From Mesorhizobium sp. (lineage in GTDB: Bacteria; Pseudomonadota; Alphaproteobacteria; Rhizobiales; Rhizobiaceae), in the NCBI GenBank assembly GCA_051860465.1, contig JBHYDY010000008.1, forward strand, positions 35,876 to 99,875: DNA of 64,000 nucleotides, written 5' to 3'. Position 1 is the first letter of the stretch; each line of letters starts with the position of its first letter. Under the pieces are notes generated by a model. The model saw only the letters and a list, made by a program, of their open reading frames with translations, did not search any database and had not been told where the DNA came from. This document shows positions 1 through 64,000 of this stretch, in pieces. The translations under genes and the position numbers were made by a program.

Positions 1-1
1 G

Positions 2-1690
2 GTGGTGACGGCCGCCATGACGGCCGCCACGGCCTACATCATGCGCGAGATCGTCAATGGCGTGGTGGTTGATCGCGATGTCGCGAAGACCATGGCGGTT
101 GCCGGGGTCGTCGCAGCCATCTTCATCGTCAAGGGGGTCAGCACCTACTTCCAGTCGGTGTTCCTCAGCCGGGCGGGCAACAGGATCATCGCGGACAACC
201 AGCGGGAGGTTTTCGACCGCATCATCCGCAGCGACCTGACGTTCATCCAGAGCCGGGCGACCTCGGACCTGCTTCTGCGCGTCACGCACGCCGCCCAAGC
301 CGCGCGCAATGTCATCGACACGATGGTGCTGTCGTTCGTGCGCGACACCCTAACCATCGTCGGCCTGGTGATCGTCATGATCATCCAGCAACCACTCCTT
401 TCGATGGCTGCACTGATCCTCGGCCCGCTCGCGCTCGCGGGAACGCGTTTCCTGATTTCCAGGGTGCGCAAGATCATGGAAATGGAAATGGCCTCGCTCG
501 GCGAGATCATTCGCGTCGTGCAGGAGGCCGCGACCGGGTTCAGGGTCGTGAAGTCCTATGGCCTCGAGCCGCTGCTGAAACGGGACATGGACAAGTCGGT
601 CAGCGCGGTCGAACAGCGAGCCAACGCCATCGCCCGCATCGAAGCGGCGACATCTCCCCTGATGGAGATGCTGGCCGGCATCGCGATTGCCGGCGCCATC
701 GCCCTGAGCGCGATCGCGGTCATCCAGAACGGCCAGACGCCCGGCGAACTGGTGTCGTTCATGACCGCGCTGCTGCTGACCTACGAGCCAGCCAAGCGGC
801 TGGCACGGATGCGCGTTCAGATCGAGGCGAACATGGTCGGCGTCAGGATGCTGTTCGAGATCCTCGATCATCCGATCGAACTGAAGGAGGCTCCCGATGC
901 CGTGGACCTGCCTGCGGGGCCGGGCCTCATCCGCCTCGAGCAGGTCGGCTTCTCGTATCGCAATGGACCCAAGGTGCTGAAGGAGATGGATCTCAGCTTC
1001 GAGCCCGGCAAGGTCACGGCGCTGGTCGGGCCTTCCGGGGCCGGCAAATCGACGATCCTCAACCTGATCATGCGTCTCTACGACCCGAAGAGCGGTCGCG
1101 TGACAGTCGATGGTCACGACATCGCGAAAGTGACGTTCAAATCGTTGCGCCGGCGCATCTCATATGTCGGCCAGGATCCGTTCCTGTTCGCCGGCACGAT
1201 CCGCCACAACATTGCGCTCGGCGCCGAAGACGCGAGCGAAAGCGAAATCATCGACGCCGCGAAGGCCGCGAGCGCCCACGGCTTCATCATGTCCCTGCCC
1301 AAGGGCTACGATACCGATGTCGGCGAGAACGGACGCAACCTGTCGGGCGGACAGAAACAACGGATCACGGTTGCTCGGGCATTCCTGCGCAACAGCGAGA
1401 TCCTGATCCTCGACGAGGCGACAAGCTCGCTGGACTCCGAGTCGGAGGCCGGCATCCGCCAAGCCATCGAAAAGCTCGCCCACGGTCGTACCACCATCAC
1501 GATCGCCCACCGCCTGTCCACGGTCGCCGGCGCGGACCGGATCGTCGTCATCGAGGACGGACGGGTTGTCGAACAAGGTCCGCCGGCCGAACTGCTGCGG
1601 AATGACGGCGCCTATCGACGCCTTTACACCTACCAGCTTCTGCCTGACGCGGGCCCTCTGGAGAGCCTGGCCCGCGCGGCGGGGGAGTGA
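2..1690 (+). CDS. ABC exporter, fused permease/ATPase (MsbA-like); 5' end outside window
   Basis: ORF runs from the window edge. Hydrophobic N-terminal half, then Walker A GPSGAGKST, ABC signature LSGGQKQR and Walker B ILILDEATS. Confidence 0.9.
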   Translation: MVTAAMTAATAYIMREIVNGVVVDRDVAKTMAVAGVVAAIFIVKGVSTYFQSVFLSRAGNRIIADNQREVFDRIIRSDLTFIQSRATSDLLLRVTHAAQAARNVIDTMVLSFVRDTLTIVGLVIVMIIQQPLLSMAALILGPLALAGTRFLISRVRKIMEMEMASLGEIIRVVQEAATGFRVVKSYGLEPLLKRDMDKSVSAVEQRANAIARIEAATSPLMEMLAGIAIAGAIALSAIAVIQNGQTPGELVSFMTALLLTYEPAKRLARMRVQIEANMVGVRMLFEILDHPIELKEAPDAVDLPAGPGLIRLEQVGFSYRNGPKVLKEMDLSFEPGKVTALVGPSGAGKSTILNLIMRLYDPKSGRVTVDGHDIAKVTFKSLRRRISYVGQDPFLFAGTIRHNIALGAEDASESEIIDAAKAASAHGFIMSLPKGYDTDVGENGRNLSGGQKQRITVARAFLRNSEILILDEATSSLDSESEAGIRQAIEKLAHGRTTITIAHRLSTVAGADRIVVIEDGRVVEQGPPAELLRNDGAYRRLYTYQLLPDAGPLESLARAAGE

Positions 1691-1796
1691 ACGATGCGAT
1701 GTCGCAGAACCATGACCGGTCGGTCATGCTGACCGTTCGTCGCAAGCGTCGCGAACGGTCGGTCCAGGACGGTCCGGAAAGAGTGCGTACAGTCCC

Positions 1797-2666
1797 ATGA
1801 CCGCGGGCCGCGTATCCATCATCTGTGTCACACATGAAAGCAGCGACGTGGTCGGCGATCTGCTGGCCAGCGTGGCTGGTCGCTGTCCGGTCGTCATCGT
1901 GGACAATGCGGCGTCCGACGTCGCCTTGATTGCCGAACTGGCCGCTCGATACGGCGCGCAATTGATCGCCAATGACCGCAACATCGGCTTCGGCGCCGCC
2001 TGCAACCAGGGGAGCGCGGTCACATCGACCGAGTTCGTGTTCTTCGTGAATCCCGACGCCCGGCTTTCGGACGGCGTGATCGAAGGCATGCTCGCTGCCT
2101 TCGATCGCAATCCCGCTTGCGTGGCGGCCAGTCCAAGGCTCGTCGACGAGAAGGGCCGGTCCGTCTTCAAGGGTCGGAGCGTGCTCCTTCCGCGTGCGCA
2201 ATGGGTCAGGGAACCCGTCCACGACAGCGTTGTGCCGGTGCTCAGCGGTGCGGCACTGTGCGTTCGGCGCGAAGCTTTCGAGGCATCCGGCGGCTTCGAC
2301 CGGCGGATCTTTCTCTACCATGAGGACGACGACCTCAGTATCCGCCTGCGCGTACCCGGCGCGGAGTTGATGTATGTCCGCGACGCGGTGGTCGTGCATG
2401 CGGGCGGCGTGGGATCGATGCGTTCGGTCGCCATTGCCCAGCGCAAGGGATGGTGCATGGGTCGGTCCAGAATCTATGCCGCTCGCAAGCACAAGGTGCC
2501 CTTCGCGGTGACCCTGGCGCTCGCCACGGCGACGCTTCAGTGCCTGAACCCCGAACTCCTGTGGTCGCCGGTCAGGCGCGCCAAGCAATGGGGATTCCTG
2601 CGCGGACTGGTCAGCGCGGCGTTTCACGCGGTGGATGAGCCAACGACCGAACGGGTTGTCCCATGA
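1797..2666 (+). CDS. Family 2 glycosyltransferase
   Basis: N-terminal VSIICVTHES...VVIVDNAS pattern and the internal YHEDDDLSIRL acidic motif are typical of GT2 enzymes. Its stop overlaps the next start as ATGA. Confidence 0.8.
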   Translation: MTAGRVSIICVTHESSDVVGDLLASVAGRCPVVIVDNAASDVALIAELAARYGAQLIANDRNIGFGAACNQGSAVTSTEFVFFVNPDARLSDGVIEGMLAAFDRNPACVAASPRLVDEKGRSVFKGRSVLLPRAQWVREPVHDSVVPVLSGAALCVRREAFEASGGFDRRIFLYHEDDDLSIRLRVPGAELMYVRDAVVVHAGGVGSMRSVAIAQRKGWCMGRSRIYAARKHKVPFAVTLALATATLQCLNPELLWSPVRRAKQWGFLRGLVSAAFHAVDEPTTERVVP

Positions 2667-3835
2667 CACTCGACCGGCGCAAGCTGAAGCGGGAGATCGC
2701 CCGGGTCTTCCGCCAGATCGCCGGGCTACCGGCCATGGCTGGCGAATACGCCATGGCGACGCCGTTGCATGACCGGACTCTGCGGCCCCGGCAGGTTCGG
2801 ACTTCCGGGAATGTGCCGCAAGCCGACAAGGTGGCGATCTACGTGGTGTTTCCGCGCCATGGTGTGCAAGCGACCTACCTGGAGAGCCTGCGATACATCG
2901 CCTCCCGTGGCTATTCGCCCGTGACCGTCAGCAACCTAACGCTCGATGAGGCGAACCGCGCATCACTGGCGCAATTGAGCACCGTCCTCATCGAGCGCGC
3001 GAATTTCGGCTATGATTTCGGAGCGTATCGCGAGGGGATCCTCGCGGTGGAGGAGCAGTTGCCCCGGCTTCGGCGCCTCGTTCTCCTCAACGATTCCTGC
3101 TGGTTTCCGCTGCCCGGATCACGTGATTGGCTGTCCCTGGCCGAGGGCAGCGATCTGGACTACGCGGGCGCGGCAAGCAATTACGGTATCGACCCGCCCG
3201 ACGTCGACAGTTTCGAGAGCCTCGAATGGAGCTACGACACGGCCAGACGGAGCTTCCACTACTGCTCCTTTGCGATCTCCATGTCACGAGCGCTGATCGC
3301 CGATCCCGCGTTCATGCGTTTCTGGCGCGGCTTTCGCCTCTCGAACGCCAAGTCGCGAACGGTCAGGCGCGGCGAGATCGGCCTCACGCAGTGGGCGATC
3401 CGCCACGGCTATCGTCATGGCTCGGTGTTCGAGATCGACGGCATCGACCAAGAGATCGCGCAACTCGGCAAAGCCGCGTTGCGACGCCATGTCGAGCAGA
3501 TCATCATCCCCGAGTATCCCTTGCTGCGCGACCGGATCGCCGCCATCGTGGGAGATGACCCGCGGCGCGGCGTTCCGCGCAAGACGCTGGAAAAGCTCTT
3601 TCTGACGGCGGTCGCGCGCCAGGGAATGGCCTACACCATTCCCGCCTATCTGCACGAGACGGCAGGCTATCCCTTCCTCAAGAAGTCGCCGGTCTGGCTC
3701 GATCCGGTCGCGCGCGCGAAGACGATCCGGATGATCGAACGCTTCGGTGTCGAGGGAGAAGCCATACTGGCGGAAATCAGCTCCATATGCCAAGACCGCG
3801 GCCTCGACGCCCTGCAGGCCGCCGAAACGAAGTAG
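2663..3835 (+). CDS. Polysaccharide biosynthesis protein, rhamnan-synthesis-F (RgpF)-like
   Basis: 390-aa ORF translationally coupled to the GT2 gene. The LNDSCWFP and FHYCSFAISM segments resemble the RgpF family. Family call comes from memory of the pattern only. Confidence 0.45.
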   Translation: MTLDRRKLKREIARVFRQIAGLPAMAGEYAMATPLHDRTLRPRQVRTSGNVPQADKVAIYVVFPRHGVQATYLESLRYIASRGYSPVTVSNLTLDEANRASLAQLSTVLIERANFGYDFGAYREGILAVEEQLPRLRRLVLLNDSCWFPLPGSRDWLSLAEGSDLDYAGAASNYGIDPPDVDSFESLEWSYDTARRSFHYCSFAISMSRALIADPAFMRFWRGFRLSNAKSRTVRRGEIGLTQWAIRHGYRHGSVFEIDGIDQEIAQLGKAALRRHVEQIIIPEYPLLRDRIAAIVGDDPRRGVPRKTLEKLFLTAVARQGMAYTIPAYLHETAGYPFLKKSPVWLDPVARAKTIRMIERFGVEGEAILAEISSICQDRGLDALQAAETK

Positions 3836-3859
3836 CGACGCGCATCGGCGCCAGCCCCG

Positions 3860-5008
3860 CTAGGGCATTTTCGACCGGTAGACCCGCCCTTCGAAGCGGC
3901 CATAGGTCAGATAGTGTTCGATTGGATCGACCTTGGCCGCCGCCACGTCGGGGTTGCGCAGCAGATACTCTACCGGGGCGAAGTCCTCGGGCAGTCCATC
4001 CTGCCGCGCCCGGTTGTCCTTCCAACTGAATTCGACACCGTCGAGAACGGTTCTCACCGTCCGCATGAAGCGCGCCATGTCCTCGGTGGAAAAGCCGACA
4101 TCGATCTCCGCCACGCCGCCGCGCGGGGTCTGGCGCAACCCTTGTCCCTCGGGCAAGAGGGCGTTGATCCGGGAAATCAGCCCCGCATGCGCTTCCAGCA
4201 GACGCCTATCTATGTCGTCGAAGACGGGATCCTTCCGCGGATCCTCCTCGGACCGGAAACGATCCAGCAGCAGTGCGGCAAGTCGGGAACAACCGGTGTG
4301 GCTGGCGGCCATCACCACCTGCTTGGCCTGCCAGTAGGAAAGCGAGGGGTTTTCGAGGCGATCCGATCCATATCTGAACCCGGGCGCCTCCGGATCGGAT
4401 CCGATCGTCCGCAGGAACGCTCCGATCAGATCCTGTTTGTGCCGATCATAGTTCACCAGCCGGCAGTCCAAGCGGCTGTCGATAAACAGCGGCAGGCATC
4501 GCAGGACGCCTTCAGGTCTTCCAATGGCGGCTCTGACATGTTCGGCAAAATCGCGGGTCTCGCCATTGGCTTTCACCCTCTGCTTCCAGGCGGACATATG
4601 CCAGTCGTAGACGTCACGGACGAAGCCGACGATCCGCATCTCGTAGCGGGTCGAAAGCGCTTCGAGGGCGGCGATCTTCGCTGGCGTGATCCAAGTGCCG
4701 AGGAATTCGCCCGACAAGACGACCGTCTCCGTCACGCTGGTGGAGATCGCCTCGCCGATCACAGAGTCTAGATAGACATCGATCCGTTCGGCGACTGTGC
4801 CTTGGAATCGATCCTTTGCCGCGCGTCGCTGCATCACGTGGAGCAGGTTGCCGGTGCAGGCGCCCGCCTCCACGACCGAGGTGAGCTCGGGAAACGGATA
4901 GGAAATGCCCTGCGAAGCGAGAGCCTCGACGTTGCGGGACAAAAAGGCCTGGATCGCCGAGGAACCGGTCTTGGGGAGACCGATGTGGAGGATGATCTTC
5001 TTGCCCAT
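3860..5008 (-). CDS. Sulfotransferase-like P-loop protein
   Basis: N-terminus ILHIGLPKTGSSAIQ resembles a PAPS-binding 5'-PSB loop. C-terminal YLLRNPDVAAAKVDPIEHYLTYGRFEGR tail motif is common on rhizobial surface-polysaccharide enzymes. Confidence 0.55.
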   Translation of the reverse strand: MGKKIILHIGLPKTGSSAIQAFLSRNVEALASQGISYPFPELTSVVEAGACTGNLLHVMQRRAAKDRFQGTVAERIDVYLDSVIGEAISTSVTETVVLSGEFLGTWITPAKIAALEALSTRYEMRIVGFVRDVYDWHMSAWKQRVKANGETRDFAEHVRAAIGRPEGVLRCLPLFIDSRLDCRLVNYDRHKQDLIGAFLRTIGSDPEAPGFRYGSDRLENPSLSYWQAKQVVMAASHTGCSRLAALLLDRFRSEEDPRKDPVFDDIDRRLLEAHAGLISRINALLPEGQGLRQTPRGGVAEIDVGFSTEDMARFMRTVRTVLDGVEFSWKDNRARQDGLPEDFAPVEYLLRNPDVAAAKVDPIEHYLTYGRFEGRVYRSKMP

Positions 5009-5210
5009 CGCGACGCCGGCTGCTTCCTGTCGGACAATCCAGGCGAGATCGCCGCCTCATGGGAGCACTGTATTGGAACACTGCATCCCAGTCCATTCGG
5101 CGGTTCGGAGGCAGCGCTTCCGGGTCGATCGGAAACACCGTCCTCGACCGTGCTCAGCCCATGGAGGATCCCTCGACTGCCTCGAGGATGCAGCCGGGGC
5201 CGCGCCCCAG

Positions 5211-5248
5211 AACGACGAAAGGCGCGGAAAGCCGCGCCTTTCGTCGTT
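5211..5248. repeat. Palindromic intergenic element, copy 1 (16-17 bp stem, 4-nt loop)
   Basis: acgacgaaaggcgcgg-aaag-ccgcgcctttcgtcgt. It has the same architecture and flanks as the element at 6515-6550. Confidence 0.7.
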
Positions 5249-5323
5249 TGAGCTTATCGAGACATAGCTGACGGTTCATACCCGAGACAAGGTTTACGCA
5301 TCGCGCATTTGGGGCGGACCCGA

Positions 5324-5686
5324 ATGCCCTGGAACGAGTGTAAGCCCATGGATGAAGGTCTTCGCTTTGTCGCCCGCCTTCTGGAAGGTGAACGGATGGC
5401 ACCGCTGTGCCGGGAGTTCGGCATCTCGCGCGTCACGGGCTACAAGATCTTCAACCGCTACAAGGAATGTGGCCTCGACGCCCTCAACGACCGAAGCCGT
5501 CGGCCTTGTCGGCACGCCAACAAGCTGCCCTTCCAGGTCGGGCGCTGCATTCTGGGCATCAAGCGCGACTATCCTTCCTGGGGAGCGCCGAAGGTCCGCG
5601 ACAAGCTTATCCGCCAGTTCCCGATGATCAAGGCACCCGCGATCAGCACAATCGACGGCGCTTGCGGGACGAAATACTTGATCTGA
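5324..5686 (+). pseudogene. IS481-family-like transposase, N-terminal HTH fragment only
   Basis: MPWNECKPMDEGLRFVARLLEGERMAPLCREFGISRVTGYKIFNRYKECGLDAL...DYPSWGAPKVRDKL matches the N-terminal region of IS481-type transposases. The ORF stops after about 120 aa with no DDE/integrase core. Confidence 0.6.
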
Positions 5687-5757
5687 AGACCCGTTCAGGT
5701 GATGTTGAGTTCAAGTGGCGTGCCACTTTGGGAATGCCGGTGGATTGGAAAGTCACC

Positions 5758-6183
5758 ATGAAATTCGATTCGCTCCTTGCGACGGCGGTGTTTCTGGCCG
5801 GAATTCTGGTTGGCTCATTGGCGAGCGCGCAGTCGGGATTCAATGGTGCGGGTGGCTGGTCATGTTCGGTCGTTTTGACCGAGAGGGGCCTGCAGCCCTA
5901 CGGATACCAGGCGGACATCTACGCGCAGCCCGATGGCAGCCTCTTTGCAAACGGAGCGGTCTACGATCCGAACCTCATGCAATCAGTCGTGCCGTTTCAG
6001 GCGCGTGGGGACTGGGCCGTGTTTCCAAGTGCCAACGGGCTTCATGTGCGACTGCGCGCCCATACTTCGACCCACGGCATTTTGGTGTTCGAAGGCTATG
6101 CCAAAAGCAACACGTGGATCTACGTGGTCGCCCCGCTGAATAGCGGAGGACAAGCCGAGTCCCAGTGCACCCGGACCCGGTGA
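5758..6183 (+). CDS. Hypothetical small secreted protein
   Basis: ATG followed by signal-peptide-like MKFDSLLATAVFLAGILVGSLASAQ. 141 aa, no recognisable family. Confidence 0.5.
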   Translation: MKFDSLLATAVFLAGILVGSLASAQSGFNGAGGWSCSVVLTERGLQPYGYQADIYAQPDGSLFANGAVYDPNLMQSVVPFQARGDWAVFPSANGLHVRLRAHTSTHGILVFEGYAKSNTWIYVVAPLNSGGQAESQCTRTR

Positions 6184-6514
6184 CGCAGGTCCTGCTGACG
6201 GCGGGGGCCGGCACGGCTCAGGCAATCTTTGGGCAGGTGACGATTCTCTCTCGAAACGGGGCAAGTGGCCACTGCTTGAGCAGAAAGCCGTCTCCGCCGC
6301 GTAACCGGGGCAAATTTCCTGGCGGTCATGCTTGAGCGGCTTGCCTGGCGAGATCCGGGCGTCGCGGGATGGACTGTCGAATGGACGACTCCGCGCTGCT
6401 CAACGCTCCAGCGACACCGCGATTTCACGCCGCGCCGGTTTCGTGAACCGGTAACCCGCGTGTAACCGCGGCCCTGCAAGCCCCTGGGCGCCTGACGATT
6501 TCAACCGTCCCAAA

Positions 6515-6550
6515 ACGACAAAAGCCGCGGAGAACCGCGGCTTTTGTCGT
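6515..6550 (-). terminator. Palindromic element, copy 2; probable intrinsic terminator of tRNA-Gly
   Basis: acgacaaaagccgcgg-agaa-ccgcggcttttgtcgt lies 9 nt downstream of the tRNA 3' end. The minus-strand RNA ends ...CUUUUGUCGUUUUGGG. Confidence 0.55.
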
Positions 6551-6558
6551 CGAGAAAC

Positions 6559-6633
6559 TGGAGCGGGTGAAGCGATTCGAACGCTCGACCCCAACCTTGG
6601 CAAGGTTGTGCTCTACCCCTGAGCTACACCCGC
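6559..6633 (-). tRNA. tRNA-Gly (anticodon GCC)
   Basis: Reverse complement reads GCGGGTGTAGCTCAGGGGTAGAGCACAACCTTGCCAAGGTTGGGGTCGAGCGTTCGAATCGCTTCACCCGCTCCA. Acceptor stem GCGGGTG/CACCCGC, anticodon loop TTGCCAA, T-loop GTTCGAATC and an encoded CCA are all present. Confidence 0.95.
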
Positions 6634-6944
6634 TCGCGCGGCTTGTGGCCGCAAGTGACGGCTATATGGCCGAACTGATCGGGGATTGCAACAGGGAAAA
6701 ATGGGCGCCCAGCGGGTTGCCCGCACATTTTTTCGGGAAGCCGGAAACACCCGTGGGAAGCGTCGGCTCGACGTCTGCGCGTCGCTTCGGCGTACGGCCG
6801 CGGGCGGGCACGGCACGCTTTTGCAAACGGCGATTACCCGCGCCGCGGGCGGCGGCGCGGTTCCATGGACGCAGCGGCGAGGTCGCGATTGACCGCCACC
6901 GGCGGCCCCAGACTCGCGCCCGGCCGCCGACAGACCGTGGCGCC

Positions 6945-8405
6945 TCAGAACACCGGCGGGTAGGGCCGGCCGCCGCGGTCGAGCGTGATCCAACGCGTTT
7001 CGGTGAAGGTCTCAAGCGACCAGCGGCCGCCATGCTTGCCGACGCCCGAGGCCTTGAAGCCGCCGAACGGCACGTGCGGCTCGTCATTCACCGAAGAACA
7101 GTTGATGTGGCAGTTGCCGGTGTCGAGCTGATTGACGATGGCGAGCCCCCTGCCCTCGTCGCGGGTCATGACGCCCGCCGACAGGCCGTATTCGGTGTCG
7201 TTGGCGATCTGAACCGCTTCCTCGTCGGTGCGGAACGGGATCACCGGCACGACGGGGCCGAAGGTCTCGTCCTGGTAGAGCTTCATGTCGGGGGTGACGC
7301 CGGTCAGGATCGTCGGCTCGACGAAGCGGCCCTCGATCTTGCCGCCGAGCACCACCTTGGCGCCCTTGGCGATGGCGTCGTCGAGCTGTTCCTTCACCTT
7401 GGCGACCTGCTTGTCGTTGATGAGCGGGCCGATGACGTGCTCCTTGCTCTTGGTCGGGTCGCCGACCTTCAGCTTGGCCGCGCGCTCGACGAAGCGCTTC
7501 AGGAAATCGTCGAAGATCTTCTCGTGCACGAGCACCTTTTCGACCGACATGCAGATCTGGCCCTGGTGCATGAAGGAGCCGAAGCTCGCCGCCTGGGTGG
7601 CCCGTTCCATGTCGGCGTCTTCCAGCACGATCAGCGAATCCTTGCCGCCGAGCTCGACGCAGCACTTCTTCAGGTGCGCGCCGGCCTTGGCGGCGATCTG
7701 GCGACCGACGGGGGTCGAGCCGGTGAACGAGATGCCCTTGACGTAGGGATGCTCGATCAGCTCGTCGCCGACTTCCTGCACGTTGTCGCGGGAGCAGGTG
7801 ACGACGTTGAGCACGCCCTTGGGCAGGCCCGCCTCCTCGAAGATTTCCGCGAACAGAAGACCGCCGAGATAGGGCGTTTCCTCGGACGGCTTGAGCACGA
7901 CCGTGTTGCCGGCGACCAACGGAAACAGGAAGCCGCGGGCGGTGAGGATGCAGGGGAAGTTCCACGGGCTGATGACCGAGACCACGCCCATCGGGCGGCG
8001 CACGGCCATCGACACCTTGCCGTATTCGGACGGCATCACCTCGCCCGTCGAGTTCCACACCGAAGCGGCGGCGGCGTGAAAGATCTCGGTGACGTAGCCG
8101 GTCTCGAACATGCCCTTGCCGAACCAGCCGCCGCCTTCCGCCTGGATCGCGTCGACGATCTCCATGCGGCGGCGCTCCCAGATCTCGGCCGCCTTGTGCA
8201 GGATGTGGGCGCGCTTGGAGAAGGGAAGCTGCGACCAGGCCGGGAACGCCGCGTGCGCGGCCTCAATGGCCGCGGACGCTTCGGCCCGACCGGAATCGGG
8301 AACTTCGGCCCAGACCGAGCCGTCGGCCGGGTTCAGGTCCTTGAAGGTCTTGCGCGTGGCCGACCAGCCACCGCCGATGTAGGTACCCTCGAATACACGA
8401 GCCAT
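6945..8405 (-). CDS. NAD(P)-dependent aldehyde dehydrogenase
   Basis: 486 aa with ELGGKD and catalytic-Cys segment HQGQICMSVEK. AAGGAGA Shine-Dalgarno sequence lies just upstream, inside the end of the preceding ORF. Confidence 0.93.
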   Translation of the reverse strand: MARVFEGTYIGGGWSATRKTFKDLNPADGSVWAEVPDSGRAEASAAIEAAHAAFPAWSQLPFSKRAHILHKAAEIWERRRMEIVDAIQAEGGGWFGKGMFETGYVTEIFHAAAASVWNSTGEVMPSEYGKVSMAVRRPMGVVSVISPWNFPCILTARGFLFPLVAGNTVVLKPSEETPYLGGLLFAEIFEEAGLPKGVLNVVTCSRDNVQEVGDELIEHPYVKGISFTGSTPVGRQIAAKAGAHLKKCCVELGGKDSLIVLEDADMERATQAASFGSFMHQGQICMSVEKVLVHEKIFDDFLKRFVERAAKLKVGDPTKSKEHVIGPLINDKQVAKVKEQLDDAIAKGAKVVLGGKIEGRFVEPTILTGVTPDMKLYQDETFGPVVPVIPFRTDEEAVQIANDTEYGLSAGVMTRDEGRGLAIVNQLDTGNCHINCSSVNDEPHVPFGGFKASGVGKHGGRWSLETFTETRWITLDRGGRPYPPVF

Positions 8406-8408
8406 TTT

Positions 8409-10163
8409 TCAAGTCTCCTTTCGCTTCTTCCGCTTCTTGGTGGCGGAAGCGTCGTTGATCTTGTCCGATTTCTTCGGCCGCCCAGCCTTGACCGGCTCGG
8501 CGGGCCGCGAAACCGCATCGCCGTCAGATGATCTTCCCGGATCGGGCGATTGCCGCGGCGTGGCCGCGGCAGCGGACGGAGCCGATGCGGCGGGGATGGT
8601 GAAGGCGACCAGCGCCTTGCGCCGCTCGGCCACGTACGCGGCCTGGATCGCGGCGGCCCGGGCGGCCAGTCCGGCCGGATCCGGCAGGATCACGCGCGGC
8701 GCGGGCGCACCGACCCGTGGCGTCGTCTCGTCGTCGACATCGAGACCGGCGCTGTTGTGGCCGATCAGCCCGTGGCTGCCATTGTGCCCGTTGCCATTCG
8801 CCTCGCCTGTGCCAACCGTCGAGACTGGGGCGACGTCGGCCCGGCGCGACTGGAAGGCCGAAGGCGTCGGCGACGCCTTGCGGCGGGCCTCCACATGGGC
8901 GGAAAGCTGCTCGCCGGCGGCCTTTGCCAGCATGGATGCGTCCCTGACCAGACGACGCAGCTCCGATGGCTGCGACCGGCCCTCCGGCCCGCGTTCGAGT
9001 TCGGCATCGAGCCGAGCCCAGGCGTCGGCACCGGCTCCCGCGTCATATCGGCCCTCGAAAGCGCTCGGCTGGCGGGATCGGCTCCGCAGGGCGCGAACGT
9101 AGGCAGCCTGAATGCGCGCAGCGCGTGCGGCGAAGAGTTCGGCATCGAGTGCGAGGCGGCTGGCGTCGCGCGCCACGGGGCGGGCGGGCGTCGCGATCGG
9201 CTGCGCCTGGGCGAGGTCGGCCCATGGATCCGTCCCGGCCTTCGGATCGTAGCGCCCGGCGAAGGCGCTCGGCACGACCGCGTCGCGACGCAGCGCCCGC
9301 ACGAAAGCGGCCTGGACGCGTCCTGCCCGCCCGGCCATGTCGCCGAAGGCGCCGCGCCAGGCGGCGGGATCGAGCGGCAGCTTCAGCGCGGGCGGCAGCT
9401 TGATCGACGGCAGCAGGCCGGACGCCGCGGCGGCGGGCTTCGGCGAGGCCTTCGCGCCGCCGCCCAGATAGGCATTGACGACGGCCGGGTCGGTGGCGAG
9501 ATCGGTGGCGCGTCCCTCGCCCGTGACAAGGCCGTTCTCGATCAGCACGCCGCGGTCGGCGATGGCGAGGCTCTGGCGGGCGTTCTGCTCGACCATGAGG
9601 ATGCCGACGCCGGTCGCGGCGACCTCCTTCAAGGAGCGGAACAGTTCCTTCGTCAGCAGCGGCGAAAGGCCAAGCGACGGTTCGTCGAGCATCAGGATGT
9701 CGGGCTTCGACATCAACGCACGGCCGATCGCCACCATCTGCTGCTCGCCGCCCGACATGGTGCGCGCGATCTGGCGCTTGCGCTCGGCGAGCCGCGGAAA
9801 CAGCCGGTAGATCAGGTCCAGCGTCTCGTGCTCATGGCGCCTGGCGCGGTTGGCGAAGGCGCCGAGCTGCAGGTTCTCTGCCACGGTAAGGTCGCCGAAG
9901 ATGCCGCGGCCTTCGGGCACCAGAGCGATCCCCTCCTCGACGATCCTGTGCGGCTTCATGCCGGCGATGACCCGGCCGTTCATCGCCACCTGCGCGCCGG
10001 CTTCAGGCTTGACCAGGCCGGCGATGGTCTTGAGCAGCGTCGACTTGCCGGCGCCGTTGGCGCCCAGGATGACGCAGATTTCCCCCTTGGAGACCTTGAC
10101 GCCGACGCCTTCAAGCGCGCGGTGACGGCCATAGCTGACGGAGAGGGCTTTCACCTCAAGCAT
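8409..10163 (-). CDS. Branched-chain-amino-acid-type ABC ATPase (LivF-like) with ~350-aa C-terminal repeat extension
   Basis: aa 1-234 form a complete LivF-like domain (GANGAGKST, MSGGEQQM, ILMLDEPS, ...NAYLGG). The ORF then continues uninterrupted to 3 nt before the downstream ALDH start. Confidence 0.8.
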   Translation of the reverse strand: MLEVKALSVSYGRHRALEGVGVKVSKGEICVILGANGAGKSTLLKTIAGLVKPEAGAQVAMNGRVIAGMKPHRIVEEGIALVPEGRGIFGDLTVAENLQLGAFANRARRHEHETLDLIYRLFPRLAERKRQIARTMSGGEQQMVAIGRALMSKPDILMLDEPSLGLSPLLTKELFRSLKEVAATGVGILMVEQNARQSLAIADRGVLIENGLVTGEGRATDLATDPAVVNAYLGGGAKASPKPAAAASGLLPSIKLPPALKLPLDPAAWRGAFGDMAGRAGRVQAAFVRALRRDAVVPSAFAGRYDPKAGTDPWADLAQAQPIATPARPVARDASRLALDAELFAARAARIQAAYVRALRSRSRQPSAFEGRYDAGAGADAWARLDAELERGPEGRSQPSELRRLVRDASMLAKAAGEQLSAHVEARRKASPTPSAFQSRRADVAPVSTVGTGEANGNGHNGSHGLIGHNSAGLDVDDETTPRVGAPAPRVILPDPAGLAARAAAIQAAYVAERRKALVAFTIPAASAPSAAAATPRQSPDPGRSSDGDAVSRPAEPVKAGRPKKSDKINDASATKKRKKRKET

Positions 10164-10884
10164 CGTCGTCTCCCAGATAGGCGCGCACCACCTCCGGATC
10201 GGACAGCGTTTCGGCGACGCCGCCCTCGGCGATCATCTTGCCCGAACTCATGACCACGCAGCGGTCGCAGAGCGAACGGATCGCGTCCATCACGTGCTCG
10301 ACCATGACGATGGTGCGGCCTTCGTGGCGTAGCTCGTCGATCAGCGCGATGCCGATCTGGAGTTCGCTCGGGTTCAGGCCGGCCAGCCATTCGTCAAGCA
10401 GGAGCACGCGCGGATTGGCGGCGAGAGCGCGGGCGAGTTCGACCCGCTTCTGGTCGATATAGGTCATGGCGGCAACCGGCATGTGGGCGCGATCACCCAG
10501 GCCGACGCGTTCGAGCAGCACGCGGGCGACGCGGCGGGCATCCCCGCCCCAGAGCCGGACATGGCCGAAGACGGCGCCCGACATGACGTTTTCCTCGGCA
10601 TCGAGCGAGGGCAGCACGCGCACCAGCTGGAAGGTGCGCGACACGCCCTGCCTGGCGATCGCATGCGCCGGCAGACCGGAAATGCGCTTGCCGTCGAGCA
10701 GGATCTCGCCAGCCGTCGGCGGAAGCGCGCCGGAGATCAGGTTCAGCATCGTCGTCTTGCCGGAGCCGTTCGGTCCGATCAGGCCGAGCAGTTCGCCCTG
10801 CTTGACCTCGAAGGACACGTCGTTCACCGCGACCAGACCGCCGAAGGCCTTTCGCGCGGCGCGGATGGAAAGCGCGGCGGTCAT
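10156..10884 (-). CDS. Branched-chain-amino-acid-type ABC ATPase (LivG-like)
   Basis: GPNGSGKTT Walker A and LLLDEWLAGL Walker B-like motifs. Overlaps both neighbouring genes. Confidence 0.9.
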   Translation of the reverse strand: MTAALSIRAARKAFGGLVAVNDVSFEVKQGELLGLIGPNGSGKTTMLNLISGALPPTAGEILLDGKRISGLPAHAIARQGVSRTFQLVRVLPSLDAEENVMSGAVFGHVRLWGGDARRVARVLLERVGLGDRAHMPVAAMTYIDQKRVELARALAANPRVLLLDEWLAGLNPSELQIGIALIDELRHEGRTIVMVEHVMDAIRSLCDRCVVMSSGKMIAEGGVAETLSDPEVVRAYLGDDDA

Positions 10885-11843
10885 GCCGGTTTCTCCTCGG
10901 CGACCGTCTCCGAGCGCTTCTTCCAGCGCTCGCGCATCTGCTCGAGCAGGCCGGTCACGCCGTGCGGGATCAGGTAGACGACCGCCAGGAAGGCGAGGCC
11001 GACCACGATCATCGTGTGGTTGGGGAAATTGGAGGAGATGAAATCCATCACGATGGTGAAGGGGATCACGCCGACGAGCGGTCCCCAGAGCCGCTTGGTG
11101 CCGCCGAGCAGCGCCATGATGACGACGAGGAAGGAGATCATCGGATTGAAGGCCGACGGCGGCTCGATATAGATGTAGCGCGGCGCGGTGATGGCGCCGG
11201 CAATGGCGATGAAGGCGCCCGAGATCATGAACAGGATGATCTTCGACCGCGCGGTATCGATGCCGACGTGGCGGGCGACCGTCTCGTCGTTGCCGATGAC
11301 GGTCATGGCGAAGCCCAGTCTCGATCGGGCGATCAGGAAGCTGGTCAGGAACACCACGCCGGTCAGCGCCAGGAGCATCCAGTAGATGTGGCTCTCGGTC
11401 ATCTCCGTGAACACATAGAGGCCCATGGCGGTCGAAAACTTGGTCTGCGTCCAGGTGACGAGCTGGCGGACCAGTTCGGCCAGGCCAAAGGTGAAGATGA
11501 CGAAGTAGACGCCCGAGATGCGCAGCGTCGCCGCGCCCACCAGCCCGGCCATGATGGCGCCGACGCCGGCGGCGATCACAAGCAGCAGCGGATAGGGCAG
11601 CACCTCGATGCCAAGCCCGACCGAATAGGTGCCGAGGCCGTAGAAGGCGGCGGTGGCCAGCGAGACATAATGCGTCGGGCCGGAAAACAGCGCCCAGGAC
11701 GTGCAGAGCGCCGCGTAGAGCACGATGTTGACCGAGATCGACAGGTAGAAGCCGTCGTCGAACAGCGGCAGCAGCGCCGCGACCGCGATCAGCACCGCGC
11801 CGAGCGCGACGCTTCGCGTTTCCTGCGAGGTCAGGCCCATCAT
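10881..11843 (-). CDS. ABC permease (LivM-like)
   Basis: Multi-pass hydrophobic protein. The chosen ATGATG start overlaps the upstream stop (ATGA); the longer track ORF upstream is Arg/Gly-rich shadow sequence. Confidence 0.85.
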   Translation of the reverse strand: MMGLTSQETRSVALGAVLIAVAALLPLFDDGFYLSISVNIVLYAALCTSWALFSGPTHYVSLATAAFYGLGTYSVGLGIEVLPYPLLLVIAAGVGAIMAGLVGAATLRISGVYFVIFTFGLAELVRQLVTWTQTKFSTAMGLYVFTEMTESHIYWMLLALTGVVFLTSFLIARSRLGFAMTVIGNDETVARHVGIDTARSKIILFMISGAFIAIAGAITAPRYIYIEPPSAFNPMISFLVVIMALLGGTKRLWGPLVGVIPFTIVMDFISSNFPNHTMIVVGLAFLAVVYLIPHGVTGLLEQMRERWKKRSETVAEEKPA

Positions 11844-12706
11844 GTCTGCGCCCTCCCGAAGATGCCCTGCGGCCGGAAGAGCAGCACGAGGATGAAGAGC
11901 CCGTAAGTCGCGGCCAGCGTCAGGCCCGGATCGATGACGCTGGCGACGAAGGTTTCGGAGATGCCGAGGATCAGGGCAGCCAGCACCGCGCCGCGCACGT
12001 CTCCCACGCCGCCCATGATGACGATGATCAGGGCCTTCATCGTGAAGATGACGCCCATCGAGGCGTTGAAGGTATAGAATGTGGACAGCAGCGCCCCGCC
12101 GCAGGCCGTGAGCGCTCCCCCGAGCGCGAAGGCGAAGGCGGCCGTGCGGGCGACGTCGATCGCCACGAGATTGGCCGAGGTCGGGTCGACGGCAACGGCG
12201 CGCAGGGCCGTGCCCTGGCGGGTGCGATAGAGGAAGAACCACAGCCCGACCGCGATGATGGCGGCCGCCACGAAGGCGACGACGCGGTTCAGACCATAGG
12301 AATTTCCGAAGATGTCGAAGCGCTCTGCCAGGAAGGTGTAGGAGCGATACTCGCCGCCGAAGAAGAGGATCATCAGGCCCTGCATCAGGAACAGCAGGCC
12401 GAAGGTGGCAAGGATGGAATCCACCTCGAGCTGGCCGCGGTTCTTGGCCCGCGTGACCAGCGGCCGCAGCGCGAACGCGTAGATGCCCCAGTTGATGGCG
12501 AAGGCCGCGGGCGCGATTATCAGCAGGCCGACCAGCGGATTGATCGCGAAGCCGGTGTAGAGCCAGAAGGCCACGAAACAGGCAGCGACCAGTGTCTCGC
12601 CATTGCTGAGGTTCATGATGCGGGCAACGCCGTATTGCAGCGTGAGACCCAGCGCCACGAGGGCGTAGGTTCCGCTGAGCAGGATGCCGGTGACGATGAT
12701 GTTCAT
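11840..12706 (-). CDS. ABC permease (LivH-like)
   Basis: Starts MNIIVTGILLSGTYALVALGLTLQYG, a typical LivH N-terminus. Hydrophobic throughout. Confidence 0.85.
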   Translation of the reverse strand: MNIIVTGILLSGTYALVALGLTLQYGVARIMNLSNGETLVAACFVAFWLYTGFAINPLVGLLIIAPAAFAINWGIYAFALRPLVTRAKNRGQLEVDSILATFGLLFLMQGLMILFFGGEYRSYTFLAERFDIFGNSYGLNRVVAFVAAAIIAVGLWFFLYRTRQGTALRAVAVDPTSANLVAIDVARTAAFAFALGGALTACGGALLSTFYTFNASMGVIFTMKALIIVIMGGVGDVRGAVLAALILGISETFVASVIDPGLTLAATYGLFILVLLFRPQGIFGRAQT

Positions 12707-12828
12707 CTGCGTGCGATCTGGTCCTGATTGAAAGTCCGGGCGGGGACTGCCCCCCGCAGTCCCCGCCCGTAGCCCGCCCCCTCGCCTCATGACCTCAGGA
12801 TTGGGCGATGATGGTCGACCTCAGACCA

Positions 12829-14025
12829 TTACTGCCAGGCCGGCTTCTTCACCGGATCGCCGGCAACCGGCAGACCATCGGCCGCGACGGCCTTGAAGAT
12901 GCCGTCGTCCCACTGGCCGACCGTCCAGACGTTCCGGTTGACGTTTTCGGGCATCGAGATCTGGCCGATGATGGTGTCGAAGGTGCCGGTGCGGATCGCC
13001 TCCACCACGGCGGCCTTGTCGAGCGTACCGGCCTTTTCGATCGCCTGGCCGAGCACCTGGAGTCCGGCATAGGTGGTCGCAGACGCCCAGTAATCAGGGG
13101 TCGCACCCGTCACTTCCTGGTGCTTGGCAAGGTAGGCCTTGACGGCCTCGTCCTCGGAGTTGACGCCGCCAATGCCCAGGATGCCGTTCGCGGCTTCCTT
13201 GAAGCGGCCGGCGAAGGCCGGGAACGCCGTGCCGACGCCGGTGTAGAAGGCGCCGACGTCGAGGCCCTGCACCTGCGCCTGCTCGGTGAGCGCGAAGGTG
13301 TCGCCCGGATAGGAGAAGGCCACGAACGCATCGGGCGCAGCCGCCTTGGCGCCGCTGATGACGGGCGCGAGGTCCTGCGTGCCGAGCGGGTAGGAGCTCT
13401 CGTAGACGATCTCGAACCCGGCCGCGGCGAGTGCCGGCTTGGCCGCCCCGACGAGTTCCAGGCCGAAGGCGTCGGCGACGTTGACCAGCGCCACCTTGTT
13501 GCCGATCGAGCCGCCATCCTTGAGCTTGGTCAGCGCCTGCACCACGCCGTTGGCGAGCTGGCTCGACGTTCCGAGCATCCAGAACGAGTTCGGCCAGCGC
13601 TTGGCGAACTCGGTCACGCCGTCGGTGGCCGCGCTGGTCGTGATGTGCGGATAGCCATAGCGCGCGATGATCGGCGCGGTGGCGATGTTGAGGCCCGTGG
13701 AATAGGGCGTGACGATGAAGTCGACCTTGTCGACGGTGGCGAGACGCTGGATGTTCTTGATCGCCTCCTCGCCATTGGTCTTGTCGTCGTACTCGACGAG
13801 TTCGACCTTCATCTGCTTGTCGCCGACCTTGAGGCCGCCGGCATCGTTCACCTCCTTCATCCAGAGCTGGATGTTGGGCCAGTGGGTGACGGCAGCGCCG
13901 CCGGCGAGCGGACCCGATTTCGGCGCGCTGGCCCCGAGCCGGATCACGTCCTGCGCGAAGGCCGGCGCTCCGGCCACGATTGCCGCCGCGGATGCGGCCA
14001 GCGCTATGAATGTACGTCTCAGCAT
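12829..14025 (-). CDS. Periplasmic substrate-binding protein (Leu/Ile/Val-binding family)
   Basis: Signal peptide MLRRTFIALAASAAAIVAGAPAFAQ, then a type-1 periplasmic-binding-fold pattern. Sits in the operon with the Liv-type permeases. Confidence 0.88.
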   Translation of the reverse strand: MLRRTFIALAASAAAIVAGAPAFAQDVIRLGASAPKSGPLAGGAAVTHWPNIQLWMKEVNDAGGLKVGDKQMKVELVEYDDKTNGEEAIKNIQRLATVDKVDFIVTPYSTGLNIATAPIIARYGYPHITTSAATDGVTEFAKRWPNSFWMLGTSSQLANGVVQALTKLKDGGSIGNKVALVNVADAFGLELVGAAKPALAAAGFEIVYESSYPLGTQDLAPVISGAKAAAPDAFVAFSYPGDTFALTEQAQVQGLDVGAFYTGVGTAFPAFAGRFKEAANGILGIGGVNSEDEAVKAYLAKHQEVTGATPDYWASATTYAGLQVLGQAIEKAGTLDKAAVVEAIRTGTFDTIIGQISMPENVNRNVWTVGQWDDGIFKAVAADGLPVAGDPVKKPAWQ

Positions 14026-14085
14026 GGTTTCCTCCCTGATGCCGTTCAGTCGTTGCTTGATAGGTCGCCCCCCGGATGTTTTCCG

Positions 14086-15549
14086 TCAGGCGAAGTGGAT
14101 GGTCTTCGTCTCCACATAGTTGTCGAGCCCCTCGGGCCCGCCCTCGCGTCCCATGCCGGACTGCTTGAAGCCGCCGAAGGGATGCTTGGGGTCGACGATC
14201 ATGCCATTGACGGTCACGCTGCCGGTGCGCATGCGCCGCGCCATGCGATAGCCGCGCTCGGGATCGGTCGTGTAGACGGCGCCGCTCAGCCCGAAGGCGG
14301 AGTTGTTTGCCTTGTCGGCGGCGTCGTCCTCGTCGCGATAGGTGAGCACCGAAACGACCGGCCCGAAGATTTCCTCCTGGACGATCTTCATGTGCGGCGT
14401 GACGTCGGTGAAAACCGTCGGCTCGACGTAGAAGCCCTTGTCCAGCCCGCGCGGCCGGCCACCGCCGCACGCGACGCGGGCGCCTTCGGCCCGGCCGGTG
14501 GCGATGTAGCCTTCGACGCGGGCGCGCTGGCGGGCCATCGTCAGCGGACCCATCTGGGTGGCGGGATCGAACGGATCCCCGACCTTGATGCCGGAGACGG
14601 CGCCTAGATAGAGATCGAGGAATTCCTTCTCGCGCTTTTCGGGCACCAGGATGCGGGTGAGCGAGAAGCAGACCTGGCCGGTGATCGGCATGGTGTAGAC
14701 CATCAGGCTCGGAAGCGCGGCCTTGAAGTCGGCATCATCGAGCAGGATGGCGGCCGACTTGCCGCCCAGTTCCAGGCTGACGCGGGCCAGGCGCTCGGCG
14801 CAGACAGCCGCGATATGCTTGCCCGCGGCCGTCGACCCGGTGAAGGCAACCTTGTCGATGCCCTTGTGCCGCACGAGATAGTCGCCGCCCTCCCGGCCGG
14901 CCGGAACGATGTTGAACACGCCCTCGGGCAGCCCAGCCTGCTCGATGCATTCGGCCAGGATATAGGCTTCGAGCGGGGTCTCCGGCGAGGGCTTCGCGAC
15001 CATGGTGCAGCCCGCCGCAAGTCCGGCAGCGATCTTGTAGCTCAGCAGCACCAGCGGCGCGTTCCATGGCGTGATCGCGGCGCAAACGCCCACGGGCTCC
15101 TTGACGACGCGCACCCGGCCGCCGTCGTCGCGCTTGCGCTCGTCGACGAAGGGATATTTCTCGATCAGGTCGGCATAGTAGTTGAACAGCGTCGGGTTCT
15201 GGCCGACGAGCTTCTTGGTCAGCGATATCGGCGCGCCGACCTGCAGGGTCCAGGCATGGGCGATCTCGTCGAGGCGGGCGGTGAGCAGGTCGGCCACCTT
15301 GCGCAGGTAGCGGGCCCGCTCGGCCGGGGCCATGCGCGGCCAGGGGCCGTTGTCGAAGGCGGCGCGCGCCGCGGCCACCGCGCGGTCGATATCCGCGGGC
15401 CCGGCTTCGGGATAGGTAATCAGCAGTTCCTCGGTCGTCGGCGAAACCACCTTCAGGGTCTGGCGCGAGATCGGTTCGACCCAGCGACCACCGATGAAGA
15501 AGCGTTCCGGCGCCTTCGGCGCGGCCGGGGGCCTGTACATCACGTTCAT
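14086..15549 (-). CDS. NAD(P)-dependent aldehyde dehydrogenase
   Basis: ELGGKSAAI and catalytic-Cys segment TGQVCFSLTRIL. Start placed at MNVMYRPP; the upstream part of the track ORF has no ALDH similarity. Confidence 0.9.
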   Translation of the reverse strand: MNVMYRPPAAPKAPERFFIGGRWVEPISRQTLKVVSPTTEELLITYPEAGPADIDRAVAAARAAFDNGPWPRMAPAERARYLRKVADLLTARLDEIAHAWTLQVGAPISLTKKLVGQNPTLFNYYADLIEKYPFVDERKRDDGGRVRVVKEPVGVCAAITPWNAPLVLLSYKIAAGLAAGCTMVAKPSPETPLEAYILAECIEQAGLPEGVFNIVPAGREGGDYLVRHKGIDKVAFTGSTAAGKHIAAVCAERLARVSLELGGKSAAILLDDADFKAALPSLMVYTMPITGQVCFSLTRILVPEKREKEFLDLYLGAVSGIKVGDPFDPATQMGPLTMARQRARVEGYIATGRAEGARVACGGGRPRGLDKGFYVEPTVFTDVTPHMKIVQEEIFGPVVSVLTYRDEDDAADKANNSAFGLSGAVYTTDPERGYRMARRMRTGSVTVNGMIVDPKHPFGGFKQSGMGREGGPEGLDNYVETKTIHFA

Positions 15550-15910
15550 GATTTCCCTCCCACGATGAACATCGAGCCGCGGTTGCCTGCGCTCCGGTCG
15601 AACGCCGGACGGCGGCACCGCGATGGTACCGCTCCTTCCCGCCCGCTGGCGTCGATCTGCGACAAGGTAGGATGCGAGAGACCCCTTGTCACGGGGTGGT
15701 TGCAAAAATTGTATACACAGCGTGAATGGACACGGTCCACCTGGCTAGCACCCATCGACAACCCGACGGACGTGCGCGGCTTGCGTGGACGGGCTCGACG
15801 CAGGCGCCTTCGCGGTAACGCCGCCGCTGCCGCCGACAGCGCGCCGGACCCGGTGGCTGTATACACGCCAGTGGACACCGGTGCCTGTTGCCCGGCTTTG
15901 GCCACGGCGT

Positions 15911-17353
15911 TCACAGCAGGTACTCCTGGCTGCCGCTCTGGATGGAGATCCAGCGCAGTTCGGTAAACTCCTCGATGCCGGCACGGCCGCCGAAACGACC
16001 GTAGCCGGAGGACTTCATGCCGCCGAACGGCATCTGCGGTTCATCCTGGATGGTGGCGGCGTTGATGTGACAGATGCCGGTCTCGAGCCTCTCGGCGACG
16101 GCGAGCGCGCGCGTCACGTCGCGCCCGAACACCGCGGCGGCGAGCCCGTACTCGGTATCGTTGGCGATCGAAACCGCCTCGTCGATGTCGCTGAACCGCA
16201 TGATCGAGGCAACGGGGCCGAACGTCTCCTCATAGTAGATGCGCATCGAAGGCGTCAGCCCGTCGAGGATGGTGGCGTCGAGAAACGCGCCGTCGAGGTG
16301 TCCACCGGCGATGAGGCGCGCCCCCTTCGCGACAGCGTCGTCGATCATGGCCCGCACACGCTGCGCCGCCTGCTCGCCGATCATCGGACCGAGCGCACGG
16401 CGCCCCAGGCGCGGATCACCGGCCTTCAGCGAAATGGCCCGCGCCGCGAATTTTTCGAGGAATTCCTCGGCCACGTCCTCATGGACGAGGACACGCTCCG
16501 TCGACATGCAGATCTGACCCTGGTTGAAGAACGCGCCATAGGTTGCCGCCTTGACCGCCTCGTCGATGTCGGCGTCGTCCAGCACGATCAACGGAGCCTT
16601 GCCGCCAAGTTCGAGCAGCACCTTCTTGAGATGCCGGGCGCAGAGTTCGGCGACCACCCGGCCGGCGCGTGTCGAGCCGGTGAACGTCACGCGGCGCACG
16701 GCCGGATGCGCGATCAGGCTCTCGACGATCTCGCCAGCCTCGTCCGCCGCGTTGTGAACGACCGACACGACGCCCACCGGCAAGCCCGCCTCGGCGAAGA
16801 CCTCGCCGATCATCGCGTGGGTCCGCGGACACAATTCGGAGGCCTTGAAGACGACGGTGTTGCCGCAGGCGAGCGGCATCGCGATGCCGCGCACGCCCAG
16901 CACCAGCGGCGCATTCCACGGCGCGAGCGACAGCACGACCCCGCAGGGCCGCCGCACGGCCATAGACAGCGAGCCGGCACGGTCGGAGGGGATCACTTCG
17001 CCGCCGATCTGCGTCGTCATGGCGGCCGCCTCGCGCAGGATCGACGCGGCGAGCTTGCAGTTCAGTTCGGCCCAGGCCGCCGTGCCGCCGATTTCGTCTC
17101 CCATGGCGGCGGCGAACTCGTCGCTCCGTGCGATGAGGATCGACGCGGCGCGTTCGAGCACCGCGCGGCGTTCCGTCGGGAGTGTCCGAGACCAGGCTGG
17201 AAAGGCCGAGGCCGCCACGTTGGCGGCATGGCGGGCATCGCCGACGGATGAGGTCGCAACGCGGCTCACCACATCTCCCGTCACGGGGCTCACCCTTTCC
17301 AGAAAGGCTCCTGGACCCGGTTCGCCGATGATCGCGACCGATGCACCCGCCAC
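15911..17353 (-). CDS. NAD(P)-dependent aldehyde dehydrogenase
   Basis: ELGGKAPLIV and FNQGQICMSTERV. GTG start proposed at 17353 because GGAGG lies 5 nt upstream. The start is uncertain (track ORF extends to 17452). Confidence 0.85.
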   Translation of the reverse strand: MAGASVAIIGEPGPGAFLERVSPVTGDVVSRVATSSVGDARHAANVAASAFPAWSRTLPTERRAVLERAASILIARSDEFAAAMGDEIGGTAAWAELNCKLAASILREAAAMTTQIGGEVIPSDRAGSLSMAVRRPCGVVLSLAPWNAPLVLGVRGIAMPLACGNTVVFKASELCPRTHAMIGEVFAEAGLPVGVVSVVHNAADEAGEIVESLIAHPAVRRVTFTGSTRAGRVVAELCARHLKKVLLELGGKAPLIVLDDADIDEAVKAATYGAFFNQGQICMSTERVLVHEDVAEEFLEKFAARAISLKAGDPRLGRRALGPMIGEQAAQRVRAMIDDAVAKGARLIAGGHLDGAFLDATILDGLTPSMRIYYEETFGPVASIMRFSDIDEAVSIANDTEYGLAAAVFGRDVTRALAVAERLETGICHINAATIQDEPQMPFGGMKSSGYGRFGGRAGIEEFTELRWISIQSGSQEYLL

Positions 17354-17552
17354 ATGTACCTCCCACCACGGCCTCGACCAGGACGCCCTGGCCCGTCGCA
17401 CCGGCTTCCCTTGCGGGCCTCCCGCCGGTGCATAGCGACAAGACAACACCACGGGGCCGGCTTGTAGAAGGTATTTTTCTGGCTATTGTTTGCAAATTTC
17501 CGGTTACCGGAGCCACGCGACCTGGCGCTGAGGCTCTCAGAAGGGACGATCG

Positions 17553-18422
17553 TTGAAAGCGGAGCGCATCGAGAGCAACCTGCAGCGGCGCGTCTGGGCC
17601 TTCAATCGCCGCACCGACCTCGTGGAACGCCAGATCGTGCTCCTCACGGACGGCACCGCGGAAGCGGAAACGGGGAAGGAGCGGCTGGCAATGCAGGCGC
17701 CCGCGCTGTTATGGGCCGGCGACCTTCAGCCCGGGCGACTGATCGTCGAAGCCGGCAGCACGGGATTTCGCGGCCATGTCGGCAACGCGCTGCTGGTCGA
17801 TGCGATCGGCGATCAGGCCGAATCGGTCGATCTGCGTTACCTCGTCGACAGGGATTTCGTCCTGTCGCTCGGCGGTCAGGCCGAGCGGACGGCGGTGGTG
17901 TCGCGCTGTTTCGAAGGCATCCTGTCGGAATTGCGCCAGCCACAGGATGGATCGCCGCTGCTGTTGTCAGCCCTGCTCAGGATCTTGCTGGTGACCATGA
18001 TGCGCCTGTCGGGCGCGCATGAGATCTCGCTCGTCGGCACAGGCGAAAGAGCAGGTCTGCTGCAACGCTTCCGGCAGCTCGTGGAAATGAACTTCCGCAG
18101 CCACTGGCCGATCGCGCGATATGCCGACGCCCTGGGAATCTCGACCGACCGGCTGCACGCGATCTGCACGACGGGCATCGGCAAGACACCGAAAGCGCTG
18201 GTTTCCGAGCGCCTGGCGCACGAGGCCGCCTTGCGGCTCGACCGCTCGGCATTGACCATCCAGCAGATCGGCCACTCGCTGGGCTTTGCCGATCCCGCGC
18301 ATTTCTCCAGCTTCTTCCGGCGGGTGACCGGATCGGCGCCCGGCGCCTACAGGCGCGACCGCGCGCTGGCACGGCAGCAGGGAGACACCGCGCCAAGGAC
18401 GAGTTTCACCGACTGGCCATGA
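17553..18422 (+). CDS. AraC-family transcriptional regulator
   Basis: C-terminal double HTH: IARYADALGISTDRLHAICTT...IQQIGHSLGFADPAHFSSFFRRVTG. TTG start; divergent from the ALDH gene. Confidence 0.88.
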   Translation: MKAERIESNLQRRVWAFNRRTDLVERQIVLLTDGTAEAETGKERLAMQAPALLWAGDLQPGRLIVEAGSTGFRGHVGNALLVDAIGDQAESVDLRYLVDRDFVLSLGGQAERTAVVSRCFEGILSELRQPQDGSPLLLSALLRILLVTMMRLSGAHEISLVGTGERAGLLQRFRQLVEMNFRSHWPIARYADALGISTDRLHAICTTGIGKTPKALVSERLAHEAALRLDRSALTIQQIGHSLGFADPAHFSSFFRRVTGSAPGAYRRDRALARQQGDTAPRTSFTDWP

Positions 18423-18854
18423 TGCCAGACCTTCGTTCAGCGCAATCGCACCACGGCCGGCGCAATGGCGGTTCATCGCCGGGTTCATCGGGAGGCTCGC
18501 CATCGGGCCGAACGACAGCCGGCGGCCGCATGCGGGAGACCGTCGCCCCCTGAAAGGGGCCGGCGCGGGCGGCGTGGCGCGACGGTCGGATTCTTTCACA
18601 TGCGTGAATGATCCCTGCGCATCCGCGATATCGTTGACTTGGTCCTCCCGCGGTTCGATGGTTGCATCGGACGTCGCCAAGGGTGGCCCGGGAGGGTGTC
18701 GCCAAGGCTTGAATTCAATCGAACGCCGGCGATCGCCGGATCGAATCAGACGCGCCGGAACCGACGGGCGGACTGGCCCGCCGTTCCCGATGGTGGAGCG
18801 GCGATCGCCATTCCCCTTCAGGCTCCGGATCGACATGGGGAGGAGAAGGCTGCC

Positions 18855-20507
18855 ATGAACACCCAGAACCACAAACAGGTCGGCGCCTCGGGCGCGCGGC
18901 GGATCGACGTGATCGTCGTCGGCGCGGGGTTCGCTGGCCTGTACGCGACCTACAAGTTCCGCGAGATGGGCAAAGTGGTCGTCGGCGTCGAAGCCGGCGG
19001 CGACGTCGGCGGTGTCTGGTACTGGAACCGCTATCCGGGCGCGCGCTGCGACCTGATGAGCGTCGACTACAGCTACGGCTTCTCGCCGGAGATCGAGCAG
19101 GAATGGACCTGGAGCGAGCAGTTTGCCGCCCAGCCTGAAATCCTCGCCTACGCGAACTTCGTGGCCGACAAGCTCGACCTGCGCCGCAGCTATCTCTTCA
19201 ACACCCGCGTCACGCGCGCCATCTGGGACGAGGACGCCAAGGTGTGGCGCGCCACGACCGACGGCGGCGAGGTGCTGGAGGCGCCCTTCTGCATCATGGC
19301 GACGGGTCCGCTGTCGGTGCCCAAGGATCCCGACATCCCGGGCATCGAGCGATTCGAGGGCCAGCTCCTGCGCGCGCAGAAATGGCCGCACGAGCCGGTG
19401 GACTTCGAGGGCAAGCGCGTCGGCGTGGTCGGCACCGGTTCCACCGGCGTCCAGATCATCCAGACGCTCGGCGCCCAGGCGGGCGAACTGTTCGTCTTCC
19501 AGCGGACGCCGAGCTTCACGTTGCCGATGCGCAACCACGTTCTCGAACCCGACTACGTCGCCGAGATGAAGCGCCACTACCGCGCCATGCGCGAGGCGAT
19601 GCGCAACAACCCGACCGGCGGCACGCGGCCGGCAACCTCGCGGCCCTTCTTCAGCCTGCCGCCTTCCCAGCGGCGCGAGGTGATGGAGCAGGCCTGGATC
19701 AATGGCGGACACACCTTCCTCGGCTCGTTCGCCGACCTCCTGTCCAACCAGGAGGCCAACGACCAGGTGGCCGACTTCGTGCGCGACAAGATCGGCCAGA
19801 TCGTCACCGACCCGAAGACGGCGGAGGCCCTGAAGCCGAAGGGCTATCCCATCTTCGCCCGCAGGCCCTGCCTCGACACCGAATACTACGAAACCTACAA
19901 CCGGCCGAACGTCCATCTGGTCGATGTCGCAGCCGACCCGATCATCGAGATCACGCCAAGGGGCATTCGCACCCAGGCGGGCGAGATCGAACTCGACATC
20001 CTGATCTTCGCCACCGGCTACGATGCGCTGACCGGCGCGTTGCTGGCCTTCGACGTGGTGGGCCGCAACGGCCGCACGCTGAAGGAGAAATGGGCCGGCG
20101 GCCCGCGTTCCTATCTCGGCATCATGCTGGAAGGCTTCCCGAACCTCTTCGCGCCGAACGGTCCGAACGGCCCGGCGGCGCTGGCGAACCTGATCACCAT
20201 CGCCGAGCACGACGTCGACTGGATCGCCGACCTGATCGCCTACATGGACGAGAGCGGCCTGCGCACCGTCGAGCCGTCGGCGCGCGTGGAGGATGCCTGG
20301 ATGGATCTGGTCGCGATGCTGGCCGAGAAGTCGCTCATCCGCAAGGCGAACACCTGGTGGGTGGGCGCCAACGTGAAGGGCAAGCCGCAGGGGCTGACCA
20401 TGTTCATCGGCGGATTCCACAAGTATCGCGAACACTGCGCCGCCGCCGCCCGGGATCGCGCGGCGACCTTCGTGTTCGACCGCGCCAGGGAAAGCGCCGC
20501 GGCCTGA
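18855..20507 (+). CDS. Baeyer-Villiger (flavin-dependent) monooxygenase
   Basis: VVGAGFAGLY FAD motif, GGVWYWNRYPGARCD, second Rossmann motif VGVVGTGSTGVQ. ATG preceded by GGGGAGGAG. Confidence 0.9.
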   Translation: MNTQNHKQVGASGARRIDVIVVGAGFAGLYATYKFREMGKVVVGVEAGGDVGGVWYWNRYPGARCDLMSVDYSYGFSPEIEQEWTWSEQFAAQPEILAYANFVADKLDLRRSYLFNTRVTRAIWDEDAKVWRATTDGGEVLEAPFCIMATGPLSVPKDPDIPGIERFEGQLLRAQKWPHEPVDFEGKRVGVVGTGSTGVQIIQTLGAQAGELFVFQRTPSFTLPMRNHVLEPDYVAEMKRHYRAMREAMRNNPTGGTRPATSRPFFSLPPSQRREVMEQAWINGGHTFLGSFADLLSNQEANDQVADFVRDKIGQIVTDPKTAEALKPKGYPIFARRPCLDTEYYETYNRPNVHLVDVAADPIIEITPRGIRTQAGEIELDILIFATGYDALTGALLAFDVVGRNGRTLKEKWAGGPRSYLGIMLEGFPNLFAPNGPNGPAALANLITIAEHDVDWIADLIAYMDESGLRTVEPSARVEDAWMDLVAMLAEKSLIRKANTWWVGANVKGKPQGLTMFIGGFHKYREHCAAAARDRAATFVFDRARESAAA

Positions 20508-20511
20508 GTGC

Positions 20512-20644
20512 CTGAATCAGAAAGCGCAAGGCCGAGGCGAAAACAGCGATTTCGAGAACCGGAGCGCAGCGTCCATTCGGGTACGTGAGCACCGGAAGCG
20601 CAGAAATTGCGATTTGCAGCCCGGCATGGCGACTTTTGGATCAG
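20512..20644. repeat. ~133-bp intergenic element with imperfect terminal inverted repeats
   Basis: Left end ctgaatcagaaag; the right end cttttggatcag has reverse complement ctgatccaaaag. Internal near-repeats ccggagcgcag / ccggaagcgcag and gcgatttcgag / gcgatttgcag. Confidence 0.35.
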
Positions 20645-20978
20645 ACACTGAGCGATCGGCCCCGGGCCTCCGGTGCAGGCGCGCCCGCGAAGGGCGGACG
20701 CAACGCCCTTTCCGATGATCGGCGCCGGCTGATTTCGTCTGCGAGACGCCGGCCACACAGGCGTTCCAGTCCGCGAGGCGTGGGGCCAGCGGGCTTGGGC
20801 GCACGTCCCGTGTGGTCAAGGCGCCCCGCGGGATCGCCAAGGCGGCGCTCGGGAAGGATGGCGCGGTTCGGAACCATGCCGGCATCCCCCGCGACGCGGA
20901 CAGCAAACCGCCCGCCGGTATGGACCGGCGAGCGCGTTTTCGAAGAGTTCTCCAAGCCAACTCGGAAGCTAGCAACAA

Positions 20979-21938
20979 TTAGAAGTGTAGTTCATCCGAA
21001 TAGGAAAGAGGCGCCCTCAGGTTCGTGAAATCGAAGGTCCTGGCGCCCGAACGGTCTTCTTCCTGAAGCGAACCGCCGAAGGACATGCGCAGACCGACCT
21101 TGAAGGTGTGGGCCCACACCTCTTCCTGGACCAGACCCGTGGTTACCTCAACGTAATCGCCCTGATAACCAACAAAGCCGGAAATCGGCGACGCTCCGAT
21201 TTGCTGCTCGTAGTTCACGGCCAGTTGCAGCCAGTCGAGGTCGCCGCGTTCGTCGGGATCGGTCGTGAACTGAGCATGGTCGGAGATGCCATAGGCGACC
21301 GAACCCTCGAGCCGCGAACCGGGGGCAAAGAAGTAGCGCGCGCCCAGCCGTCCGAACCACAGGTCGTCGACATAGTCGTCGCCCGCGAGGCGACCCGCAT
21401 AGCCAAGCTGGCCGAAGAGGGTCGCGTTGCCGATGAAGTACGCCGCCTCGCCGCCGCCGAAGCCATGGACGCTGCGCTCTTCATCGTCGATGTGCGAGGT
21501 CACCGAGGCGCCGACGAAAGCACCCAGGGCCAGGTCTCCGCTGCGATAGATGTAGTGGCCGCCAAGCGCGGCGTGAAGGGTTCCCTCATCCGGCCTCGTT
21601 TCGTCGTCACGGAGGTTTCCATGGTAGTCGATCAGGTTTTCGAACTGAAGCGCATGGCCATTGCCGAAGCTGTAGTGAGCCCGCGCGTCGGACCCCATCC
21701 CCCATGCATCACCGCAGAACATGCCATCGCCACATGAGGCCGAAAAATCATCATCTTCAAAGACGCCAGAACGCCCCCATCCGCTCGGCGACACGTACTG
21801 GCCCCAGATGGCGACGTTGCCGGAGAACCGCTCGGCGACCGGTTCCGCCATGATCGCATCGGCGGCAAAAGCCGGCGTCGCCGATACAAGGGCAGCGGCA
21901 GCGGCGGCGCCCAGCAATCCAATCGACAATCTCTTCAC
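20979..21938 (-). CDS. Outer-membrane beta-barrel (porin-like) protein
   Basis: Signal peptide MKRLSIGLLGAAAAAALVSATPAFA, alternating aromatic/Gly-rich strands, C-terminal ...DELHF with terminal Phe. Confidence 0.65.
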   Translation of the reverse strand: MKRLSIGLLGAAAAAALVSATPAFAADAIMAEPVAERFSGNVAIWGQYVSPSGWGRSGVFEDDDFSASCGDGMFCGDAWGMGSDARAHYSFGNGHALQFENLIDYHGNLRDDETRPDEGTLHAALGGHYIYRSGDLALGAFVGASVTSHIDDEERSVHGFGGGEAAYFIGNATLFGQLGYAGRLAGDDYVDDLWFGRLGARYFFAPGSRLEGSVAYGISDHAQFTTDPDERGDLDWLQLAVNYEQQIGASPISGFVGYQGDYVEVTTGLVQEEVWAHTFKVGLRMSFGGSLQEEDRSGARTFDFTNLRAPLSYSDELHF

Positions 21939-22237
21939 GACGAATCTCCCTGCTACCCTTCGTTGTAAATCAAAATACAGAAATGCCCGTGTCCGGAAAG
22001 CACACCCCGCGCTCCTATGCCATTTTTGGCGCCGTTTTCCTGCCCGATTGTTGCGAATCCATCACACTCACCGGTGCGACGTCTCGGGACGCCGCGACGC
22101 GACCCTGCACGGTTCACGCGACATCCTGGAGGCCCTTTCGGCCAGCTTGGCCGTCACCGGAAAGGCACGAACCGCGGAAACGACCTCGCCCAAGGTCCTG
22201 TCGCCGCTGAATTCCCGTATGTATTCAAGGATTTAGC

Positions 22238-22314
22238 TGGCGCACCCGACAGGATTCGAACCTGTGACCTCTGCCTTCGGAGGGCAGCACTCTATCCAGC
22301 TGAGCTACGGGTGC
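22238..22314 (-). tRNA. tRNA-Arg (anticodon CCG)
   Basis: Reverse complement reads GCACCCGTAGCTCAGCTGGATAGAGTGCTGCCCTCCGAAGGCAGAGGTCACAGGTTCGAATCCTGTCGGGTGCGCCA. Anticodon loop CTCCGAA; encoded CCA. Confidence 0.95.
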
Positions 22315-22448
22315 GCGCCACGAGGAACGTATCCCCGCATCGGCCCGGGCCGCCAGGAAGCGGAACGGGCACTGGCTACATAGCCGAAGCCGCGCGGCGC
22401 TTCAACAGCCGATGTCGGGATGAACGGGTCTCGTCGCCGCCCTGTTCC

Positions 22449-23118
22449 GGATGACCGGGAAGCACGAAGCGCGGGCTTGCGGGCCTGTCCTTTCGGTGGC
22501 CGCACGCGCGGCCACCGCTCATTCGCCTGGCGCGGTGGTCGACCGAGGCGCGGCGTGCCCGGCACGCCGCGCGGCGGGGCGGTCGCCAAAGCCGAAGGCG
22601 AGGCGCAGCGGCCAGGGCAGGCGCTCGGCCGCCATGGCGATCGTGAGCGACAGCGCGGCCGTGACCAGAACCACCAGCCCGAACGTGGGCCAGGCGCCGG
22701 CCTCGATCGGCAGCACCAGGTAGAGCGCCCACACGATCACCGTCTGGTGGACGATGTAGAGGGCAAACACCTTGCCGTTCAGCCAGGAAAGCGCGGCGCT
22801 CCCTCGGTCGAGATGGACGGGGGCGAAGCCGACGGCCGTCAGGATCATCGTCCAGGCGAGTGCAAGGACCAGCGCCTTGAACGCCGGCGTCTGGTTCTCC
22901 CACGAACCGAGCGATCCGGCGGCGTCTGGCGCGGGCAGGAAGCAGGAGGCATAGAGCACAACCGTGAGACCGAGCACCAGCGCCGCGCTGACCCAGCGGC
23001 GCGCGACGATTGAGCCGATGATCTCGGCGTGATGGCGGGCAAACAGGAAGCCGAAGCCGAACCACGACGCCCACACCGCGAACCAGGCGCCGTCATTGTA
23101 GAGCGCATTGGTCTGGCG
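22449..23118. repeat. 670-bp direct repeat, left copy
   Basis: Collinear with 31700-32369 (offset 9251). I find 3 mismatches: 22491 g/c, 22969 a/g, 23019 t/c. Confidence 0.95.
22519..23118 (-). pseudogene. Orphan 3' fragment of acyltransferase-3 gene
   Basis: Encodes the last ~200 aa of the protein made by 31770-32984, with one I/V difference. There is no 5' half; homology stops abruptly at 23118. Confidence 0.9.
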
Positions 23119-23279
23119 CGGCTCTAGGGTCTGTCGAGATTCATCGCACGGCGCCGCGCCGAAGCCTCGTGCGGTGAACCTCGGCAGAGCCTAGCCCAAA
23201 TGGGCCATGACGCCATCCTGGCGACCCTGCATTGTGATTGTGCGCGCGCCTGTCGTGCTCACTCACTTGGGAGTCGACG

Positions 23280-23945
23280 ATGCATATTGAGATGGCGATG
23301 GCCAGGCGGACTCCATCTGGCGCCATGATTGCCGCGACAATCGGACTTGCCTGTCTGTGTCTCTCGTTTCTTTCGGCCACGTCGGCAGAGGCGACACCGA
23401 AGAACCTTCAGGGAAAGACGATACAATTCACCTACACGTCCTCGACTTCCGGCCTCTCGTGCGTGCACCGCTCCTCAATCCGCATCGCCAGGGATCAGCT
23501 CTTCTACGGCCACGAACTCATCAGTTGCGGTGAGGGCGCGGGTGAAAATCTGCCAAAGGGATATGGCTGGATCATCCCGGTCAACGGAACGGCGCCGGTC
23601 AAGAATGCCTGCAAGTCAAATTATGGCGACAGGGTGGAGCGCTGCACGGATGGCTATGTCCGCAAGCGCAATGGCAAAATGCGCGCCTCCGAAACCTGGA
23701 GCGGCTCCGTATCGAGCAAGGTCACCGAAAGCAAGATCCAGGTCCACATGCGCAGAAACACAGTCGGGAGGTGGTCCACGACGGACGGAGGTGGCGGCAC
23801 CTACAACGTGAACCAAGACTACAAGCTTGCGATATCCGTATCCGGCAAGGGCTGCCAGGTCACCGAATACCGGCTCCGAATTACCGGATCCACGACTGCC
23901 GCCCACAACTTCAGATCCTCACAGAAGTGCTCGATCTCGGGCTAG
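23280..23945 (+). CDS. Hypothetical secreted protein (weakly similar to 28120-28818)
   Basis: MHIEMAMARRTPSGAMIAATIGLACLCLSFLSATSAEA signal-like N-terminus. Beta-rich Ser/Thr/Gly composition, several Cys, ends ...QKCSISG. Confidence 0.55.
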   Translation: MHIEMAMARRTPSGAMIAATIGLACLCLSFLSATSAEATPKNLQGKTIQFTYTSSTSGLSCVHRSSIRIARDQLFYGHELISCGEGAGENLPKGYGWIIPVNGTAPVKNACKSNYGDRVERCTDGYVRKRNGKMRASETWSGSVSSKVTESKIQVHMRRNTVGRWSTTDGGGGTYNVNQDYKLAISVSGKGCQVTEYRLRITGSTTAAHNFRSSQKCSISG

Positions 23946-24177
23946 TGGACGATCGGGTTGCAGGTCGCGGACGAACGGCGATCCAAAGCAACCCATGCCG
24001 GTGTCTCGTTTCTCCGGGAAGAGGTGAGGCTCCGAATGAAACAATGTGAGGCCGGAGAAAACCCATGGAAACAAACGAGCCAATTTCATCCAGAAATCTC
24101 GCGCATTCCACAAGAAATAGGCCGTTCCAGAGCCCGACTGAATTTGTCATCCGCGATGAATAGATGAGCAGCCGCAC

Positions 24178-25776
24178 ATGCCGATAACCGTTGCCCTGCC
24201 GGACGTGAAAATCAGAAACATCGTCTGGATGATGATGGTCGCGACGTTCCTTCTGTGGCCGACTCTCGGTCATGCGCGGTTTCAAGTCCTCGAGCCGAAA
24301 CAGGGCACGGGCGACACCAAGCGCATGGCCCTGGTCATCGGCAACGCAGCCTACCGCTCGGTCACCGCTCTCAAGAACACCACCAACGACGCCGGCGCGG
24401 TGGCGGACTCCGCGCGCGATCTCGGGTACCGTGTATTCCTCGCACTGGATCTCGATCGAAGCGGCATGAACCGCGTGATAAGTGAGTTCCTTCGGACCAT
24501 CGATTCGAACACGGAGGTCCTATTCTACTATGCCGGGCACGGCGTGGAGTTGCAGGGCTCGAACTATCTCTTCCCCATCGACGTCCCCCTTCTTTCATCC
24601 GAGCAGGACCGTCTCCTGCGCAGCGAGGCGATAAGCCTTTCGGACCTCTTGCAGGACTTCGAGTTGCGTTCCGCACGGGTGACGCTGGTCATCCTGGATG
24701 CCTGCAGGGACAACCCGTTCGCCGGTCCGGGCAAGCGGTCGCTCGGCAATACGCGTGGTCTTGGCCGCGTCGATCCGCCGAGCGGAACATTCGTCATCTA
24801 TGCCGCCGGCGCTGGCGAGGCCGCGCTCGACTCGCTTGGCGCCAAGGATACTGACCGGAACGGGCTGTTTACCCGCAGCCTCCTCAAGCACATGAATCGT
24901 GAAGGCCTCGAATTGCGATCCATGGTGCGCGAACTGCGGCAGGAGGTGCGGCAGGCCGCATTGACCGGTGCGGGGCACTCGCAAACGCCCAGCTATTACG
25001 ATCAACTGCTGGGCGATTTCTATTTTCGGCCGCGATCCATGGAGCCGCCGGCGACGTTGGCCTGCGCGGCATTGGTCAGTCCGAACGCATCGCGCTCCGA
25101 CATCCTCTTCAACGACTATCCGAGCATCCTGCTCATCTGTGAACGCGAATTGCAGAGCCGCCCCGCGGACGCTCGGCTCGTCGCGCTCGTCGGCTTGGCG
25201 CGTGAGCAGCGCGCCTTTCAGGCGGCCTTGACGAGCAATCATCCGGCACCCGCCGCGGAATACCTTCGAAAGTTCCCGTCCGGACGATACCTTGAGGGCG
25301 TTCGCCAGTACCTGGCAAGCCTCGATCCACGTCCGTCGCCCGGCCCCGAAATCAACCCGCCGCCACGTCCCGCTCCGACGCCGGTGGACGCCGTGGCACT
25401 CGCTCGCAGTCTTCAGGCGGAACTCAAGCGCGCCGGATGCTATGGCGGAACCGTCGACGGGGTGTGGGGAAACATGAGCCGCCGTGCGGTTTCGGAGTTC
25501 GCGCGCTTTGCCAGCCTCGAACTCCCAGGCGAGGAACCGTCCCAAACCCTGCTGGACATGATCCAGCCTTTCGGCGACCGCGTGTGTCCGCTGACCTGCG
25601 ATGCGCGCCATGAAGCCAGGGGCGAGCAGTGCGTTCTCAAGATCTGCGGCGCGGGCCAGGTGCTATCGACGAAAGGCATCTGCGTACGGCGCCAGGCTGA
25701 ACGCAAGGTGGAGCGAAAGCCTGCCGGCGGCGGCGGCAATTGCTTCAATTTCAACGGAGTGCGGCATTGCGACTAG
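24178..25776 (+). CDS. Caspase-like (peptidase C14) protein with peptidoglycan-binding domain
   Basis: N-terminal hydrophobic anchor. His-Cys dyad in YYAGHGVE and VILDACRDNPF. PG_binding_1-like LQAELKRAGCYGGTVDGVWGNMSRRAV. Cys-rich tail ending CFNFNGVRHCD. Confidence 0.85.
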   Translation: MPITVALPDVKIRNIVWMMMVATFLLWPTLGHARFQVLEPKQGTGDTKRMALVIGNAAYRSVTALKNTTNDAGAVADSARDLGYRVFLALDLDRSGMNRVISEFLRTIDSNTEVLFYYAGHGVELQGSNYLFPIDVPLLSSEQDRLLRSEAISLSDLLQDFELRSARVTLVILDACRDNPFAGPGKRSLGNTRGLGRVDPPSGTFVIYAAGAGEAALDSLGAKDTDRNGLFTRSLLKHMNREGLELRSMVRELRQEVRQAALTGAGHSQTPSYYDQLLGDFYFRPRSMEPPATLACAALVSPNASRSDILFNDYPSILLICERELQSRPADARLVALVGLAREQRAFQAALTSNHPAPAAEYLRKFPSGRYLEGVRQYLASLDPRPSPGPEINPPPRPAPTPVDAVALARSLQAELKRAGCYGGTVDGVWGNMSRRAVSEFARFASLELPGEEPSQTLLDMIQPFGDRVCPLTCDARHEARGEQCVLKICGAGQVLSTKGICVRRQAERKVERKPAGGGGNCFNFNGVRHCD

Positions 25777-25781
25777 CCAGG

Positions 25782-27392
25782 GTGAAAGTCCGTCCCCGAA
25801 CGGCGACGGCGGATTCTCGAAATGCCTATCGTGGCGGGCTTTTTCTCGCCATGGCCGCGTCCCTGTTCCTTTCGGCTCCGCTTTCGGCACAAGAAGAGAT
25901 CGATCCCGGCGACGAACACATCTTCGCCAGCGGTGCCTTGCCCACGGACGAAAGATTGCTGCGGAGCTTCCCGTCCACTCCGACTTTCCGAGCGTTCCTG
26001 CCCGAGAAGGTCGACCTGTCTCGCCATTTCCCCGCCCCAGGCAATCAAGGCATTCAGGGTTCCTGCGTGGGCTGGGCGGTGGGTTATGCGGCGCGCGCCT
26101 ATTATTCGCAGACCGTCGAAAACAAGCCAGTCAGAAACCAGTCCAACATCCCAAGCCCCGCCTACATCTACAATTCGATCCTGGCGGATCCCACCGATTG
26201 CGATTCCGGATCTCGCATTCCCGTGGCCCTCGATCTGCTCCAGACCGGTGCGAGGTCGCTGAAGGATTTTCCGTACAACGACCGTCGATGCGCGGCGCCA
26301 TCCTCCCAAGCGAAAGCGAGCGCCACGGAGTTCAGGATTGCCGACTGGCGGTTTGTCGACAGCGCCCGGCTGGATCAGTTGAAGGGCGAACTGGCGCAAG
26401 GCAACCCGGTCATCATATCGATGCGGGTGCGCAAGAATTTTCATCGCCTGCGAGGCGCCAAAATCTACAAGGGCGACAATTCGCAAGAGAGCGGACATCA
26501 TGCCATGACCGTGACCGGCTACGACGAGCGCAAGCAGGCGTTCCGGCTGATCAACTCCTGGGGCAGGAAGTGGGGGGATGGCGGCTATGCATGGGTCTCC
26601 TACGATACCTTCGAGAAGGAGGTGCGCGAGGCGTACGTGATACGCGTCGACGCGCGTCCGCGGCCGGCGCCTATCGTGATCCCGGAGCCGGGTCCGGTTC
26701 CTGCCCCGACACCAAGGCCCGGACCGACGATCGTGGATCCCGGCGTCGTCATCAGCGGTCTCGAATGCGGCCGCGTTTCCATTGGGGTCCGCGACGGCCG
26801 GATTGTCGCGAGCGGCTTCGTCGGATCGACCGACGACATGGAAAAGCTGAACGCGCAACTCGCCGGCAAGTCGATCCTGAACCACGCGGAGTTGCGGCCC
26901 TGGCCTCAATGCGAGACCCTGCTGACGCTCGACGAGCAACTCTCGATGCCGCAGCGACCGGAAATCCTGTACCAGACCGAGGATGACGGACTGTCGGAGG
27001 GGAGCCTGCTCGTCTTCGACATCAAGACGCCCGCCTTCCAGAGCTACCTTCACCTTGCCTACGTCCAGGCGGACGGATCCGTCGTGCATCTGCGACAGTC
27101 CGATGCAACGACGTTGCGAACGCTTGCCCCCGGCACCCACATCAAGCTTGGCGATGGCAAGGCCGGTCCGAAGTTCCGGATCAGCGAACCGTTCGGCAAC
27201 GAGATGATGTTGGCGATTTCCTCGCGCAGCCCGCTCTTCCCGAGCCCCCGTCCCCAAATCGAAACGGAACGAGAGTTCCTCACGGCCTTGAGGCGCGCCA
27301 TCCTCGAGTCTCCGGACGGAGAAAGCCAGCGGCTGGTCAGCGCGTCCTATCGGGCATTCGTGACCAAGAAGGGAGAAGTCGAGCCGCAATGA
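25782..27392 (+). CDS. Papain-like (peptidase C1) cysteine protease fused to DUF4384-like C-terminal domain
   Basis: Signal peptide LFLAMAASLFLSAPLSAQ. Q-C-H-N set: NQGIQGSCVGWA, GHHAMTVTGY, INSWGRKWGDGGY. Pro-rich linker, then LLVFDIKTP...YVQADGSVVHL...FRISEPFGNEMMLAISSRSPLF. Start uncertain (GTG 25782 or TTG 25740). Confidence 0.8.
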   Translation: MKVRPRTATADSRNAYRGGLFLAMAASLFLSAPLSAQEEIDPGDEHIFASGALPTDERLLRSFPSTPTFRAFLPEKVDLSRHFPAPGNQGIQGSCVGWAVGYAARAYYSQTVENKPVRNQSNIPSPAYIYNSILADPTDCDSGSRIPVALDLLQTGARSLKDFPYNDRRCAAPSSQAKASATEFRIADWRFVDSARLDQLKGELAQGNPVIISMRVRKNFHRLRGAKIYKGDNSQESGHHAMTVTGYDERKQAFRLINSWGRKWGDGGYAWVSYDTFEKEVREAYVIRVDARPRPAPIVIPEPGPVPAPTPRPGPTIVDPGVVISGLECGRVSIGVRDGRIVASGFVGSTDDMEKLNAQLAGKSILNHAELRPWPQCETLLTLDEQLSMPQRPEILYQTEDDGLSEGSLLVFDIKTPAFQSYLHLAYVQADGSVVHLRQSDATTLRTLAPGTHIKLGDGKAGPKFRISEPFGNEMMLAISSRSPLFPSPRPQIETEREFLTALRRAILESPDGESQRLVSASYRAFVTKKGEVEPQ

Positions 27393-27904
27393 GGTATCTT
27401 ATCAGCGCCATATCCGCGATCTCGATCGCGACGCTAGCGTGCGGCGACGCCCACGGTCAGGACCGGTCCGCCGAAGACATCGTACGCGCCTTGTTGCCGC
27501 ATGGCGCCCAGACGCGGTCGCTTCGCGGCGTGACCGTTGAGCCCGGCCAGGAGGAGATGTCCCCGAGCATCGATCTGCAAGTCAATTTCGCGTACGATTC
27601 GGCCGAGCTCGCCAACGAGGCGCTGATCACGTTGAAGGCGCTTGGCGTGGCGCTGCAGGACGAGCGGCTGAAGGGATCCAATTTCGTCATCGTCGGCCAC
27701 ACGGACGCGAAGGGATCGGACGCCTACAACCTCGCTCTTTCGGAAAAGCGGGCGCTCGCCGTCCGCAACCACCTCGCCTTCTATTACGGCATCGAACTCT
27801 CCCGGCTGGCGTCGATCGGCCAGGGCGAAAGCCAACTGGCCTTTCCGGACGATCCCGAAAATGACCTCAACCGGAGAGTCGAAATCCGCAACGTCAAACC
27901 CTAG
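27389..27904 (+). CDS. OmpA/MotB-family peptidoglycan-binding protein
   Basis: Signal peptide, then NFAYDSAEL...FVIVGHTDAKGSDAYNLALSEKRALAV...NRRVEIRN. The ATG overlaps the upstream TGA (ATGA). Confidence 0.88.
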   Translation: MRYLISAISAISIATLACGDAHGQDRSAEDIVRALLPHGAQTRSLRGVTVEPGQEEMSPSIDLQVNFAYDSAELANEALITLKALGVALQDERLKGSNFVIVGHTDAKGSDAYNLALSEKRALAVRNHLAFYYGIELSRLASIGQGESQLAFPDDPENDLNRRVEIRNVKP

Positions 27905-27910
27905 AGTAGC

Positions 27911-28034
27911 AATGTCCGACCAGATTGAACCATTCTGCCGGGAACGGATCGATGCGCTACGTCGACCTTCGCTGGCCTTCTTGCGGATCGCCTCGCTAAC
28001 GGCAAACAGAATTGTTTCAATCTGATCGGACATT
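27911..28034. repeat. 124-bp element bounded by 27-28-nt inverted repeats (MITE-like hairpin or terminator)
   Basis: 27911 aatgtccgaccagattgaaccattctg versus the reverse complement of 28007-28034, aatgtccgatcagattgaaacaattctg. About 3 differences; about 69-nt spacer; starts 7 nt after the OmpA-like stop. Confidence 0.6.
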
Positions 28035-28119
28035 GCTCTAAGGCCAGATTCCGACGTTTCCATCCCTTCTGGGTGTTCTTCCCAACGGGATTCGAATGTC
28101 GGATTGGGCGCGATATTCT

Positions 28120-28818
28120 TTAATTTGAGACGATCCTGCAGGCCGTGCTCACCGGTATGTCGGTTCGCAGCTTGTATTTGGCATCCCTGCTTCTATGCTT
28201 GACCGAGACGTCCTGTACCGTACAGGAGGAGCCGTTAACGACGATCGAAAAATTGTAAGTGCCGATATAACCGTTTGACCTGAAGTCATTCGTGTATGTG
28301 ACCGCGGCGCCCCTTGAGTTGGGACGAACGCGCAAACTATAGGTATCCCCCTTTCCTCCCTTTATATTTCTCGTCATCTCGACGCCATTCTTGCCGAAAA
28401 TCTCACCGCTGCCAGATTTTCCGCCCTTGACTTCGTCATACAGGAAAAGCTTTCCAGACTTGTCGGCGTATATGTTCACGCTGACAGGTATCGCCGCGAT
28501 GCCGCTGCACACCGACCCTCTGCACCACCGGAAGCCCGTGACAATGCCGGAGCGTACTCGTTTCCCTCGAAGCTCCGCGATCGAGGACGCTTCCGCGAAC
28601 TCCACGAACGGTGCAAGCGAGATCGGGACAAGAAGCGCGACCACCGCCGATCGGCGTGCAACGTCCCGGAATGATTGGGCAATGCGTGTGTTGAAGGCCT
28701 TGATCACGTCCACGACTCCGTTTCGACCATTGTCCGGCATCGATCTTCGAGACCCGGCGGCTGAGCCGGGGGAAGATTGCCATGCTCCCAACTGATCACC
28801 CGAACGGCATCGGGTCAT
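28120..28818 (-). CDS. Hypothetical secreted protein (weakly similar to 23280-23945)
   Basis: Internal hydrophobic signal/anchor RRSAVVALLVPISLAPFVEFAEA, Gly/Lys/Ser-rich beta-type sequence, ends ...STACRIVSN. Start uncertain (ATG 28818, ATG 28740 or a GTG further in). Confidence 0.5.
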   Translation of the reverse strand: MTRCRSGDQLGAWQSSPGSAAGSRRSMPDNGRNGVVDVIKAFNTRIAQSFRDVARRSAVVALLVPISLAPFVEFAEASSIAELRGKRVRSGIVTGFRWCRGSVCSGIAAIPVSVNIYADKSGKLFLYDEVKGGKSGSGEIFGKNGVEMTRNIKGGKGDTYSLRVRPNSRGAAVTYTNDFRSNGYIGTYNFSIVVNGSSCTVQDVSVKHRSRDAKYKLRTDIPVSTACRIVSN

Positions 28819-28925
28819 GATGCATTTGCGTCATGCGCGTCGTGCAGGTCGGCCTGCTCACGCGCCGGCTCGCAAAACCATGAATCCAAACGAACTTTCC
28901 AATTCACGCCTTAAGCACCGAAAGA

Positions 28926-30161
28926 TTGCGCTCGTGGTCCTTAGAGGTTAACCTGCTTCCGGAAGCGCGCGGTCGAGCCGCGCGAACGGTGACGGAGGCT
29001 ATTGCTTTGAGCCAGATTTCCTTGAAGCAGTACAATGCCATACTGGAAACCATCTACAGCGCTCCGATAAACGAGGACTGGCAGTCGGTCCTCGAGATAT
29101 TGTCCACTTCGATGGGCCATATTCACACACACATGTTCGGGCACGACATCGACCTGAACAGGCAACTGTCGCTCTCCGGCAGCATGTACGACCCCGCCAT
29201 GCTCGACACCTACAACGCCTATTACCACGAGAGGAATGCCTGGATTCCCGGCGTTGCCCGCTCCGAAGTCGGCAAGGCGAGATACAGCGAAACCTACTGC
29301 CCAACGGCGGAATTGATTAAGACGGAGTTCTTCAACGACTGGCTACGCCCGCAGGAGGAGATCGGCGGCGGCGGCGGCATCGTCCTGTTCAATGACGGCG
29401 ACCGCTTCATCATCGTCGGTGGGAACATCCGGTTCAAGGACCGGGACGAGAAGGAGAGGCAATGGATCGAACTGCTCGATCTGCTGGCACCCCATTTCCG
29501 CAGGGCGTTCGGCGCCTATCGTGCCCTGTCGGAGGCAAAGCTCGTGGGTCAGGGATACCGCGAGGCGCTGGACCATGTGGGTTATGCGGTCATCCTCCTC
29601 GACCGGGACGGTAGCGTAAGTCATCAGAACGCGCAGGCCGACAGGCTGTCGAGGCCGGGAACGCTGTTCCATCTCGATGGGTCCCGCAGGCTTCGCGCGT
29701 TCGACACACGTGCGAGTGAGACGATCCGCCAAACGCTGGCCGCCATGCGATCTGGCCTGCTGACGGAACTGCCCGATGTCTTCACGATCCGGGAGAAGGA
29801 CAGCGGAACGCCCCATCTTTCGATGCTTCTGCCTTTCCCGGTCAATGGCGAGGTCGAGGGCGCCGGCATGGCGAAAGCAGTTTTCGGCGAGACGACACCC
29901 ATCGCCATGCTGATCGTGAAGGATCCGTCGAAAGCCGGTCGTCCGGCCAAGCAGGTCCTGGCGTCGCTCTACGGATTGACGCCGGCGGAAGCGGCGGTCG
30001 CGGTTGCCCTCGCCGAAGGACAGTCACTGAAGACCTACGCGGACACGCAGTCCGTAACCGTCCACACGGTGCGCAACCAGCTCAAGGCGATCTTCGGCAA
30101 GACGGGGACCAGCCGACAGGCCGACCTGGTTGCACTGCTCGGGCGCCTGAGTCCACGTTGA
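28926..30161 (+). CDS. LuxR-family transcriptional regulator with uncharacterised N-terminal domain
   Basis: C-terminal HTH LTPAEAAVAVALAEGQSLKTYADTQSVTVHTVRNQLKAIFGKTGTSRQADLV. The likely true start is TTG 29007, 8 nt after GGAGG. Confidence 0.8.
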   Translation: MRSWSLEVNLLPEARGRAARTVTEAIALSQISLKQYNAILETIYSAPINEDWQSVLEILSTSMGHIHTHMFGHDIDLNRQLSLSGSMYDPAMLDTYNAYYHERNAWIPGVARSEVGKARYSETYCPTAELIKTEFFNDWLRPQEEIGGGGGIVLFNDGDRFIIVGGNIRFKDRDEKERQWIELLDLLAPHFRRAFGAYRALSEAKLVGQGYREALDHVGYAVILLDRDGSVSHQNAQADRLSRPGTLFHLDGSRRLRAFDTRASETIRQTLAAMRSGLLTELPDVFTIREKDSGTPHLSMLLPFPVNGEVEGAGMAKAVFGETTPIAMLIVKDPSKAGRPAKQVLASLYGLTPAEAAVAVALAEGQSLKTYADTQSVTVHTVRNQLKAIFGKTGTSRQADLVALLGRLSPR

Positions 30162-30350
30162 TCGAGCGGCAGCCGGCGCTCCGATTCCTGTGCCACCGCC
30201 GCCGAAGCTGCGCGACGATGCGCCACCGACGCGGCCAGGTTTTGAGCACGAAATCACGCGATTGTGTTACCCCGGTGTTACCCTGCCAAATGGCAAGCCA
30301 GCAGAGCACTTTGTATGGGTCAGATTGTCTATATAAATCAGGAAGTTGCG

Positions 30351-31689
30351 GGTCGTGTGCGTCAAGTTCTGCAAATTGGGCGGCCACGGCTCTGGTCATG
30401 CGGCTTTTCGGAGTTCGAGCTTCTTGTGCTCTCTGAGGTCGTCCATGTTGAGGTAACGGTTGGCCTCCATCCAGTTTTCGTTGGTTTCGACCGCGAGCGC
30501 GCGCACGAGGCGCAGGCAGCTCTCGGTGTTGGGGAAGATGCGCACGACGTAGGTTCGGCGCCGGATCTCCTCGTTGAGACGCTCGAGCATGTTGGTGGAC
30601 TTCAGGTGCTTGTGGTGCTGTCGTGGCAGCCGGAAGAAGGTGAGCGTCTGCTCGATGGTCTCCTCCGCCCAGCCCGTCAGGCGCGGATACTTGCCTGACC
30701 ACTTGGCGAGCCAGGTGGCGAGATCGGCCTTGGCCTCGGCGAGATCGCGTCGATCGTAAAGCCAGCGCAGTTCCTGCAGGCAGTCGTCGCCATGCTTCCT
30801 GGGCAGGTGGTCGAGCGCGTTCCTGAGGAAGTGCAAGTAGCAGCGCTGCCAGGCAGCTTCTGGGATGACCTCGCCGATTGCCGCGACGAGGCCGGCATGG
30901 TCGTCGGACACGACCAGTTCGACGCCCTTGAGGCCACGCGCCTTCAGGCCGACGAGAAAGTCCCGCCAGGCCGAGCGGCTCTCGCGATTGGCCATTTCGA
31001 CGCCCAGGATCTGGCGCCGCCCGTCCCAGTCGATGCCGACCGCGATCAGCACCGCCTGGCTCATCACCACGCCTCCCTCGCGCACCTTCTCGTAGCGCGC
31101 GTCGAGGATGAGATAGGGAAAGGGCTCCTGAAGCGGGCGCCTGGCAAAGGCGGCGAGGCTCTCGTCCAGCCGCTTGTTGATGGCAGAGATCGACGAGGCC
31201 GAGAAGGCGTGGCCGCACAGTTCCTCGGTGATCGCCTTGACCTTGCGGGTCGAGACGCCCTGCACATACATCTCCGCCAGCGTCGCCACCAAGGCCCGCT
31301 CCGAACGCTGGTAGCGCTCGAACAGCTCGGTCGAGAAGCGGCCCTGCCGGTCCTGCGGCACCTTGAGCTCGAGCTTGCCGACACGCGTCACCAGCGTGCG
31401 GCCGTAATGGCCCGAACGGTAGCCGAGCCGCTCCGGCGTGCGTTCGCTCTTCGAGGCAGCGAGCGCCTCGTCCATCTCGGCTTCCAGAACCTCCTGCATC
31501 ACGGCGCGGATCACATCGCGCAGCCCATCGGGGTTCGAAAGCAGAATGTCTTTTACGGCGGCGCTGGCGGTCTTACCTTCGGTCTTGGTCATGGTGGCGC
31601 TCCTTCGCGGGAATCAGGTGACGTTGAACATCACCAGCCTGCCATGACCGCCCCTCTCGGCGAATTTGCAGAACTCTCCGCACACTACC
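30351..31689 (-). mobile_element. IS256-family insertion sequence (~1.34 kb)
   Basis: Imperfect terminal IRs: ggtcgtgtgcgtcaagttctgcaaatt (left) versus the reverse complement of the right end, ggtagtgtgcggagagttctgcaaatt. A single transposase ORF fills the element. Confidence 0.8.
30396..31592 (-). CDS. IS256-family transposase
   Basis: 398 aa with a mutator-type pattern: YLILDARYEKVREGG...WQRCYLHFLRNALDHLPRK...LERLNEEIRRRT. Confidence 0.92.
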   Translation of the reverse strand: MTKTEGKTASAAVKDILLSNPDGLRDVIRAVMQEVLEAEMDEALAASKSERTPERLGYRSGHYGRTLVTRVGKLELKVPQDRQGRFSTELFERYQRSERALVATLAEMYVQGVSTRKVKAITEELCGHAFSASSISAINKRLDESLAAFARRPLQEPFPYLILDARYEKVREGGVVMSQAVLIAVGIDWDGRRQILGVEMANRESRSAWRDFLVGLKARGLKGVELVVSDDHAGLVAAIGEVIPEAAWQRCYLHFLRNALDHLPRKHGDDCLQELRWLYDRRDLAEAKADLATWLAKWSGKYPRLTGWAEETIEQTLTFFRLPRQHHKHLKSTNMLERLNEEIRRRTYVVRIFPNTESCLRLVRALAVETNENWMEANRYLNMDDLREHKKLELRKAA

Positions 31690-31699
31690 AGGCGGTGCA

Positions 31700-32369
31700 G
31701 GATGACCGGGAAGCACGAAGCGCGGGCTTGCCGGCCTGTCCTTTCGGTGGCCGCACGCGCGGCCACCGCTCATTCGCCTGGCGCGGTGGTCGACCGAGGC
31801 GCGGCGTGCCCGGCACGCCGCGCGGCGGGGCGGTCGCCAAAGCCGAAGGCGAGGCGCAGCGGCCAGGGCAGGCGCTCGGCCGCCATGGCGATCGTGAGCG
31901 ACAGCGCGGCCGTGACCAGAACCACCAGCCCGAACGTGGGCCAGGCGCCGGCCTCGATCGGCAGCACCAGGTAGAGCGCCCACACGATCACCGTCTGGTG
32001 GACGATGTAGAGGGCAAACACCTTGCCGTTCAGCCAGGAAAGCGCGGCGCTCCCTCGGTCGAGATGGACGGGGGCGAAGCCGACGGCCGTCAGGATCATC
32101 GTCCAGGCGAGTGCAAGGACCAGCGCCTTGAACGCCGGCGTCTGGTTCTCCCACGAACCGAGCGATCCGGCGGCGTCTGGCGCGGGCAGGAAGCAGGAGG
32201 CATAGAGCACAACCGTGAGGCCGAGCACCAGCGCCGCGCTGACCCAGCGGCGCGCGACGATTGAGCCGACGATCTCGGCGTGATGGCGGGCAAACAGGAA
32301 GCCGAAGCCGAACCACGACGCCCACACCGCGAACCAGGCGCCGTCATTGTAGAGCGCATTGGTCTGGCG
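31700..32369. repeat. 670-bp direct repeat, right copy (part of the intact gene)
   Basis: See 22449-23118. It starts 10 nt after the IS256 right end and covers 70 nt of 3' flank plus the last 600 nt of the acyltransferase CDS. Confidence 0.95.
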
Positions 32370-32984
32370 GGGGAAGAACGGCGACAGGGCCAGGTTGAGC
32401 GCCAGCGGCACGAGAAAGAGCAGGTGCACGAAGGGCGAGCGCATGAAAACCGCGAAGGCCTTGGACATCGGCTCCCCGCGCGCGGACTTCAGGAAATGGA
32501 AGATCGGGAACAGCCCGACGGCCATGACCAGCAGGTAGGCCACGAACCACATATGCGCCCAGGTGATGTTGCCCGAGGGATACTTGCCTTCGGTGAAGTA
32601 GCGTTCGATCCAGAAGGTGAACAGCGAGCCCTGGTAGCCCTCTTCCATCACGCGCTCGAGCCAGACCTGCGGCACCACCACGACCGCCATGGCGAACAGG
32701 AGCGGCACGAGCAGGCGCAGGGTGCGGTCGCGCAGGAAGGCAAGGCCGGGCGCTGAGCGGAACGCGAACCAGGTGCCCATGCCCGAGACGAAGAAGAGCA
32801 GCGCCAGCCGCCAGGCGCGCGGGAAGTCCATGGCCCAGGACAGGGCCTGGCTGGTCTGCGCGCTCTTCACCAGCCAGGACATGTCCGGAAAGAAGGCGAC
32901 CGAGCAGTGGTAGAAGATCAGCAGGCCGAAGGCGAGAACCCGCAGCCAGTCGACGTAGTGGAGCCTGCCTGTCGTCACGATCAT
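31770..32984 (-). CDS. Acyltransferase family 3 membrane protein (OpgC/O-acyltransferase-like)
   Basis: 404 aa, about 10 TM segments. N-terminus RLHYVDWLRVLAFGLLIFYHCSVAF is typical of the acyltransferase_3 family. Confidence 0.85.
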   Translation of the reverse strand: MIVTTGRLHYVDWLRVLAFGLLIFYHCSVAFFPDMSWLVKSAQTSQALSWAMDFPRAWRLALLFFVSGMGTWFAFRSAPGLAFLRDRTLRLLVPLLFAMAVVVVPQVWLERVMEEGYQGSLFTFWIERYFTEGKYPSGNITWAHMWFVAYLLVMAVGLFPIFHFLKSARGEPMSKAFAVFMRSPFVHLLFLVPLALNLALSPFFPRQTNALYNDGAWFAVWASWFGFGFLFARHHAEIVGSIVARRWVSAALVLGLTVVLYASCFLPAPDAAGSLGSWENQTPAFKALVLALAWTMILTAVGFAPVHLDRGSAALSWLNGKVFALYIVHQTVIVWALYLVLPIEAGAWPTFGLVVLVTAALSLTIAMAAERLPWPLRLAFGFGDRPAARRAGHAAPRSTTAPGE

Positions 32985-33142
32985 CGATCCCCCAGCGCGC
33001 CGCCGCGCGACCTTTGCGGCATGGATGCTAACGCAACAACCTTAACGACCCTGCCTCCGGTTATGGAAAGTCTTGGGAATTCGGACTGTCGCGCTTTCAG
33101 GGCGAGGAACGATCAGCGAGCGTGAGCGGCCGCATCGGCCGG

Positions 33143-34975
33143 TCAGTCGCCGGTTCCAGCCTCCGACGGCGGAGACGGCGTCGCGCCGGGATTCATCACC
33201 TGGCCCGGCTTCCTTGGCTGGGCAAGCGGCGCCGGCGTCGGGGCGTTGCCCTTCAACAGGCCGGTTCCGGCATAGATGCCGCCGGTGAGCTGCATGTCGA
33301 GCCGCTCGGAATCGCGGCGGCGGACATCCGCCATGATCTCCGCGGCCTCTGCTTCCTCGAGGCCGAGGATTCTCAACGTCGTCCCGCCGAAGACGAAGGC
33401 GGATTCCAGCGTCTCTCGGATCTGGAAGTCGACGCCGGCATGGATCAGGTCGAGCGCCGCACCCCGGTCCCAGGCGCGCGCCAGAACCGGCACGAGGGGG
33501 AACTCCGCCTTCAGGTGTTCGACGATCCGCACGGCGGTCTCCGCCTTGTCGACGCAGACCAGCACGGCGCGCGCGCGTCCGGCGCCGGCGGCATGCAGGA
33601 TGTCGAGCCGGGCGCCGTCGCCGTAATAGACCTTGAAGCCGAAGGTGGCGGCGACCTTGATCATCTCGACGTCGTTGTCGATGATCGATACCTCGATGCC
33701 CTTGAGCAGCAGCGGCTGGCTGGCGACCTGGCCGAAGCGGCCGAAACCGATGACGAGCACGCTGCCGTCGAGCCCGTCGGCCATGTCGACGCCGTTCATG
33801 TCGGGCGTCGGCCGCGGCATCAGGCGACGCAGGCCGATGATCGCCAGCGGGGTCAGCACCATCGAGATGATGACGATCGCGGTGAGGATCGCGTTGGTCT
33901 CGCCGTCGATCAGGCCGACGCCGGCCGCCGCCGAATAGAGCACGAAGGCGAACTCGCCGCCCTGCGCCATCACGACGGCCCGCTCCAGCGCCTGGCCATG
34001 ACCGTGGCGCAGGCCGCGCGCCACGGCGTAGATGCCCGCCGCCTTCACGGCCATGTAGACCACGACCGACAGCGCCACGATCACCCAGTTCGCGGCCACA
34101 ACGGCAAGGTCGAGCGACATGCCGACGGCGAGGAAGAACAGGCCGAGCAGGATGCCGCGGAACGGCTCGACGTCGGCCTCCAATTGGTGGCGGAAACTCG
34201 ATTCGGACAGGAGCACGCCGGCCAGGAACGCGCCCATCGCCATCGACAGGCCGCCGAGCTGCATGGCGAGCGCGGAGCCGAGCACCACCAGCAGGGCCGC
34301 GGCCGTCATCACCTCGCGGGCATGCGCGTCGGCCAGGATGCGAAACAGCGGATTGAGCAGCCAGCGTCCGGCGACGAGCAGGCCGACGATGGCGCCGACG
34401 CCGATGCCGACATCGGTGAGGCGCGAAGAGAGTGTGGCTTCCTCGCCGCCCGGTGCCAGGAAGGCGATCAGGGCCAGAAGCGGCACGATCATCAGGTCCT
34501 CGAGCAGCAGGATCGAGACCATTCGCTGGCCGGCCGGGGTGGCGATGTCGCCGCGCTCCTCGAGCAGTTGCATGACGATCGCCGTCGAGGTGAGCACGAA
34601 GCCGGCCCCCGCGACGAAGGCGACGACGGGCGCAAGTCCCAGCGCGATGCCGACGCCGGTCAGGAGCGCGGCGCAGAGCGCGACCTGGAGCAGCCCGAGC
34701 CCGAAGATCTCCCTGCGCAGGCCCCACAGCCGCGAGGGTCGCATTTCGAGCCCGATGATGAACAGGAACATGACGACGCCGAGTTCGGCGACGTGGAGGA
34801 TGGCTTCCGGGTCATCGAACAGGCCGAAGCCGAAGGGGCCGATGACCAGGCCGGCGGCGAGATAGCCGAGGATCGAGCCGAGGCCGAGGCGCTTGAAGAT
34901 CGGCACCGCCACGACGCCAGCGGCCAGCAGCACCACAACCTGGACCAGTTCGTTGCCGCCCGCTTCGCCAGCCAT
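33143..34975 (-). CDS. CPA2-family K+/H+ antiporter with RCK/TrkA-N domain (KefB/KefC-like)
   Basis: About 12 TM N-terminal domain, then Rossmann motif VLVIGFGRFGQ and a C-terminal regulatory region. Confidence 0.9.
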   Translation of the reverse strand: MAGEAGGNELVQVVVLLAAGVVAVPIFKRLGLGSILGYLAAGLVIGPFGFGLFDDPEAILHVAELGVVMFLFIIGLEMRPSRLWGLRREIFGLGLLQVALCAALLTGVGIALGLAPVVAFVAGAGFVLTSTAIVMQLLEERGDIATPAGQRMVSILLLEDLMIVPLLALIAFLAPGGEEATLSSRLTDVGIGVGAIVGLLVAGRWLLNPLFRILADAHAREVMTAAALLVVLGSALAMQLGGLSMAMGAFLAGVLLSESSFRHQLEADVEPFRGILLGLFFLAVGMSLDLAVVAANWVIVALSVVVYMAVKAAGIYAVARGLRHGHGQALERAVVMAQGGEFAFVLYSAAAGVGLIDGETNAILTAIVIISMVLTPLAIIGLRRLMPRPTPDMNGVDMADGLDGSVLVIGFGRFGQVASQPLLLKGIEVSIIDNDVEMIKVAATFGFKVYYGDGARLDILHAAGAGRARAVLVCVDKAETAVRIVEHLKAEFPLVPVLARAWDRGAALDLIHAGVDFQIRETLESAFVFGGTTLRILGLEEAEAAEIMADVRRRDSERLDMQLTGGIYAGTGLLKGNAPTPAPLAQPRKPGQVMNPGATPSPPSEAGTGD

Positions 34976-35064
34976 GCCACCGGTCCCTTTCGCCGATCCC
35001 TCGATACACCACAGTTGCGCCGCCGGTGGTAGCGCCCCGGCGCATGGCAGTCATCACGAAGCGG

Positions 35065-35934
35065 TCAACCGCCGTCGGTCGTCGCCAGCGCGCCGTAGAG
35101 TTCGGGCCGACGGTCGCGGAACAGGCCCCAGGCCGCGCGCTGGCGGGCGAGTGCTGTCCGGTCGAAACTGGCGATCAGCACCGCCTCGCCATCCCGGCCG
35201 GCTTCGGCGACAAGCTCGCCCGTGGCGCCGGCGATGAAGGAGGAGCCGTAGTAGGTCTGGGTGCGGCCGCCAACGGTCTCGACGCCGATCCGGTTGGCGG
35301 CCGCCACCGGCATCAGGTTGGCGCCGGCATGGCCGCGCATGGTGATGCGCCAGTGCTCCATGGAATCGAAGTCCGGCCGGCCGGGCTCCGAGCCGATGGC
35401 GGTCGGATAGAGCAGCATCTCGGCGCCCATGAGCGCCATGGCGCGCGCCGCCTCGGGAAACCACTGGTCCCAGCAGATGCCGATGCCGATGGCGCCGAAG
35501 CGGGTCGGCCAGACCCTGAAGCCGGTGTCGCCGGGCGTGAAGTAGAACTTCTCCTCGTAGCCCGGCCCGTCGGGAATGTGCGACTTTCGGTAGACGCCGA
35601 GCACCGTCCCGGTGTCGTCGACCATGGCGACGGAATTGAAGTAGGCCTGGTTTCGGCGCTCGAAGAAGGAGACAGGGATGACGATGCCCAGTTCGCGCGC
35701 CAGGGCCTTGAAGGCCGCGATCGTCGGATGCCCCTCCAGCGTCCGGGCACGGTCGAAGTGGCTCGGGTCTTCCTCCTGGCAGAAATAGAGCCCTTCGAAG
35801 AGCTCCTGCACGAGCACGACGTTGGCGCCGCGCGCCGCCGCGTCGCGGACCAGTCGAGAGGCGGTCGCGACGTTTTGCGCCACGTCGTCGGCGCAGGCGA
35901 ACTGGACGACGCCGAGCGTGACGGTCGTGCTCAA
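35065..35934 (-). CDS. aguB: N-carbamoylputrescine amidase (CN-hydrolase family)
   Basis: VVLVQELFEGLYFCQEE, YRKSHIPDGPGYEEKFYFTPGD, catalytic-Cys segment GIGICWDQWFPE. The TTG start overlaps the upstream TGA (TTGA) and follows GAGGAAGG. Confidence 0.85.
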   Translation of the reverse strand: MSTTVTLGVVQFACADDVAQNVATASRLVRDAAARGANVVLVQELFEGLYFCQEEDPSHFDRARTLEGHPTIAAFKALARELGIVIPVSFFERRNQAYFNSVAMVDDTGTVLGVYRKSHIPDGPGYEEKFYFTPGDTGFRVWPTRFGAIGIGICWDQWFPEAARAMALMGAEMLLYPTAIGSEPGRPDFDSMEHWRITMRGHAGANLMPVAAANRIGVETVGGRTQTYYGSSFIAGATGELVAEAGRDGEAVLIASFDRTALARQRAAWGLFRDRRPELYGALATTDGG

Positions 35935-36968
35935 CTGTTGCCTTCCTCGAAGCCCGTCAGCACGCCGACCGCGTTGACGCCGATCTCCTCGACGGCGTAG
36001 CCGCCTTCCATGACGAAGAGGGTCGGCAGGCCGAGCGCGGCGATCCGGCGGCCGATCTTGGGATAATCCTCGGTGACGAGCTTGAACTTGGAGATCGGAT
36101 CCCGCTCGAACGTGTCGACGCCGAGCGACACGACGACGACATCCGGCCCATAGGCGACGAGTTTCAGGCAGGCATCGACGAGGGCCGCCCCCCAGCCGTC
36201 CCAGTCGGTGCCCCAGGGCAGCGGATAGTTGTGGTTGAAGCCTTCGCCCTCGCCCTCCCCGCGCTCGTCGGCGTAGCCGAGGAAATAGGGGTATTCCATC
36301 TTCGGGTCGCCGTGCAGGTTCAGCACCTGGACGTCGCCGCGTCCGTAGAAGATTTCCTGCGTGCCGTTGCCGTGATGATAATCGACGTCGAGGATCGAGA
36401 CCTTGCTGGCGCCGTTGTCGATCAGCCACTGCGCGGCGATCGAGGCGTTGTTCAGGTAGCAGTAGCCGCCCATGAAGGCGCGTCCGGCGTGGTGTCCCGG
36501 CGGACGGCAGAGCGCGAATGCGGCCGGCTCCCCGCCCGAAACCAGCGCCGCGGCCGTCAGCGCCACGTCGTGGGAGGACTTGATCGCGTCCCAGGTTCCT
36601 TCGACGAAGCCGGCGCCCGCGTCGAACGAATAGTAGCCGAGCTGCGCCTCGATGACGTCGGGCACGACGTCGCCGCGCAGGCCGCGCGTCGGCCAGGTGT
36701 AGGGCAGCGCCGTGCCGCCGAAGCCGGCCGCCGTCCAGCGCTCCCAGACCGTCGGCATGAAGTCGACATAGGCGGGGTCATGGACGCGGCGGGCGGTATC
36801 GAGGTCGAACTCGTCTGGCGGCAGGATCGGCCCGAGGCCGACTTCTTCGGCCCGCGACCGGATGAACTCGGCGCGCGACGGCATTTCGAAGGCCGGCATG
36901 ATCTTGCCCGTCATCAACTCGACATTGCCGGCATGACCCGCGTGCCGGGGCGAATAGATGGTCTTCAT
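35931..36968 (-). CDS. Histone-deacetylase-family amidohydrolase (acetylpolyamine amidohydrolase-like)
   Basis: CRPPGHHA and DVDYHHGNGTQEIF zinc/active-site motifs. Start at MKTIYSPRH; the upstream part of the track ORF is shadow sequence. Confidence 0.85.
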   Translation of the reverse strand: MKTIYSPRHAGHAGNVELMTGKIMPAFEMPSRAEFIRSRAEEVGLGPILPPDEFDLDTARRVHDPAYVDFMPTVWERWTAAGFGGTALPYTWPTRGLRGDVVPDVIEAQLGYYSFDAGAGFVEGTWDAIKSSHDVALTAAALVSGGEPAAFALCRPPGHHAGRAFMGGYCYLNNASIAAQWLIDNGASKVSILDVDYHHGNGTQEIFYGRGDVQVLNLHGDPKMEYPYFLGYADERGEGEGEGFNHNYPLPWGTDWDGWGAALVDACLKLVAYGPDVVVVSLGVDTFERDPISKFKLVTEDYPKIGRRIAALGLPTLFVMEGGYAVEEIGVNAVGVLTGFEEGNS

Positions 36969-37229
36969 TCTGTCCCCACTGGTCGATCGTCTCTCCGGGA
37001 GGAACCCTAAGCAGACTTGCGCGGCTTCGCCAACGTTCCGTCCGCCGGAACACCTGTCCGCGCGTGGTTTTCGAGTGGAAAACCGCAGGATGATTTTCCG
37101 AAGCTTGCCGGGCGCGGGCAAGAGGGCCGGATGGAGAATCGACTGGGCCAAAGTGCCCCGGCGGGCTGGCATGGCGCCAAGGCCGATGTCGGTGGTAGCC
37201 TTCGACAAAACAGGGGAACGACACACATC

Positions 37230-38894
37230 ATGCCAAGGCTTGCCGATCTCATCGTCACCAATGCCCGCGTCCTGACAATGGACGAGGGCAACCCTCGCGC
37301 GGAAGCTCTGGTGGTGATGGACGGCGAGATCGCCTTCGTCGGCTCGGCCTCCGACGCGGCGGCATGGACGGGATCCGGCACCACCATGATCGATGCGAAG
37401 GGCGCCTCGGTGCTGCCCGGCTTCATCGAGAGCCACGTGCACCTGTTCATGGGGGCGGCCGAACTCGTCCACCTCCAGCTCTTCGGCGTGCACGGCTTCG
37501 ACGCGCTGTCCGAGAAGCTGAAGACCTATGCGGCGGCTCGCCCGGACGACAGGGTGCTGTTCGGCCAGGCCTGCGACTACACGATCCTCGACGGCCGGGC
37601 GCCGACCCGGCACGACATCGACCGCATCGTTGCCGACCGGCCGGTGGCGCTGGTGGCGCCCGATCACCACACGATGTGGGCGAACACGAAAGCGCTGGAG
37701 ATGGCCGGCCTGCTGCACGGCAAGGCCTGCAACCCCGGCAACGAGGTCGTCATGGGGCCGGACGGGCTGGCCACCGGCGAGTTGCGCGAATCCGAGGCGA
37801 TGACGCCGGTGGTCCACCTGGCCGGCGAAAGCCGGGTGCGGCTCGGCATCCAGACCGGCGGCGAACCCCTTCGCAAGCCGACGCCGCAGGAGTGGGAGGC
37901 CGACAAGGCGATCATGCGACGCGGCCTTGAATATGCCGCCAGCCACGGCATCACCTCATTCCAGAACATGGACGGCAACCTCTACCAGCTCGAGATCCTG
38001 GCGGAGATCGAGGCGGAAGGCGGCTTGCTCTGCCGCGGGCAGATTCCGTTCCACTTCAAGAAGCCGATGACGCTCGCTGACCTGGAAAAAGCCTCCCGGA
38101 TGGCGCAGGACTACGCGTCCGAATGGGTCTCGTCCGGCTTGGTCAAGGTGTTCATGGACGGCGTGCTCGATTCGGGGACCGCGTACATGATCGAGCCCTA
38201 TGGCGACATGCCGGGATGGCGCGGCGAGCCCTATTTCTCCGACGCGGAGTTCGCGGAACTCGCGACCGAGATCGACCGGCGTGGCCTGCAGATCGCCGTC
38301 CATGCCATCGGCGACGGGGCTGTGCGCACGGTGCTCGACGGCTATGAGGCGGCGGCAAACGCCAACGGAGCGCGCGACAGCCGCCACCGGATCGAGCACA
38401 TCGAAGTGACGACAGACGCCGACATCCCGCGCTTCGCGGACCTCGGCGTCATAGCCTCCATGCAGCCTCCGCATCCGCCCGGTTCCATGGGCCTGCCGCT
38501 CGAGCCCACCGTGTCGAAGATCGGGCGCGACCGCTGGCGCCTGTCCTATGCCTGGCGCACCATCAAGGAGACGGGCGCGCATGTCGTCTTCGCCTCCGAC
38601 TGGCCGGTATCGCCGATCGACCCGATCGCGGGCATCCAGGCCGCCATTGTGCGCAAGCGCTGGGCAGACGACCTGCCCGACCACGCCTTCAGCCTGCACG
38701 AGGCGATCGCCGGCTACACGGTGGAAGGCGCCTACGCCGAATTCATGGAGCATCGCAAGGGGCGGCTGAAGGCCGGCTACCTCGCTGATATCGTGGTGCT
38801 TTCCGGCGACGTCGAGGCCGTGGCGCCGGAAGCGCTGCATGAGATCCGCCCGGTCACCACCATCTGCGGCGGCCGTATCACGTATCAGGCCTGA
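37230..38894 (+). CDS. Metal-dependent amidohydrolase (amidohydrolase_3 type)
   Basis: MPRLADLIVTNARVLTMD...GFIESHVHLF (HxH), later HAIGDGA and HRIEHIE motifs. Confidence 0.8.
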   Translation: MPRLADLIVTNARVLTMDEGNPRAEALVVMDGEIAFVGSASDAAAWTGSGTTMIDAKGASVLPGFIESHVHLFMGAAELVHLQLFGVHGFDALSEKLKTYAAARPDDRVLFGQACDYTILDGRAPTRHDIDRIVADRPVALVAPDHHTMWANTKALEMAGLLHGKACNPGNEVVMGPDGLATGELRESEAMTPVVHLAGESRVRLGIQTGGEPLRKPTPQEWEADKAIMRRGLEYAASHGITSFQNMDGNLYQLEILAEIEAEGGLLCRGQIPFHFKKPMTLADLEKASRMAQDYASEWVSSGLVKVFMDGVLDSGTAYMIEPYGDMPGWRGEPYFSDAEFAELATEIDRRGLQIAVHAIGDGAVRTVLDGYEAAANANGARDSRHRIEHIEVTTDADIPRFADLGVIASMQPPHPPGSMGLPLEPTVSKIGRDRWRLSYAWRTIKETGAHVVFASDWPVSPIDPIAGIQAAIVRKRWADDLPDHAFSLHEAIAGYTVEGAYAEFMEHRKGRLKAGYLADIVVLSGDVEAVAPEALHEIRPVTTICGGRITYQA

Positions 38895-39038
38895 AGATGG
38901 CATGGTCGTTGCGTCGCGACGTCGGCCGCCAGCTCCAAAGGCTTGGTTGCCAAGCGCGATGCCATGTGGTGACATTGGTCTCAAGAACAACCATCCGCCG
39001 GACAACGGCGGAGGACGGCTTCACAAGAGGGGTGCATT

Positions 39039-40133
39039 TTGCCGGACACACCGGATCAGATCGCCATTGACGTCAGGCATGTGACGAAGGTCTTCGGCTT
39101 CGGCCCCGACAAGGTCTACGCCCTCAAGGACGTTTCCGTCGCCATACGGGAAAACGAGTTCTTCACGCTTCTGGGGCCGTCCGGATGCGGCAAGACGACC
39201 CTGCTCAGGCTGATCGCCGGTTTCGATTTCCCGACCGAAGGCGAAATCCTGCTGCACGGTCAGGACATCGCCCCGCTGCCGCCCTACAAGCGGCCGGTCA
39301 ACACCGTGTTCCAGAGCTACGCGCTGTTCCCGCACCTGACGGTCGCGCAAAACATCGCGTTCGGCCTCGAAATGCTCGGCCGTCCGAAGGCCGAGATCGA
39401 TGCGCGCGTGACCCAGATGCTCAAGCTCGTGCGCATGGAGGAGTTGCGAAACCGGTCGACCGCGCAGATCTCGGGCGGCCAGCAACAGCGCGTCGCGCTG
39501 GCGCGCGCCCTGGCGCCGCAGCCCAAGGTGCTGCTCCTCGACGAGCCGCTCTCGGCGCTGGACTTCAAGCTGCGCAAGGAGATGCAGATCGAGCTGAAGC
39601 GCCTGCAGCTGGAGACCGGCATCACCTTCATCTTCGTGACCCATGACCAGGAAGAAGCGCTGACCATGTCGGACCGCATCGCGGTCATGTCGGCGGGCAA
39701 CATCCTTCAGGTCGGCTCGCCGAAGGACATCTACGATCGGCCGGCTGTGCGCTTCGTGGCCGACTTCATCGGCGAAACCAATTTCCTCGAGGCAGCCGTG
39801 GAATCGTCGACCCCCGACCGGGCCGCCGTCCGGCTCGCGTCCGGCGCCGTCATCGACGCCTCGGTTCCGGAGGGCTTCTCCCCGTCCGGGACGGTGACGG
39901 TGGTGATCAGACCAGAGCATGCGCGGCTGGCCGAAGCAGGCGGCGAGCTTTCAGGCACACTGGCGAACATCGTCTATTTCGGCACCGACACGCATTTTCA
40001 CGTCGATCTCGACGGCGGCGGCACCTTCATCGTGCGCCAGCAGAACACGCGAGACGACAGCCGGCGCGCGCAAGAGGGCGACAAGGTGTCGATCGTGGTC
40101 GGCACCGGCGCGGCCCAGGTTCTGAGGGACTGA
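39039..40133 (+). CDS. potA: Spermidine/putrescine ABC transporter ATPase
   Basis: [35 protein letters not shown] and a C-terminal TOBE-like region. TTG start. Confidence 0.88.
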
Positions 40134-40137
40134 CGGC

Positions 40138-41058
40138 ATGGCGAGCGCCGCAGAAACCGCCCGCAAGGCCGAACGCGACGACATCCGCAAACGCTGGCTT
40201 CTTTCCGCTCCCGCGCTCCTGATCATCTTCTTCGCCGCCGCCGGACCGCTCGGGATCGTGATCGTCTACTCGTTCCTGGAGCCCGGCCCCTACGGCGACG
40301 TGCGCTGGAGCTTTTCGACCGACGCCTGGGTCAGCGTGGTCCTGCAACGCGACATCTTCGACGAGACGCTGTCCATCGCCGACGCGCACGTCGCGATCTT
40401 CTGGCGATCGGTGACGCTGTCGCTGGCCACCACCGTGTTCGCCTTCATCTTCGGCTTTCCGACGGCCTATTTCATCGCCACGCGCCCGGAGCGCACGCGC
40501 GCGCTGTGGCTTTTCCTGATCACGATCCCGTTCTGGACCAACCTCCTGATCCGCACTTTCGCCATCCAGGAGGTGATCCGCAACGAGGGCCTGTTCAACA
40601 TTGTCCTCCTGAAGCTCGGGCTGATATCAACGCCGATCCAGATCATCTACACCGACACCGCGATCATGATCGGCATGATCTACGTGTACCTGCCGCTGAT
40701 GGTGCTGCCGCTCTACGCCTCGATGGAAAAGCTCGACTTCCGGCTGGTCGAAGCCGGCTACGATCTCTACGCGACGCGGTTCCAGGTGCTGCGGCGCATC
40801 ATCCTGCCGATGGTGAAGCCCGGCATCGTCGCCGGCTCGATCCTGGTGTTCATTCCCTCGCTCGGCGCCTATGTGACGCCGCGCATCCTGGGTGGCGGTC
40901 GCAACCTGATGCTGGGCAACCTCATCGAGCTGCAGTTCGGCCAGGGACGGAACTGGCCGCTCGGCGCCTCGCTCTCGATCACCCTCCTGATCATCGTGCT
41001 GGCCGCGCTCCTCATCTACATCCGCTATGCCGGCACCGGGGCGCGCAATCATGGCTAG
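40138..41058 (+). CDS. potB: Spermidine/putrescine ABC permease
   Basis: Six-TM binding-protein-dependent permease with EAGYDLYATRFQVLRRIILP (EAA loop). Confidence 0.85.
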   Translation: MASAAETARKAERDDIRKRWLLSAPALLIIFFAAAGPLGIVIVYSFLEPGPYGDVRWSFSTDAWVSVVLQRDIFDETLSIADAHVAIFWRSVTLSLATTVFAFIFGFPTAYFIATRPERTRALWLFLITIPFWTNLLIRTFAIQEVIRNEGLFNIVLLKLGLISTPIQIIYTDTAIMIGMIYVYLPLMVLPLYASMEKLDFRLVEAGYDLYATRFQVLRRIILPMVKPGIVAGSILVFIPSLGAYVTPRILGGGRNLMLGNLIELQFGQGRNWPLGASLSITLLIIVLAALLIYIRYAGTGARNHG

Positions 41059-41851
41059 CCGGTTCGACATCCGCCGCCAGACCGGCTTTCCCACGGTCGC
41101 GCTGTTCTGCTTCTTCCTGCTCTACCTTCCCCTGTCGGTCGTCGTGATCTTCGCCTTCAATTCCGGCACGTCGATCGCGGTGTGGGAAGGGTTTTCCTTC
41201 CGCTGGTTCGTGCAGGCGTGGAGCAACCAGCAGGTGGTCGACGCCTCGATCCGCTCCGTGCAGATCGCCAGCGTGGCGGCGGTCATCGCGACGGTGGCGG
41301 CCACGATGGCGGCGCTCGCCACGACCCGGACGCGGCGCTATCGGGGCCTGACCTTCAAATATGCCTTCATCAACCAGCCGCTGATGGTGCCGGAGATCGT
41401 GACCGCGGTGGCGCTGCTGATCTTCTTCTCGCGCATCAAGATCGCAACCGGCTATTCGGGCCTCGGCTACCTGATGATCGCCCATGCAGCCTTCTGCATT
41501 CCCTTCGCCTACCTGCCGATCCGGGCGCGGCTCGAAAGCATGGACACCTCGCTGGAGACCGCGGCGGCGGACCTCTACGCCACGCCCTGGCAGGCCTTCA
41601 GGCGCGTGACCCTGCCCCTCCTCTGGCCCGGCATCATCGCCGGCCTGATGCTGGCCTTCGTGATCTCGCTCGACGACGTCGTGATCACGGAGTTCGTCAA
41701 GTCGGCCGGTCAGGATACACTGCCCACCTACATGCTCGGGCAACTGCGTCGCGTCGTGACGCCCGAGATCAATGCGATATCGACCGCCTTCCTCGGAATT
41801 TCGGTCGCTATCGTCACCGTATTCTTCCTGATCAGCAGGAAGAAGACCTGA
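41051..41851 (+). CDS. potC: Spermidine/putrescine ABC permease
   Basis: EAA-loop segment TAAADLYATPWQAFRRVTLPL. The start overlaps the potB end. Confidence 0.85.
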   Translation: MASRFDIRRQTGFPTVALFCFFLLYLPLSVVVIFAFNSGTSIAVWEGFSFRWFVQAWSNQQVVDASIRSVQIASVAAVIATVAATMAALATTRTRRYRGLTFKYAFINQPLMVPEIVTAVALLIFFSRIKIATGYSGLGYLMIAHAAFCIPFAYLPIRARLESMDTSLETAAADLYATPWQAFRRVTLPLLWPGIIAGLMLAFVISLDDVVITEFVKSAGQDTLPTYMLGQLRRVVTPEINAISTAFLGISVAIVTVFFLISRKKT

Positions 41852-41889
41852 GCTACGATACAACGACGCCAATGAATGGGAGAACGACG

Positions 41890-42924
41890 ATGCACTGGAA
41901 ACTGACCGCGACCGCCGCGGGCCTCGCGATGCTTGCCTCTTCCGGGCTCGCGAATGCTGCCGGCGAACTCAACATCTACAACTGGGGCAACTACACCAAT
42001 CCCGAGCTGATCAAGAAGTTCGAGCAGGCGTTCGACGTCAAGGTGACGCTCACCGACTATGATTCCAACGACACCGCGCTGGCCAAGGTGCGCCAGGGCG
42101 GCCACGGCTTCGACATCGTGGTGCCGTCGGCGAGCGTCATTCCGATCTGGATCCGGGAAGACCTGCTGCTGGAGACCAATCCGAACGAGATGGAGAACTT
42201 CAAGCACGTCGCCGAGCGCTGGAAGGACGTGCCGTTCGATCCCGGCCGCAAATACACCGTGCCGTGGCAGTGGGGCACCGTCGGCCTGTCGGTCAACACC
42301 GCCGACTACAAGGGCGACATCAACACCTCCGCCATCTTCCTCGATCCGCCGGCCGAGCTGGTCGGCAAGATCAACGTCATTCCCGAGATGGCGGACGTGA
42401 TGCACCTCGCCATCACCTACATGGGCGGCGAGCCCTGCACGGCCGACCGGACGATCCTCAAGCAGGTGCGCGACAAGCTGCTGGAAGCCAAGCCGAAGTG
42501 GATTTCGATGAACTACGGCAACATCGAAGCCATGACCAAGCGCGACTTCCTGGCGACGGTGAACTGGAACGGCGCCTCGCTGCGCATGCGCGAGCAGGAC
42601 CCGAACATCAAGTACGGCTATCCCAAGGAAGGCTATCCGATCTGGATGGACAACGTGGCGGTGCTCAAGGACGCCAGGAACGTCGAGAACGCCAAGCTGT
42701 TCATGAACTTCATCATGGACCCGGAGAACGCGGCGATGATCTCGGACTTCGCGAAATACGCCAACGGCATCGACGGGTCGGAAGCGTTCATGCCGGCCAG
42801 CATGAGCGATGCGCCCGAGATCGTCGTTCCGGAGGAGTTTCAGGCAGCCGGCACCTTTGCCCTGACCTGCCCGGAAGAAGCGCGTAACCTCTATACCGCC
42901 ATCTGGACCGAGCTGCAGAAATAG
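41890..42924 (+). CDS. potD: Spermidine/putrescine-type periplasmic binding protein
   Basis: Signal peptide MHWKLTATAAGLAMLASSGLANA, then ELNIYNWGNYTNPELIKKFE, typical of the PotD/PotF family. GGGAGA lies 6 nt upstream (an alternative ATG is at 41872). Confidence 0.85.
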   Translation: MHWKLTATAAGLAMLASSGLANAAGELNIYNWGNYTNPELIKKFEQAFDVKVTLTDYDSNDTALAKVRQGGHGFDIVVPSASVIPIWIREDLLLETNPNEMENFKHVAERWKDVPFDPGRKYTVPWQWGTVGLSVNTADYKGDINTSAIFLDPPAELVGKINVIPEMADVMHLAITYMGGEPCTADRTILKQVRDKLLEAKPKWISMNYGNIEAMTKRDFLATVNWNGASLRMREQDPNIKYGYPKEGYPIWMDNVAVLKDARNVENAKLFMNFIMDPENAAMISDFAKYANGIDGSEAFMPASMSDAPEIVVPEEFQAAGTFALTCPEEARNLYTAIWTELQK

Positions 42925-42950
42925 CCCGATCTCCCGTCTCGATCACGCGA

Positions 42951-42977
42951 CCCCGGCGCCCCGCGCCGGGGTTTTTT
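42951..42977 (+). terminator. Rho-independent terminator after potD
   Basis: ccccggcgc-ccc-gcgccgggg followed by tttttt. Confidence 0.8.
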
Positions 42978-43137
42978 CGTGTAAAACCATTGGATTTCCA
43001 CCAATGTAAGGGTTCGTTCATAATTGATTAAGTTTCGCGAAACTTTTCTCACGGATGCTGTCCCCGGTTCGGCGATTCGGAGCTGGGGCAAAGGGTGTCC
43101 CGACCGGGATCGCCGTCAGGCGCCAAGGGGGTGGAAC

Positions 43138-43719
43138 ATGAGATTTCTTGCTGCAACGGCCATGTCGGCCGTTATCTGGGCGGGTGCATTCAGCGGCCAG
43201 GCCTTCGCTCAGGAGCACGTCGGTCCGGTCACCGACTACGTCAAGGCCAACATCGAGTCCTGGCTCTCCGATCCCGTGGTGATCGGCGCCATCAACGAGC
43301 AGAACGCCGCCCATGCCGGGCTGACCCAGGCCGACATCGACGCACTCGACAAGCAGTGGCGCGCGGAAGTCGATGCGGGATCAAAGCCGCTCATCGACAA
43401 AGTTCTGGGCACCGCGCTGTCGAAGTTCCTCGCCGCCAAGCAGGCGGAAGCGGGCGGCATGATCACCGAAGCCTTCGTGATGGACAACAAGGGCCTCAAC
43501 GTCGGCCAGAGCGAGATTACCTCGGACTACTGGCAGGGCGACGAGGCCAAGTGGCAGAAGACCTACCCGGTCGGTGCGGGAGCCATCTTCATCGACGAGG
43601 TCGAAAAGGATGAATCCACGCAGCGGCTGCAGTCGCAGGTCAGCATCGCCATCAGCGATCCGGCCACCGGCCAGGCCATCGGCGCCATCACGCTCGGAAT
43701 CGACGTCGAAGGCCTCTGA
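43138..43719 (+). CDS. Periplasmic protein, possible PDC/Cache-like sensor module
   Basis: Signal peptide MRFLAATAMSAVIWAGAFSGQAFA; about 170-aa mature domain. It lies immediately upstream of the chemoreceptor. The family call is tentative. Confidence 0.55.
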   Translation: MRFLAATAMSAVIWAGAFSGQAFAQEHVGPVTDYVKANIESWLSDPVVIGAINEQNAAHAGLTQADIDALDKQWRAEVDAGSKPLIDKVLGTALSKFLAAKQAEAGGMITEAFVMDNKGLNVGQSEITSDYWQGDEAKWQKTYPVGAGAIFIDEVEKDESTQRLQSQVSIAISDPATGQAIGAITLGIDVEGL

Positions 43720-43773
43720 GGCCCTTCACGAGGCGCGTTGTATCGAGCGGGGAGTACGGGGGTGGTGTCTGGC

Positions 43774-45699
43774 ATGTTCGGCAAACGATCAATCACGTTC
43801 AAGCTTGTGCTGGCCGCGCTCGGCGTCAGTCTTGCGGGTCTCGGTGCCTCCGTGGCCCTCATCGACCGGACGGCGAAGAGCAGCCTCCATGATCTCGCCA
43901 CCGATGCCTGGGTCATCCAGACCGGCCAGATCGCCACGGCGGCGGCTGGCGGCATCCGCTGGAAGAAGCCCGAGGTGGTCGCGGATGCCTGGGCGGCGTA
44001 CCAGACCAACGAGGACCGCATTCTTTCGCGCGCCATCGCCTTCGATCCGACTGGAAACGTCATCGCCGAGTTCGCCGCGCCCGGAGTTTCGGCCGCGGCG
44101 ATCGACACCTCGCTGCGGCGTCTGCTCGCCGCGCCGGGCGATGGCACGGCGGTCGAGGCGATCGACGGCAACGTGCTGATGGTGGCCCCATCCGGGACGA
44201 GTGCCGAGGGCAAGCCTCTCGGCTACGTCGCGTTGGCCTGGAACACCGGTCCGGTCGAAGCCGCGCGTTCCTCGCTCCGTATCGGGGCTTCGGGCGTCCA
44301 GGCGGTCTCGGCGCTGCTTCTCCTGGCGCTGCTGTTCCTCAGCATACGCTACGTGGTCGGCCGACCGCTCGGCGCGATCACCCAGCGCATCGAGAAGCTT
44401 TCCAACGGCGATCTCGAGTCGACCGTTCCAAACCTCGACCGCTCGGACGAGGTCGGCGTCATTGCCCGCTCTCTGGAAGGTTTCCGCAAGGCCTCGCTCG
44501 ACAAGCTCGAAGCCGATCGGGAACTCGACGCGCAGCGTCGCCAGATGGAGGAGCAACGCGACGAGAACGACGCCTCCCGCAGTTCGGCCGCCAAGCTTCA
44601 GGCGGCCGTCGTCAAGCTCATCGGCGCGGCGCTCGCACGTCTGGCCGATGGCGACCTGACGACGCGGCTCAAGGTCGACTTCCCGCCCGAGTACCGCAAG
44701 ATCAAGGACGATTTCAACACGGCCATGGATCGGCTGCAGGATGCCATGCAGCAGATCGTCGCCACAGGGCGCCAGCTTGAGCATGGCACCGACGAGATCC
44801 GCCGCGCGGCCGACGAACTCGCCCGTCGCAGCGAACAGCAGGCCGCAACCATCGAGGAGACGGTCGCCGCGGTCGGGGAAATCACTCGCTCGGTCTCCGC
44901 AACGGCCACCGGCGCGGGACAGGCCCGTGCGGCGGTTGTCGACATGACGACCGACACCGGCCACAGCGACAAGGTGGTGGGCGCCGCCATCTCGGCGATG
45001 GGCGGCATCGAGAAATCCTCCGAGGAGATTTCCAAGATCATCGGCGTCATCGACGAGATCGCGTTCCAGACCAACCTGCTGGCGCTCAATGCTGGCGTCG
45101 AGGCCGCGCGCGCCGGCGAAGCCGGCCGCGGCTTTGCCGTCGTGGCGCAGGAAGTGCGGGGACTGGCGCAGCGTTCGGCCGACGCCGCGCGCGAGATCAA
45201 GCAGCTCATCCAGACCTCCGCCGGGCAGGTGAAGACCGGCGCCAAGCTGGTCGGCGAGACCGGCGACGTCATCGGGCGAATCGCCGCGCGGGTCGAAAGC
45301 ATCAATTCCATCGTCACCGAGATCGCCCGGAGTGCCGAGGAACAGGCCGCGACCCTTCGCGGCATCAACTCGGCCATGAACGGCATCGACACCGCCACGC
45401 AGCAAGGCGCGGCGATGGCGCAGCAGTTCACCGCCACGAGCCGCGGCCTCGCCCGGGATGGCGAGGAGTTGAACCGGCTGATGGCGCATTTCCGCGGCGC
45501 GGAGAGCCATTCGAACGAACGACCCTCAGCGGCTCGCGCCGAACCTGCCCGTCAGGCGCCCGCTCTGGCGCCGGTCGCTTCGAACCGTCGACCAGAGCCC
45601 GCGAACACCTGGCGCGAACCGATGCGCGCCCGCGCCGCGACCCATGGCGCCAATGCGCTCGACATCGAGGCCGAGGCAGACGGCTGGGAAGAGTTCTGA
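43774..45699 (+). CDS. Methyl-accepting chemotaxis protein
   Basis: TM - periplasmic region - TM - HAMP, then the highly conserved [42 protein letters not shown]. Start is 43774 or 43738. Confidence 0.92.
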
Positions 45700-45720
45700 G
45701 TCGTCCCCGGCAATTGCCGG

Positions 45721-46182
45721 TCAGAAGCCCCCGGCCGCCGCCTCGACGATCTCTTCGAGCAGCGCGTTGACCTCGTCGCGGCCCGGTCCCGAAGGCAGGC
45801 GCCGGAATCCCAGGACCACCTTGCCCGGCTCCTCTTCGGCTTCGTAGGCAAACAGGACATAGGGGCAGTAGGCGATATTGCCGATGTCGGCCTCCATGGT
45901 CCTGCGCGACACGACCGCCGAACAGAACTGCAGGAACTCCGCCTCACGGTAGAGCGGTCCGGCCGCGCCGACGTCTCCCGCCGTCCGTTTCAGCATCTCG
46001 CCGATACGGCCGTGATAGTCGATCACGTAGCCCCGGTTGACCACGGCGTCCTCGAGATCGGCGATCACTTCTGCGAAGGGCGCCGCCGTTTCCGCCGTGG
46101 TGACGGGCTCCTCCGCCATCACTGGGCTGGGCAGGCTGAGTGTGGCGGCCAGAACCGCCGACAGTGCGAATGCGCGCATCAT
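45721..46182 (-). CDS. DUF302-family periplasmic protein
   Basis: Signal peptide MMRAFALSAVLAATLSLPSPVMA. FCSAVVSRRTMEADIGNIAYCPYVLFAY resembles the DUF302 core. Confidence 0.6.
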   Translation of the reverse strand: MMRAFALSAVLAATLSLPSPVMAEEPVTTAETAAPFAEVIADLEDAVVNRGYVIDYHGRIGEMLKRTAGDVGAAGPLYREAEFLQFCSAVVSRRTMEADIGNIAYCPYVLFAYEAEEEPGKVVLGFRRLPSGPGRDEVNALLEEIVEAAAGGF

Positions 46183-46232
46183 TTCCTCCCTTGGGGACCA
46201 ACGCCCCTCGACAACGGTACCCCAATCCTCCT

Positions 46233-46262
46233 AAACATGCAAAAAATAGTATGTTTGAATGG
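46233..46262 (+). promoter_or_regulatory. AT-rich inverted repeat with TTTGAATG half-site upstream of the soxH-like gene
   Basis: aaacat-N12-atgttt followed by gaatg. It shares TTTGAATG with the soxS-soxV palindrome. Confidence 0.3.
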
Positions 46263-46271
46263 GAGGACGAC

Positions 46272-47219
46272 ATGACTTCAAGGCGCCTATCCACGCCCGG
46301 TCTCGACCGGCGGCGTTTTCTCGCGGCCACCGGCTCGACGACGGTTCTGGCGCTCTCGGGCGGCCTGCTGTCGACGCGCGTGGCACGGGCGCGGACCCTT
46401 TCGACCGGCGCGGCCGAAATCACGGTCGTCAGCGACGGCCACCTCGTGCTGCCGATGGGCTTTGCGTTTCCCGCCGTCGCCAAGGAGGAACTGGAGAAGC
46501 TGCTGGCAGACAACGGAATGTCACAGGACGCGCTCCTGCCGGACTGCAACGTGACGCTGGCGCGCATCGGCGACCGGCTGGTCATGTTCGACGTCGGGGC
46601 CGGCGCCAACTTCATGCCCAGCGCCGGCAAGCTCGCCGATGGTCTTGCGGCGGCGGGCATCGACCCGTCTGACGTGACGGACGTGATCTTCACGCATGCG
46701 CATCCAGATCATCTCTGGGGCCTGATCGACGACTTCGACGAACTGGTGTTTCCCAACGCGTCGTACCGCATCGGCGGGGCGGAGTGGGATTTCTGGTCGG
46801 CGCCGGATGCGATCTCCAGGGTTCCGGAGGATCGCCAGACCTTCGTGATCGGCGCCCAGAACCGGTTCGCCGCCATCGAGGACAGGGTCACCTTCATCGA
46901 AGGCGGACAGGAGGTCGTGCCGGGGGTCGAGGCGGTCGCGACGCCCGGCCACACGCCCGGGCACCTCTCCTTCATGGTGCAGGGCAACGAGCCGGTGCTG
47001 ATCGTCGGCGATGCGATCACCAATTCGGTGATCTCGTTTGCGCGACCAGACTGGCCGTCGGGCAGCGACCAGGACGCCGCGCTCGGCGCACAGACGCGGC
47101 TCACGCTGCTCGATCGACTGGCCACGGACAAGGCGCGCGCGATCGGCTTCCACTTTCCCCATCCCGGCGCGGGGCTGGTGGAGCGGAAGGACGGCGGGTA
47201 TCGCTACGTGCCGGTCTGA
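46272..47219 (+). CDS. Periplasmic MBL-fold metallohydrolase (SoxH-like)
   Basis: Tat signal SRRLSTPGLDRRRFLAATG, HAHPDH zinc motif, GGAGG 6 nt upstream. Adjacent to the sox genes, as in the Paracoccus-type locus. Confidence 0.75.
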   Translation: MTSRRLSTPGLDRRRFLAATGSTTVLALSGGLLSTRVARARTLSTGAAEITVVSDGHLVLPMGFAFPAVAKEELEKLLADNGMSQDALLPDCNVTLARIGDRLVMFDVGAGANFMPSAGKLADGLAAAGIDPSDVTDVIFTHAHPDHLWGLIDDFDELVFPNASYRIGGAEWDFWSAPDAISRVPEDRQTFVIGAQNRFAAIEDRVTFIEGGQEVVPGVEAVATPGHTPGHLSFMVQGNEPVLIVGDAITNSVISFARPDWPSGSDQDAALGAQTRLTLLDRLATDKARAIGFHFPHPGAGLVERKDGGYRYVPV

Positions 47220-48311
47220 TCACTCCGCCGGGCCAGTCGCGGCGCGGAAGGCGCCGAAAGGCGAGCCCTCGATCAGGTAGGCGAGGCCCATGCGTGCGCC
47301 GAGGAAGATCGAGGCCATCACGACTGGCGCCGATATCGCCAGCGCCGAGACGGCCGTGACACCCTGCCCGATCGTGCAGCCCATGGCGAAGACGCCGCCG
47401 ACCCCCATCAGCACCCCTCCCGCCAGATGGCGGCCGAGTTCGCGGGCGTCGTCGCAGGCTTCCCAGCGCACGTCGCGCTTCCACAGCGCACAGCCGGCCG
47501 CACCAAGCACCACGCCGACGACGAGCCCGACGCCATAGTCCGGCAGGACGCCGGTGAAGGCAACGAACTGCAGGATCGTGTCGGATACCGGAACGACGAA
47601 GGAACCAGCCTCGATCTGGACGATCTCGAACGAATGCGCCGCGGCGTGGCTGGTCGCCCACCAACCGAAGCCGATGACGAGGCCGACCGTGGCGCCCGTC
47701 GCGATGGAGTCGAACCGGCGTCGATAGTCGGCGGACGAGAAGATCCAGCCCAGCATGGCAAGCGCGACGACCGCGGTGACGACCAGGGTGAGATCGGCGT
47801 TGGCGACATGGCCGATGATGGCGCCGAGCGACTGTCCGCCGACGCCGGAGAGGTCTATGGCGAAGTTGTCGGACAGCGTGACACGCGCCTGGGCGATGAC
47901 GCCCTTCTGCGCCGACATGGCGGAAAGCCCGAGCACGATCAGCACGATCAGCGAACGAAGGCTGCCGCCGCCGAGTCGCACCAGGGCGCCGAAGCCGCAG
48001 GTGCCGACGAGAGCCATGCCGAAACCGAAGAAGACGCCACCGACGATGGCGCCGACCCAGGCGAAATCCGAGCGGATGTAGAAGCTTTCGGCGGTCTCGA
48101 CATAGCCTGCCGCCTGAAGCGACTGGGTCGCGACCAGAGCGACCACGGCCGCCAGCATCCAGGTCCGGAGCCCGCGCCCGTCACCGGCGTACCAGTAGCG
48201 TTCCAGCCCGGACATGGTGCAGAAATGGTTGGCCCTCGCGGCAAAGCCGAGGACGGCGCCCGCGCACAGGCCGGCAGCCGGAAGGAACCACGCATAGGTG
48301 GCCAGGCTCAT
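47220..48311 (-). CDS. YeeE/YedE-family sulfur-compound transporter (SoxT-like)
   Basis: Polytopic membrane protein with two FCTMSG / GCTIGQG-type Cys motifs. Position is upstream of soxR. Confidence 0.75.
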   Translation of the reverse strand: MSLATYAWFLPAAGLCAGAVLGFAARANHFCTMSGLERYWYAGDGRGLRTWMLAAVVALVATQSLQAAGYVETAESFYIRSDFAWVGAIVGGVFFGFGMALVGTCGFGALVRLGGGSLRSLIVLIVLGLSAMSAQKGVIAQARVTLSDNFAIDLSGVGGQSLGAIIGHVANADLTLVVTAVVALAMLGWIFSSADYRRRFDSIATGATVGLVIGFGWWATSHAAAHSFEIVQIEAGSFVVPVSDTILQFVAFTGVLPDYGVGLVVGVVLGAAGCALWKRDVRWEACDDARELGRHLAGGVLMGVGGVFAMGCTIGQGVTAVSALAISAPVVMASIFLGARMGLAYLIEGSPFGAFRAATGPAE

Positions 48312-48362
48312 TCTTCCCTCCCTTGGGCTTGCGCCCACCGGCAGGTCTGGAGCCTGCCTTGT

Positions 48363-48767
48363 CTAGCCGGCGTCGTTGGCCGACGCCCCGTTCTTCTCGT
48401 TCTTCTCCGGATTTCGCACCGGAGCGCAAAAGAGGTTGTACAGTGTTTCGATCACCGAGGACACTTCCTTGCTGGCGATCGAATAGTAGATGACGCGCCC
48501 TTCCCGGCGGGTGTTGACCAAGCGGTCGAAGCGCAGGCGCGCGAGTTGCTGCGACACGGCAGCCTGGGGAAGCCGCATCGCTTCCTCGAGCTCGGACACC
48601 GACTTCTCGCCCTCCGAAAGGAGGCATAGAATCAGAAGGCGCCCTTCATGGGCGAGCGCCTTGAGGAGTTCGCTGGCTTCACGCGCCTGGGCGAGCAGGT
48701 CGTTGAACTGCTCGGGCGTCTGGGCGTCCTTGATGTTGGGAAGGCTCATGAGAACGGAATAGACCAT
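48363..48767 (-). CDS. soxR: ArsR-family repressor of sox genes
   Basis: ALAHEGRLLILCLLSEGEKSVSELEEAMRLPQAAVSQQLARLRFDRLV winged-helix region. Synteny soxT-soxR-soxS. Confidence 0.85.
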   Translation of the reverse strand: MVYSVLMSLPNIKDAQTPEQFNDLLAQAREASELLKALAHEGRLLILCLLSEGEKSVSELEEAMRLPQAAVSQQLARLRFDRLVNTRREGRVIYYSIASKEVSSVIETLYNLFCAPVRNPEKNEKNGASANDAG

Positions 48768-48875
48768 CTGACTTCTTCGACGTCATTTCGACATGGCGCG
48801 ATCCGTGCCAAATGTCCAGATCGCACGGCCTGATCCAGGTCAAGGGATCGTGATTTCCCAATGCCGAGACAAGCG

Positions 48876-49244
48876 TCAGCGCCGGTCCGGGAGCAGCGCC
48901 AGAAGTTCACCGACACGGAACCAGAAGAACTCGTCGCCGACATAGCCCCGGATGCGGCCGATCTCGCGACCTTCATCCAGAAGGACGAATGTCGGCGTGA
49001 AACGCTCCCGCGCAATACCGTCGAGGTCGGCCGGCCATGGCTCGGTGATGTCGACGCGCCTGAGGGGCGCGCGTCGCCCCTCCTCGGTCTTCGGCCAGGC
49101 GGGTGCTATCTGCGCGTCGAACTGCGCGCACCAGACGCAACCCGGCTGCTCCAGCATCAGCAGTTCCGCCGCCTGCACCCTTGCCGAAGCCGCAAGGACA
49201 CCCCCCGCCACAAGGCCGCACCAAGCCAATCCCGCAAGCTTCAT
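48876..49244 (-). CDS. soxS: Periplasmic thioredoxin-like protein
   Basis: Signal peptide MKLAGLAWCGLVAGGVLAASA and CVWC redox motif. It is the short real gene inside a 617-aa shadow ORF. Confidence 0.8.
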   Translation of the reverse strand: MKLAGLAWCGLVAGGVLAASARVQAAELLMLEQPGCVWCAQFDAQIAPAWPKTEEGRRAPLRRVDITEPWPADLDGIARERFTPTFVLLDEGREIGRIRGYVGDEFFWFRVGELLALLPDRR

Positions 49245-49263
49245 GGTCCAGCGTCCCTCTGTT

Positions 49264-49292
49264 GGATATAAATATAGCATTCTTTGAATGCT
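49264..49292. promoter_or_regulatory. Candidate SoxR operator in the divergent soxS-soxV intergenic region
   Basis: Perfect palindrome GCATTC-TTT-GAATGC (49277-49291) inside the only AT-rich patch of the intergenic region. Confidence 0.45.
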
Positions 49293-49334
49293 TCTGCCAA
49301 GGTGATGCCGTATCGCGTGGCATTGGGAGGAACG

Positions 49335-50069
49335 ATGCTGGATGTCAGTCTTGGCGGAGCGCTGCTTGCGGGGCTCCTGTCGTTCGTCTCGCCGTGCGTC
49401 CTGCCCATCGTGCCGCCCTATCTCGCATGGCTGGCCGGGGTCAGCTTCGACGAGTTGAAGGACACCGAACCGGGCGCCACGCAGCGGCGGCGGGTGGTCA
49501 TCGCCGCGATTGCCTTCGTGCTCGGCTTCGCCACGGTGTTCATCGCGCTGGGCGCGACGGCGAGCGTCGTCGGCAGGTCCATCGCGCAGTATTTCGACAC
49601 GCTGTCGGTCATCGCCGGCATCATCATCATCATCATGGGCCTGCATTTCCTGGGCGTCTTCCGGATCGGGATGCTGTACCGCGAGGCGCGGGTGCAGGTC
49701 GCCCGGAAGCCGGCCGGCGTGGTGGGCGCCTATGTCATCGGCCTTGCCTTCGCCTTCGGCTGGACGCCCTGCGTCGGGCCGGTGCTGGCCGCCATCCTGT
49801 TCATCGCCGGCAGCGAGGGAAGTGCTGCCCAGGGCGCCTTGCTGCTTGCGGCTTATTCTCTGGGCATCGGCATTCCCTTCGTGCTCGCGGCCTTGTTTGC
49901 CAGCCGTTTCCTCGGCTGGGCCGCGCGCTTCAAGCGCCACATGCACAAGATCGAGATGGCGATGGGCGCACTGCTCGTGGTCACCGGCATCCTGTTCATC
50001 ACCGGCCAGATGTCGACCATCTCGTTCTGGCTCCTCGAAACGTTCCCGATCTTCCAGACCATCGGATAG
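49335..50069 (+). CDS. soxV: CcdA/DsbD-like membrane thiol-disulfide transporter
   Basis: LLSFVSPCVLPIVPPYL and FGWTPCVGPVLAAIL motifs; six TM segments. Start is 49335 or 49284. Confidence 0.85.
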   Translation: MLDVSLGGALLAGLLSFVSPCVLPIVPPYLAWLAGVSFDELKDTEPGATQRRRVVIAAIAFVLGFATVFIALGATASVVGRSIAQYFDTLSVIAGIIIIIMGLHFLGVFRIGMLYREARVQVARKPAGVVGAYVIGLAFAFGWTPCVGPVLAAILFIAGSEGSAAQGALLLAAYSLGIGIPFVLAALFASRFLGWAARFKRHMHKIEMAMGALLVVTGILFITGQMSTISFWLLETFPIFQTIG

Positions 50070-50078
50070 GAGGTTCCC

Positions 50079-50675
50079 ATGTCCCGGATCGCATTGCTCA
50101 TCGTCGCTTTCTTCGCGGCCACTTTCGCCCTGCCCGCGGCGGCGGTCGAGGTCGGCGAGGATGGTCTTCACAAGCAGGAGTGGTTCACGATCACCTTCCG
50201 CGACCTGGCCGAGGACATTGACTACGCCCGCGGCGAGGGCAAGCGCCTGGCCATCACCTTCGAGCAGCGCGGCTGCATCTACTGCCGTGACATGCACGAG
50301 AAGCTGCTCTCCGACCCCGAGGTGCGCGACTACATCCGCGAAAACTACATCATGGTGCAATACAACATGTTCGGCGACGAGGAAGTCACCGATCTTGACG
50401 GCGACGTGCTGACCGAGAAAACAGCCGCCCGGAAATGGGGCTACGTCTTCACGCCGACCATCGTCTTCCTGCCGGAGGACGTCCCCGAAGGCGGCTCGGT
50501 GGCTCAGGCCGCGGTAGCGACGATGCCCGGTGCTTTCGGCAAGTGGACCTTCCTCAACATGTTCAAGTGGGTGAACGAGAAGGGTTACGAAAGCGGCGAG
50601 CACTTCCAGCACTACCACGCCCGGATCATCAACGAACTGCGCGCGGCGGGCCGACTCGGCGACGGCGACGACTGA
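50079..50675 (+). CDS. soxW: Periplasmic thioredoxin
   Basis: Signal peptide, CIYC motif in FEQRGCIYCRDMHEK. Confidence 0.85.
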   Translation: MSRIALLIVAFFAATFALPAAAVEVGEDGLHKQEWFTITFRDLAEDIDYARGEGKRLAITFEQRGCIYCRDMHEKLLSDPEVRDYIRENYIMVQYNMFGDEEVTDLDGDVLTEKTAARKWGYVFTPTIVFLPEDVPEGGSVAQAAVATMPGAFGKWTFLNMFKWVNEKGYESGEHFQHYHARIINELRAAGRLGDGDD

Positions 50676-50726
50676 ACCGCGACTGCATGGAACCCTCCCC
50701 GGCGGGGGCGTCCGAGAGCTTCGCGG

Positions 50727-50758
50727 CAATACATGCAGAAATTCATATTTTTGTATTG
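50727..50758 (+). promoter_or_regulatory. AT-rich inverted repeat upstream of soxX (candidate operator/promoter)
   Basis: CAATACA-N18-TGTATTG enclosing agaaattcatat, which is similar to the site before soxC. Confidence 0.4.
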
Positions 50759-50838
50759 ATTAGTGTCCGGACCCGATCTATCGTCGCAAATGGAGGAACG
50801 GATCGCCCCGGCGACCCGACAGGTTGGAGGAGAACAAC

Positions 50839-51303
50839 ATGAGGCGCATTCTCGCGGGCGCGGCCTGTGCCATGGCGCTGGCCCTGTATCCGCTGGCGGC
50901 ATCTGCCGGCGAGATCGCCCCCGGCGACGTCGCGTTCGAGGACATGAAGGTGGCGGTCCCGCTGACAGGCGTGCCCGGCAATCCCGAGGAAGGCGCCAAG
51001 GCATTCGCGAACAGAGGCCTCGGCAACTGCCTCGCCTGCCATGCGCTCGACGCCCTCTCCAAGGAACAGTTCCACGGCGACGTGGCGCCACCGCTGGACG
51101 GCGTTGCTGACCGCTGGTCGCCCGAGGAGCTTCGCGCCATCATCGTCGATTCCAAGCAGGTCTTCACGGAAGAGACCATGATGCCGGGCTTCTACAGTCT
51201 CAACGTCGGAATAAACGTGCGCAAGGATCTGGTCGGCAAGACGATCCTGACGGCGCAGCAGGTCGAGGACGTCGTGGCCTTCCTGGCCACGCTCAAGGAA
51301 TAG
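50839..51303 (+). CDS. soxX: Monoheme cytochrome c SoxX
   Basis: Signal peptide, CLACH heme motif, GGAGGAG Shine-Dalgarno sequence. Confidence 0.88.
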   Translation: MRRILAGAACAMALALYPLAASAGEIAPGDVAFEDMKVAVPLTGVPGNPEEGAKAFANRGLGNCLACHALDALSKEQFHGDVAPPLDGVADRWSPEELRAIIVDSKQVFTEETMMPGFYSLNVGINVRKDLVGKTILTAQQVEDVVAFLATLKE

Positions 51304-51318
51304 AAAGAGGAGGTTCGC

Positions 51319-51774
51319 ATGACACTATCGAGGCGTCGTGTGCTGATGCTGGCCGCCGGAGCGGCGGCCATTCCCGCGCTGCAGCTTCTTCCGGGCGCGG
51401 CTTTTGCCGCGGCCGAGGACGTTGCCAAGATGATGGCGGATTTTTCCGGCGGCAAGGAACCGCAGTCCGGCAAGATCACCCTGACGGCACCGGAAATCGC
51501 CGAGAACGGCAATACCGTGCCGATCTCCGTCGATGTCGCGAGCGCCATGGAGGGCGACGACATGGTCGATGCCGTCCTGATCCTCGCCGACGGCAATCCC
51601 AGGCCCGAGGTCGCCACCTTCCACTTCACCGCGATGAGCGGAAGTGCGGCCGCCACCACGCGCATGCGCCTGGCCAGGACCCAGAACGTGATCGCGCTGG
51701 CGCGGATGGCGGACGGTTCTGTCTACATGGACAAGAAGGAAGTGAAGGTCACCATCGGCGGCTGCGGCGGCTGA
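51319..51774 (+). CDS. soxY: Sulfur-carrier protein SoxY
   Basis: Tat signal SRRRVLMLAAG and the diagnostic C-terminal GGCGG. Confidence 0.93.
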   Translation: MTLSRRRVLMLAAGAAAIPALQLLPGAAFAAAEDVAKMMADFSGGKEPQSGKITLTAPEIAENGNTVPISVDVASAMEGDDMVDAVLILADGNPRPEVATFHFTAMSGSAAATTRMRLARTQNVIALARMADGSVYMDKKEVKVTIGGCGG

Positions 51775-51801
51775 GGCAGAAATCTTCGGAGGAACGAAAA
51801 C

Positions 51802-52125
51802 ATGTCATCCAAGCCCAGGGTCAAGGTACCCAAGACCGCGTCCGCAGGCGAGGTGATCGTCATCAAGACGCTCATAAGCCACGAGATGGAGTCCGGCCAG
51901 CGCAAGGACAAGGACGGAAATCCGATCCCGCGCAAGATCATCAACAAGTTCTCGTGCGAGTTCAACGGCCAGCCCGTGTTCTCCTGCGATCTCGATCCGG
52001 CCATCTCCGCCAACCCGTATTTCGAGTTCAGCGCCAAGGTGCCGGAGAGCGGAACCTTCAAGTTCACCTGGGTGGACGACGACGGGTCCGTCTACACCGA
52101 CGAGCAATCCATCAAGGTCGAATAG
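51802..52125 (+). CDS. soxZ: SoxZ
   Basis: 107 aa immediately after soxY. KTASAGEVIVIKTLISHEMESG pattern. Confidence 0.9.
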   Translation: MSSKPRVKVPKTASAGEVIVIKTLISHEMESGQRKDKDGNPIPRKIINKFSCEFNGQPVFSCDLDPAISANPYFEFSAKVPESGTFKFTWVDDDGSVYTDEQSIKVE

Positions 52126-52164
52126 GCCAGACCCGCGGCTGAGGGGCCGCGGTCCAGCGGGAGG

Positions 52165-53031
52165 ATGAACGTGGAGAGGATTTCACTGGCGGCCGGTGCT
52201 GCCCTGTGTCTGCTGTTGACCGGACTTGCGGTCGAGCGGGCCTTCGGCGAACCGGTTGACGATACGCTCGAAATCGATGGCGCGCCGATGATCACCCGAA
52301 CGGCGGCGCCGGAGGGGCATCCCTTCGACGAGGTGCTGTCGGGATGGCTTTTCCGAGAGGCGGAGACGCGGGCGACACAGGAAGATTCCTTCGAGAATCC
52401 GGGCATGCTCGCCGTCGAGCGTGGCAGCGAGATCTGGGAAACGGTCGACGGGTCGATGGGCAAGTCCTGCGCCTCCTGCCACGACGACGCGGCGGCGTCC
52501 ATGAAGGACGTCGGCGCGACCTATCCCAAGTGGGACGCGGACGCCAAGCGGCCGATCAACGTCGAGTTGCAGATCGACAAGTGTCGCGTCGAGAACATGG
52601 GGGCCGAACCCTACAAGTTCGACGACGACGACCAGCAGTCCCTCACGGCCTTCGTCAAGCACCAGTCGCTCGGCAAGCCGGTCGAGATCGACCTGACCGA
52701 GGGCGAGCTCCAGGCGTGGTGGGAGAAGGGCAAGGACGTCTACTACACGCGCAACGGCCAGCTGAACTTCTCATGCTCCTCATGCCACGAGGCCTCGGTG
52801 GGCAAGTACATCCGGGCCGACCATCTGAGCCAGGGGCAGGTCAACGGCTTTCCGACCTACCGGTTCAACACGGCCGGGATGGTGTCGCTGCACAATCGCT
52901 TCCGCGGCTGCATCCGCGACACGCGCGCCGAGATGCCGAAGGCGTTCTCGGACGAACTCATGGCGCTCGAGGTCTACGTGACCTGGCGCGGGACCGGCCT
53001 GTCGGTCGAGACCCCGGCCGTCCGCCAGTAG
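52165..53031 (+). CDS. soxA: Diheme cytochrome c SoxA
   Basis: CASCH and CSSCH heme motifs; conserved RFRGCIRD segment carrying the SoxA Cys ligand. Confidence 0.9.
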   Translation: MNVERISLAAGAALCLLLTGLAVERAFGEPVDDTLEIDGAPMITRTAAPEGHPFDEVLSGWLFREAETRATQEDSFENPGMLAVERGSEIWETVDGSMGKSCASCHDDAAASMKDVGATYPKWDADAKRPINVELQIDKCRVENMGAEPYKFDDDDQQSLTAFVKHQSLGKPVEIDLTEGELQAWWEKGKDVYYTRNGQLNFSCSSCHEASVGKYIRADHLSQGQVNGFPTYRFNTAGMVSLHNRFRGCIRDTRAEMPKAFSDELMALEVYVTWRGTGLSVETPAVRQ

Positions 53032-53117
53032 GATCGACTGGCCGCATCAGCCGCACCCGGCGGGATCGTTCGCCGGGACCGGATCATTGCATCTTTGCGC
53101 CGGCCACAGGACTGACG

Positions 53118-54818
53118 ATGAGCCATACAAGACGCGATTTCCTCCAGTTCGCCCTCAATGCGAGCGTGGCGCTCGGCGCGGCGGGCTATGCCGCCAATCC
53201 GTTGCGGGCGCTCGCCCAGCAGATGCTGACGCAAGCGGATCTTCTGCGCTTCGATGCGAAGGGTCAGATCACGCTCCTGCATTTCACCGATGTCCATGCG
53301 CAGCTCCTGCCGGTCTACTTCCGCCCCCCGGACACCAATATCGGCGTCGGCGCCTTCGCAGGGATTCCCCCGCATCTGGTGGGGGAGGACTTCCTGAAGG
53401 AATTCGGCATCGAACGCGGCAGCGCCTATGCCTACGCGCATACATTCCTCGACTATGTCGATCTGGCGCGCAGCTACGGCCGGCTGGGCGGTCTCGACCG
53501 CACGGCGACCCTCGTCAAGGCGATCCGCGCCGAGCGCGGCGACGACAAGGTGCTCTTCCTCGACGGCGGCGACACCTGGCAGGGCTCCTACACCTCGCTC
53601 AAGACCGCGGGCCAGGACATGGTCGAGTGCATGGCGCTGTTGATGCCCGATGCGATGACAGGGCACTGGGAGTTCACTTTCGGCGAGGATCGCTTCACGG
53701 AGATCGTCGAAAGCCAGGCCTATCCCTTCCTCGCCTCCAACATCTTCGATGCAGAATGGGACGAGCCCGTCTTCGAGCACACCAAGATGTTCGAGAAGGG
53801 CGGCGTCCAGGTCGCGGTCATCGGCCAGGCGATGCCATACACACCGATCGCCAATCCGCGCTGGATGTTCCCGCAATGGTCGTTCGGCATCCGCCCCGAC
53901 GTCCTGCAGGCGAACGTCGACGCGGCCCGGGCCGCGGGCGCCGAGGTCGTGGTGCTGATCTCGCACAACGGGTTCGACGTCGACCGCAAGCTGGCCACGG
54001 TCGTTTCCGGCATCGACGTGATTTTGACCGGCCACACCCACGACGCCGTGCCGGAGGCGGTACGCGTGCAGGACACGCTGATCCTGTCATCGGGTTCGCA
54101 CGGAAAATTCCTCGGACGCGTCGATCTCGAGGTCGCCAACGGCAAGGTCACGGGCTCGAGCTCGAAACTGATCCCCGTCTTTTCCGACGTTATCGCATCG
54201 GATCCGGAGATGGCGGCCAAGATCGCCGAGGTACGGGCGCCCTACGAGGCGGAGACGGCCGAGGTGCTCGGGCGCACCGAGTCGCTGCTCTATCGGCGTG
54301 GCAATTTCAACGGCACCTGGGACGACCTGATCTGCCAGGGGATCATCGAGGAGCGCGACACCCAGATCGCTCTGTCGCCGGGTTTTCGGTGGGGAACGAC
54401 GCTTCTGCCCGGACAGGACATCACCCGCGACGATCTCTATGCGGAGACGTCGATGAGCTATCCGGCGGTCTACCGCAACGAGATGACCGGCCAGCAGTTG
54501 AAGGAGGTGCTGGAGGATGTCTGCGACAACCTCTTCAACCCCGACCCCTTCCTGCAGCAGGGTGGCGACATGGTGCGCGTCGGCGGGATGACCTACACCT
54601 GCGGCGTCAATGGGACGATCGGCAACCGCATTTCAGACATGCGGCTGTCGGCGACCGGTGAGCCCATCGACCCCGGCAAGACTTACGTCGTGGGCGGATG
54701 GGCGTCCGTGAACGAAGGTGTCGAGGGTCCGGCCATCTATGATCTGATGGAAGGCTTCATCCGTCGCAGGGGAACGGTGAACGTTCCCGACGAGCGGACC
54801 GTCAAGATCGTGATGTGA
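53118..54818 (+). CDS. soxB: Thiosulfohydrolase SoxB
   Basis: Tat signal SHTRRDFLQFAL. Metallophosphoesterase/5'-nucleotidase motifs LLHFTDVHAQ, GGDTWQGS, GHWEF, ISHNG, GHTH. Confidence 0.93.
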   Translation: MSHTRRDFLQFALNASVALGAAGYAANPLRALAQQMLTQADLLRFDAKGQITLLHFTDVHAQLLPVYFRPPDTNIGVGAFAGIPPHLVGEDFLKEFGIERGSAYAYAHTFLDYVDLARSYGRLGGLDRTATLVKAIRAERGDDKVLFLDGGDTWQGSYTSLKTAGQDMVECMALLMPDAMTGHWEFTFGEDRFTEIVESQAYPFLASNIFDAEWDEPVFEHTKMFEKGGVQVAVIGQAMPYTPIANPRWMFPQWSFGIRPDVLQANVDAARAAGAEVVVLISHNGFDVDRKLATVVSGIDVILTGHTHDAVPEAVRVQDTLILSSGSHGKFLGRVDLEVANGKVTGSSSKLIPVFSDVIASDPEMAAKIAEVRAPYEAETAEVLGRTESLLYRRGNFNGTWDDLICQGIIEERDTQIALSPGFRWGTTLLPGQDITRDDLYAETSMSYPAVYRNEMTGQQLKEVLEDVCDNLFNPDPFLQQGGDMVRVGGMTYTCGVNGTIGNRISDMRLSATGEPIDPGKTYVVGGWASVNEGVEGPAIYDLMEGFIRRRGTVNVPDERTVKIVM

Positions 54819-54896
54819 CACCGCCGGCAACGACCGGGCCGTTCGCTCGCTCGCATGTCGTGGGTCGGGCGCGAACAAACTGATTGACTGCATCGC

Positions 54897-54927
54897 CAAT
54901 ACATATAAGAATTCATATGTAACTATC
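54897..54927 (+). promoter_or_regulatory. AT-rich imperfect palindrome between soxB and soxC (candidate internal promoter/operator)
   Basis: ACATAT-aagaattc-ATATGT. Preceded by caatacat, as at the soxX site. Confidence 0.35.
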
Positions 54928-54949
54928 TTCGGATGTCTGGGAGGAGCCG

Positions 54950-56221
54950 ATGACTACGAATGCGCGCCCCGTCGCGTCGCGCCGCGCCATTCTGAAGGGC
55001 GGGCTCATGGGCGCGGCCGCCCTCGCGGGCGGAGCGACGGCAAGCCGCGCCGCCGCCAGCGAGAGCTTGATCACCGAAATCCAGGACTGGAACCGGTATC
55101 CCGGCGATGGCGTGGACGCCCGGCCCTATGGAAAACCGTCGGAGTTCGAGGCGCATGTGGTGCGCAAGAACGTGCCTTGGCTCACGTCCGACGCGATCTC
55201 GTCGGTCAACTTCACTCCGCTGCATGAGCTTGACGGCATCATCACCCCGAGCGGGCTCTGTTTCGAGCGTCATCATGCCGGGATCGCCGAGATCGAACCC
55301 GCCAACCACCGCCTGATGATCCATGGGCTCGTCGAGCGGCCGCTCGTCTTCACCATGGCGGATCTGAAGCGCTTCCCGCGCGAGAACAAGGTCTACTTCC
55401 TGGAATGCGCGGCCAATACGGGCATGGAGTGGCGCGGTGCGCAGCTCAATGGCTGCCAGTTCACCCACGGCATGATCCATTGCCTGATGTACACCGGGGT
55501 ACGGCTCAAGCACCTGCTCGACGAGGCGGGGGTGAAGACGGAAGGCAAGTGGCTGCTTGCCGAAGGCGCCGATGCTTCGGGCATGAGCCGTTCTATCCCG
55601 CTCGACAAGGCGCTGGACGACTGCATGGTGGCCTTCGGCATGAACGGCGAGGCGCTTCGGCCCGAGCAGGGCTATCCGATCCGCCTGGTGGTTCCCGGCT
55701 GGGAAGGCAACATGTGGGTCAAGTGGCTGCGCCGGCTCGAGATCGGCGACCAGCCCTGGCAGCACCGCGAGGAAACCTCGAAGTACACCGACCTGATGGC
55801 GAACGGGAAGGCGCGGCGTTTCACCTTCGAGATGGACGTGAAGTCGGTCATCACCAATCCGAGCCCGCAGGCCCCGATCCTGCATGGGCGCGGGCCACTG
55901 GTGCTGTCGGGCCTCGCCTGGTCCGGCAAGGGGCGCATCAGCCGAGTGGACGTCACGACCGACGGCGGTCGCAACTGGACGACTGCGCGGCTCGACGGAC
56001 CGAGCCTGCCCAAGGCGTTGCATCGGTTCTACCACGAGTTCGACTGGGACGGTTCGGAACTGTTCCTGCAATCGCGGGCGATCGACGAACATGGTTTCGT
56101 ACAGCCGACGAAGGATCAGTTGCGTTCCGTGCGCGGCGCGAACTCGATCTATCACAACAACGGCATCCAGACCTGGCACGTCAACTCCGACGGAGTGATC
56201 GAGAATGTGGAAGTCTCCTAA
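54950..56221 (+). CDS. soxC: Sulfane dehydrogenase molybdopterin subunit SoxC
   Basis: Tat signal SRRAILKGGLMGAA; sulfite-oxidase-family Mo-domain pattern ...YFLECAANTG.... Confidence 0.9.
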   Translation: MTTNARPVASRRAILKGGLMGAAALAGGATASRAAASESLITEIQDWNRYPGDGVDARPYGKPSEFEAHVVRKNVPWLTSDAISSVNFTPLHELDGIITPSGLCFERHHAGIAEIEPANHRLMIHGLVERPLVFTMADLKRFPRENKVYFLECAANTGMEWRGAQLNGCQFTHGMIHCLMYTGVRLKHLLDEAGVKTEGKWLLAEGADASGMSRSIPLDKALDDCMVAFGMNGEALRPEQGYPIRLVVPGWEGNMWVKWLRRLEIGDQPWQHREETSKYTDLMANGKARRFTFEMDVKSVITNPSPQAPILHGRGPLVLSGLAWSGKGRISRVDVTTDGGRNWTTARLDGPSLPKALHRFYHEFDWDGSELFLQSRAIDEHGFVQPTKDQLRSVRGANSIYHNNGIQTWHVNSDGVIENVEVS

Positions 56222-57323
56222 AACCCTCTTCCTGGCAGGGGTGTTCATTGCCGTCGCCATCGGCGGAGCCCAGGCGCAGGACATCGCGGCGGGCGAGAAG
56301 GTGTTCGCCAAGTGCAAGGCCTGCCACATGGTCGGCGAGAACGCCAAGAATCGTGTCGGCCCGATCCTGAACGGCATCGTCGGCCGCGCCGCCGGGACCG
56401 TCGAAGGGTTCAAGTATTCGCCCGTGATGACCAAGGCGGGAGCGGAGGGCCTCGTCTGGGACGACGCCAACCTCTCCGGCTACCTTCGCGACCCGAGAGG
56501 CTTCCTGAAGGGCAACAAGATGGCCTTCGCGGGGCTCAAGAAGGATGAGGAGGTGGTGAACGTCATCGCCTATCTCGGAAGCTTCGACGGCGACGGAAAG
56601 CCTGCTGCCCCAGGTCAACAGTCGGCGGCGCCGGCAAGCGAGGCGCCGGACACCGCGGCTGCAGCCGCTGCCGCTCCGTCTGCCGATACGCGCGGCAGCG
56701 CAGCTGATGCGGTCGGACTCGGACTCGGCCTCGGCCGCGCCGCGACGCCCGAGGAAATCGTCGCGTGGGACACCGATGTCAGGCCGGATGGACAAGGCCT
56801 GCCGGAGGGTTCGGGGACGGCGGCGCACGGCATGGAAGTCTACGACGAGCGCTGCGCGAGTTGCCACGGCGACTTCGGCGAGGCGATCGGCCGCTGGCCC
56901 GTGCTTGCCGGCGGACAGGGCACCTTGCAGGCGGAGCGGCCGGAAAAGACCATCGGCTCCTACTGGCCCTATCTTTCGACGGTCTACGACTACGTTCATC
57001 GCGCGATGCCATTCGGCGACGCACGCTCTCTGAGCAATGACGACGTCTACGCATTGACCGCCTACCTGCTCTACCTCAACGACATCGTTGACGACGAATC
57101 TTTCGAGCTGTCGAAAGACAACTTCACCTCGATCCGGCTGCCGAACGAGGACAATTTCTTCGATGACGACCGCGAGCAGGAACCCTTCTACGTCGACCGG
57201 TCGGAACCGTGCATGAAGGACTGCAAGCCGGGGACACCGGAAATCACCATGCATGCGGCCGTGCTCGACGTGACGCCCGAGGATGGCGGAGAAGAAAACG
57301 CTTCGGGAGGCGGCATCGACTGA
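56205..57323 (+). CDS. soxD: Diheme cytochrome c SoxD
   Basis: CKACH and CASCH motifs. Overlaps the soxC end. Confidence 0.88.
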   Translation: MWKSPKTLFLAGVFIAVAIGGAQAQDIAAGEKVFAKCKACHMVGENAKNRVGPILNGIVGRAAGTVEGFKYSPVMTKAGAEGLVWDDANLSGYLRDPRGFLKGNKMAFAGLKKDEEVVNVIAYLGSFDGDGKPAAPGQQSAAPASEAPDTAAAAAAAPSADTRGSAADAVGLGLGLGRAATPEEIVAWDTDVRPDGQGLPEGSGTAAHGMEVYDERCASCHGDFGEAIGRWPVLAGGQGTLQAERPEKTIGSYWPYLSTVYDYVHRAMPFGDARSLSNDDVYALTAYLLYLNDIVDDESFELSKDNFTSIRLPNEDNFFDDDREQEPFYVDRSEPCMKDCKPGTPEITMHAAVLDVTPEDGGEENASGGGID

Positions 57324-57360
57324 CGATCCCGCCGGCCCGGGCCTTTGGGAGGAGCGCCTG

Positions 57361-57777
57361 GTGATCCGACACTGCTTGCTGCCCTGCCGGGGCGGATTCC
57401 CCGCTCGGCGAACTGCCTTGCACGCGCCCTCGTGGGCGCTGGCGGCAATCCTCGCTTTTCCGGTGTCTGCATACGCTTCGGACGAAGCCGCGCTTTCGAT
57501 TGAGGTCGAACACGCCGTCACGCGAATCCTCGCCCTCGACGGCGATGCTGCCTATGGCGAGTACCTCGGCGGCGAGTGCGTGACCTGCCACCAGGCGTCA
57601 GGCGCCGCGAGCGGCATTCCGCCGATTCACGGACTGCCGGTCGACTACACGGTTCAGGCAATGGTCGAATACAAGCTCGGCGCTCGCTCCAGTCCCGTCA
57701 TGAAGCTGATGACCGCGCGCCTCTCCGACGAGGAGATCGCGGCCTTGGCCGTCTACATAGCCGAAATGGAAAACTGA
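57361..57777 (+). CDS. soxE: c-type cytochrome (SoxE-like, single heme motif)
   Basis: Signal-like WALAAILAFPVSAYA and CVTCH. The GTG start at 57361 is a guess (track ORF starts at 57283). Confidence 0.65.
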   Translation: MIRHCLLPCRGGFPARRTALHAPSWALAAILAFPVSAYASDEAALSIEVEHAVTRILALDGDAAYGEYLGGECVTCHQASGAASGIPPIHGLPVDYTVQAMVEYKLGARSSPVMKLMTARLSDEEIAALAVYIAEMEN

Positions 57778-57804
57778 CCTGAAACGGCTCACCCGGAGGA
57801 AACC

Positions 57805-59088
57805 ATGAGCGAGACAAGAACCGGCACGATATCGAGACGGAGTTTCGGACTGCTGGCGGGCGCGGGGGTCGCGTCGCTGGCCCTGCCGACCTACCTGCGC
57901 GCGCAGGACAAGCCGCGCGTGGTGATCGTCGGCGGCGGCGCCGGTGGCGCCACCGCGGCGAAGTATCTGGCGAAGGATTCGAAAGGCGCGCTCGATGTGA
58001 CGCTGATCGAGGACAGCGACACCTTCACCACCTGCTTCTTCTCCAATCTCTACCTCGGCGGCTACCGCGACTACAAGTCGATCACACACGGATACGACGC
58101 CCTCGTCGCGGCCTATGGCATCCGCAAGGTGACCGGCATGGCCATGGCGGTGGATCGAGCCGCCAAGACCGTCACCATGGCCGACGGCGCCGTCGTGCCC
58201 TACGACCGCCTGGTGCTGTCACCCGGCATCGACATGGTCTACGATTCCGTGCCGGGCTATTCGGAGGAGGCAGCGCAGACGGCGCCGCACGCCTGGAAGG
58301 CCGGCCCGCAGACGGAGCTCCTCAAGGCCAAGCTCGATGCGCTGACGGACGGACAGAACATCGTGATGGTCGCGCCGCCCAATCCGTATCGCTGCCCGCC
58401 CGGTCCCTACGAGCGGGTATCGATGATGGCGCATGTGCTGAAATCGAAGGGGTATTCGCAGTCGAAGATCTTCGTCATCGATCCGAAGCCGCAGTTCTCC
58501 AAGCAGGCACTCTTCCAGGAAGGCTGGGACAAGCACTATCCCGGCATGGTCGAATGGTATGGCCCGGACGTCCACGGGGGCATACAGTCGGTCGACGTCG
58601 CGGCCGGCACGGTCGAGACGGATCTTGACACCTTCGAGGGGTCCCTTCTCAACATCATCCCGGCACAAAAGGCCGGCGCGATCGCCGCCGGCGTTGCGGG
58701 TGAGAGCGGCTTCTGCCCGATCGATGCCGCCACGATGCGCTCGACCATGGACGAAGCGATCTTCGTCATCGGCGACGCGTCGATCGCCGGTGACATGCCG
58801 AAGTCGGGCTTCTCGGCCAACAGCCAGGCCAAGGTGGCGGCGATGACGATCCGCGCCGACCTGACGGGTTCGAAAGCTTTCCCGGCGAAATACTCCAACA
58901 CCTGCTGGTCGCTGATCGAGACCGACGACGGCGTCAAGGTTGGCGCCCAGTACGAGCCGAAGGAGGGCAAGATCACGTCGGTCGAGGCCTTCGTGTCGCA
59001 GACCGGGGAGGACGCCGCGCTGCGCAAGGCGACCTACGAGGAATCGATTGGCTGGTACGACGGCATCGTCGCCGACATGTTCAGCTGA
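57805..59088 (+). CDS. soxF: Flavocytochrome-c-type sulfide dehydrogenase flavoprotein SoxF
   Basis: Tat signal SRRSFGLLAGAG and FAD motif VVIVGGGAGGATAAKYL. Confidence 0.9.
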   Translation: MSETRTGTISRRSFGLLAGAGVASLALPTYLRAQDKPRVVIVGGGAGGATAAKYLAKDSKGALDVTLIEDSDTFTTCFFSNLYLGGYRDYKSITHGYDALVAAYGIRKVTGMAMAVDRAAKTVTMADGAVVPYDRLVLSPGIDMVYDSVPGYSEEAAQTAPHAWKAGPQTELLKAKLDALTDGQNIVMVAPPNPYRCPPGPYERVSMMAHVLKSKGYSQSKIFVIDPKPQFSKQALFQEGWDKHYPGMVEWYGPDVHGGIQSVDVAAGTVETDLDTFEGSLLNIIPAQKAGAIAAGVAGESGFCPIDAATMRSTMDEAIFVIGDASIAGDMPKSGFSANSQAKVAAMTIRADLTGSKAFPAKYSNTCWSLIETDDGVKVGAQYEPKEGKITSVEAFVSQTGEDAALRKATYEESIGWYDGIVADMFS

Positions 59089-59107
59089 TACGATGGGCGG
59101 ACCGGGA

Positions 59108-59134
59108 CCGGGCGACGCATGCGTCGCCCGGTTT
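59108..59134. terminator. Bidirectional hairpin between convergent soxF and the TRAP permease
   Basis: Perfect palindrome ccgggcgacgca/tgcgtcgcccgg followed by ttt. Confidence 0.6.
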
Positions 59135-59139
59135 CGCCC

Positions 59140-60456
59140 CTACAGCCGCGCAAGCCAGACGGCGATCGGCGGGAAGGCGATGATGATGCCGAGCGCCACG
59201 ATCATGGCGAAGACGAAGGGCAGCGCGCCGCGGAAGATCTCGCCCACCTTCAGCGTCGGATCGTCGATCGCCGACTTGATGGTGTAGACCGACAGCCCGA
59301 ACGGCGGCGTCAGCAGGCCGATTTCCACCGCCACCACCGTCAGCACGCCGAACCAGATCAGGTCGAAGCCGGCGGCCTTCGCCACGGGCAGCGCGATGGG
59401 CAAGAGGATGAGCATGATCGAGATGGAATCGATCAGGAAGCCCATGACGATGACCAGCACCAGGAAGATCAGCAGGAAGCCGTAGGGACCGATCGAGCTC
59501 TGCAGCAAGGTCTCGGCCAGCAGCCCCGGCAGGCCCGACATGGCAAGCATGCGCGAGAAGAAGGTCGCGGCCATGATCAGGAACAGCACCGAGACGGTCA
59601 CCTGCCCCGTCTCGACAAGCAGCGACCACATCCTCCCGCCTCCCAGCGAGCGGCGCGTCAACGCGATGATCAGCGCGCCGAGCGCGCCGATCGCGCCGGC
59701 CTCGGTCGGGTTGAGGAACCCGCCATAGAGCCCGCCCAGCACCAGCGTCACCAGGGCGATGATCGGCAGGCCCTTCGAAAGGATGAAGTATCCCAATGGG
59801 GCGGCGTCGTCGACGGGCACGTCGGATGGTCGCTCGAAGACGCTCCCCTTCCACCAGGTCGCCATGATCACGATGGTGATCGAAAACAGTATGGCCAAAA
59901 GGATGCCGGGGCCGATTCCCGCCAGGAACATCCGGCCGACCGACTCCTCGGCCAGCACGGCGTAGACGATCATCAGCAGCGACGGCGGAATCAGCATGCC
60001 GAGCACGGAGCTGCCGGCGACGACACCGGTGGAGAAGCTGCGCTTGTAGCCATGACGGGTCATCTCCGGCACCGCGACGCGCGAAAAGACGGAGGCCGAG
60101 GCGATAGAGATGCCGGTGATGGAGGCGAAGACCGCGTTGGCGAACACGGTCGCGACGCCAAGTCCGGCCCTGACGCGTCGCAGCAATCGTTCGAACAGGT
60201 CGAACGTGTCCTTGCCGACACCGGAGACGGTGACGAGCAGCCCCATCAGTACGAACAGCGGCACCACCGCGAAGAGGTACTCCTCGAGGCTGTCGTTGGC
60301 GACCGAGCCCATCATGCGCATCGCGACGGTCTCGTTGCGGATGAAGGAGACCCCCGCGAAGGACACCACGATCATGCCGACGCCGATGGGCATGCCGAGC
60401 GCGATCAGCAGGATCAGGACCGCGATGCAGAGGATGCCGATCTCGATTCCGGTCAT
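59140..60456 (-). CDS. TRAP transporter large permease (DctM family)
   Basis: Starts MTGIEIGILCIAVLILLIALGMPIG; about 12 TM segments. ATGA overlap with the small permease. Confidence 0.9.
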   Translation of the reverse strand: MTGIEIGILCIAVLILLIALGMPIGVGMIVVSFAGVSFIRNETVAMRMMGSVANDSLEEYLFAVVPLFVLMGLLVTVSGVGKDTFDLFERLLRRVRAGLGVATVFANAVFASITGISIASASVFSRVAVPEMTRHGYKRSFSTGVVAGSSVLGMLIPPSLLMIVYAVLAEESVGRMFLAGIGPGILLAILFSITIVIMATWWKGSVFERPSDVPVDDAAPLGYFILSKGLPIIALVTLVLGGLYGGFLNPTEAGAIGALGALIIALTRRSLGGGRMWSLLVETGQVTVSVLFLIMAATFFSRMLAMSGLPGLLAETLLQSSIGPYGFLLIFLVLVIVMGFLIDSISIMLILLPIALPVAKAAGFDLIWFGVLTVVAVEIGLLTPPFGLSVYTIKSAIDDPTLKVGEIFRGALPFVFAMIVALGIIIAFPPIAVWLARL

Positions 60457-61022
60457 GTCTGGCTTTCCGGCGGTCGCGCGGCTCTGGCAAGGGATCGGGC
60501 GGCCTGGACCGTGAACTGGATTGCGGCGATGGCCGCGCCAAGCAGGATCAGCGCCCGGAAAGGCCAGGTCTGTAGGGTCGCCACGCCGGTGACTCCGATG
60601 TACTCGCCATGGGTCATGTCCTTCATCAGGATGCCCCACGTCGACCAGGCGATGCCGGCGCAGACCGCGATCCCGAACAGATCCCACAGGCCCGACACGA
60701 GAGCGGCGATCCGGGGGCTGCGACCTTCCATGAGCGTGAAGAAGAAATCGGTGCGCGCCAGGCGTTCGTTGCGGATGGTGGTGCCGAGCTGGAGATAGAC
60801 GATCATCACCAGCGTCAGCGCTCCGAGTTCGGAAATCAACGGCAGCGACGCGCCCATCAGGTTGCGAGCCACCACGTCGCAAGCGATCATCGCCATCAGG
60901 ATGACGATCATCAACGTGCCGAGCGCGGCCAGACCGTCGACGGAACGGCCCCAGATCAGGGCGAACGCGGATGTCTGGCGCCGCCCTTCGGCGGCGCCTC
61001 CCTGCTCCTTGCCGGCATCCAT
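60453..61022 (-). CDS. TRAP transporter small permease (DctQ family)
   Basis: Four-TM protein; position between the DctP and DctM homologues. Confidence 0.8.
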   Translation of the reverse strand: MDAGKEQGGAAEGRRQTSAFALIWGRSVDGLAALGTLMIVILMAMIACDVVARNLMGASLPLISELGALTLVMIVYLQLGTTIRNERLARTDFFFTLMEGRSPRIAALVSGLWDLFGIAVCAGIAWSTWGILMKDMTHGEYIGVTGVATLQTWPFRALILLGAAIAAIQFTVQAARSLARAARPPESQT

Positions 61023-61047
61023 GGCGATCGCCTCGCCGGACCAGCGC

Positions 61048-62124
61048 TTACTGCTTGTCCCAGTCGCGGGCGGGCTTTTCGCCACGCGCGCGCAGGCCTT
61101 CCATGTAGGCCGAGAGGAACGCCTTGCCCGGCAGGCCGCGCGCCTCGGCATCGGCCGCCCACTCGCCGGCTATGTCCGGCAGACCGTCGACCCAGGCCTG
61201 CCGGTCTTCGGCCGACATCTGGGAGATGGTCACCGGCGGATTCTGACCCGCCCCGATTTCCTGCATCTTGGCGAAGGCCGCCTCGTGCCGCTCCAGGAGG
61301 TCCTTGCCGTGTTCCTCCGTGTAGAACTTGCCGGCTTCGACCATGGCCGCCTGCACTTCCTCGGGCAGACCATCCCAGGAGTCCTTGTTGATCGCCACCG
61401 CGCCGGAGAAGGCCGTGCCGATGTCGACCCGGGTGATGTAGGGCGCGACCTCGTAAAGCTTGGCCGGCAGCACGCCGAGCGCCAGCGACAGGACGCCGTC
61501 CGACACGCCGGTCTGGATGTCGGTGTAGAAGGTGGTCAGCGCGCCGTCGACGGCGTTGGCGCCGGTGCCGCGCAGCCAGTTGGCGAGCACGCCGGGGGCC
61601 GACAGCTTCATGCCGTCGAGGTCGGCCAGGCCGGTGATCGGCTGCTTGGTGTAGACGTCGTAGCTGTCGGTACCCGTCAGGCCGAGCACCTTCAGATTGT
61701 ACTGCTCCCATTCTTTCTTGAAGCTATCGTTCGTCTCCAGCAGTTCGGCCATCACGGCCAGCTGGACGGGCGGATTGGCGGTCGCGAAGGGAGCGTAGCT
61801 GGACACCTGGCTCAGCGGCAGCTTGGCTGCCTCCAGGAACGAGAACACCCAGCCGATGTCGGTGACGCCTTCCTCGACGGAGGTCAGCGTGGCGTTGGCC
61901 TTGTAGAGCTGGCCGCCGAAGGCCTCCTGCCATTCGATCTTGTAGTTGCCCTTCTCCGCCAGGAGACGGTCGGTCTCGGCCATGAAATGCGACTTGATCA
62001 TTCCGACCCAGGGAATGACGAGCGGGTGGCTCGAGGCGACGGTCAGTTTGATCGTCTCCTGCGCGAACGCGGCGCCCGGAAAGGCGACGGCGCTGGCAAG
62101 CAGCAGTCCGGTAAGCGTCTTCAT
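61048..62124 (-). CDS. TRAP transporter substrate-binding protein (DctP family)
   Basis: Signal peptide MKTLTGLLLASAVAFPGAAFAQ, then ETIKLTVASSHP. Confidence 0.88.
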   Translation of the reverse strand: MKTLTGLLLASAVAFPGAAFAQETIKLTVASSHPLVIPWVGMIKSHFMAETDRLLAEKGNYKIEWQEAFGGQLYKANATLTSVEEGVTDIGWVFSFLEAAKLPLSQVSSYAPFATANPPVQLAVMAELLETNDSFKKEWEQYNLKVLGLTGTDSYDVYTKQPITGLADLDGMKLSAPGVLANWLRGTGANAVDGALTTFYTDIQTGVSDGVLSLALGVLPAKLYEVAPYITRVDIGTAFSGAVAINKDSWDGLPEEVQAAMVEAGKFYTEEHGKDLLERHEAAFAKMQEIGAGQNPPVTISQMSAEDRQAWVDGLPDIAGEWAADAEARGLPGKAFLSAYMEGLRARGEKPARDWDKQ

Positions 62125-62144
62125 GTCATTTCCTCCCTTGAAAT

Positions 62145-62531
62145 CTAAAGCATCGAAAAGGTCTGGCTCGACATGTCGAGCCGAACCGTCACCGTTCCCT
62201 CGTTGATCATCCACGGCCGGACCGTGAAGCTGCGTGCGCCGCAGCGGTGCATCGGGTCCCGCTCGGCGATGGCGATCGCCTCGCCGCGCGAAGCGGCGCG
62301 GACCACCACGAGCCCATCCCCCTCCCAGGTCTTCTCGTCGTCCGACCACATCGGGCCGGCGGCGAAAAGAACACCGTCCTTCTCCAGCGAGACCTGGAAG
62401 GCCAGATGCGCCTCCATGTTGGCCAGCACCGGCTCGATGGCGCCGGTCGGCTTCGTGAAGATGGCGTAGAACTGCTTCTGCAGCATGGCGATGCTCGCCT
62501 GCATCACGCCCTCGACCGGTATGCCCTTCAT
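62145..62531 (-). CDS. YciI-like protein
   Basis: HLAFQVSLEKDGVLFAAGPM...VVRAASRGEAIAIAERDPMH...VRPW fits the YciI pattern. GGGGAGGAG Shine-Dalgarno sequence. Confidence 0.6.
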   Translation of the reverse strand: MKGIPVEGVMQASIAMLQKQFYAIFTKPTGAIEPVLANMEAHLAFQVSLEKDGVLFAAGPMWSDDEKTWEGDGLVVVRAASRGEAIAIAERDPMHRCGARSFTVRPWMINEGTVTVRLDMSSQTFSML

Positions 62532-62553
62532 GGTCTCCTCCCCGACCGCGGCG

Positions 62554-63699
62554 TCAGCCCGCCTTGCGCCTTGCCATCTCGGACCTGATCTCTTCGCCAT
62601 GTTCGTCCAGCGTCGGCGGCGGCAGGACGTCGAGGTCCGGCTGGCCATCGAAGCTGTAGGGCGCTCGTACCGTCTTGAAGGCGCCCATCGTCGGGTGCTC
62701 GGCCTCGACCGCGATGTGCAGGTGGCGGGCCTGCGGGTCCTCGAGCGCCTCGTTCGAATCATAGGCCGGCGAGTGCGGCACCTCGTTTTCGAGCAGGATC
62801 GCGCACCATTCGTCGCGCGTCTTGCCCACGAAGATCGGCGCCATGATGTCGATCAACGCCTGCTGGTGGCGGATCCGGTCGAGCCGGTCCTCGAAACGCG
62901 GATCGAAGCGCAGTTCCTCGCGACCGATCGACTTGGTCAGGCCTTCCCAGAACTTCTGCGGCGAGGACAGATGGATGGCGACCCACTTCCCGTCCGAGCA
63001 GGGGAAGGTGTAGGACTGCGAGACCATCGGCCGGCTCAGTGGCCCCATCACCTCGCCCATCGAGAAGTAGTGGGTGAAGGAATCGAGATTGAAGTGGCAC
63101 ATGGCCTCGAGCATCGAGATGTCGAGCCGACGTCCCTTGCCCGTGGTCGATCGCTCCAGGAGAGCCGCCACGATGCCGAGCGCTGCATAATGCCCGGTGA
63201 CCGCGTCCGCGATGGCGGGGCCGATGACACGCGGGTTGGTCGGCGGGGTGAGCAGGCGAAGATAGCCGCTGGCCGCCTGCGCCACCGTGTCGAAGGCCGG
63301 CCGGTCGCGGGCGGGTCCGGTCTGGCCGAAGCCGGTGATGGCGCAATAGACCAGCCGCGGATTGATGCGCTGCAAATCGTCTGCGCCTGCGCCCAGCCGA
63401 TCGGCCACGCCCGGACGGAAGTTCTGGATGAAGACGTCGGCGCCCGCGATCAGGTCGTGAAACACGGCGCGGTCACAGCTCTTGCCGGTGTCGAGCGCGA
63501 TCGAACGCTTGTTGCGGTTGTAGGTCTGGAAATGCGGCGAGTAGAGCCCGCCCTTGAAGGCGCGGAACGGGTCGCCGCCGTCCGGGCGCTCGACCTTGAC
63601 GACGTCGGCGCCGAGATCGGCCAGATGCATCCCGGCCGCGGGACCGGTGATGTAGGTGCCCATCTCGATGACGCGGACGTCCTTGAGAATCTTGGTCAT
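62554..63699 (-). CDS. Family III CoA-transferase (CaiB/BaiF type)
   Basis: LKDVRVIEMGTYITGPAAGMHLADLGADVVKVERP N-terminus. Confidence 0.88.
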   Translation of the reverse strand: MTKILKDVRVIEMGTYITGPAAGMHLADLGADVVKVERPDGGDPFRAFKGGLYSPHFQTYNRNKRSIALDTGKSCDRAVFHDLIAGADVFIQNFRPGVADRLGAGADDLQRINPRLVYCAITGFGQTGPARDRPAFDTVAQAASGYLRLLTPPTNPRVIGPAIADAVTGHYAALGIVAALLERSTTGKGRRLDISMLEAMCHFNLDSFTHYFSMGEVMGPLSRPMVSQSYTFPCSDGKWVAIHLSSPQKFWEGLTKSIGREELRFDPRFEDRLDRIRHQQALIDIMAPIFVGKTRDEWCAILLENEVPHSPAYDSNEALEDPQARHLHIAVEAEHPTMGAFKTVRAPYSFDGQPDLDVLPPPTLDEHGEEIRSEMARRKAG

Positions 63700-63709
63700 C
63701 GGGCCGGCC

Positions 63710-64000
63710 TCACGCGCTTTTCCGGTCGGCAGCGTGCCCGCTGGCAGGCCCATCATAGGTGATCGCGGTGTCCGCCTTGTGGGACATGATGAAGCCGATG
63801 GAGCGCTGCGATTCTTCGTAGAGATGCGCGACCAGGCCGGCCGCGCGGGCCAGCAGCGGGATGCCCTTCATCGCCTCGATCGGCCAGCCGGCATCGAGCA
63901 TCAGGGCGGGGATGGCGCCGGAGACATTGATCGGCAGCGGGCGGTTCATGATGCCCGGCGCTTCGTCGCCCAGCGCGCGCAGGCAGGCGACGTGTTCGCC
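63710..64000 (-). CDS. Citrate-synthase-fold protein (citryl-CoA-lyase-like), C-terminal part; 5' end outside window
   Basis: Frame stays open to the window edge. LLARAAGLVAHLYEE resembles the C-terminal helix of the citrate-synthase family. Confidence 0.5.
   Translation of the reverse strand, partial: GEHVACLRALGDEAPGIMNRPLPINVSGAIPALMLDAGWPIEAMKGIPLLARAAGLVAHLYEESQRSIGFIMSHKADTAITYDGPASGHAADRKSA

Follow-up and report, generated by a model that had tools for sequence, protein, structure and literature searches.

How a block of about 8.6 kb came to lie between two copies of a host-gene end, with no integrase among its own genes, is the question raised by this locus. The islet belongs to a single strain of a soil bacterium resembling Aquibium, and it was analysed in a window of 64,000 nucleotides, by which we mean the whole stretch of DNA studied here. 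A base-by-base comparison at an offset of 9251 bears out the earlier description of its two borders: positions 22449-23118 and 31700-32369 are collinear direct repeats of 670 nt with three mismatches (99.5% identity), located at 22481/31732, 22969/32220 and 23019/32270, and there are no others. Beyond these limits the identity between the copies drops away, and the window has no other long repeat. The edges themselves carry an uncertainty of 2-5 nt. On the right, homology to the insert-free site of a same-species relative (L060) starts already at 31698; on the left, position 22448 is a substitution private to the left copy, and at the cargo-side edge of this copy position 23119 differs and positions 23120-23121 match.

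Both repeats derive from an acyltransferase gene, as the original prediction had it. The right copy, on the minus strand, comprises the functional 3' end (last 600 nt) and the adjoining 70 nt of 3' flank, and the gene to which it belongs is an intact acyltransferase-3 gene of the OpgC/MdoC-like type (31770-32984, minus strand, 404 aa; PF01757, Acyl_transf_3, E=2e-23). The left copy, on the same strand, holds the same 600 nt and 70 nt of flank as an orphan 3' fragment with no 5' half, and the Pfam match of its open reading frame (22519-23076, minus strand) is confined to profile positions 188-325. Next to it lies the native spacer (22315-22448, minus strand), recognized by alignment with the same-species sites L060/L061 (98.7%) and with three Aquibium genomes (L001-L003), which joins the left repeat without a break, the same as in the empty sites. 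The spacer leads to an intact tRNA-Arg(CCG) gene (22238-22314, minus strand; found by ARAGORN, and by Rfam RF00005 with 69 bits). Thus the orphan fragment does lie near tRNA-Arg(CCG), with a measured gap of 134 nt. The neighbouring tRNA gene, together with the variability of the tRNA-Arg locus in relatives, would suit a classical tRNA-targeting genomic island whose tyrosine or serine integrase has since been lost. However, it is the 5' side of the tRNA that faces the insert, at a distance of 134 nt, the repeats are 670 nt long and derived from a protein gene, neither an integrase nor a remnant of one is found, and the search for a second copy of the tRNA 3' end (a tRNA-derived att repeat) in the window finds none. 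The tRNA position, the gene-derived repeats and the missing second tRNA 3' end effectively refute such an island, which we regard as next to impossible, and the repeats are of non-tRNA origin as had been proposed.

The state of the locus before the insertion is seen in relatives. Orthologues of the acyltransferase gene were compared at 54 loci, and the predicted empty site, namely tRNA-Arg beside a single-copy acyltransferase, is present in relatives at both the genus and the species level: in the three Aquibium genomes (86% identity), in the metagenome contig L059 (88%), and in the two same-species contigs L060/L061 (98.9%). In all of them the gene order is acyltransferase, spacer, tRNA-Arg, and each repeat corresponds to the segment that is single-copy there. 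One continuous sequence of L060 aligns with both 33971-31695 and 23121-22285, the former range covering the right copy with the 5' gene half, the latter the left copy with the spacer. One repeat therefore continues into the native upstream flank and the other into the native downstream flank, and this continuity across both flanks matches what is predicted for a crossover within the repeat segment. None of the 54 related loci contains the cargo. A relative having the duplicated fragment without the cargo, which had been named as one observation that would speak against the proposal, is likewise not found. On the whole, the insertion-duplication at this locus is real and lineage-specific. Aside from the islet, the tRNA-Arg locus itself varies among relatives, with a truncated tRNA copy in L059 and, in the window, 1.7 kb of additional DNA beyond the 3' side of the tRNA.

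The explanation we favour, with moderate confidence, is that a circle carrying an acyltransferase fragment entered through a homologous single crossover and so produced an insertion-duplication. There is a different candidate route, in which linear DNA from a close relative with the cargo already beside the locus entered by transformation, gene transfer agent or conjugation, and homology-facilitated illegitimate recombination then used a homologous anchor on one side and an illegitimate join on the other, located either at 23118 or in the immediate vicinity of the IS end, with the recipient's own 670-bp segment remaining as a duplicate. The sequence differences between the copies bear on this route. 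Judged against L060, a derived state is seen once in the right copy (32270) and twice in the left copy (22969 and 22481). Two further differences from L060 are common to both copies, showing that the left and right copies are each other's closest relatives, which counts in favour of the single crossover; any linear donor would accordingly have been nearly identical to the recipient. At 32270, a Val/Ile polymorphism exists in close relatives (Ile in P0124; Val in P0125, P0128 and P0122), which would fit the meeting of two alleles. The derived states do not locate a crossover point. A divergence step at the repeat edge 32370 was sought against L066 and none is seen, the differences being patchy at 1-25 per 500 nt. 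Further points for the linear route are that both joints are non-homologous, with a possible microhomology of at most 2-3 nt, and that neither a circle nor replicon genes are observed. Against it, recipient DNA is usually deleted at an illegitimate joint rather than duplicated over 670 nt, and a donor strain with the cargo at this locus would be required, of which none is found. We consider this route unlikely. As a separate matter, the mismatches do not follow the pattern of a decaying pseudogene, their derived states being divided between the left and right copies.

The enclosed DNA is compositionally foreign in both GC and GC3. The G+C content of 23119-30350 is 60.8% against 65.7 ± 1.1% in equal-sized windows elsewhere in the 64 kb (z = -4.5), and GC3 of the cargo is 0.66-0.81 against 0.89-0.91 in neighbouring core genes, in accordance with the earlier remark that the block looked less GC-rich than its flanks. 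Among its genes, the first encodes a small exported protein (23238-23945, plus strand; a 235-aa open reading frame, 221 aa as called from 23280), for which Pfam, NCBIfam and PHROG searches return zero matches, and two paralogues of it are found in L056. It is followed on the plus strand by an exported caspase-family protein with a peptidoglycan-binding domain (24178-25776; Peptidase_C14, PF00656, E=9e-33; PF01471, E=1e-5), whose nearest other homologue is 83% identical, by an exported papain-like protein (Peptidase_C1) with DUF4384 identified by profile search (25740-27392, called with 513 aa from 25851), and by an OmpA/Pal-like peptidoglycan-associated lipoprotein (27389-27904; PF00691, E=1e-15; YiaD/Pal-type in NCBIfam). 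A second small exported protein, with its family unassigned, is encoded on the minus strand (28120-28818; a 232-aa open reading frame, called with 206 aa). The last gene before the IS element encodes a probable regulator (28926-30161, plus strand), with weak but consistent matches to a C-terminal LuxR/FixJ-type helix-turn-helix: GerE at E=0.14, BagY/FevT in NCBIfam at E=1.3e-4, a sigma-factor-like PHROG at E=2e-5 and DosR in the PDB at E=0.22, all four mapping to residues ~345-404. Of the cargo genes first reported, the exported peptidases and the IS256-family element stand, and the LuxR-type assignment of the regulator is a weak one. The cargo does not read as a defence system, PADLOC matches being limited to generic caspase and MotB-like domains. 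The annotated open reading frames tile the insert with gaps of at most 300 nt, and profile scans of them find no recombinase, integrase or remnant thereof; as they fill the insert, no space is left for an integrase, and the reported absence of a tyrosine or serine integrase is thereby upheld. No replication or transfer genes are present in the cargo either, which counts against a circular donor. Its exported peptidases, OmpA-like lipoprotein and regulator may matter for the cell-envelope or interaction biology of the strain.

A 670-bp repeat exceeds typical short reads, and the integrated form gives a k-mer graph identical to that of an empty site plus a circle; the assembly might thus have been mis-resolved, with an empty site and either a separate molecule, for example a circle made of fragment and cargo, or a second strain having the cargo at another place threaded through the shared 670-bp node. 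An independent k-mer assembly (Logan, SRR30785879; L055) is 100% identical over 23089-31491, and its contig ends at the repeat, breaking off exactly 30 nt (k-1) within it, which is the outcome expected for a repeat node with two exits. The contig end could suit mis-resolution; the presence of the fragment-to-cargo junction and the edge branch in the independent assembly as well argues against it. In addition, the deposited 145-kb contig traverses both copies with their own alleles in each, the three mismatches showing that two distinct copies are present in the data, and a molecule of 8.6 kb that lacks replication genes could not maintain itself alone. Mis-resolution is thus very improbable. 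Searches for the cargo elsewhere return little: PLSDB (near, distant and protein searches) gives only the IS and caspases of at most 35% identity, with no close cargo relative otherwise; two scans of JGI metagenomes find neither the junctions nor the edges of the cargo; and exact-protein look-ups hit only one contig, apparently of the same strain. No circular form, donor replicon or intermediate is found in PLSDB and the JGI metagenomes, a result that speaks against the single crossover with a circle.

The two joints between cargo and fragment differ in what adjoins them. On the right is an ISRm5-like element of the IS256 family (30351-31689, minus strand, 1339 bp), having an intact 398-aa transposase (30396-31592) of the Mutator-type DDE class (PF00872, E=2e-159; NF033543, E=2e-109) and 32-nt terminal inverted repeats whose arms are 81% complementary. 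Its ends were fixed by coincidence with 145 plasmid copies, so that with the element ending at 31689 and the repeat starting at 31700, the distance of 10 nt given originally is correct. The junction J2 (31690-31699) consists of 8 nt of non-native sequence, AGGCGGTG, followed by 2 nt matching the same-species empty site; as a native allele this 8-nt linker was sought in the relatives' spacers and is absent. The two flanks of the element, AAGTTGCG and, at J2, AGGCGGTG, differ and form no 8-bp target duplication, while perfect 8-bp duplications are seen in all four related copies compared (L062-L065), and it ends exactly 8 nt, one duplication length, before native homology resumes. The missing duplication and the 8-nt distance to native sequence are both points absent from the original prediction. 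The former shows that the present flanks of the IS do not come from a simple insertion, and the two together point to a separate event, either IS-associated or illegitimate, as the origin of the joint between cargo and fragment; J2 was probably produced by an IS-linked step. On the left, the junction J1 (23119-23123, 5 nt, with a boundary uncertain over 23118-23121) leads from the repeat to an imperfect palindrome of 71 bp (23124-23194) at the cargo edge, which is bracketed by CTAG, has 27-nt arms that are 85% complementary and is unique in the window. This palindrome is not a degenerate IS256-type end, local alignments to both IS inverted repeats being no better than shuffles, nor does it bound a transposon-like unit, as no flanking 8-bp duplication accompanies it. 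A composite transposon is rejected in the same way: the window has one IS copy, not paired with a second, the palindrome is unrelated to the IS ends, and there is no short duplication.

Both joints thus adjoin structures prone to breakage or transposase action, the IS at J2 and the palindrome at J1. This could point to an unequal joining of sister chromosomes through captured foreign DNA, with breaks after 23118 and before 31698, or to an aberrant IS256-family transposase reaction at the 31689 end that gave a tandem duplication of 670 bp, the cargo filling the space between. Such an origin would account for an IS lacking its target duplication 8 nt from J2 and for a palindromic element 5 nt from J1, yet two illegitimate joins to the same piece of foreign DNA would have to take place at once, and the palindrome unrelated to the IS ends and the lack of a second IS copy in the window speak against it as well. 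To our knowledge, no IS256-family reaction that yields a 670-bp duplication has been described. We rate it as unlikely.

Returning to the single crossover with a circle, the order of events may be proposed as follows. The native order was a kefB-like gene, the acyltransferase, a spacer of ~200 nt and tRNA-Arg. Into this native locus would come foreign DNA of ~8.6 kb, with six exported-protein or regulator genes plus the ISRm5-like IS, each end of which had earlier become linked to a copy, ~670 bp long, of the acyltransferase 3' part. The novel joints J1 (23118/19) and J2 (31697/98) would have arisen then, by illegitimate or IS-associated events, and the IS, which has no target duplication and lies at the length of one from J2, may be the remnant of one such event. 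The joined piece would be circular, and one host (RecA-type) homologous crossover with the chromosomal copy, with no site-specific recombinase involved, would restore an intact acyltransferase beside the IS end of the cargo and leave the displaced 3' end at the opposite side of the cargo, together with spacer and tRNA promoter, so that neither the acyltransferase nor the tRNA would be damaged. In the Campbell-type interpretation offered at the outset, the repeats, the empty site, the foreign cargo and the lack of an integrase have been borne out, and the single crossover itself we infer from the geometry, as we do the circular donor and the order of events.

As a clean natural case, the locus illustrates the integrase-free entry of foreign genes by long homology to the end of a host gene. 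Islands of this kind escape finders keyed to integrases and short att repeats, and instability is to be expected of them, as recombination between the 670-bp repeats should permit their precise loss. A further idea, which we hold to be quite doubtful, is that the islet is an integrase-free mobile unit, for which the 3' fragment captured from a host gene serves as a homology address tag, and which loops out as a circle to be re-inserted by single crossover. If so, it would be a recombination-dependent genomic island and not a one-off accident, carried between cells of the species, for example by gene transfer agent or conjugative mobilisation, with the target gene unharmed.

Compared with known systems, the pattern is fairly ordinary, its geometry following textbook recombination. 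The IS resembles ISRm5 and the IS256 family in its 1339 bp, its Mutator-type transposase and its ~30-nt terminal inverted repeats, and shares 85-88% identity with the ISRm5-like copies that plasmids of Mesorhizobium and Sinorhizobium carry; unlike the four relatives compared, it lacks an 8-bp target duplication. Some tRNA-associated islands and integrative elements bring along a 3' end that replaces the one of the target gene, and the islet shares with them a strain-specific foreign block beside a tRNA, direct repeats, and a target restored at one junction. It differs from them in having no integrase, in repeats of 670 nt at 99.5% identity instead of short att cores, and in lying on the 5' side of the tRNA, where the 3' end of a protein gene is targeted through long homology. 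Homology-facilitated illegitimate recombination, which occurs in naturally transformable bacteria (de Vries and Wackernagel, 2002), is similar in working without a site-specific recombinase and in combining one homology stretch with non-homologous joints; it normally deletes some recipient DNA at the joint, whereas the islet duplicates 670 nt. Campbell-type insertion-duplication is known from suicide-plasmid integration and from the re-integration of F-prime or R-prime plasmids through a cloned chromosomal segment. Unlike those cases, the islet is a natural event, with no vector backbone, replicon or transfer genes, and its circular donor is hypothetical. The likeness is in the outcome: a single-copy target has become two direct repeats around incoming DNA, each keeping one native flank, and a homology segment with the 3' end of a gene leaves one gene intact and makes the whole reversible by recombination between the repeats.

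When the window is compared base by base with a copy of itself shifted by 9251 nt, 22449-23118 matches 31700-32369 without a break, with mismatches only at 22481, 22969 and 23019 and with identity at chance level beyond these bounds; the coordinates and counts of the original prediction are correct. No other long repeat occurs in the 64 kb. The right copy consists of the final 600 nt of an acyltransferase ORF on the minus strand (31770-32984) together with 70 nt of 3' flank, and the product of this ORF carries a full-length Acyl_transf_3 domain (PF01757, positions 2-325 of 326), with a distant OpgC/MdoC-like match. The left copy matches the Pfam profile over the C-terminal half of the domain only, and it lies 134 nt from tRNA-Arg(CCG), located at 22238-22314 on the minus strand.

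The site without the insert is well represented in relatives. A search of the acyltransferase protein against one genome per species gives 54 loci, among which the closest three (Aquibium carbonis, Aquibium sp. ELW1220 and a 'Mesorhizobium' MAG, with 86% protein identity) each have a single-copy acyltransferase gene followed by tRNA-Arg(CCG) 115-205 nt on, and keep more than 10 kb of rightward synteny. Closer relatives were reached via the 90%-identity cluster of the acyltransferase. The ENA metagenome contig L059 (88% DNA identity) shows the same acyltransferase/tRNA-Arg order, and two same-species Logan contigs, L060 and L061 (ERR10639411 and ERR10639415), are 98.9% identical to the window and contain the kefB-like gene, acyltransferase, spacer and tRNA in one uninterrupted stretch. 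Each of them therefore aligns with both 33971-31695 and 23121-22285 of the window. The empty site that had been predicted is thus found at both genus and species level; cargo genes are present in none of the related acyltransferase loci examined, nor does any relative examined have the duplication without the cargo, the arrangement named beforehand as contrary to the proposal.

Other features of the tRNA-Arg locus and of the tRNA calls are as follows. In L059 (11398-11640), the native tRNA-Arg is broken off after about 43 nt, and 125 nt of unrelated sequence then precede a complete but diverged tRNA-Arg(CCG), showing that among relatives this locus is a hot spot of rearrangement. In the window, beyond the 3' end of tRNA-Arg, a second segment (20508-22226) is missing from one of the Aquibium-type genomes (L002), where the FMO-like gene and the tRNA are about 190 nt apart. 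This segment has lower GC (0.61-0.63; GC3 0.73) and contains a minus-strand ORF (20979-21938, 319 aa) whose product has a signal peptide, ends in ...ELHF, looks like an outer-membrane beta-barrel protein and has no match in Pfam, PHROG or PADLOC; an integrase and a tRNA-derived repeat were looked for in the segment, and neither was found. The 90-nt tRNA-Ala(CGC) called by ARAGORN at 45564-45653 falls below the gathering score of the Rfam tRNA model and is probably a false positive.

A mis-resolved assembly might produce such a duplication, yet this is very unlikely, because the data contain two distinct copies, as is plain from the three mismatches, and the 145-kb NCBI contig of this genome passes through both. 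In addition, L055, a contig of apparently the same strain from an independent k-mer assembly (run SRR30785879), is 100% identical to 23089-31491 and ends exactly 30 nt inside the left repeat, as it should if the assembly graph leaves the repeat by two paths, one to the cargo and one to the 5' half of the gene. In a short-read graph the integrated form looks like an empty site plus a free circle; since an 8.6-kb molecule lacking replication genes could not persist alone, the integrated form is much more likely.

A single-copy segment that is duplicated, with one native flank on each copy and foreign DNA between, is the signature of a single crossover with a circle. The Campbell-type geometry originally proposed stands, and its best reading, which we favour with moderate confidence, is that a circle bearing an acyltransferase segment entered the chromosome by a single homologous crossover. 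An earlier step would be required, in which two illegitimate or IS-associated joints linked the fragment to the cargo; the circle bearing the 670-bp segment would then recombine once with the chromosomal copy. As the segment extends beyond the stop codon and the hairpin that follows it, the gene would be restored whole in one place, and the spacer, including the promoter region of the tRNA, would stay joined to the tRNA. The insertion is neutral for both acyltransferase and tRNA.

With L060 and the more distant relatives as reference, one derived state falls in the right copy, at 32270 (Ile to Val, the Val being present in other close relatives too), and two fall in the left copy, at 22969 and 22481. 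Both copies also differ from L060 at two more sites, showing that the copies are each other's closest relatives. They diverge from one another by 0.45%, about one third of the divergence from L060 over the adjoining 1.6 kb (about 1.25%), a level that agrees with an event of some age or with a donor that was very close. Entry of linear DNA from a close relative, by a one-sided homologous and an illegitimate join, is an unlikely origin.

Against L060, the native homology of the right copy starts at 31698, and a private substitution lies at 22448 in the left copy. Exactly 8 nt (AGGCGGTG) therefore separate native sequence from the end, at 31689, of an ISRm5-like IS256-family element (30351-31689; 1339 bp, intact transposase, 32-nt inverted repeats), a distance of one duplication length. 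The ends of the element agree with those of 145 plasmid-borne relatives, and the 8-bp target duplication is perfect in each of the four related copies compared, which lie on plasmids of Mesorhizobium and Sinorhizobium. Here, however, the flanks are unlike (AAGTTGCG on one side, AGGCGGTG on the other), showing that they do not result from simple insertion; judged from these flanks, an illegitimate or IS-linked event probably joined the end at 31689 to new DNA. On the cargo's other side, the two copies diverge at 23118/23119, the next three bases being ambiguous, and 5 nt from the left repeat lies a CTAG-bracketed imperfect palindrome (23124-23194; 71 bp, 27-nt arms, 85% complementary, 17-nt loop), which occurs once in the window and has no match in PLSDB or JGI metagenomes. 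It may represent a terminator or a small element of MITE type; an IS-related end is rejected. A rearrangement that captured foreign DNA, whether by unequal sister-strand joining or driven by the transposase, is quite improbable: for the transposase-driven route, the palindrome is unrelated to the IS ends and the window has no second IS copy.

The enclosed DNA is indeed less GC-rich than the flanks: 23119-30350 has 60.8% GC against 65.7 ± 1.1% in equal-sized windows elsewhere in the window (z = -4.5), and third-position GC is 0.66-0.81 against 0.89-0.91 in the acyltransferase, kefB-like and FMO-like core genes. The cargo genes, between which no gap exceeds 300 nt, specify in turn a small exported protein, a caspase-family peptidase that also bears a peptidoglycan-binding domain, a papain-like peptidase that includes DUF4384, an OmpA/Pal-like lipoprotein, another small exported protein read from the opposite strand, and a 411-aa protein whose final 60 residues match LuxR/FixJ-type helix-turn-helix domains weakly but consistently. 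Between the OmpA-like and the oppositely oriented small exported protein genes lies an inverted repeat (27908-28037; 25-nt arms, 92% complementary, 80 nt apart). PADLOC gives generic domain matches only, and PLSDB has no close relative on plasmids. The Logan metagenome contig L056 (1-5005, SRR12705451) carries a 76-83% identical version in a different order, with the regulator gene inverted upstream, two small-exported-protein paralogues, and then the caspase and papain-like genes, showing that the module is a recurring but plastic gene set; the neighbours of more distant caspase homologues differ from the cargo. Outside the insert, the longest ORF over the CN_hydrolase gene (35065-36429, 454 aa) has low GC3 (0.71); its orthologue is called as 289 aa in L059 and L066, and translation in the window probably begins far inside the longest ORF rather than at its first start codon.

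The likeness to a tRNA-linked island is superficial only. Of the defining features of that class, two were tested and both are lacking here: an integrase gene, and att repeats that derive from the tRNA and sit at its 3' end; all genes covering the insert were scanned and include no recombinase, as had been noticed for integrases. A decayed integrase-type tRNA island is excluded by position, repeat origin and gene content. Islets of such type escape integrase-based island finders, and the value of this one lies in a well-documented integrase-free acquisition with the empty site known at 98.9% identity. The structure works like laboratory insertion-duplication and like the re-integration of a prime plasmid, and the islet is a further example of a known event type rather than a new type.

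Follow-up and report, generated by a model that had tools for sequence, protein, structure and literature searches.

A caspase homologue, a papain-like DUF4384 protease and an OmpA-like protein form a recurrent, predicted peptidoglycan-associated gene module in Proteobacteria

Introduction

Why are a caspase homologue, a papain-like protease and an OmpA-like protein, all with export-type N-termini, encoded side by side in a Mesorhizobium genome, and what might the two proteases do for one another? The three co-directional genes, termed here g1, g2 and g3, lie in a 64,000-nucleotide stretch of contig JBHYDY010000008.1 (the window; Table 1). A literature search found no functional study of the C14/C1-DUF4384/OmpA triad, as an earlier note on this DNA, made from its letters, had supposed. 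That note described an extracytoplasmic two-protease module and listed a zymogen-style cascade, envelope-triggered suicide or defence, and processing of flanking secreted proteins as possible roles. Its observations on open reading frames, domains, catalytic residues and gene junctions hold as a whole; of its interpretation, the domain and catalytic assignments stand, export agrees with the sequences, and the functional readings belong to inference. Here, we argue that one exported, peptidoglycan-associated protease module recurring across Proteobacteria is the best explanation of the sequences. With a probability of roughly 0.4, it would be mobile, anchored to peptidoglycan and of the protease-effector kind: its caspase, specific for Arg/Lys, would activate a papain-like effector that is latent at first.

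Table 1. Features of the module and its surroundings, in positions of the window.
Feature	Position	Strand	Description and evidence
Direct repeat, left copy	22449..23118	.	670 bp; truncated 3' part of acyltransferase gene; bounds insertion
Small secreted protein	23238..23945	+	Six conserved Cys; 5' of g1; two paralogues at same position before triad in L081
g1	24178..25776	+	532 aa, TAG at 25774-25776; p20-type caspase homologue, DxCR type, predicted exported; ORF and Pfam
g1 signal peptide or signal anchor, aa 1-33	24178..24276	+	Predicted, hydropathy script
g1 Peptidase_C14 domain, aa 48-282	24319..25023	+	Pfam, E 9e-33; His121 24538-24540, Cys176 24703-24705
g1 PG_binding_1-like segment, aa 410-448	25405..25521	+	Pfam, 25.8 bits vs cut-off 23
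g1 Cys-rich C-terminal tail	25585..25773	+	7 Cys in aa 470-531
g2	25782..27392	+	C1A xylellain-like peptidase, predicted exported; Pro-rich linker, small alpha/beta domain, DUF4384 beta-sandwich
g2 short N-terminal segment, aa 38-75	25893..26006	+	Motif (F/Y)-R-x-(F/Y)-L-P including Arg70; aligned with xylellain residues 41-66
g2 papain-like catalytic domain, aa 76-290	26007..26651	+	Gln89; Cys95 26064-26066; His240 26499-26501; Asn258 26553-26555
g2 Pro-rich linker, aa 291-323	26652..26750	+	Predicted disorder, AF2 pLDDT <50 at aa 292-319; alignment variable
g2 C-terminal module	26751..27377	+	Alpha/beta domain, then DUF4384 beta-sandwich (Pfam aa 407-484); AF2 pLDDT 89
g3	27389..27904	+	Small OmpA-like peptidoglycan-binding protein, predicted exported; signal peptide aa 1-23
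g3 OmpA domain, aa 67-161	27587-27871	+	Pfam OmpA, E 1e-15; canonical TD...LS..RA motif
LuxR-type HTH regulator	28926..30161	+	NCBIfam LuxR-family matches aa 345-404; N-terminal region uncharacterised
IS256-family (ISRm5-like) element	30351..31689	-	Transposase_mut E 2e-159; inverted repeats 30351-30382 and 31658-31689; right edge of insertion
Direct repeat, right copy	31700..32369	.	670 bp; within intact acyltransferase gene 31770-32984 (-)

Results

The genes are tightly coupled, as had been read from the sequence. Three starts in a single frame are candidates for g2, namely TTG 25740 (37 nt into g1), GTG 25782 (5 nt past the stop of g1) and ATG 25851, which was picked by a public gene caller (513 aa). 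A normal signal peptide, with an n-region rich in K/R, the h-region GLFLAMAASLFL and the predicted cleavage site LSA/QEE, is given only by the TTG and GTG starts; residues of g2 are counted here from GTG 25782. The g2 homologue and the caspase gene of the closest relative share an overlap of 10 nt. At the other junction, the g3 ATG and the g2 TGA share ATGA. By a hydropathy script, each of the three proteins has one N-terminal export-type hydrophobic segment and no further TM-like stretch, which together with a conserved Cys pair in the C-terminal region of g2 and the peptidoglycan-binding domains is consistent with the extracytoplasmic location that had been proposed.

In g1, K11 and R13 precede the h-region IVWMMMVATFLL and the site GHA/RF, and the script found no second TM-like window beyond this segment. 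The hydrophobic segment that had been called a membrane anchor is present, and it may just as well be a signal peptide with a predicted cleavage. The C14 dyad is intact: H121 in YYAGHG and C176 in LDACRD align with the His and Cys of the MALT1 paracaspase, the closest solved sequence (E 2e-12), and the dyad is present in 31/32 of the neighbouring caspase ORFs that were aligned. Asp174 lies two residues ahead of the catalytic Cys, as in MALT1. Characterised non-caspase C14 enzymes all cleave after Arg/Lys (PMC5756287), and g1 probably shares this P1 specificity. Its Peptidase_C14 domain, His-Cys dyad and DxCR motif are those of MALT1 and of p20-only caspase homologues (orthocaspases or metacaspase-like proteases), whose C-terminal domains vary and include FGE-sulfatase and PG-binding in a catalogue of 2012 (PMC3501461). 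From these proteins g1 differs in its predicted export and association with the wall, in its Cys-rich tail and in its genetic tie to a C1-DUF4384/OmpA pair. The PG_binding_1-like segment noticed earlier scores above its cut-off, covers model positions 6-44 of 57 and contains one more Cys (C421); the tail is kept in the L081 orthologue. The region between the C14 domain and this segment is helical. The top NCBIfam match of g1, an EACC1-associated caspase type, falls far under its cut-off (53 vs 140 bits).

The second protein matches Peptidase_C1 (Pfam E 5e-14), and its Q89, C95, H240 and N258 are invariant in 24 homologues and align with those of xylellain, the short C1A peptidase of Xylella fastidiosa (PDB 3OIS). 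Xylellain is both the best fold match (Foldseek E 1e-18, target TM 0.79, 273 alignment columns vs 268 residues of 3OIS) and the best sequence match (phmmer E 5e-15, N-terminal segment included), at an identity of just 24-25%. In both proteins a short N-terminal segment stands in place of the I29 propeptide, which is absent from g2, as had been noted. The xylellain N-terminus reportedly blocks the active site, and by analogy aa 38-75 of g2 are a candidate pro-segment that would do the same. Unlike xylellain, g2 has an extra Pro-rich linker, alpha/beta domain and DUF4384, linked caspase and OmpA genes, and, ahead of its mature domain, an Arg that is conserved. This Arg70 is invariant in homologue alignment A1 and occurs in all 40 of the most frequent motif contexts, which cover 113 of the 120 top homologues, and the (F/Y)-R-x-(F/Y)-LP motif is near-universal in the C1-DUF4384 family. 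An Arg is also found at this position in C1 relatives with no caspase neighbour, for example in Henriciella, and the residue is perhaps conserved for structural reasons or as a site of autoprocessing. Beyond the linker, the alpha/beta domain has an invariant Cys329, a WPQCE motif and Cys377, and the expected DUF4384 match exceeds its Pfam cut-off (31.7 bits vs 27). Comparison of the C-terminal module with PDB folds gave nothing significant, the best match (E 0.016) being to generic Ig/MG-like sandwiches.

Some endopeptidases of the wall, among them NlpC/P60 enzymes, have a papain fold, and g2 could conceivably cut peptidoglycan stem peptides or protein-peptidoglycan tethers instead of ordinary proteins, with OmpA and PG_binding_1 serving only to target the sacculus. 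The two peptidoglycan-binding domains of the module, and the SH3_3, OmpA and PG_binding_1 domains found in partner proteins, would suit such remodelling. However, g2 belongs by sequence and fold to family C1A, with xylellain, cathepsins and Der p 1, and not to NlpC/P60, and TPR- or WD40-bearing caspase-fold partners would be left with no obvious role, so that we consider this function improbable.

The product of g3 is the signal-peptide OmpA protein that had been recognised. Like Pal/OmpA-type anchors, including the peptidoglycan-binding domain of Zorya ZorB, it has an OmpA-like fold signature and a peptidoglycan-binding motif; unlike them, it has neither a beta-barrel nor a MotB-type TM segment. 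It has no lipobox conserved in the closest relative, every NCBIfam equivalog scores far under its cut-off, and it is a separate small subfamily accompanying C1-DUF4384.

Does the same gene set occur elsewhere? Clustered at 90% identity, the C1-DUF4384 family falls into at least 621 groups that share a single architecture. Neighbours were compared between 37 species genomes in which the C-terminal module of the family occurs and 43 other C1 loci, with C14 or CHAT counted as a caspase-fold protease. Such a protease lies within 7 kb in 28/37 C1-DUF4384 genomes vs 4/43 other C1 loci (Fisher p = 7e-10), and an OmpA gene, usually directly downstream, is present in 23/37 vs 3/43 (p = 1e-7); no other recurring neighbour family was found at C1-DUF4384 loci. 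The co-occurrence, for which the earlier note had suggested a neighbourhood survey, spans Alpha-, Beta- and Gammaproteobacteria and other MAGs, with varying order and orientation. Pannonibacter (L061) has the domains TPR+OmpA+WD40+C14 in a single protein of 1650 aa, whose gene shares 4 nt with the C1-DUF4384 gene. A matching fused-gene version, which places the three domain families in one predicted operon, is listed for Ruegeria sp. TM1040 in an operon table of 2012, where a C1A peptidase (YP_612837) stands beside an OmpA-caspase fusion (YP_612838, OmpA/Bac_PepC14, 1619 aa; Asplund-Samuelsson et al. 2012). That study noted OmpA in 14 metacaspase operons and did not present the three parts together as one system; the Ruegeria pair is a table entry only, whereas the module here has three separate genes and a caspase with neither WD40 nor TPR.

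The grouping of the three families is not chance. Three independent exported proteins brought together by one insertion would agree with the mixed content of the local segment, but linkage kept across classes while order and orientation vary, and OmpA-caspase fusions beside C1-DUF4384 genes, contradict this explanation and leave it very little probability. Divergence of the three proteins is correlated (Mantel r about 0.83-0.87), a value that, with no control gene, may just mirror species phylogeny.

The caspase partners vary, carrying PG_binding_1, FGE-sulfatase, MORN, TPR, PAN, SH3+WD40 or TPR-CHAT, and often 2-3 caspase paralogues per locus lie next to one constant C1-DUF4384/OmpA pair. OmpA is absent from seven loci despite ample downstream sequence, and Devosia L013 and L016 have neither a caspase nor an OmpA partner within 7 kb, which shows that a C1-DUF4384 protein may occur by itself.

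The repeat-bracketed, lower-GC insertion described earlier is real. The two copies of the bounding repeat are 99.6% identical, and the GC content of the insertion, 0.608, is the lowest among all 7.2-kb windows (mean 0.652, sd 0.016); the ISRm5-like label of the IS256-family element was taken from cluster names. A tRNA-Arg adjoins the insertion. This island is particular to the source genome. Elsewhere the module occurs in varied contexts, only some of them mobile or defence-like: the context in the closest relative is unrelated, L084 and L085 have transposase, integrase and McrBC neighbours, three gammaproteobacterial loci have CsgG-like lipoprotein genes upstream, and many loci lie amid ordinary metabolic and transport genes. 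The insertion, the changed context in the closest relative and the L084 and L085 neighbours speak for mobility. Defence genes nearby are occasional and unsystematic, no mobile-element family stands out among 137 neighbours, and PADLOC gave generic domain matches to the module, none specific.

The small Cys-rich secreted protein has only 3 close homologues in 5.8 billion proteins and 18 distant representatives in 1.84 billion, and it is probably part of an extended module in the source lineage. The LuxR-type protein is a possible local regulator; its homologues, at 27-28% identity, adjoin the module in L081 and L009. These neighbours bear on a non-conflict envelope function, in which the two proteases would work in parallel, anchored at the wall, in the processing or turnover of specific exported proteins (for example the small Cys-rich secreted proteins nearby, or proteins of the surface and matrix) under the LuxR-type regulator. 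All parts are predicted to be exported and peptidoglycan-associated, the rare secreted family and the regulator accompany the triad in the source lineage, and the CsgG-like genes and the metabolic and transport surroundings point the same way. However, the small secreted proteins are absent at all other C1-DUF4384 loci surveyed and therefore cannot be a general substrate, and caspase domain shuffling, paralogue expansion and patchy mobile spread are more typical of conflict than of housekeeping. We regard parallel processing as a possible, though doubtful, explanation.

Discussion

How would the favoured protease-effector module work? Our inferences on the direction of its cascade, on where cleavage happens, what triggers it, which substrates are cut and what biological role it has are as follows. 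The g2 protein would be produced latent, with its short N-terminal segment over the active site, and g3 would tether it, and hence the complex, to peptidoglycan in the periplasm, where action is expected because all components carry export signals. The non-catalytic region of g1 (helical part, PG_binding_1 and Cys-rich tail) would be a variable targeting or sensing element, and the alpha/beta domain and DUF4384 sandwich of g2 a docking or regulatory part. A cue in the wall or periplasm would bring the caspase into an active, probably oligomeric state. The caspase would then cut g2, most plausibly after Arg70 just before the mature domain, and the resulting active papain-like effector would break down envelope or incoming proteins, probably in conflict with a phage, competitor or predator, or in autolysis brought on by stress. 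Indirect support for the cascade comes from the xylellain-like N-terminal segment, the near-invariant Arg and the acidic S1 residue in the caspase.

A bacterial precedent for a protease that activates a second protease is the SAVED-CHAT to PCaspase cascade of type III CRISPR. Unlike the type III CRISPR protease pathways, the module here has no CRISPR or cyclic-nucleotide component and is predicted to be extracytoplasmic, and its DUF4384 sits on a papain-like enzyme instead of a sigma-factor-binding protein. The association of caspases with DUF4384, which had been taken as known, is present in the literature, as is DUF4384 fused to different proteases. Some Csx30 proteins have DUF4384 as their C-terminal domain, and Csx30 is a substrate of the caspase-like Csx29; as in Craspase (Cas7-11 with the TPR-CHAT protease Csx29 cutting Csx30), a caspase-fold protease here has a defined partner, its cleavage being our proposal.

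Might the wiring be reversed, the C1-DUF4384 protein regulating the caspases as a maturase, or as a docking or inhibitory partner via DUF4384, and the variable caspases acting as effectors? DUF4384 is repeatedly fused to or beside proteases, and a constant C1-DUF4384/OmpA pair with several caspase paralogues would suit a shared regulator. We nonetheless find this unlikely: the catalytic tetrad of g2 is invariant, and the latent-looking partner, by the xylellain analogy, is g2. Moreover, paracaspases become active on dimerising and prokaryotic orthocaspases process themselves, and therefore neither needs a foreign protease (PMC5756287).

A close parallel to a caspase that activates a papain-like effector lies in bacterial protease-effector defence modules. 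These pair a sensor-fused caspase-, trypsin- or subtilisin-like protease with a latent effector such as a gasdermin, Pepco, EACC1, MBL hydrolase or alpha/beta-hydrolase, and cleavage of latent effectors by caspase-like proteases that carry an FGE, PG-binding or WD40 sensor is an established mode of defence (PMC12642450). Here too, a caspase-fold protease with variable sensor-type domains (FGE, PG-binding, WD40, TPR) is encoded beside a constant partner. In contrast, this partner is a cysteine protease (C1A with DUF4384) plus an OmpA-like anchor, which is not among the effectors named in the part of that source used here. The known modules are cytoplasmic, whereas all components here have export signals, and proteolytic activation and an anti-phage role would be assigned here by analogy, from the genes. 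The gene set resembles immunity modules in which a protease switches on a latent effector, but placed outside the cytoplasm.

Results

The genomic grouping of a papain-family (C1) protease carrying DUF4384 with a caspase-fold protease and an OmpA-like protein, represented here by g2, g1 and g3, respectively, recurs in other genomes. Clustering at 90% identity divides the C1-DUF4384 family into 621 or more clusters; both domains are present in nearly all of them, and most members are unnamed or labelled 'C1 family peptidase'. Taking one genome per species we obtained 80 loci, of which 37 are matched by a profile built from the C-terminal module of this family and 43 are other C1 loci. A caspase-fold protease lies within 7 kb at 28/37 C1-DUF4384 loci versus 4/43 other C1 loci (Fisher p = 7e-10), and 23/37 versus 3/43 (p = 1e-7) have an OmpA gene, which usually follows the C1-DUF4384 gene immediately. 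The co-occurrence of C14, C1-DUF4384 and OmpA genes, for which the earlier note had proposed a neighbourhood survey, is thus borne out by strong linkage. The true OmpA fraction is higher than 23/37, because at eight loci with no detected OmpA gene (seven among the 37, plus the truncated locus L030) the contig ends within 1 kb downstream. The caspase gene can be divergent upstream, co-directional upstream, as in the window, or placed after the OmpA gene, and this variation in order and orientation points to selection for keeping the genes linked rather than to a single arrangement that was simply inherited. Divergence among the three proteins is also highly correlated (Mantel), a value calculated without a control gene that we do not count as evidence.

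The impression from a first tblastn search with g1 alone, that many loci lack a caspase, did not hold: Pfam analysis of the large neighbouring ORFs recovered divergent C14 or CHAT proteins, including giant SH3+WD40+C14 proteins at some loci and TPR-CHAT proteins at others, one of which (the L022 ORF) has a lipoprotein signal with a LAGC lipobox at its start. The C1-DUF4384/OmpA pair is constant, while the non-catalytic region of the caspase partner varies (PG_binding_1, FGE-sulfatase, MORN, TPR, PAN, SH3/WD40 or CHAT), and many loci have two or three caspase paralogues. PMC12642450 describes the same 'sensor' domains for antiviral modules, in which a caspase-like protease carrying them activates a latent effector by cleavage. 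When the neighbouring ORFs were clustered, and when 137 of them were put through a Pfam census, no further recurrent partner emerged; DUF4407, CsgG-like and response-regulator genes are only sporadic.

Some individual loci show features of their own. Paired homologous ORFs flank the caspase gene at L010 (2363-3664 and 5595-7022) and L019 (2467-3819 and 5774-6889); the L010 ORF at 2363-3664 belongs to DUF4407, which has four members in the Pfam census. Three gammaproteobacterial loci (L026, L027 and L029) share a homologous ORF of ~200 aa upstream of the caspase gene, and the L027 copy matches CsgG. The C1-DUF4384 homologue at L028 (5114-6566) is found in three tblastn pieces in different frames; most likely, this MAG has a pseudogene or a misassembly there.

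The single strongest item for the grouping is a natural OmpA-caspase fusion. In Pannonibacter phragmitetus DSM 14782 (L061, 6842-13599), a gene for a 602-aa C1+DUF4384 protein overlaps by 4 nt a gene whose 1650-aa product combines TPR and OmpA with a WD40 propeller and ends in a C14 domain, and the fused form also occurs at two further loci (L066 and L067). The same pair appears as YP_612837 and YP_612838 in an operon table for Ruegeria sp. TM1040 (Asplund-Samuelsson et al. 2012), a study in which OmpA was noted in 14 metacaspase operons and the C1-DUF4384 set was not described.

Coordinates of the g1-g2-g3 module and its neighbouring features in the window
Feature	Position	Strand	Remarks
tRNA-Arg(CCG)	22238-22314		134 nt left of insertion
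Small secreted protein	23238-23945	+	six invariant Cys; no Pfam family
g1, caspase homologue	24178-25776	+	532 aa; stop TAG at 25774-25776
g2, C1 protease with DUF4384	25740/25782/25851-27392	+	start candidates TTG 25740, GTG 25782, ATG 25851
g3, OmpA-like protein	27389-27904	+	171 aa; start overlaps g2 stop (ATGA)
Orphan secreted protein	28120-28818	-	directly downstream of g3; lowest GC in region (0.561)
LuxR-type HTH protein	28926-30161	+	340-aa N-terminal region without characterised domain
IS256-family (ISRm5-like) element	30351-31689		right edge of insertion; 32-nt imperfect terminal inverted repeats

All Pfam domains that the earlier note had named in the three proteins (C14, PG_binding_1, C1, DUF4384 and OmpA) were found, and the tight spacing of their genes stands, with the GTG start of g2 lying 5 nt past the g1 stop and the g3 ATG sharing an ATGA with the g2 stop. 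The TTG candidate of g2 would overlap g1, and a public gene caller uses the ATG. Only from the two upstream starts does g2 have a normal signal peptide, with five K/R residues, the h-region GLFLAMAASLFL and then LSA|QEE. Tight coupling of g1 and g2 is likely, given these close candidate starts and a 10-nt overlap of the g2 homologue with the caspase gene in the closest relative; the exact g2 start is a candidate. In each of the three proteins, basic residues precede a hydrophobic segment at the N-terminus, which is the only TM-like stretch, and these export-type segments, together with the PG-binding domains in the module, agree with the predicted extracytoplasmic location. The segment of g1 had been called a membrane anchor; a single such segment is present, and it may be a cleavable signal instead. 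The g3 protein matches OmpA (PF00691; 58.1 bits against a gathering score of 27.2, E 1e-15), and its sequence GHTDAKGSDAYNLALSEKRALAV bears the conserved Asp/Arg motif of the OmpA-like domain as TD...N..LS..RA, with predicted PG binding.

g1 matches Peptidase_C14 over the entire model (positions 1-233 of 233; 114.3 bits against a gathering score of 21.4, E 9e-33) and PG_binding_1 with 25.8 bits against a cut-off of 23. The closest solved sequence is the paracaspase MALT1 (E 2e-12), whose catalytic His and Cys align with H121 (YYAGHG) and C176 (LDACRD), a dyad that is kept in 31 of 32 aligned caspase ORFs neighbouring C1-DUF4384 loci. On its profile match and motifs, g1 is a p20-only member of peptidase family C14 of the DxCR type. 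Asp174, a candidate acidic residue of the S1 pocket two residues ahead of the Cys in the DxCR motif, aligns with the corresponding Asp of MALT1, and since all C14 enzymes characterised so far other than animal caspases cleave after Arg or Lys (PMC5756287), it is reasonable to predict a basic P1 preference (Arg/Lys) for g1.

The g2 protein (residues numbered from GTG 25782) matches Peptidase_C1 with 53.5 bits against a gathering score of 20.7 (E 5e-14). Q89, C95, H240 and N258 are invariant across 24 homologues of 43-74% identity and also align with xylellain, so the papain Q-C-H-N set is complete, as first proposed; a Pfam scan likewise found no I29 propeptide, in line with the earlier reading. 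The AF2 model of g2 (pLDDT 80.8 overall, >85 throughout the catalytic domain) is best matched by xylellain of Xylella fastidiosa (3OIS; Foldseek E 1e-18, phmmer E 5e-15), with cathepsins at about E 1e-12; the Foldseek alignment of this predicted model spans 273 columns versus 268 residues of 3OIS. By sequence and predicted structure, g2 is a peptidase of family C1A with a papain fold, of the short bacterial xylellain type. Xylellain residues 41-66 align with g2 residues 59-86, and the active site of xylellain is reportedly blocked by its own N-terminal part. The N-terminal segment contains, throughout the C1-DUF4384 family, a motif (F/Y)-R-x-(F/Y)-L-P that includes Arg70.

The C-terminal half of g2 is modelled with a pLDDT of 89 as a small alpha/beta domain (invariant Cys329, WPQCE motif, Cys377) followed by the DUF4384 beta-sandwich. 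DUF4384 (PF14326) scores 31.7 bits against a gathering score of 27 in g2, and is precomputed for most homologues. A PDB fold search gave no significant match for the C-terminal module (best E 0.016, to generic Ig/MG-like sandwiches), and the DUF4384 fold offers no functional lead. DUF4384 is also the C-terminal domain of some Csx30 proteins, Csx30 being the substrate of the caspase-like Csx29, and is known on cyanobacterial orthocaspases.

The three genes reside on an 8.6-kb insertion between 670-bp direct repeats (22449-23118 and 31700-32369, 99.6% identical), the left of which duplicates, in truncated form, the 3' part of the acyltransferase gene at 31770-32984 (minus strand). The unique part has a GC content of 0.608, the lowest among all 7.2-kb windows of the 64 kb, and the earlier description of a repeat-bracketed, lower-GC insertion therefore stands. 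A public assembly has its break exactly at the 670-bp repeats. The IS256-family element stops 10 nt short of the right repeat copy, and its transposase shares a 90%-identity cluster with copies from chromosomes and plasmids of Rhizobium and Sinorhizobium. Flanking direct repeats, atypical GC and tRNA adjacency resemble an integrative genomic island; in contrast, the island ORFs scanned contain no integrase, only the IS256-family transposase, and in place of short att-type repeats there are 670 bp of acyltransferase sequence. From these long repeats we infer that a circle bearing a gene fragment inserted by Campbell-type homologous recombination, which fits better than site-specific integration. 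The closest relative (L081; 82%, 75% and 78% identity for g1, g2 and g3) shares the gene order, but its chromosomal surroundings are unrelated. Two other loci have transposases, an integrase, McrBC and a relaxase gene as neighbours; across 21 loci, mobile or defence genes do not dominate the neighbours, and no full-length homologue was found in a plasmid collection.

Within the insertion, the small secreted protein upstream of g1 could be a substrate, inhibitor or cargo. It has three close homologues in 5.8 billion proteins, all beside this triad, and 18 distant representatives in 1.84 billion, some with 7-17 tandem domain copies; two of its paralogues precede the triad in the closest relative, with a divergent LuxR-type gene alongside. 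A short motif (..I.V.G..C.V) is common to this protein and the orphan secreted protein; homology between the two is unsupported (hhalign E 0.05 and 0.02 over ~20 columns). The LuxR-type gene is possibly a dedicated regulator of the module, since relatives of its product (27-28% identity) adjoin the module in L081 and at another locus (L009). A promoter and terminator scan gave chance-level results only, and an Rfam scan found two tRNAs and nothing else. ARAGORN called a 90-nt tRNA-Ala(CGC) at 45564-45653 (minus strand) with no Rfam tRNA at gathering score there; the call is probably false, or the tRNA a degenerate one. Directly left of the tRNA-Arg, 20979-21938 (minus strand) encodes a 319-aa protein that has a signal peptide, no Pfam match and a C-terminus ending in ...DELHF, as is typical of outer-membrane beta-barrels.

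Discussion

We consider a functional link between the three exported proteins very probable (roughly 0.85), and a wall-anchored protease-effector module is the best-supported reading of their grouping. The caspase homologue g1, targeted or triggered via its variable region, would cleave the latent, xylellain-type g2, plausibly after Arg70 directly ahead of the mature domain, while g3 would hold the complex on peptidoglycan. In a less likely rival explanation, the papain-fold enzyme hydrolyses wall peptides.

Activation of the papain-like by the caspase-like protease is a tentative proposal, at slightly less than even odds, and the wiring between the two might be reversed. Arg70 is also found in C1 relatives that have no caspase neighbour, which weakens its standing as a caspase-specific site and with it the cascade. 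Some loci hold the C1-DUF4384 gene alone, which weakens the cascade too; alternatively, the two proteases may process exported proteins in parallel. Finally, characterised protease-effector antiviral systems, to our knowledge, act in the cytoplasm, and this likewise speaks against a wall-anchored cascade.

The triad family nonetheless resembles protease-effector antiviral modules in having a variable-sensor, caspase-like protease beside a conserved partner, and differs from them in that all three proteins carry export-type N-terminal segments and the module contains PG-binding domains. In those modules, the effector is latent until cleaved at a specific site; here, the N-terminal segment resembling that of xylellain, together with the conserved Arg70, may hint indirectly at such activation. 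PADLOC returned only a generic caspase match and ZorB OmpA-domain matches for six local proteins, and NCBIfam gave generic matches only. Among the 137 neighbours, PADLOC found mad3/mad8, PsyrT, type I R-M, PtuB and Drt8 in single loci, a pattern too sporadic to establish an association with defence islands. A role of the module in conflict or defence seems rather unlikely. Less likely still, the module might be a periplasmic, PG-anchored counterpart of the cytoplasmic protease-effector immune modules, with DUF4384 as the docking domain for caspase-fold proteases. A sensor-bearing caspase would then detect a cue at the wall or in the periplasm, such as phage entry, wall-damaging enzymes or a competitor's effectors, and activate a latent papain-like executioner that the OmpA-like partner keeps at the sacculus. 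DUF4384 would serve as a general docking domain by which caspase-fold proteases recognise their targets, which would explain its presence on Csx30 and its fusion to proteases.

The families of all three proteins are known, and public records annotate the proteins accordingly; the DUF4384-protease association and caspase-OmpA operons have already been noted in the literature, where we found no conserved three-part module, fusion form or functional work on the module. It is best filed as an extracytoplasmic version of protease-plus-partner systems, of real but unproven interest.

Bacterial caspase homologues are abundant, many of them with export signals and wall-binding or FGE domains, and for almost none of these exported proteins do we know of a substrate or role. 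The module offers a defined, widely conserved partner set, consisting of a constant papain-like DUF4384 protein, an OmpA-like anchor and interchangeable caspase-fold proteases, in a partnership that a natural gene fusion supports. The role of exported bacterial caspases thereby becomes directly testable via three small genes. Should the cascade reading be right, the logic of protease-activated effectors would reach from the cytoplasm to the cell envelope, and DUF4384 would gain a function.
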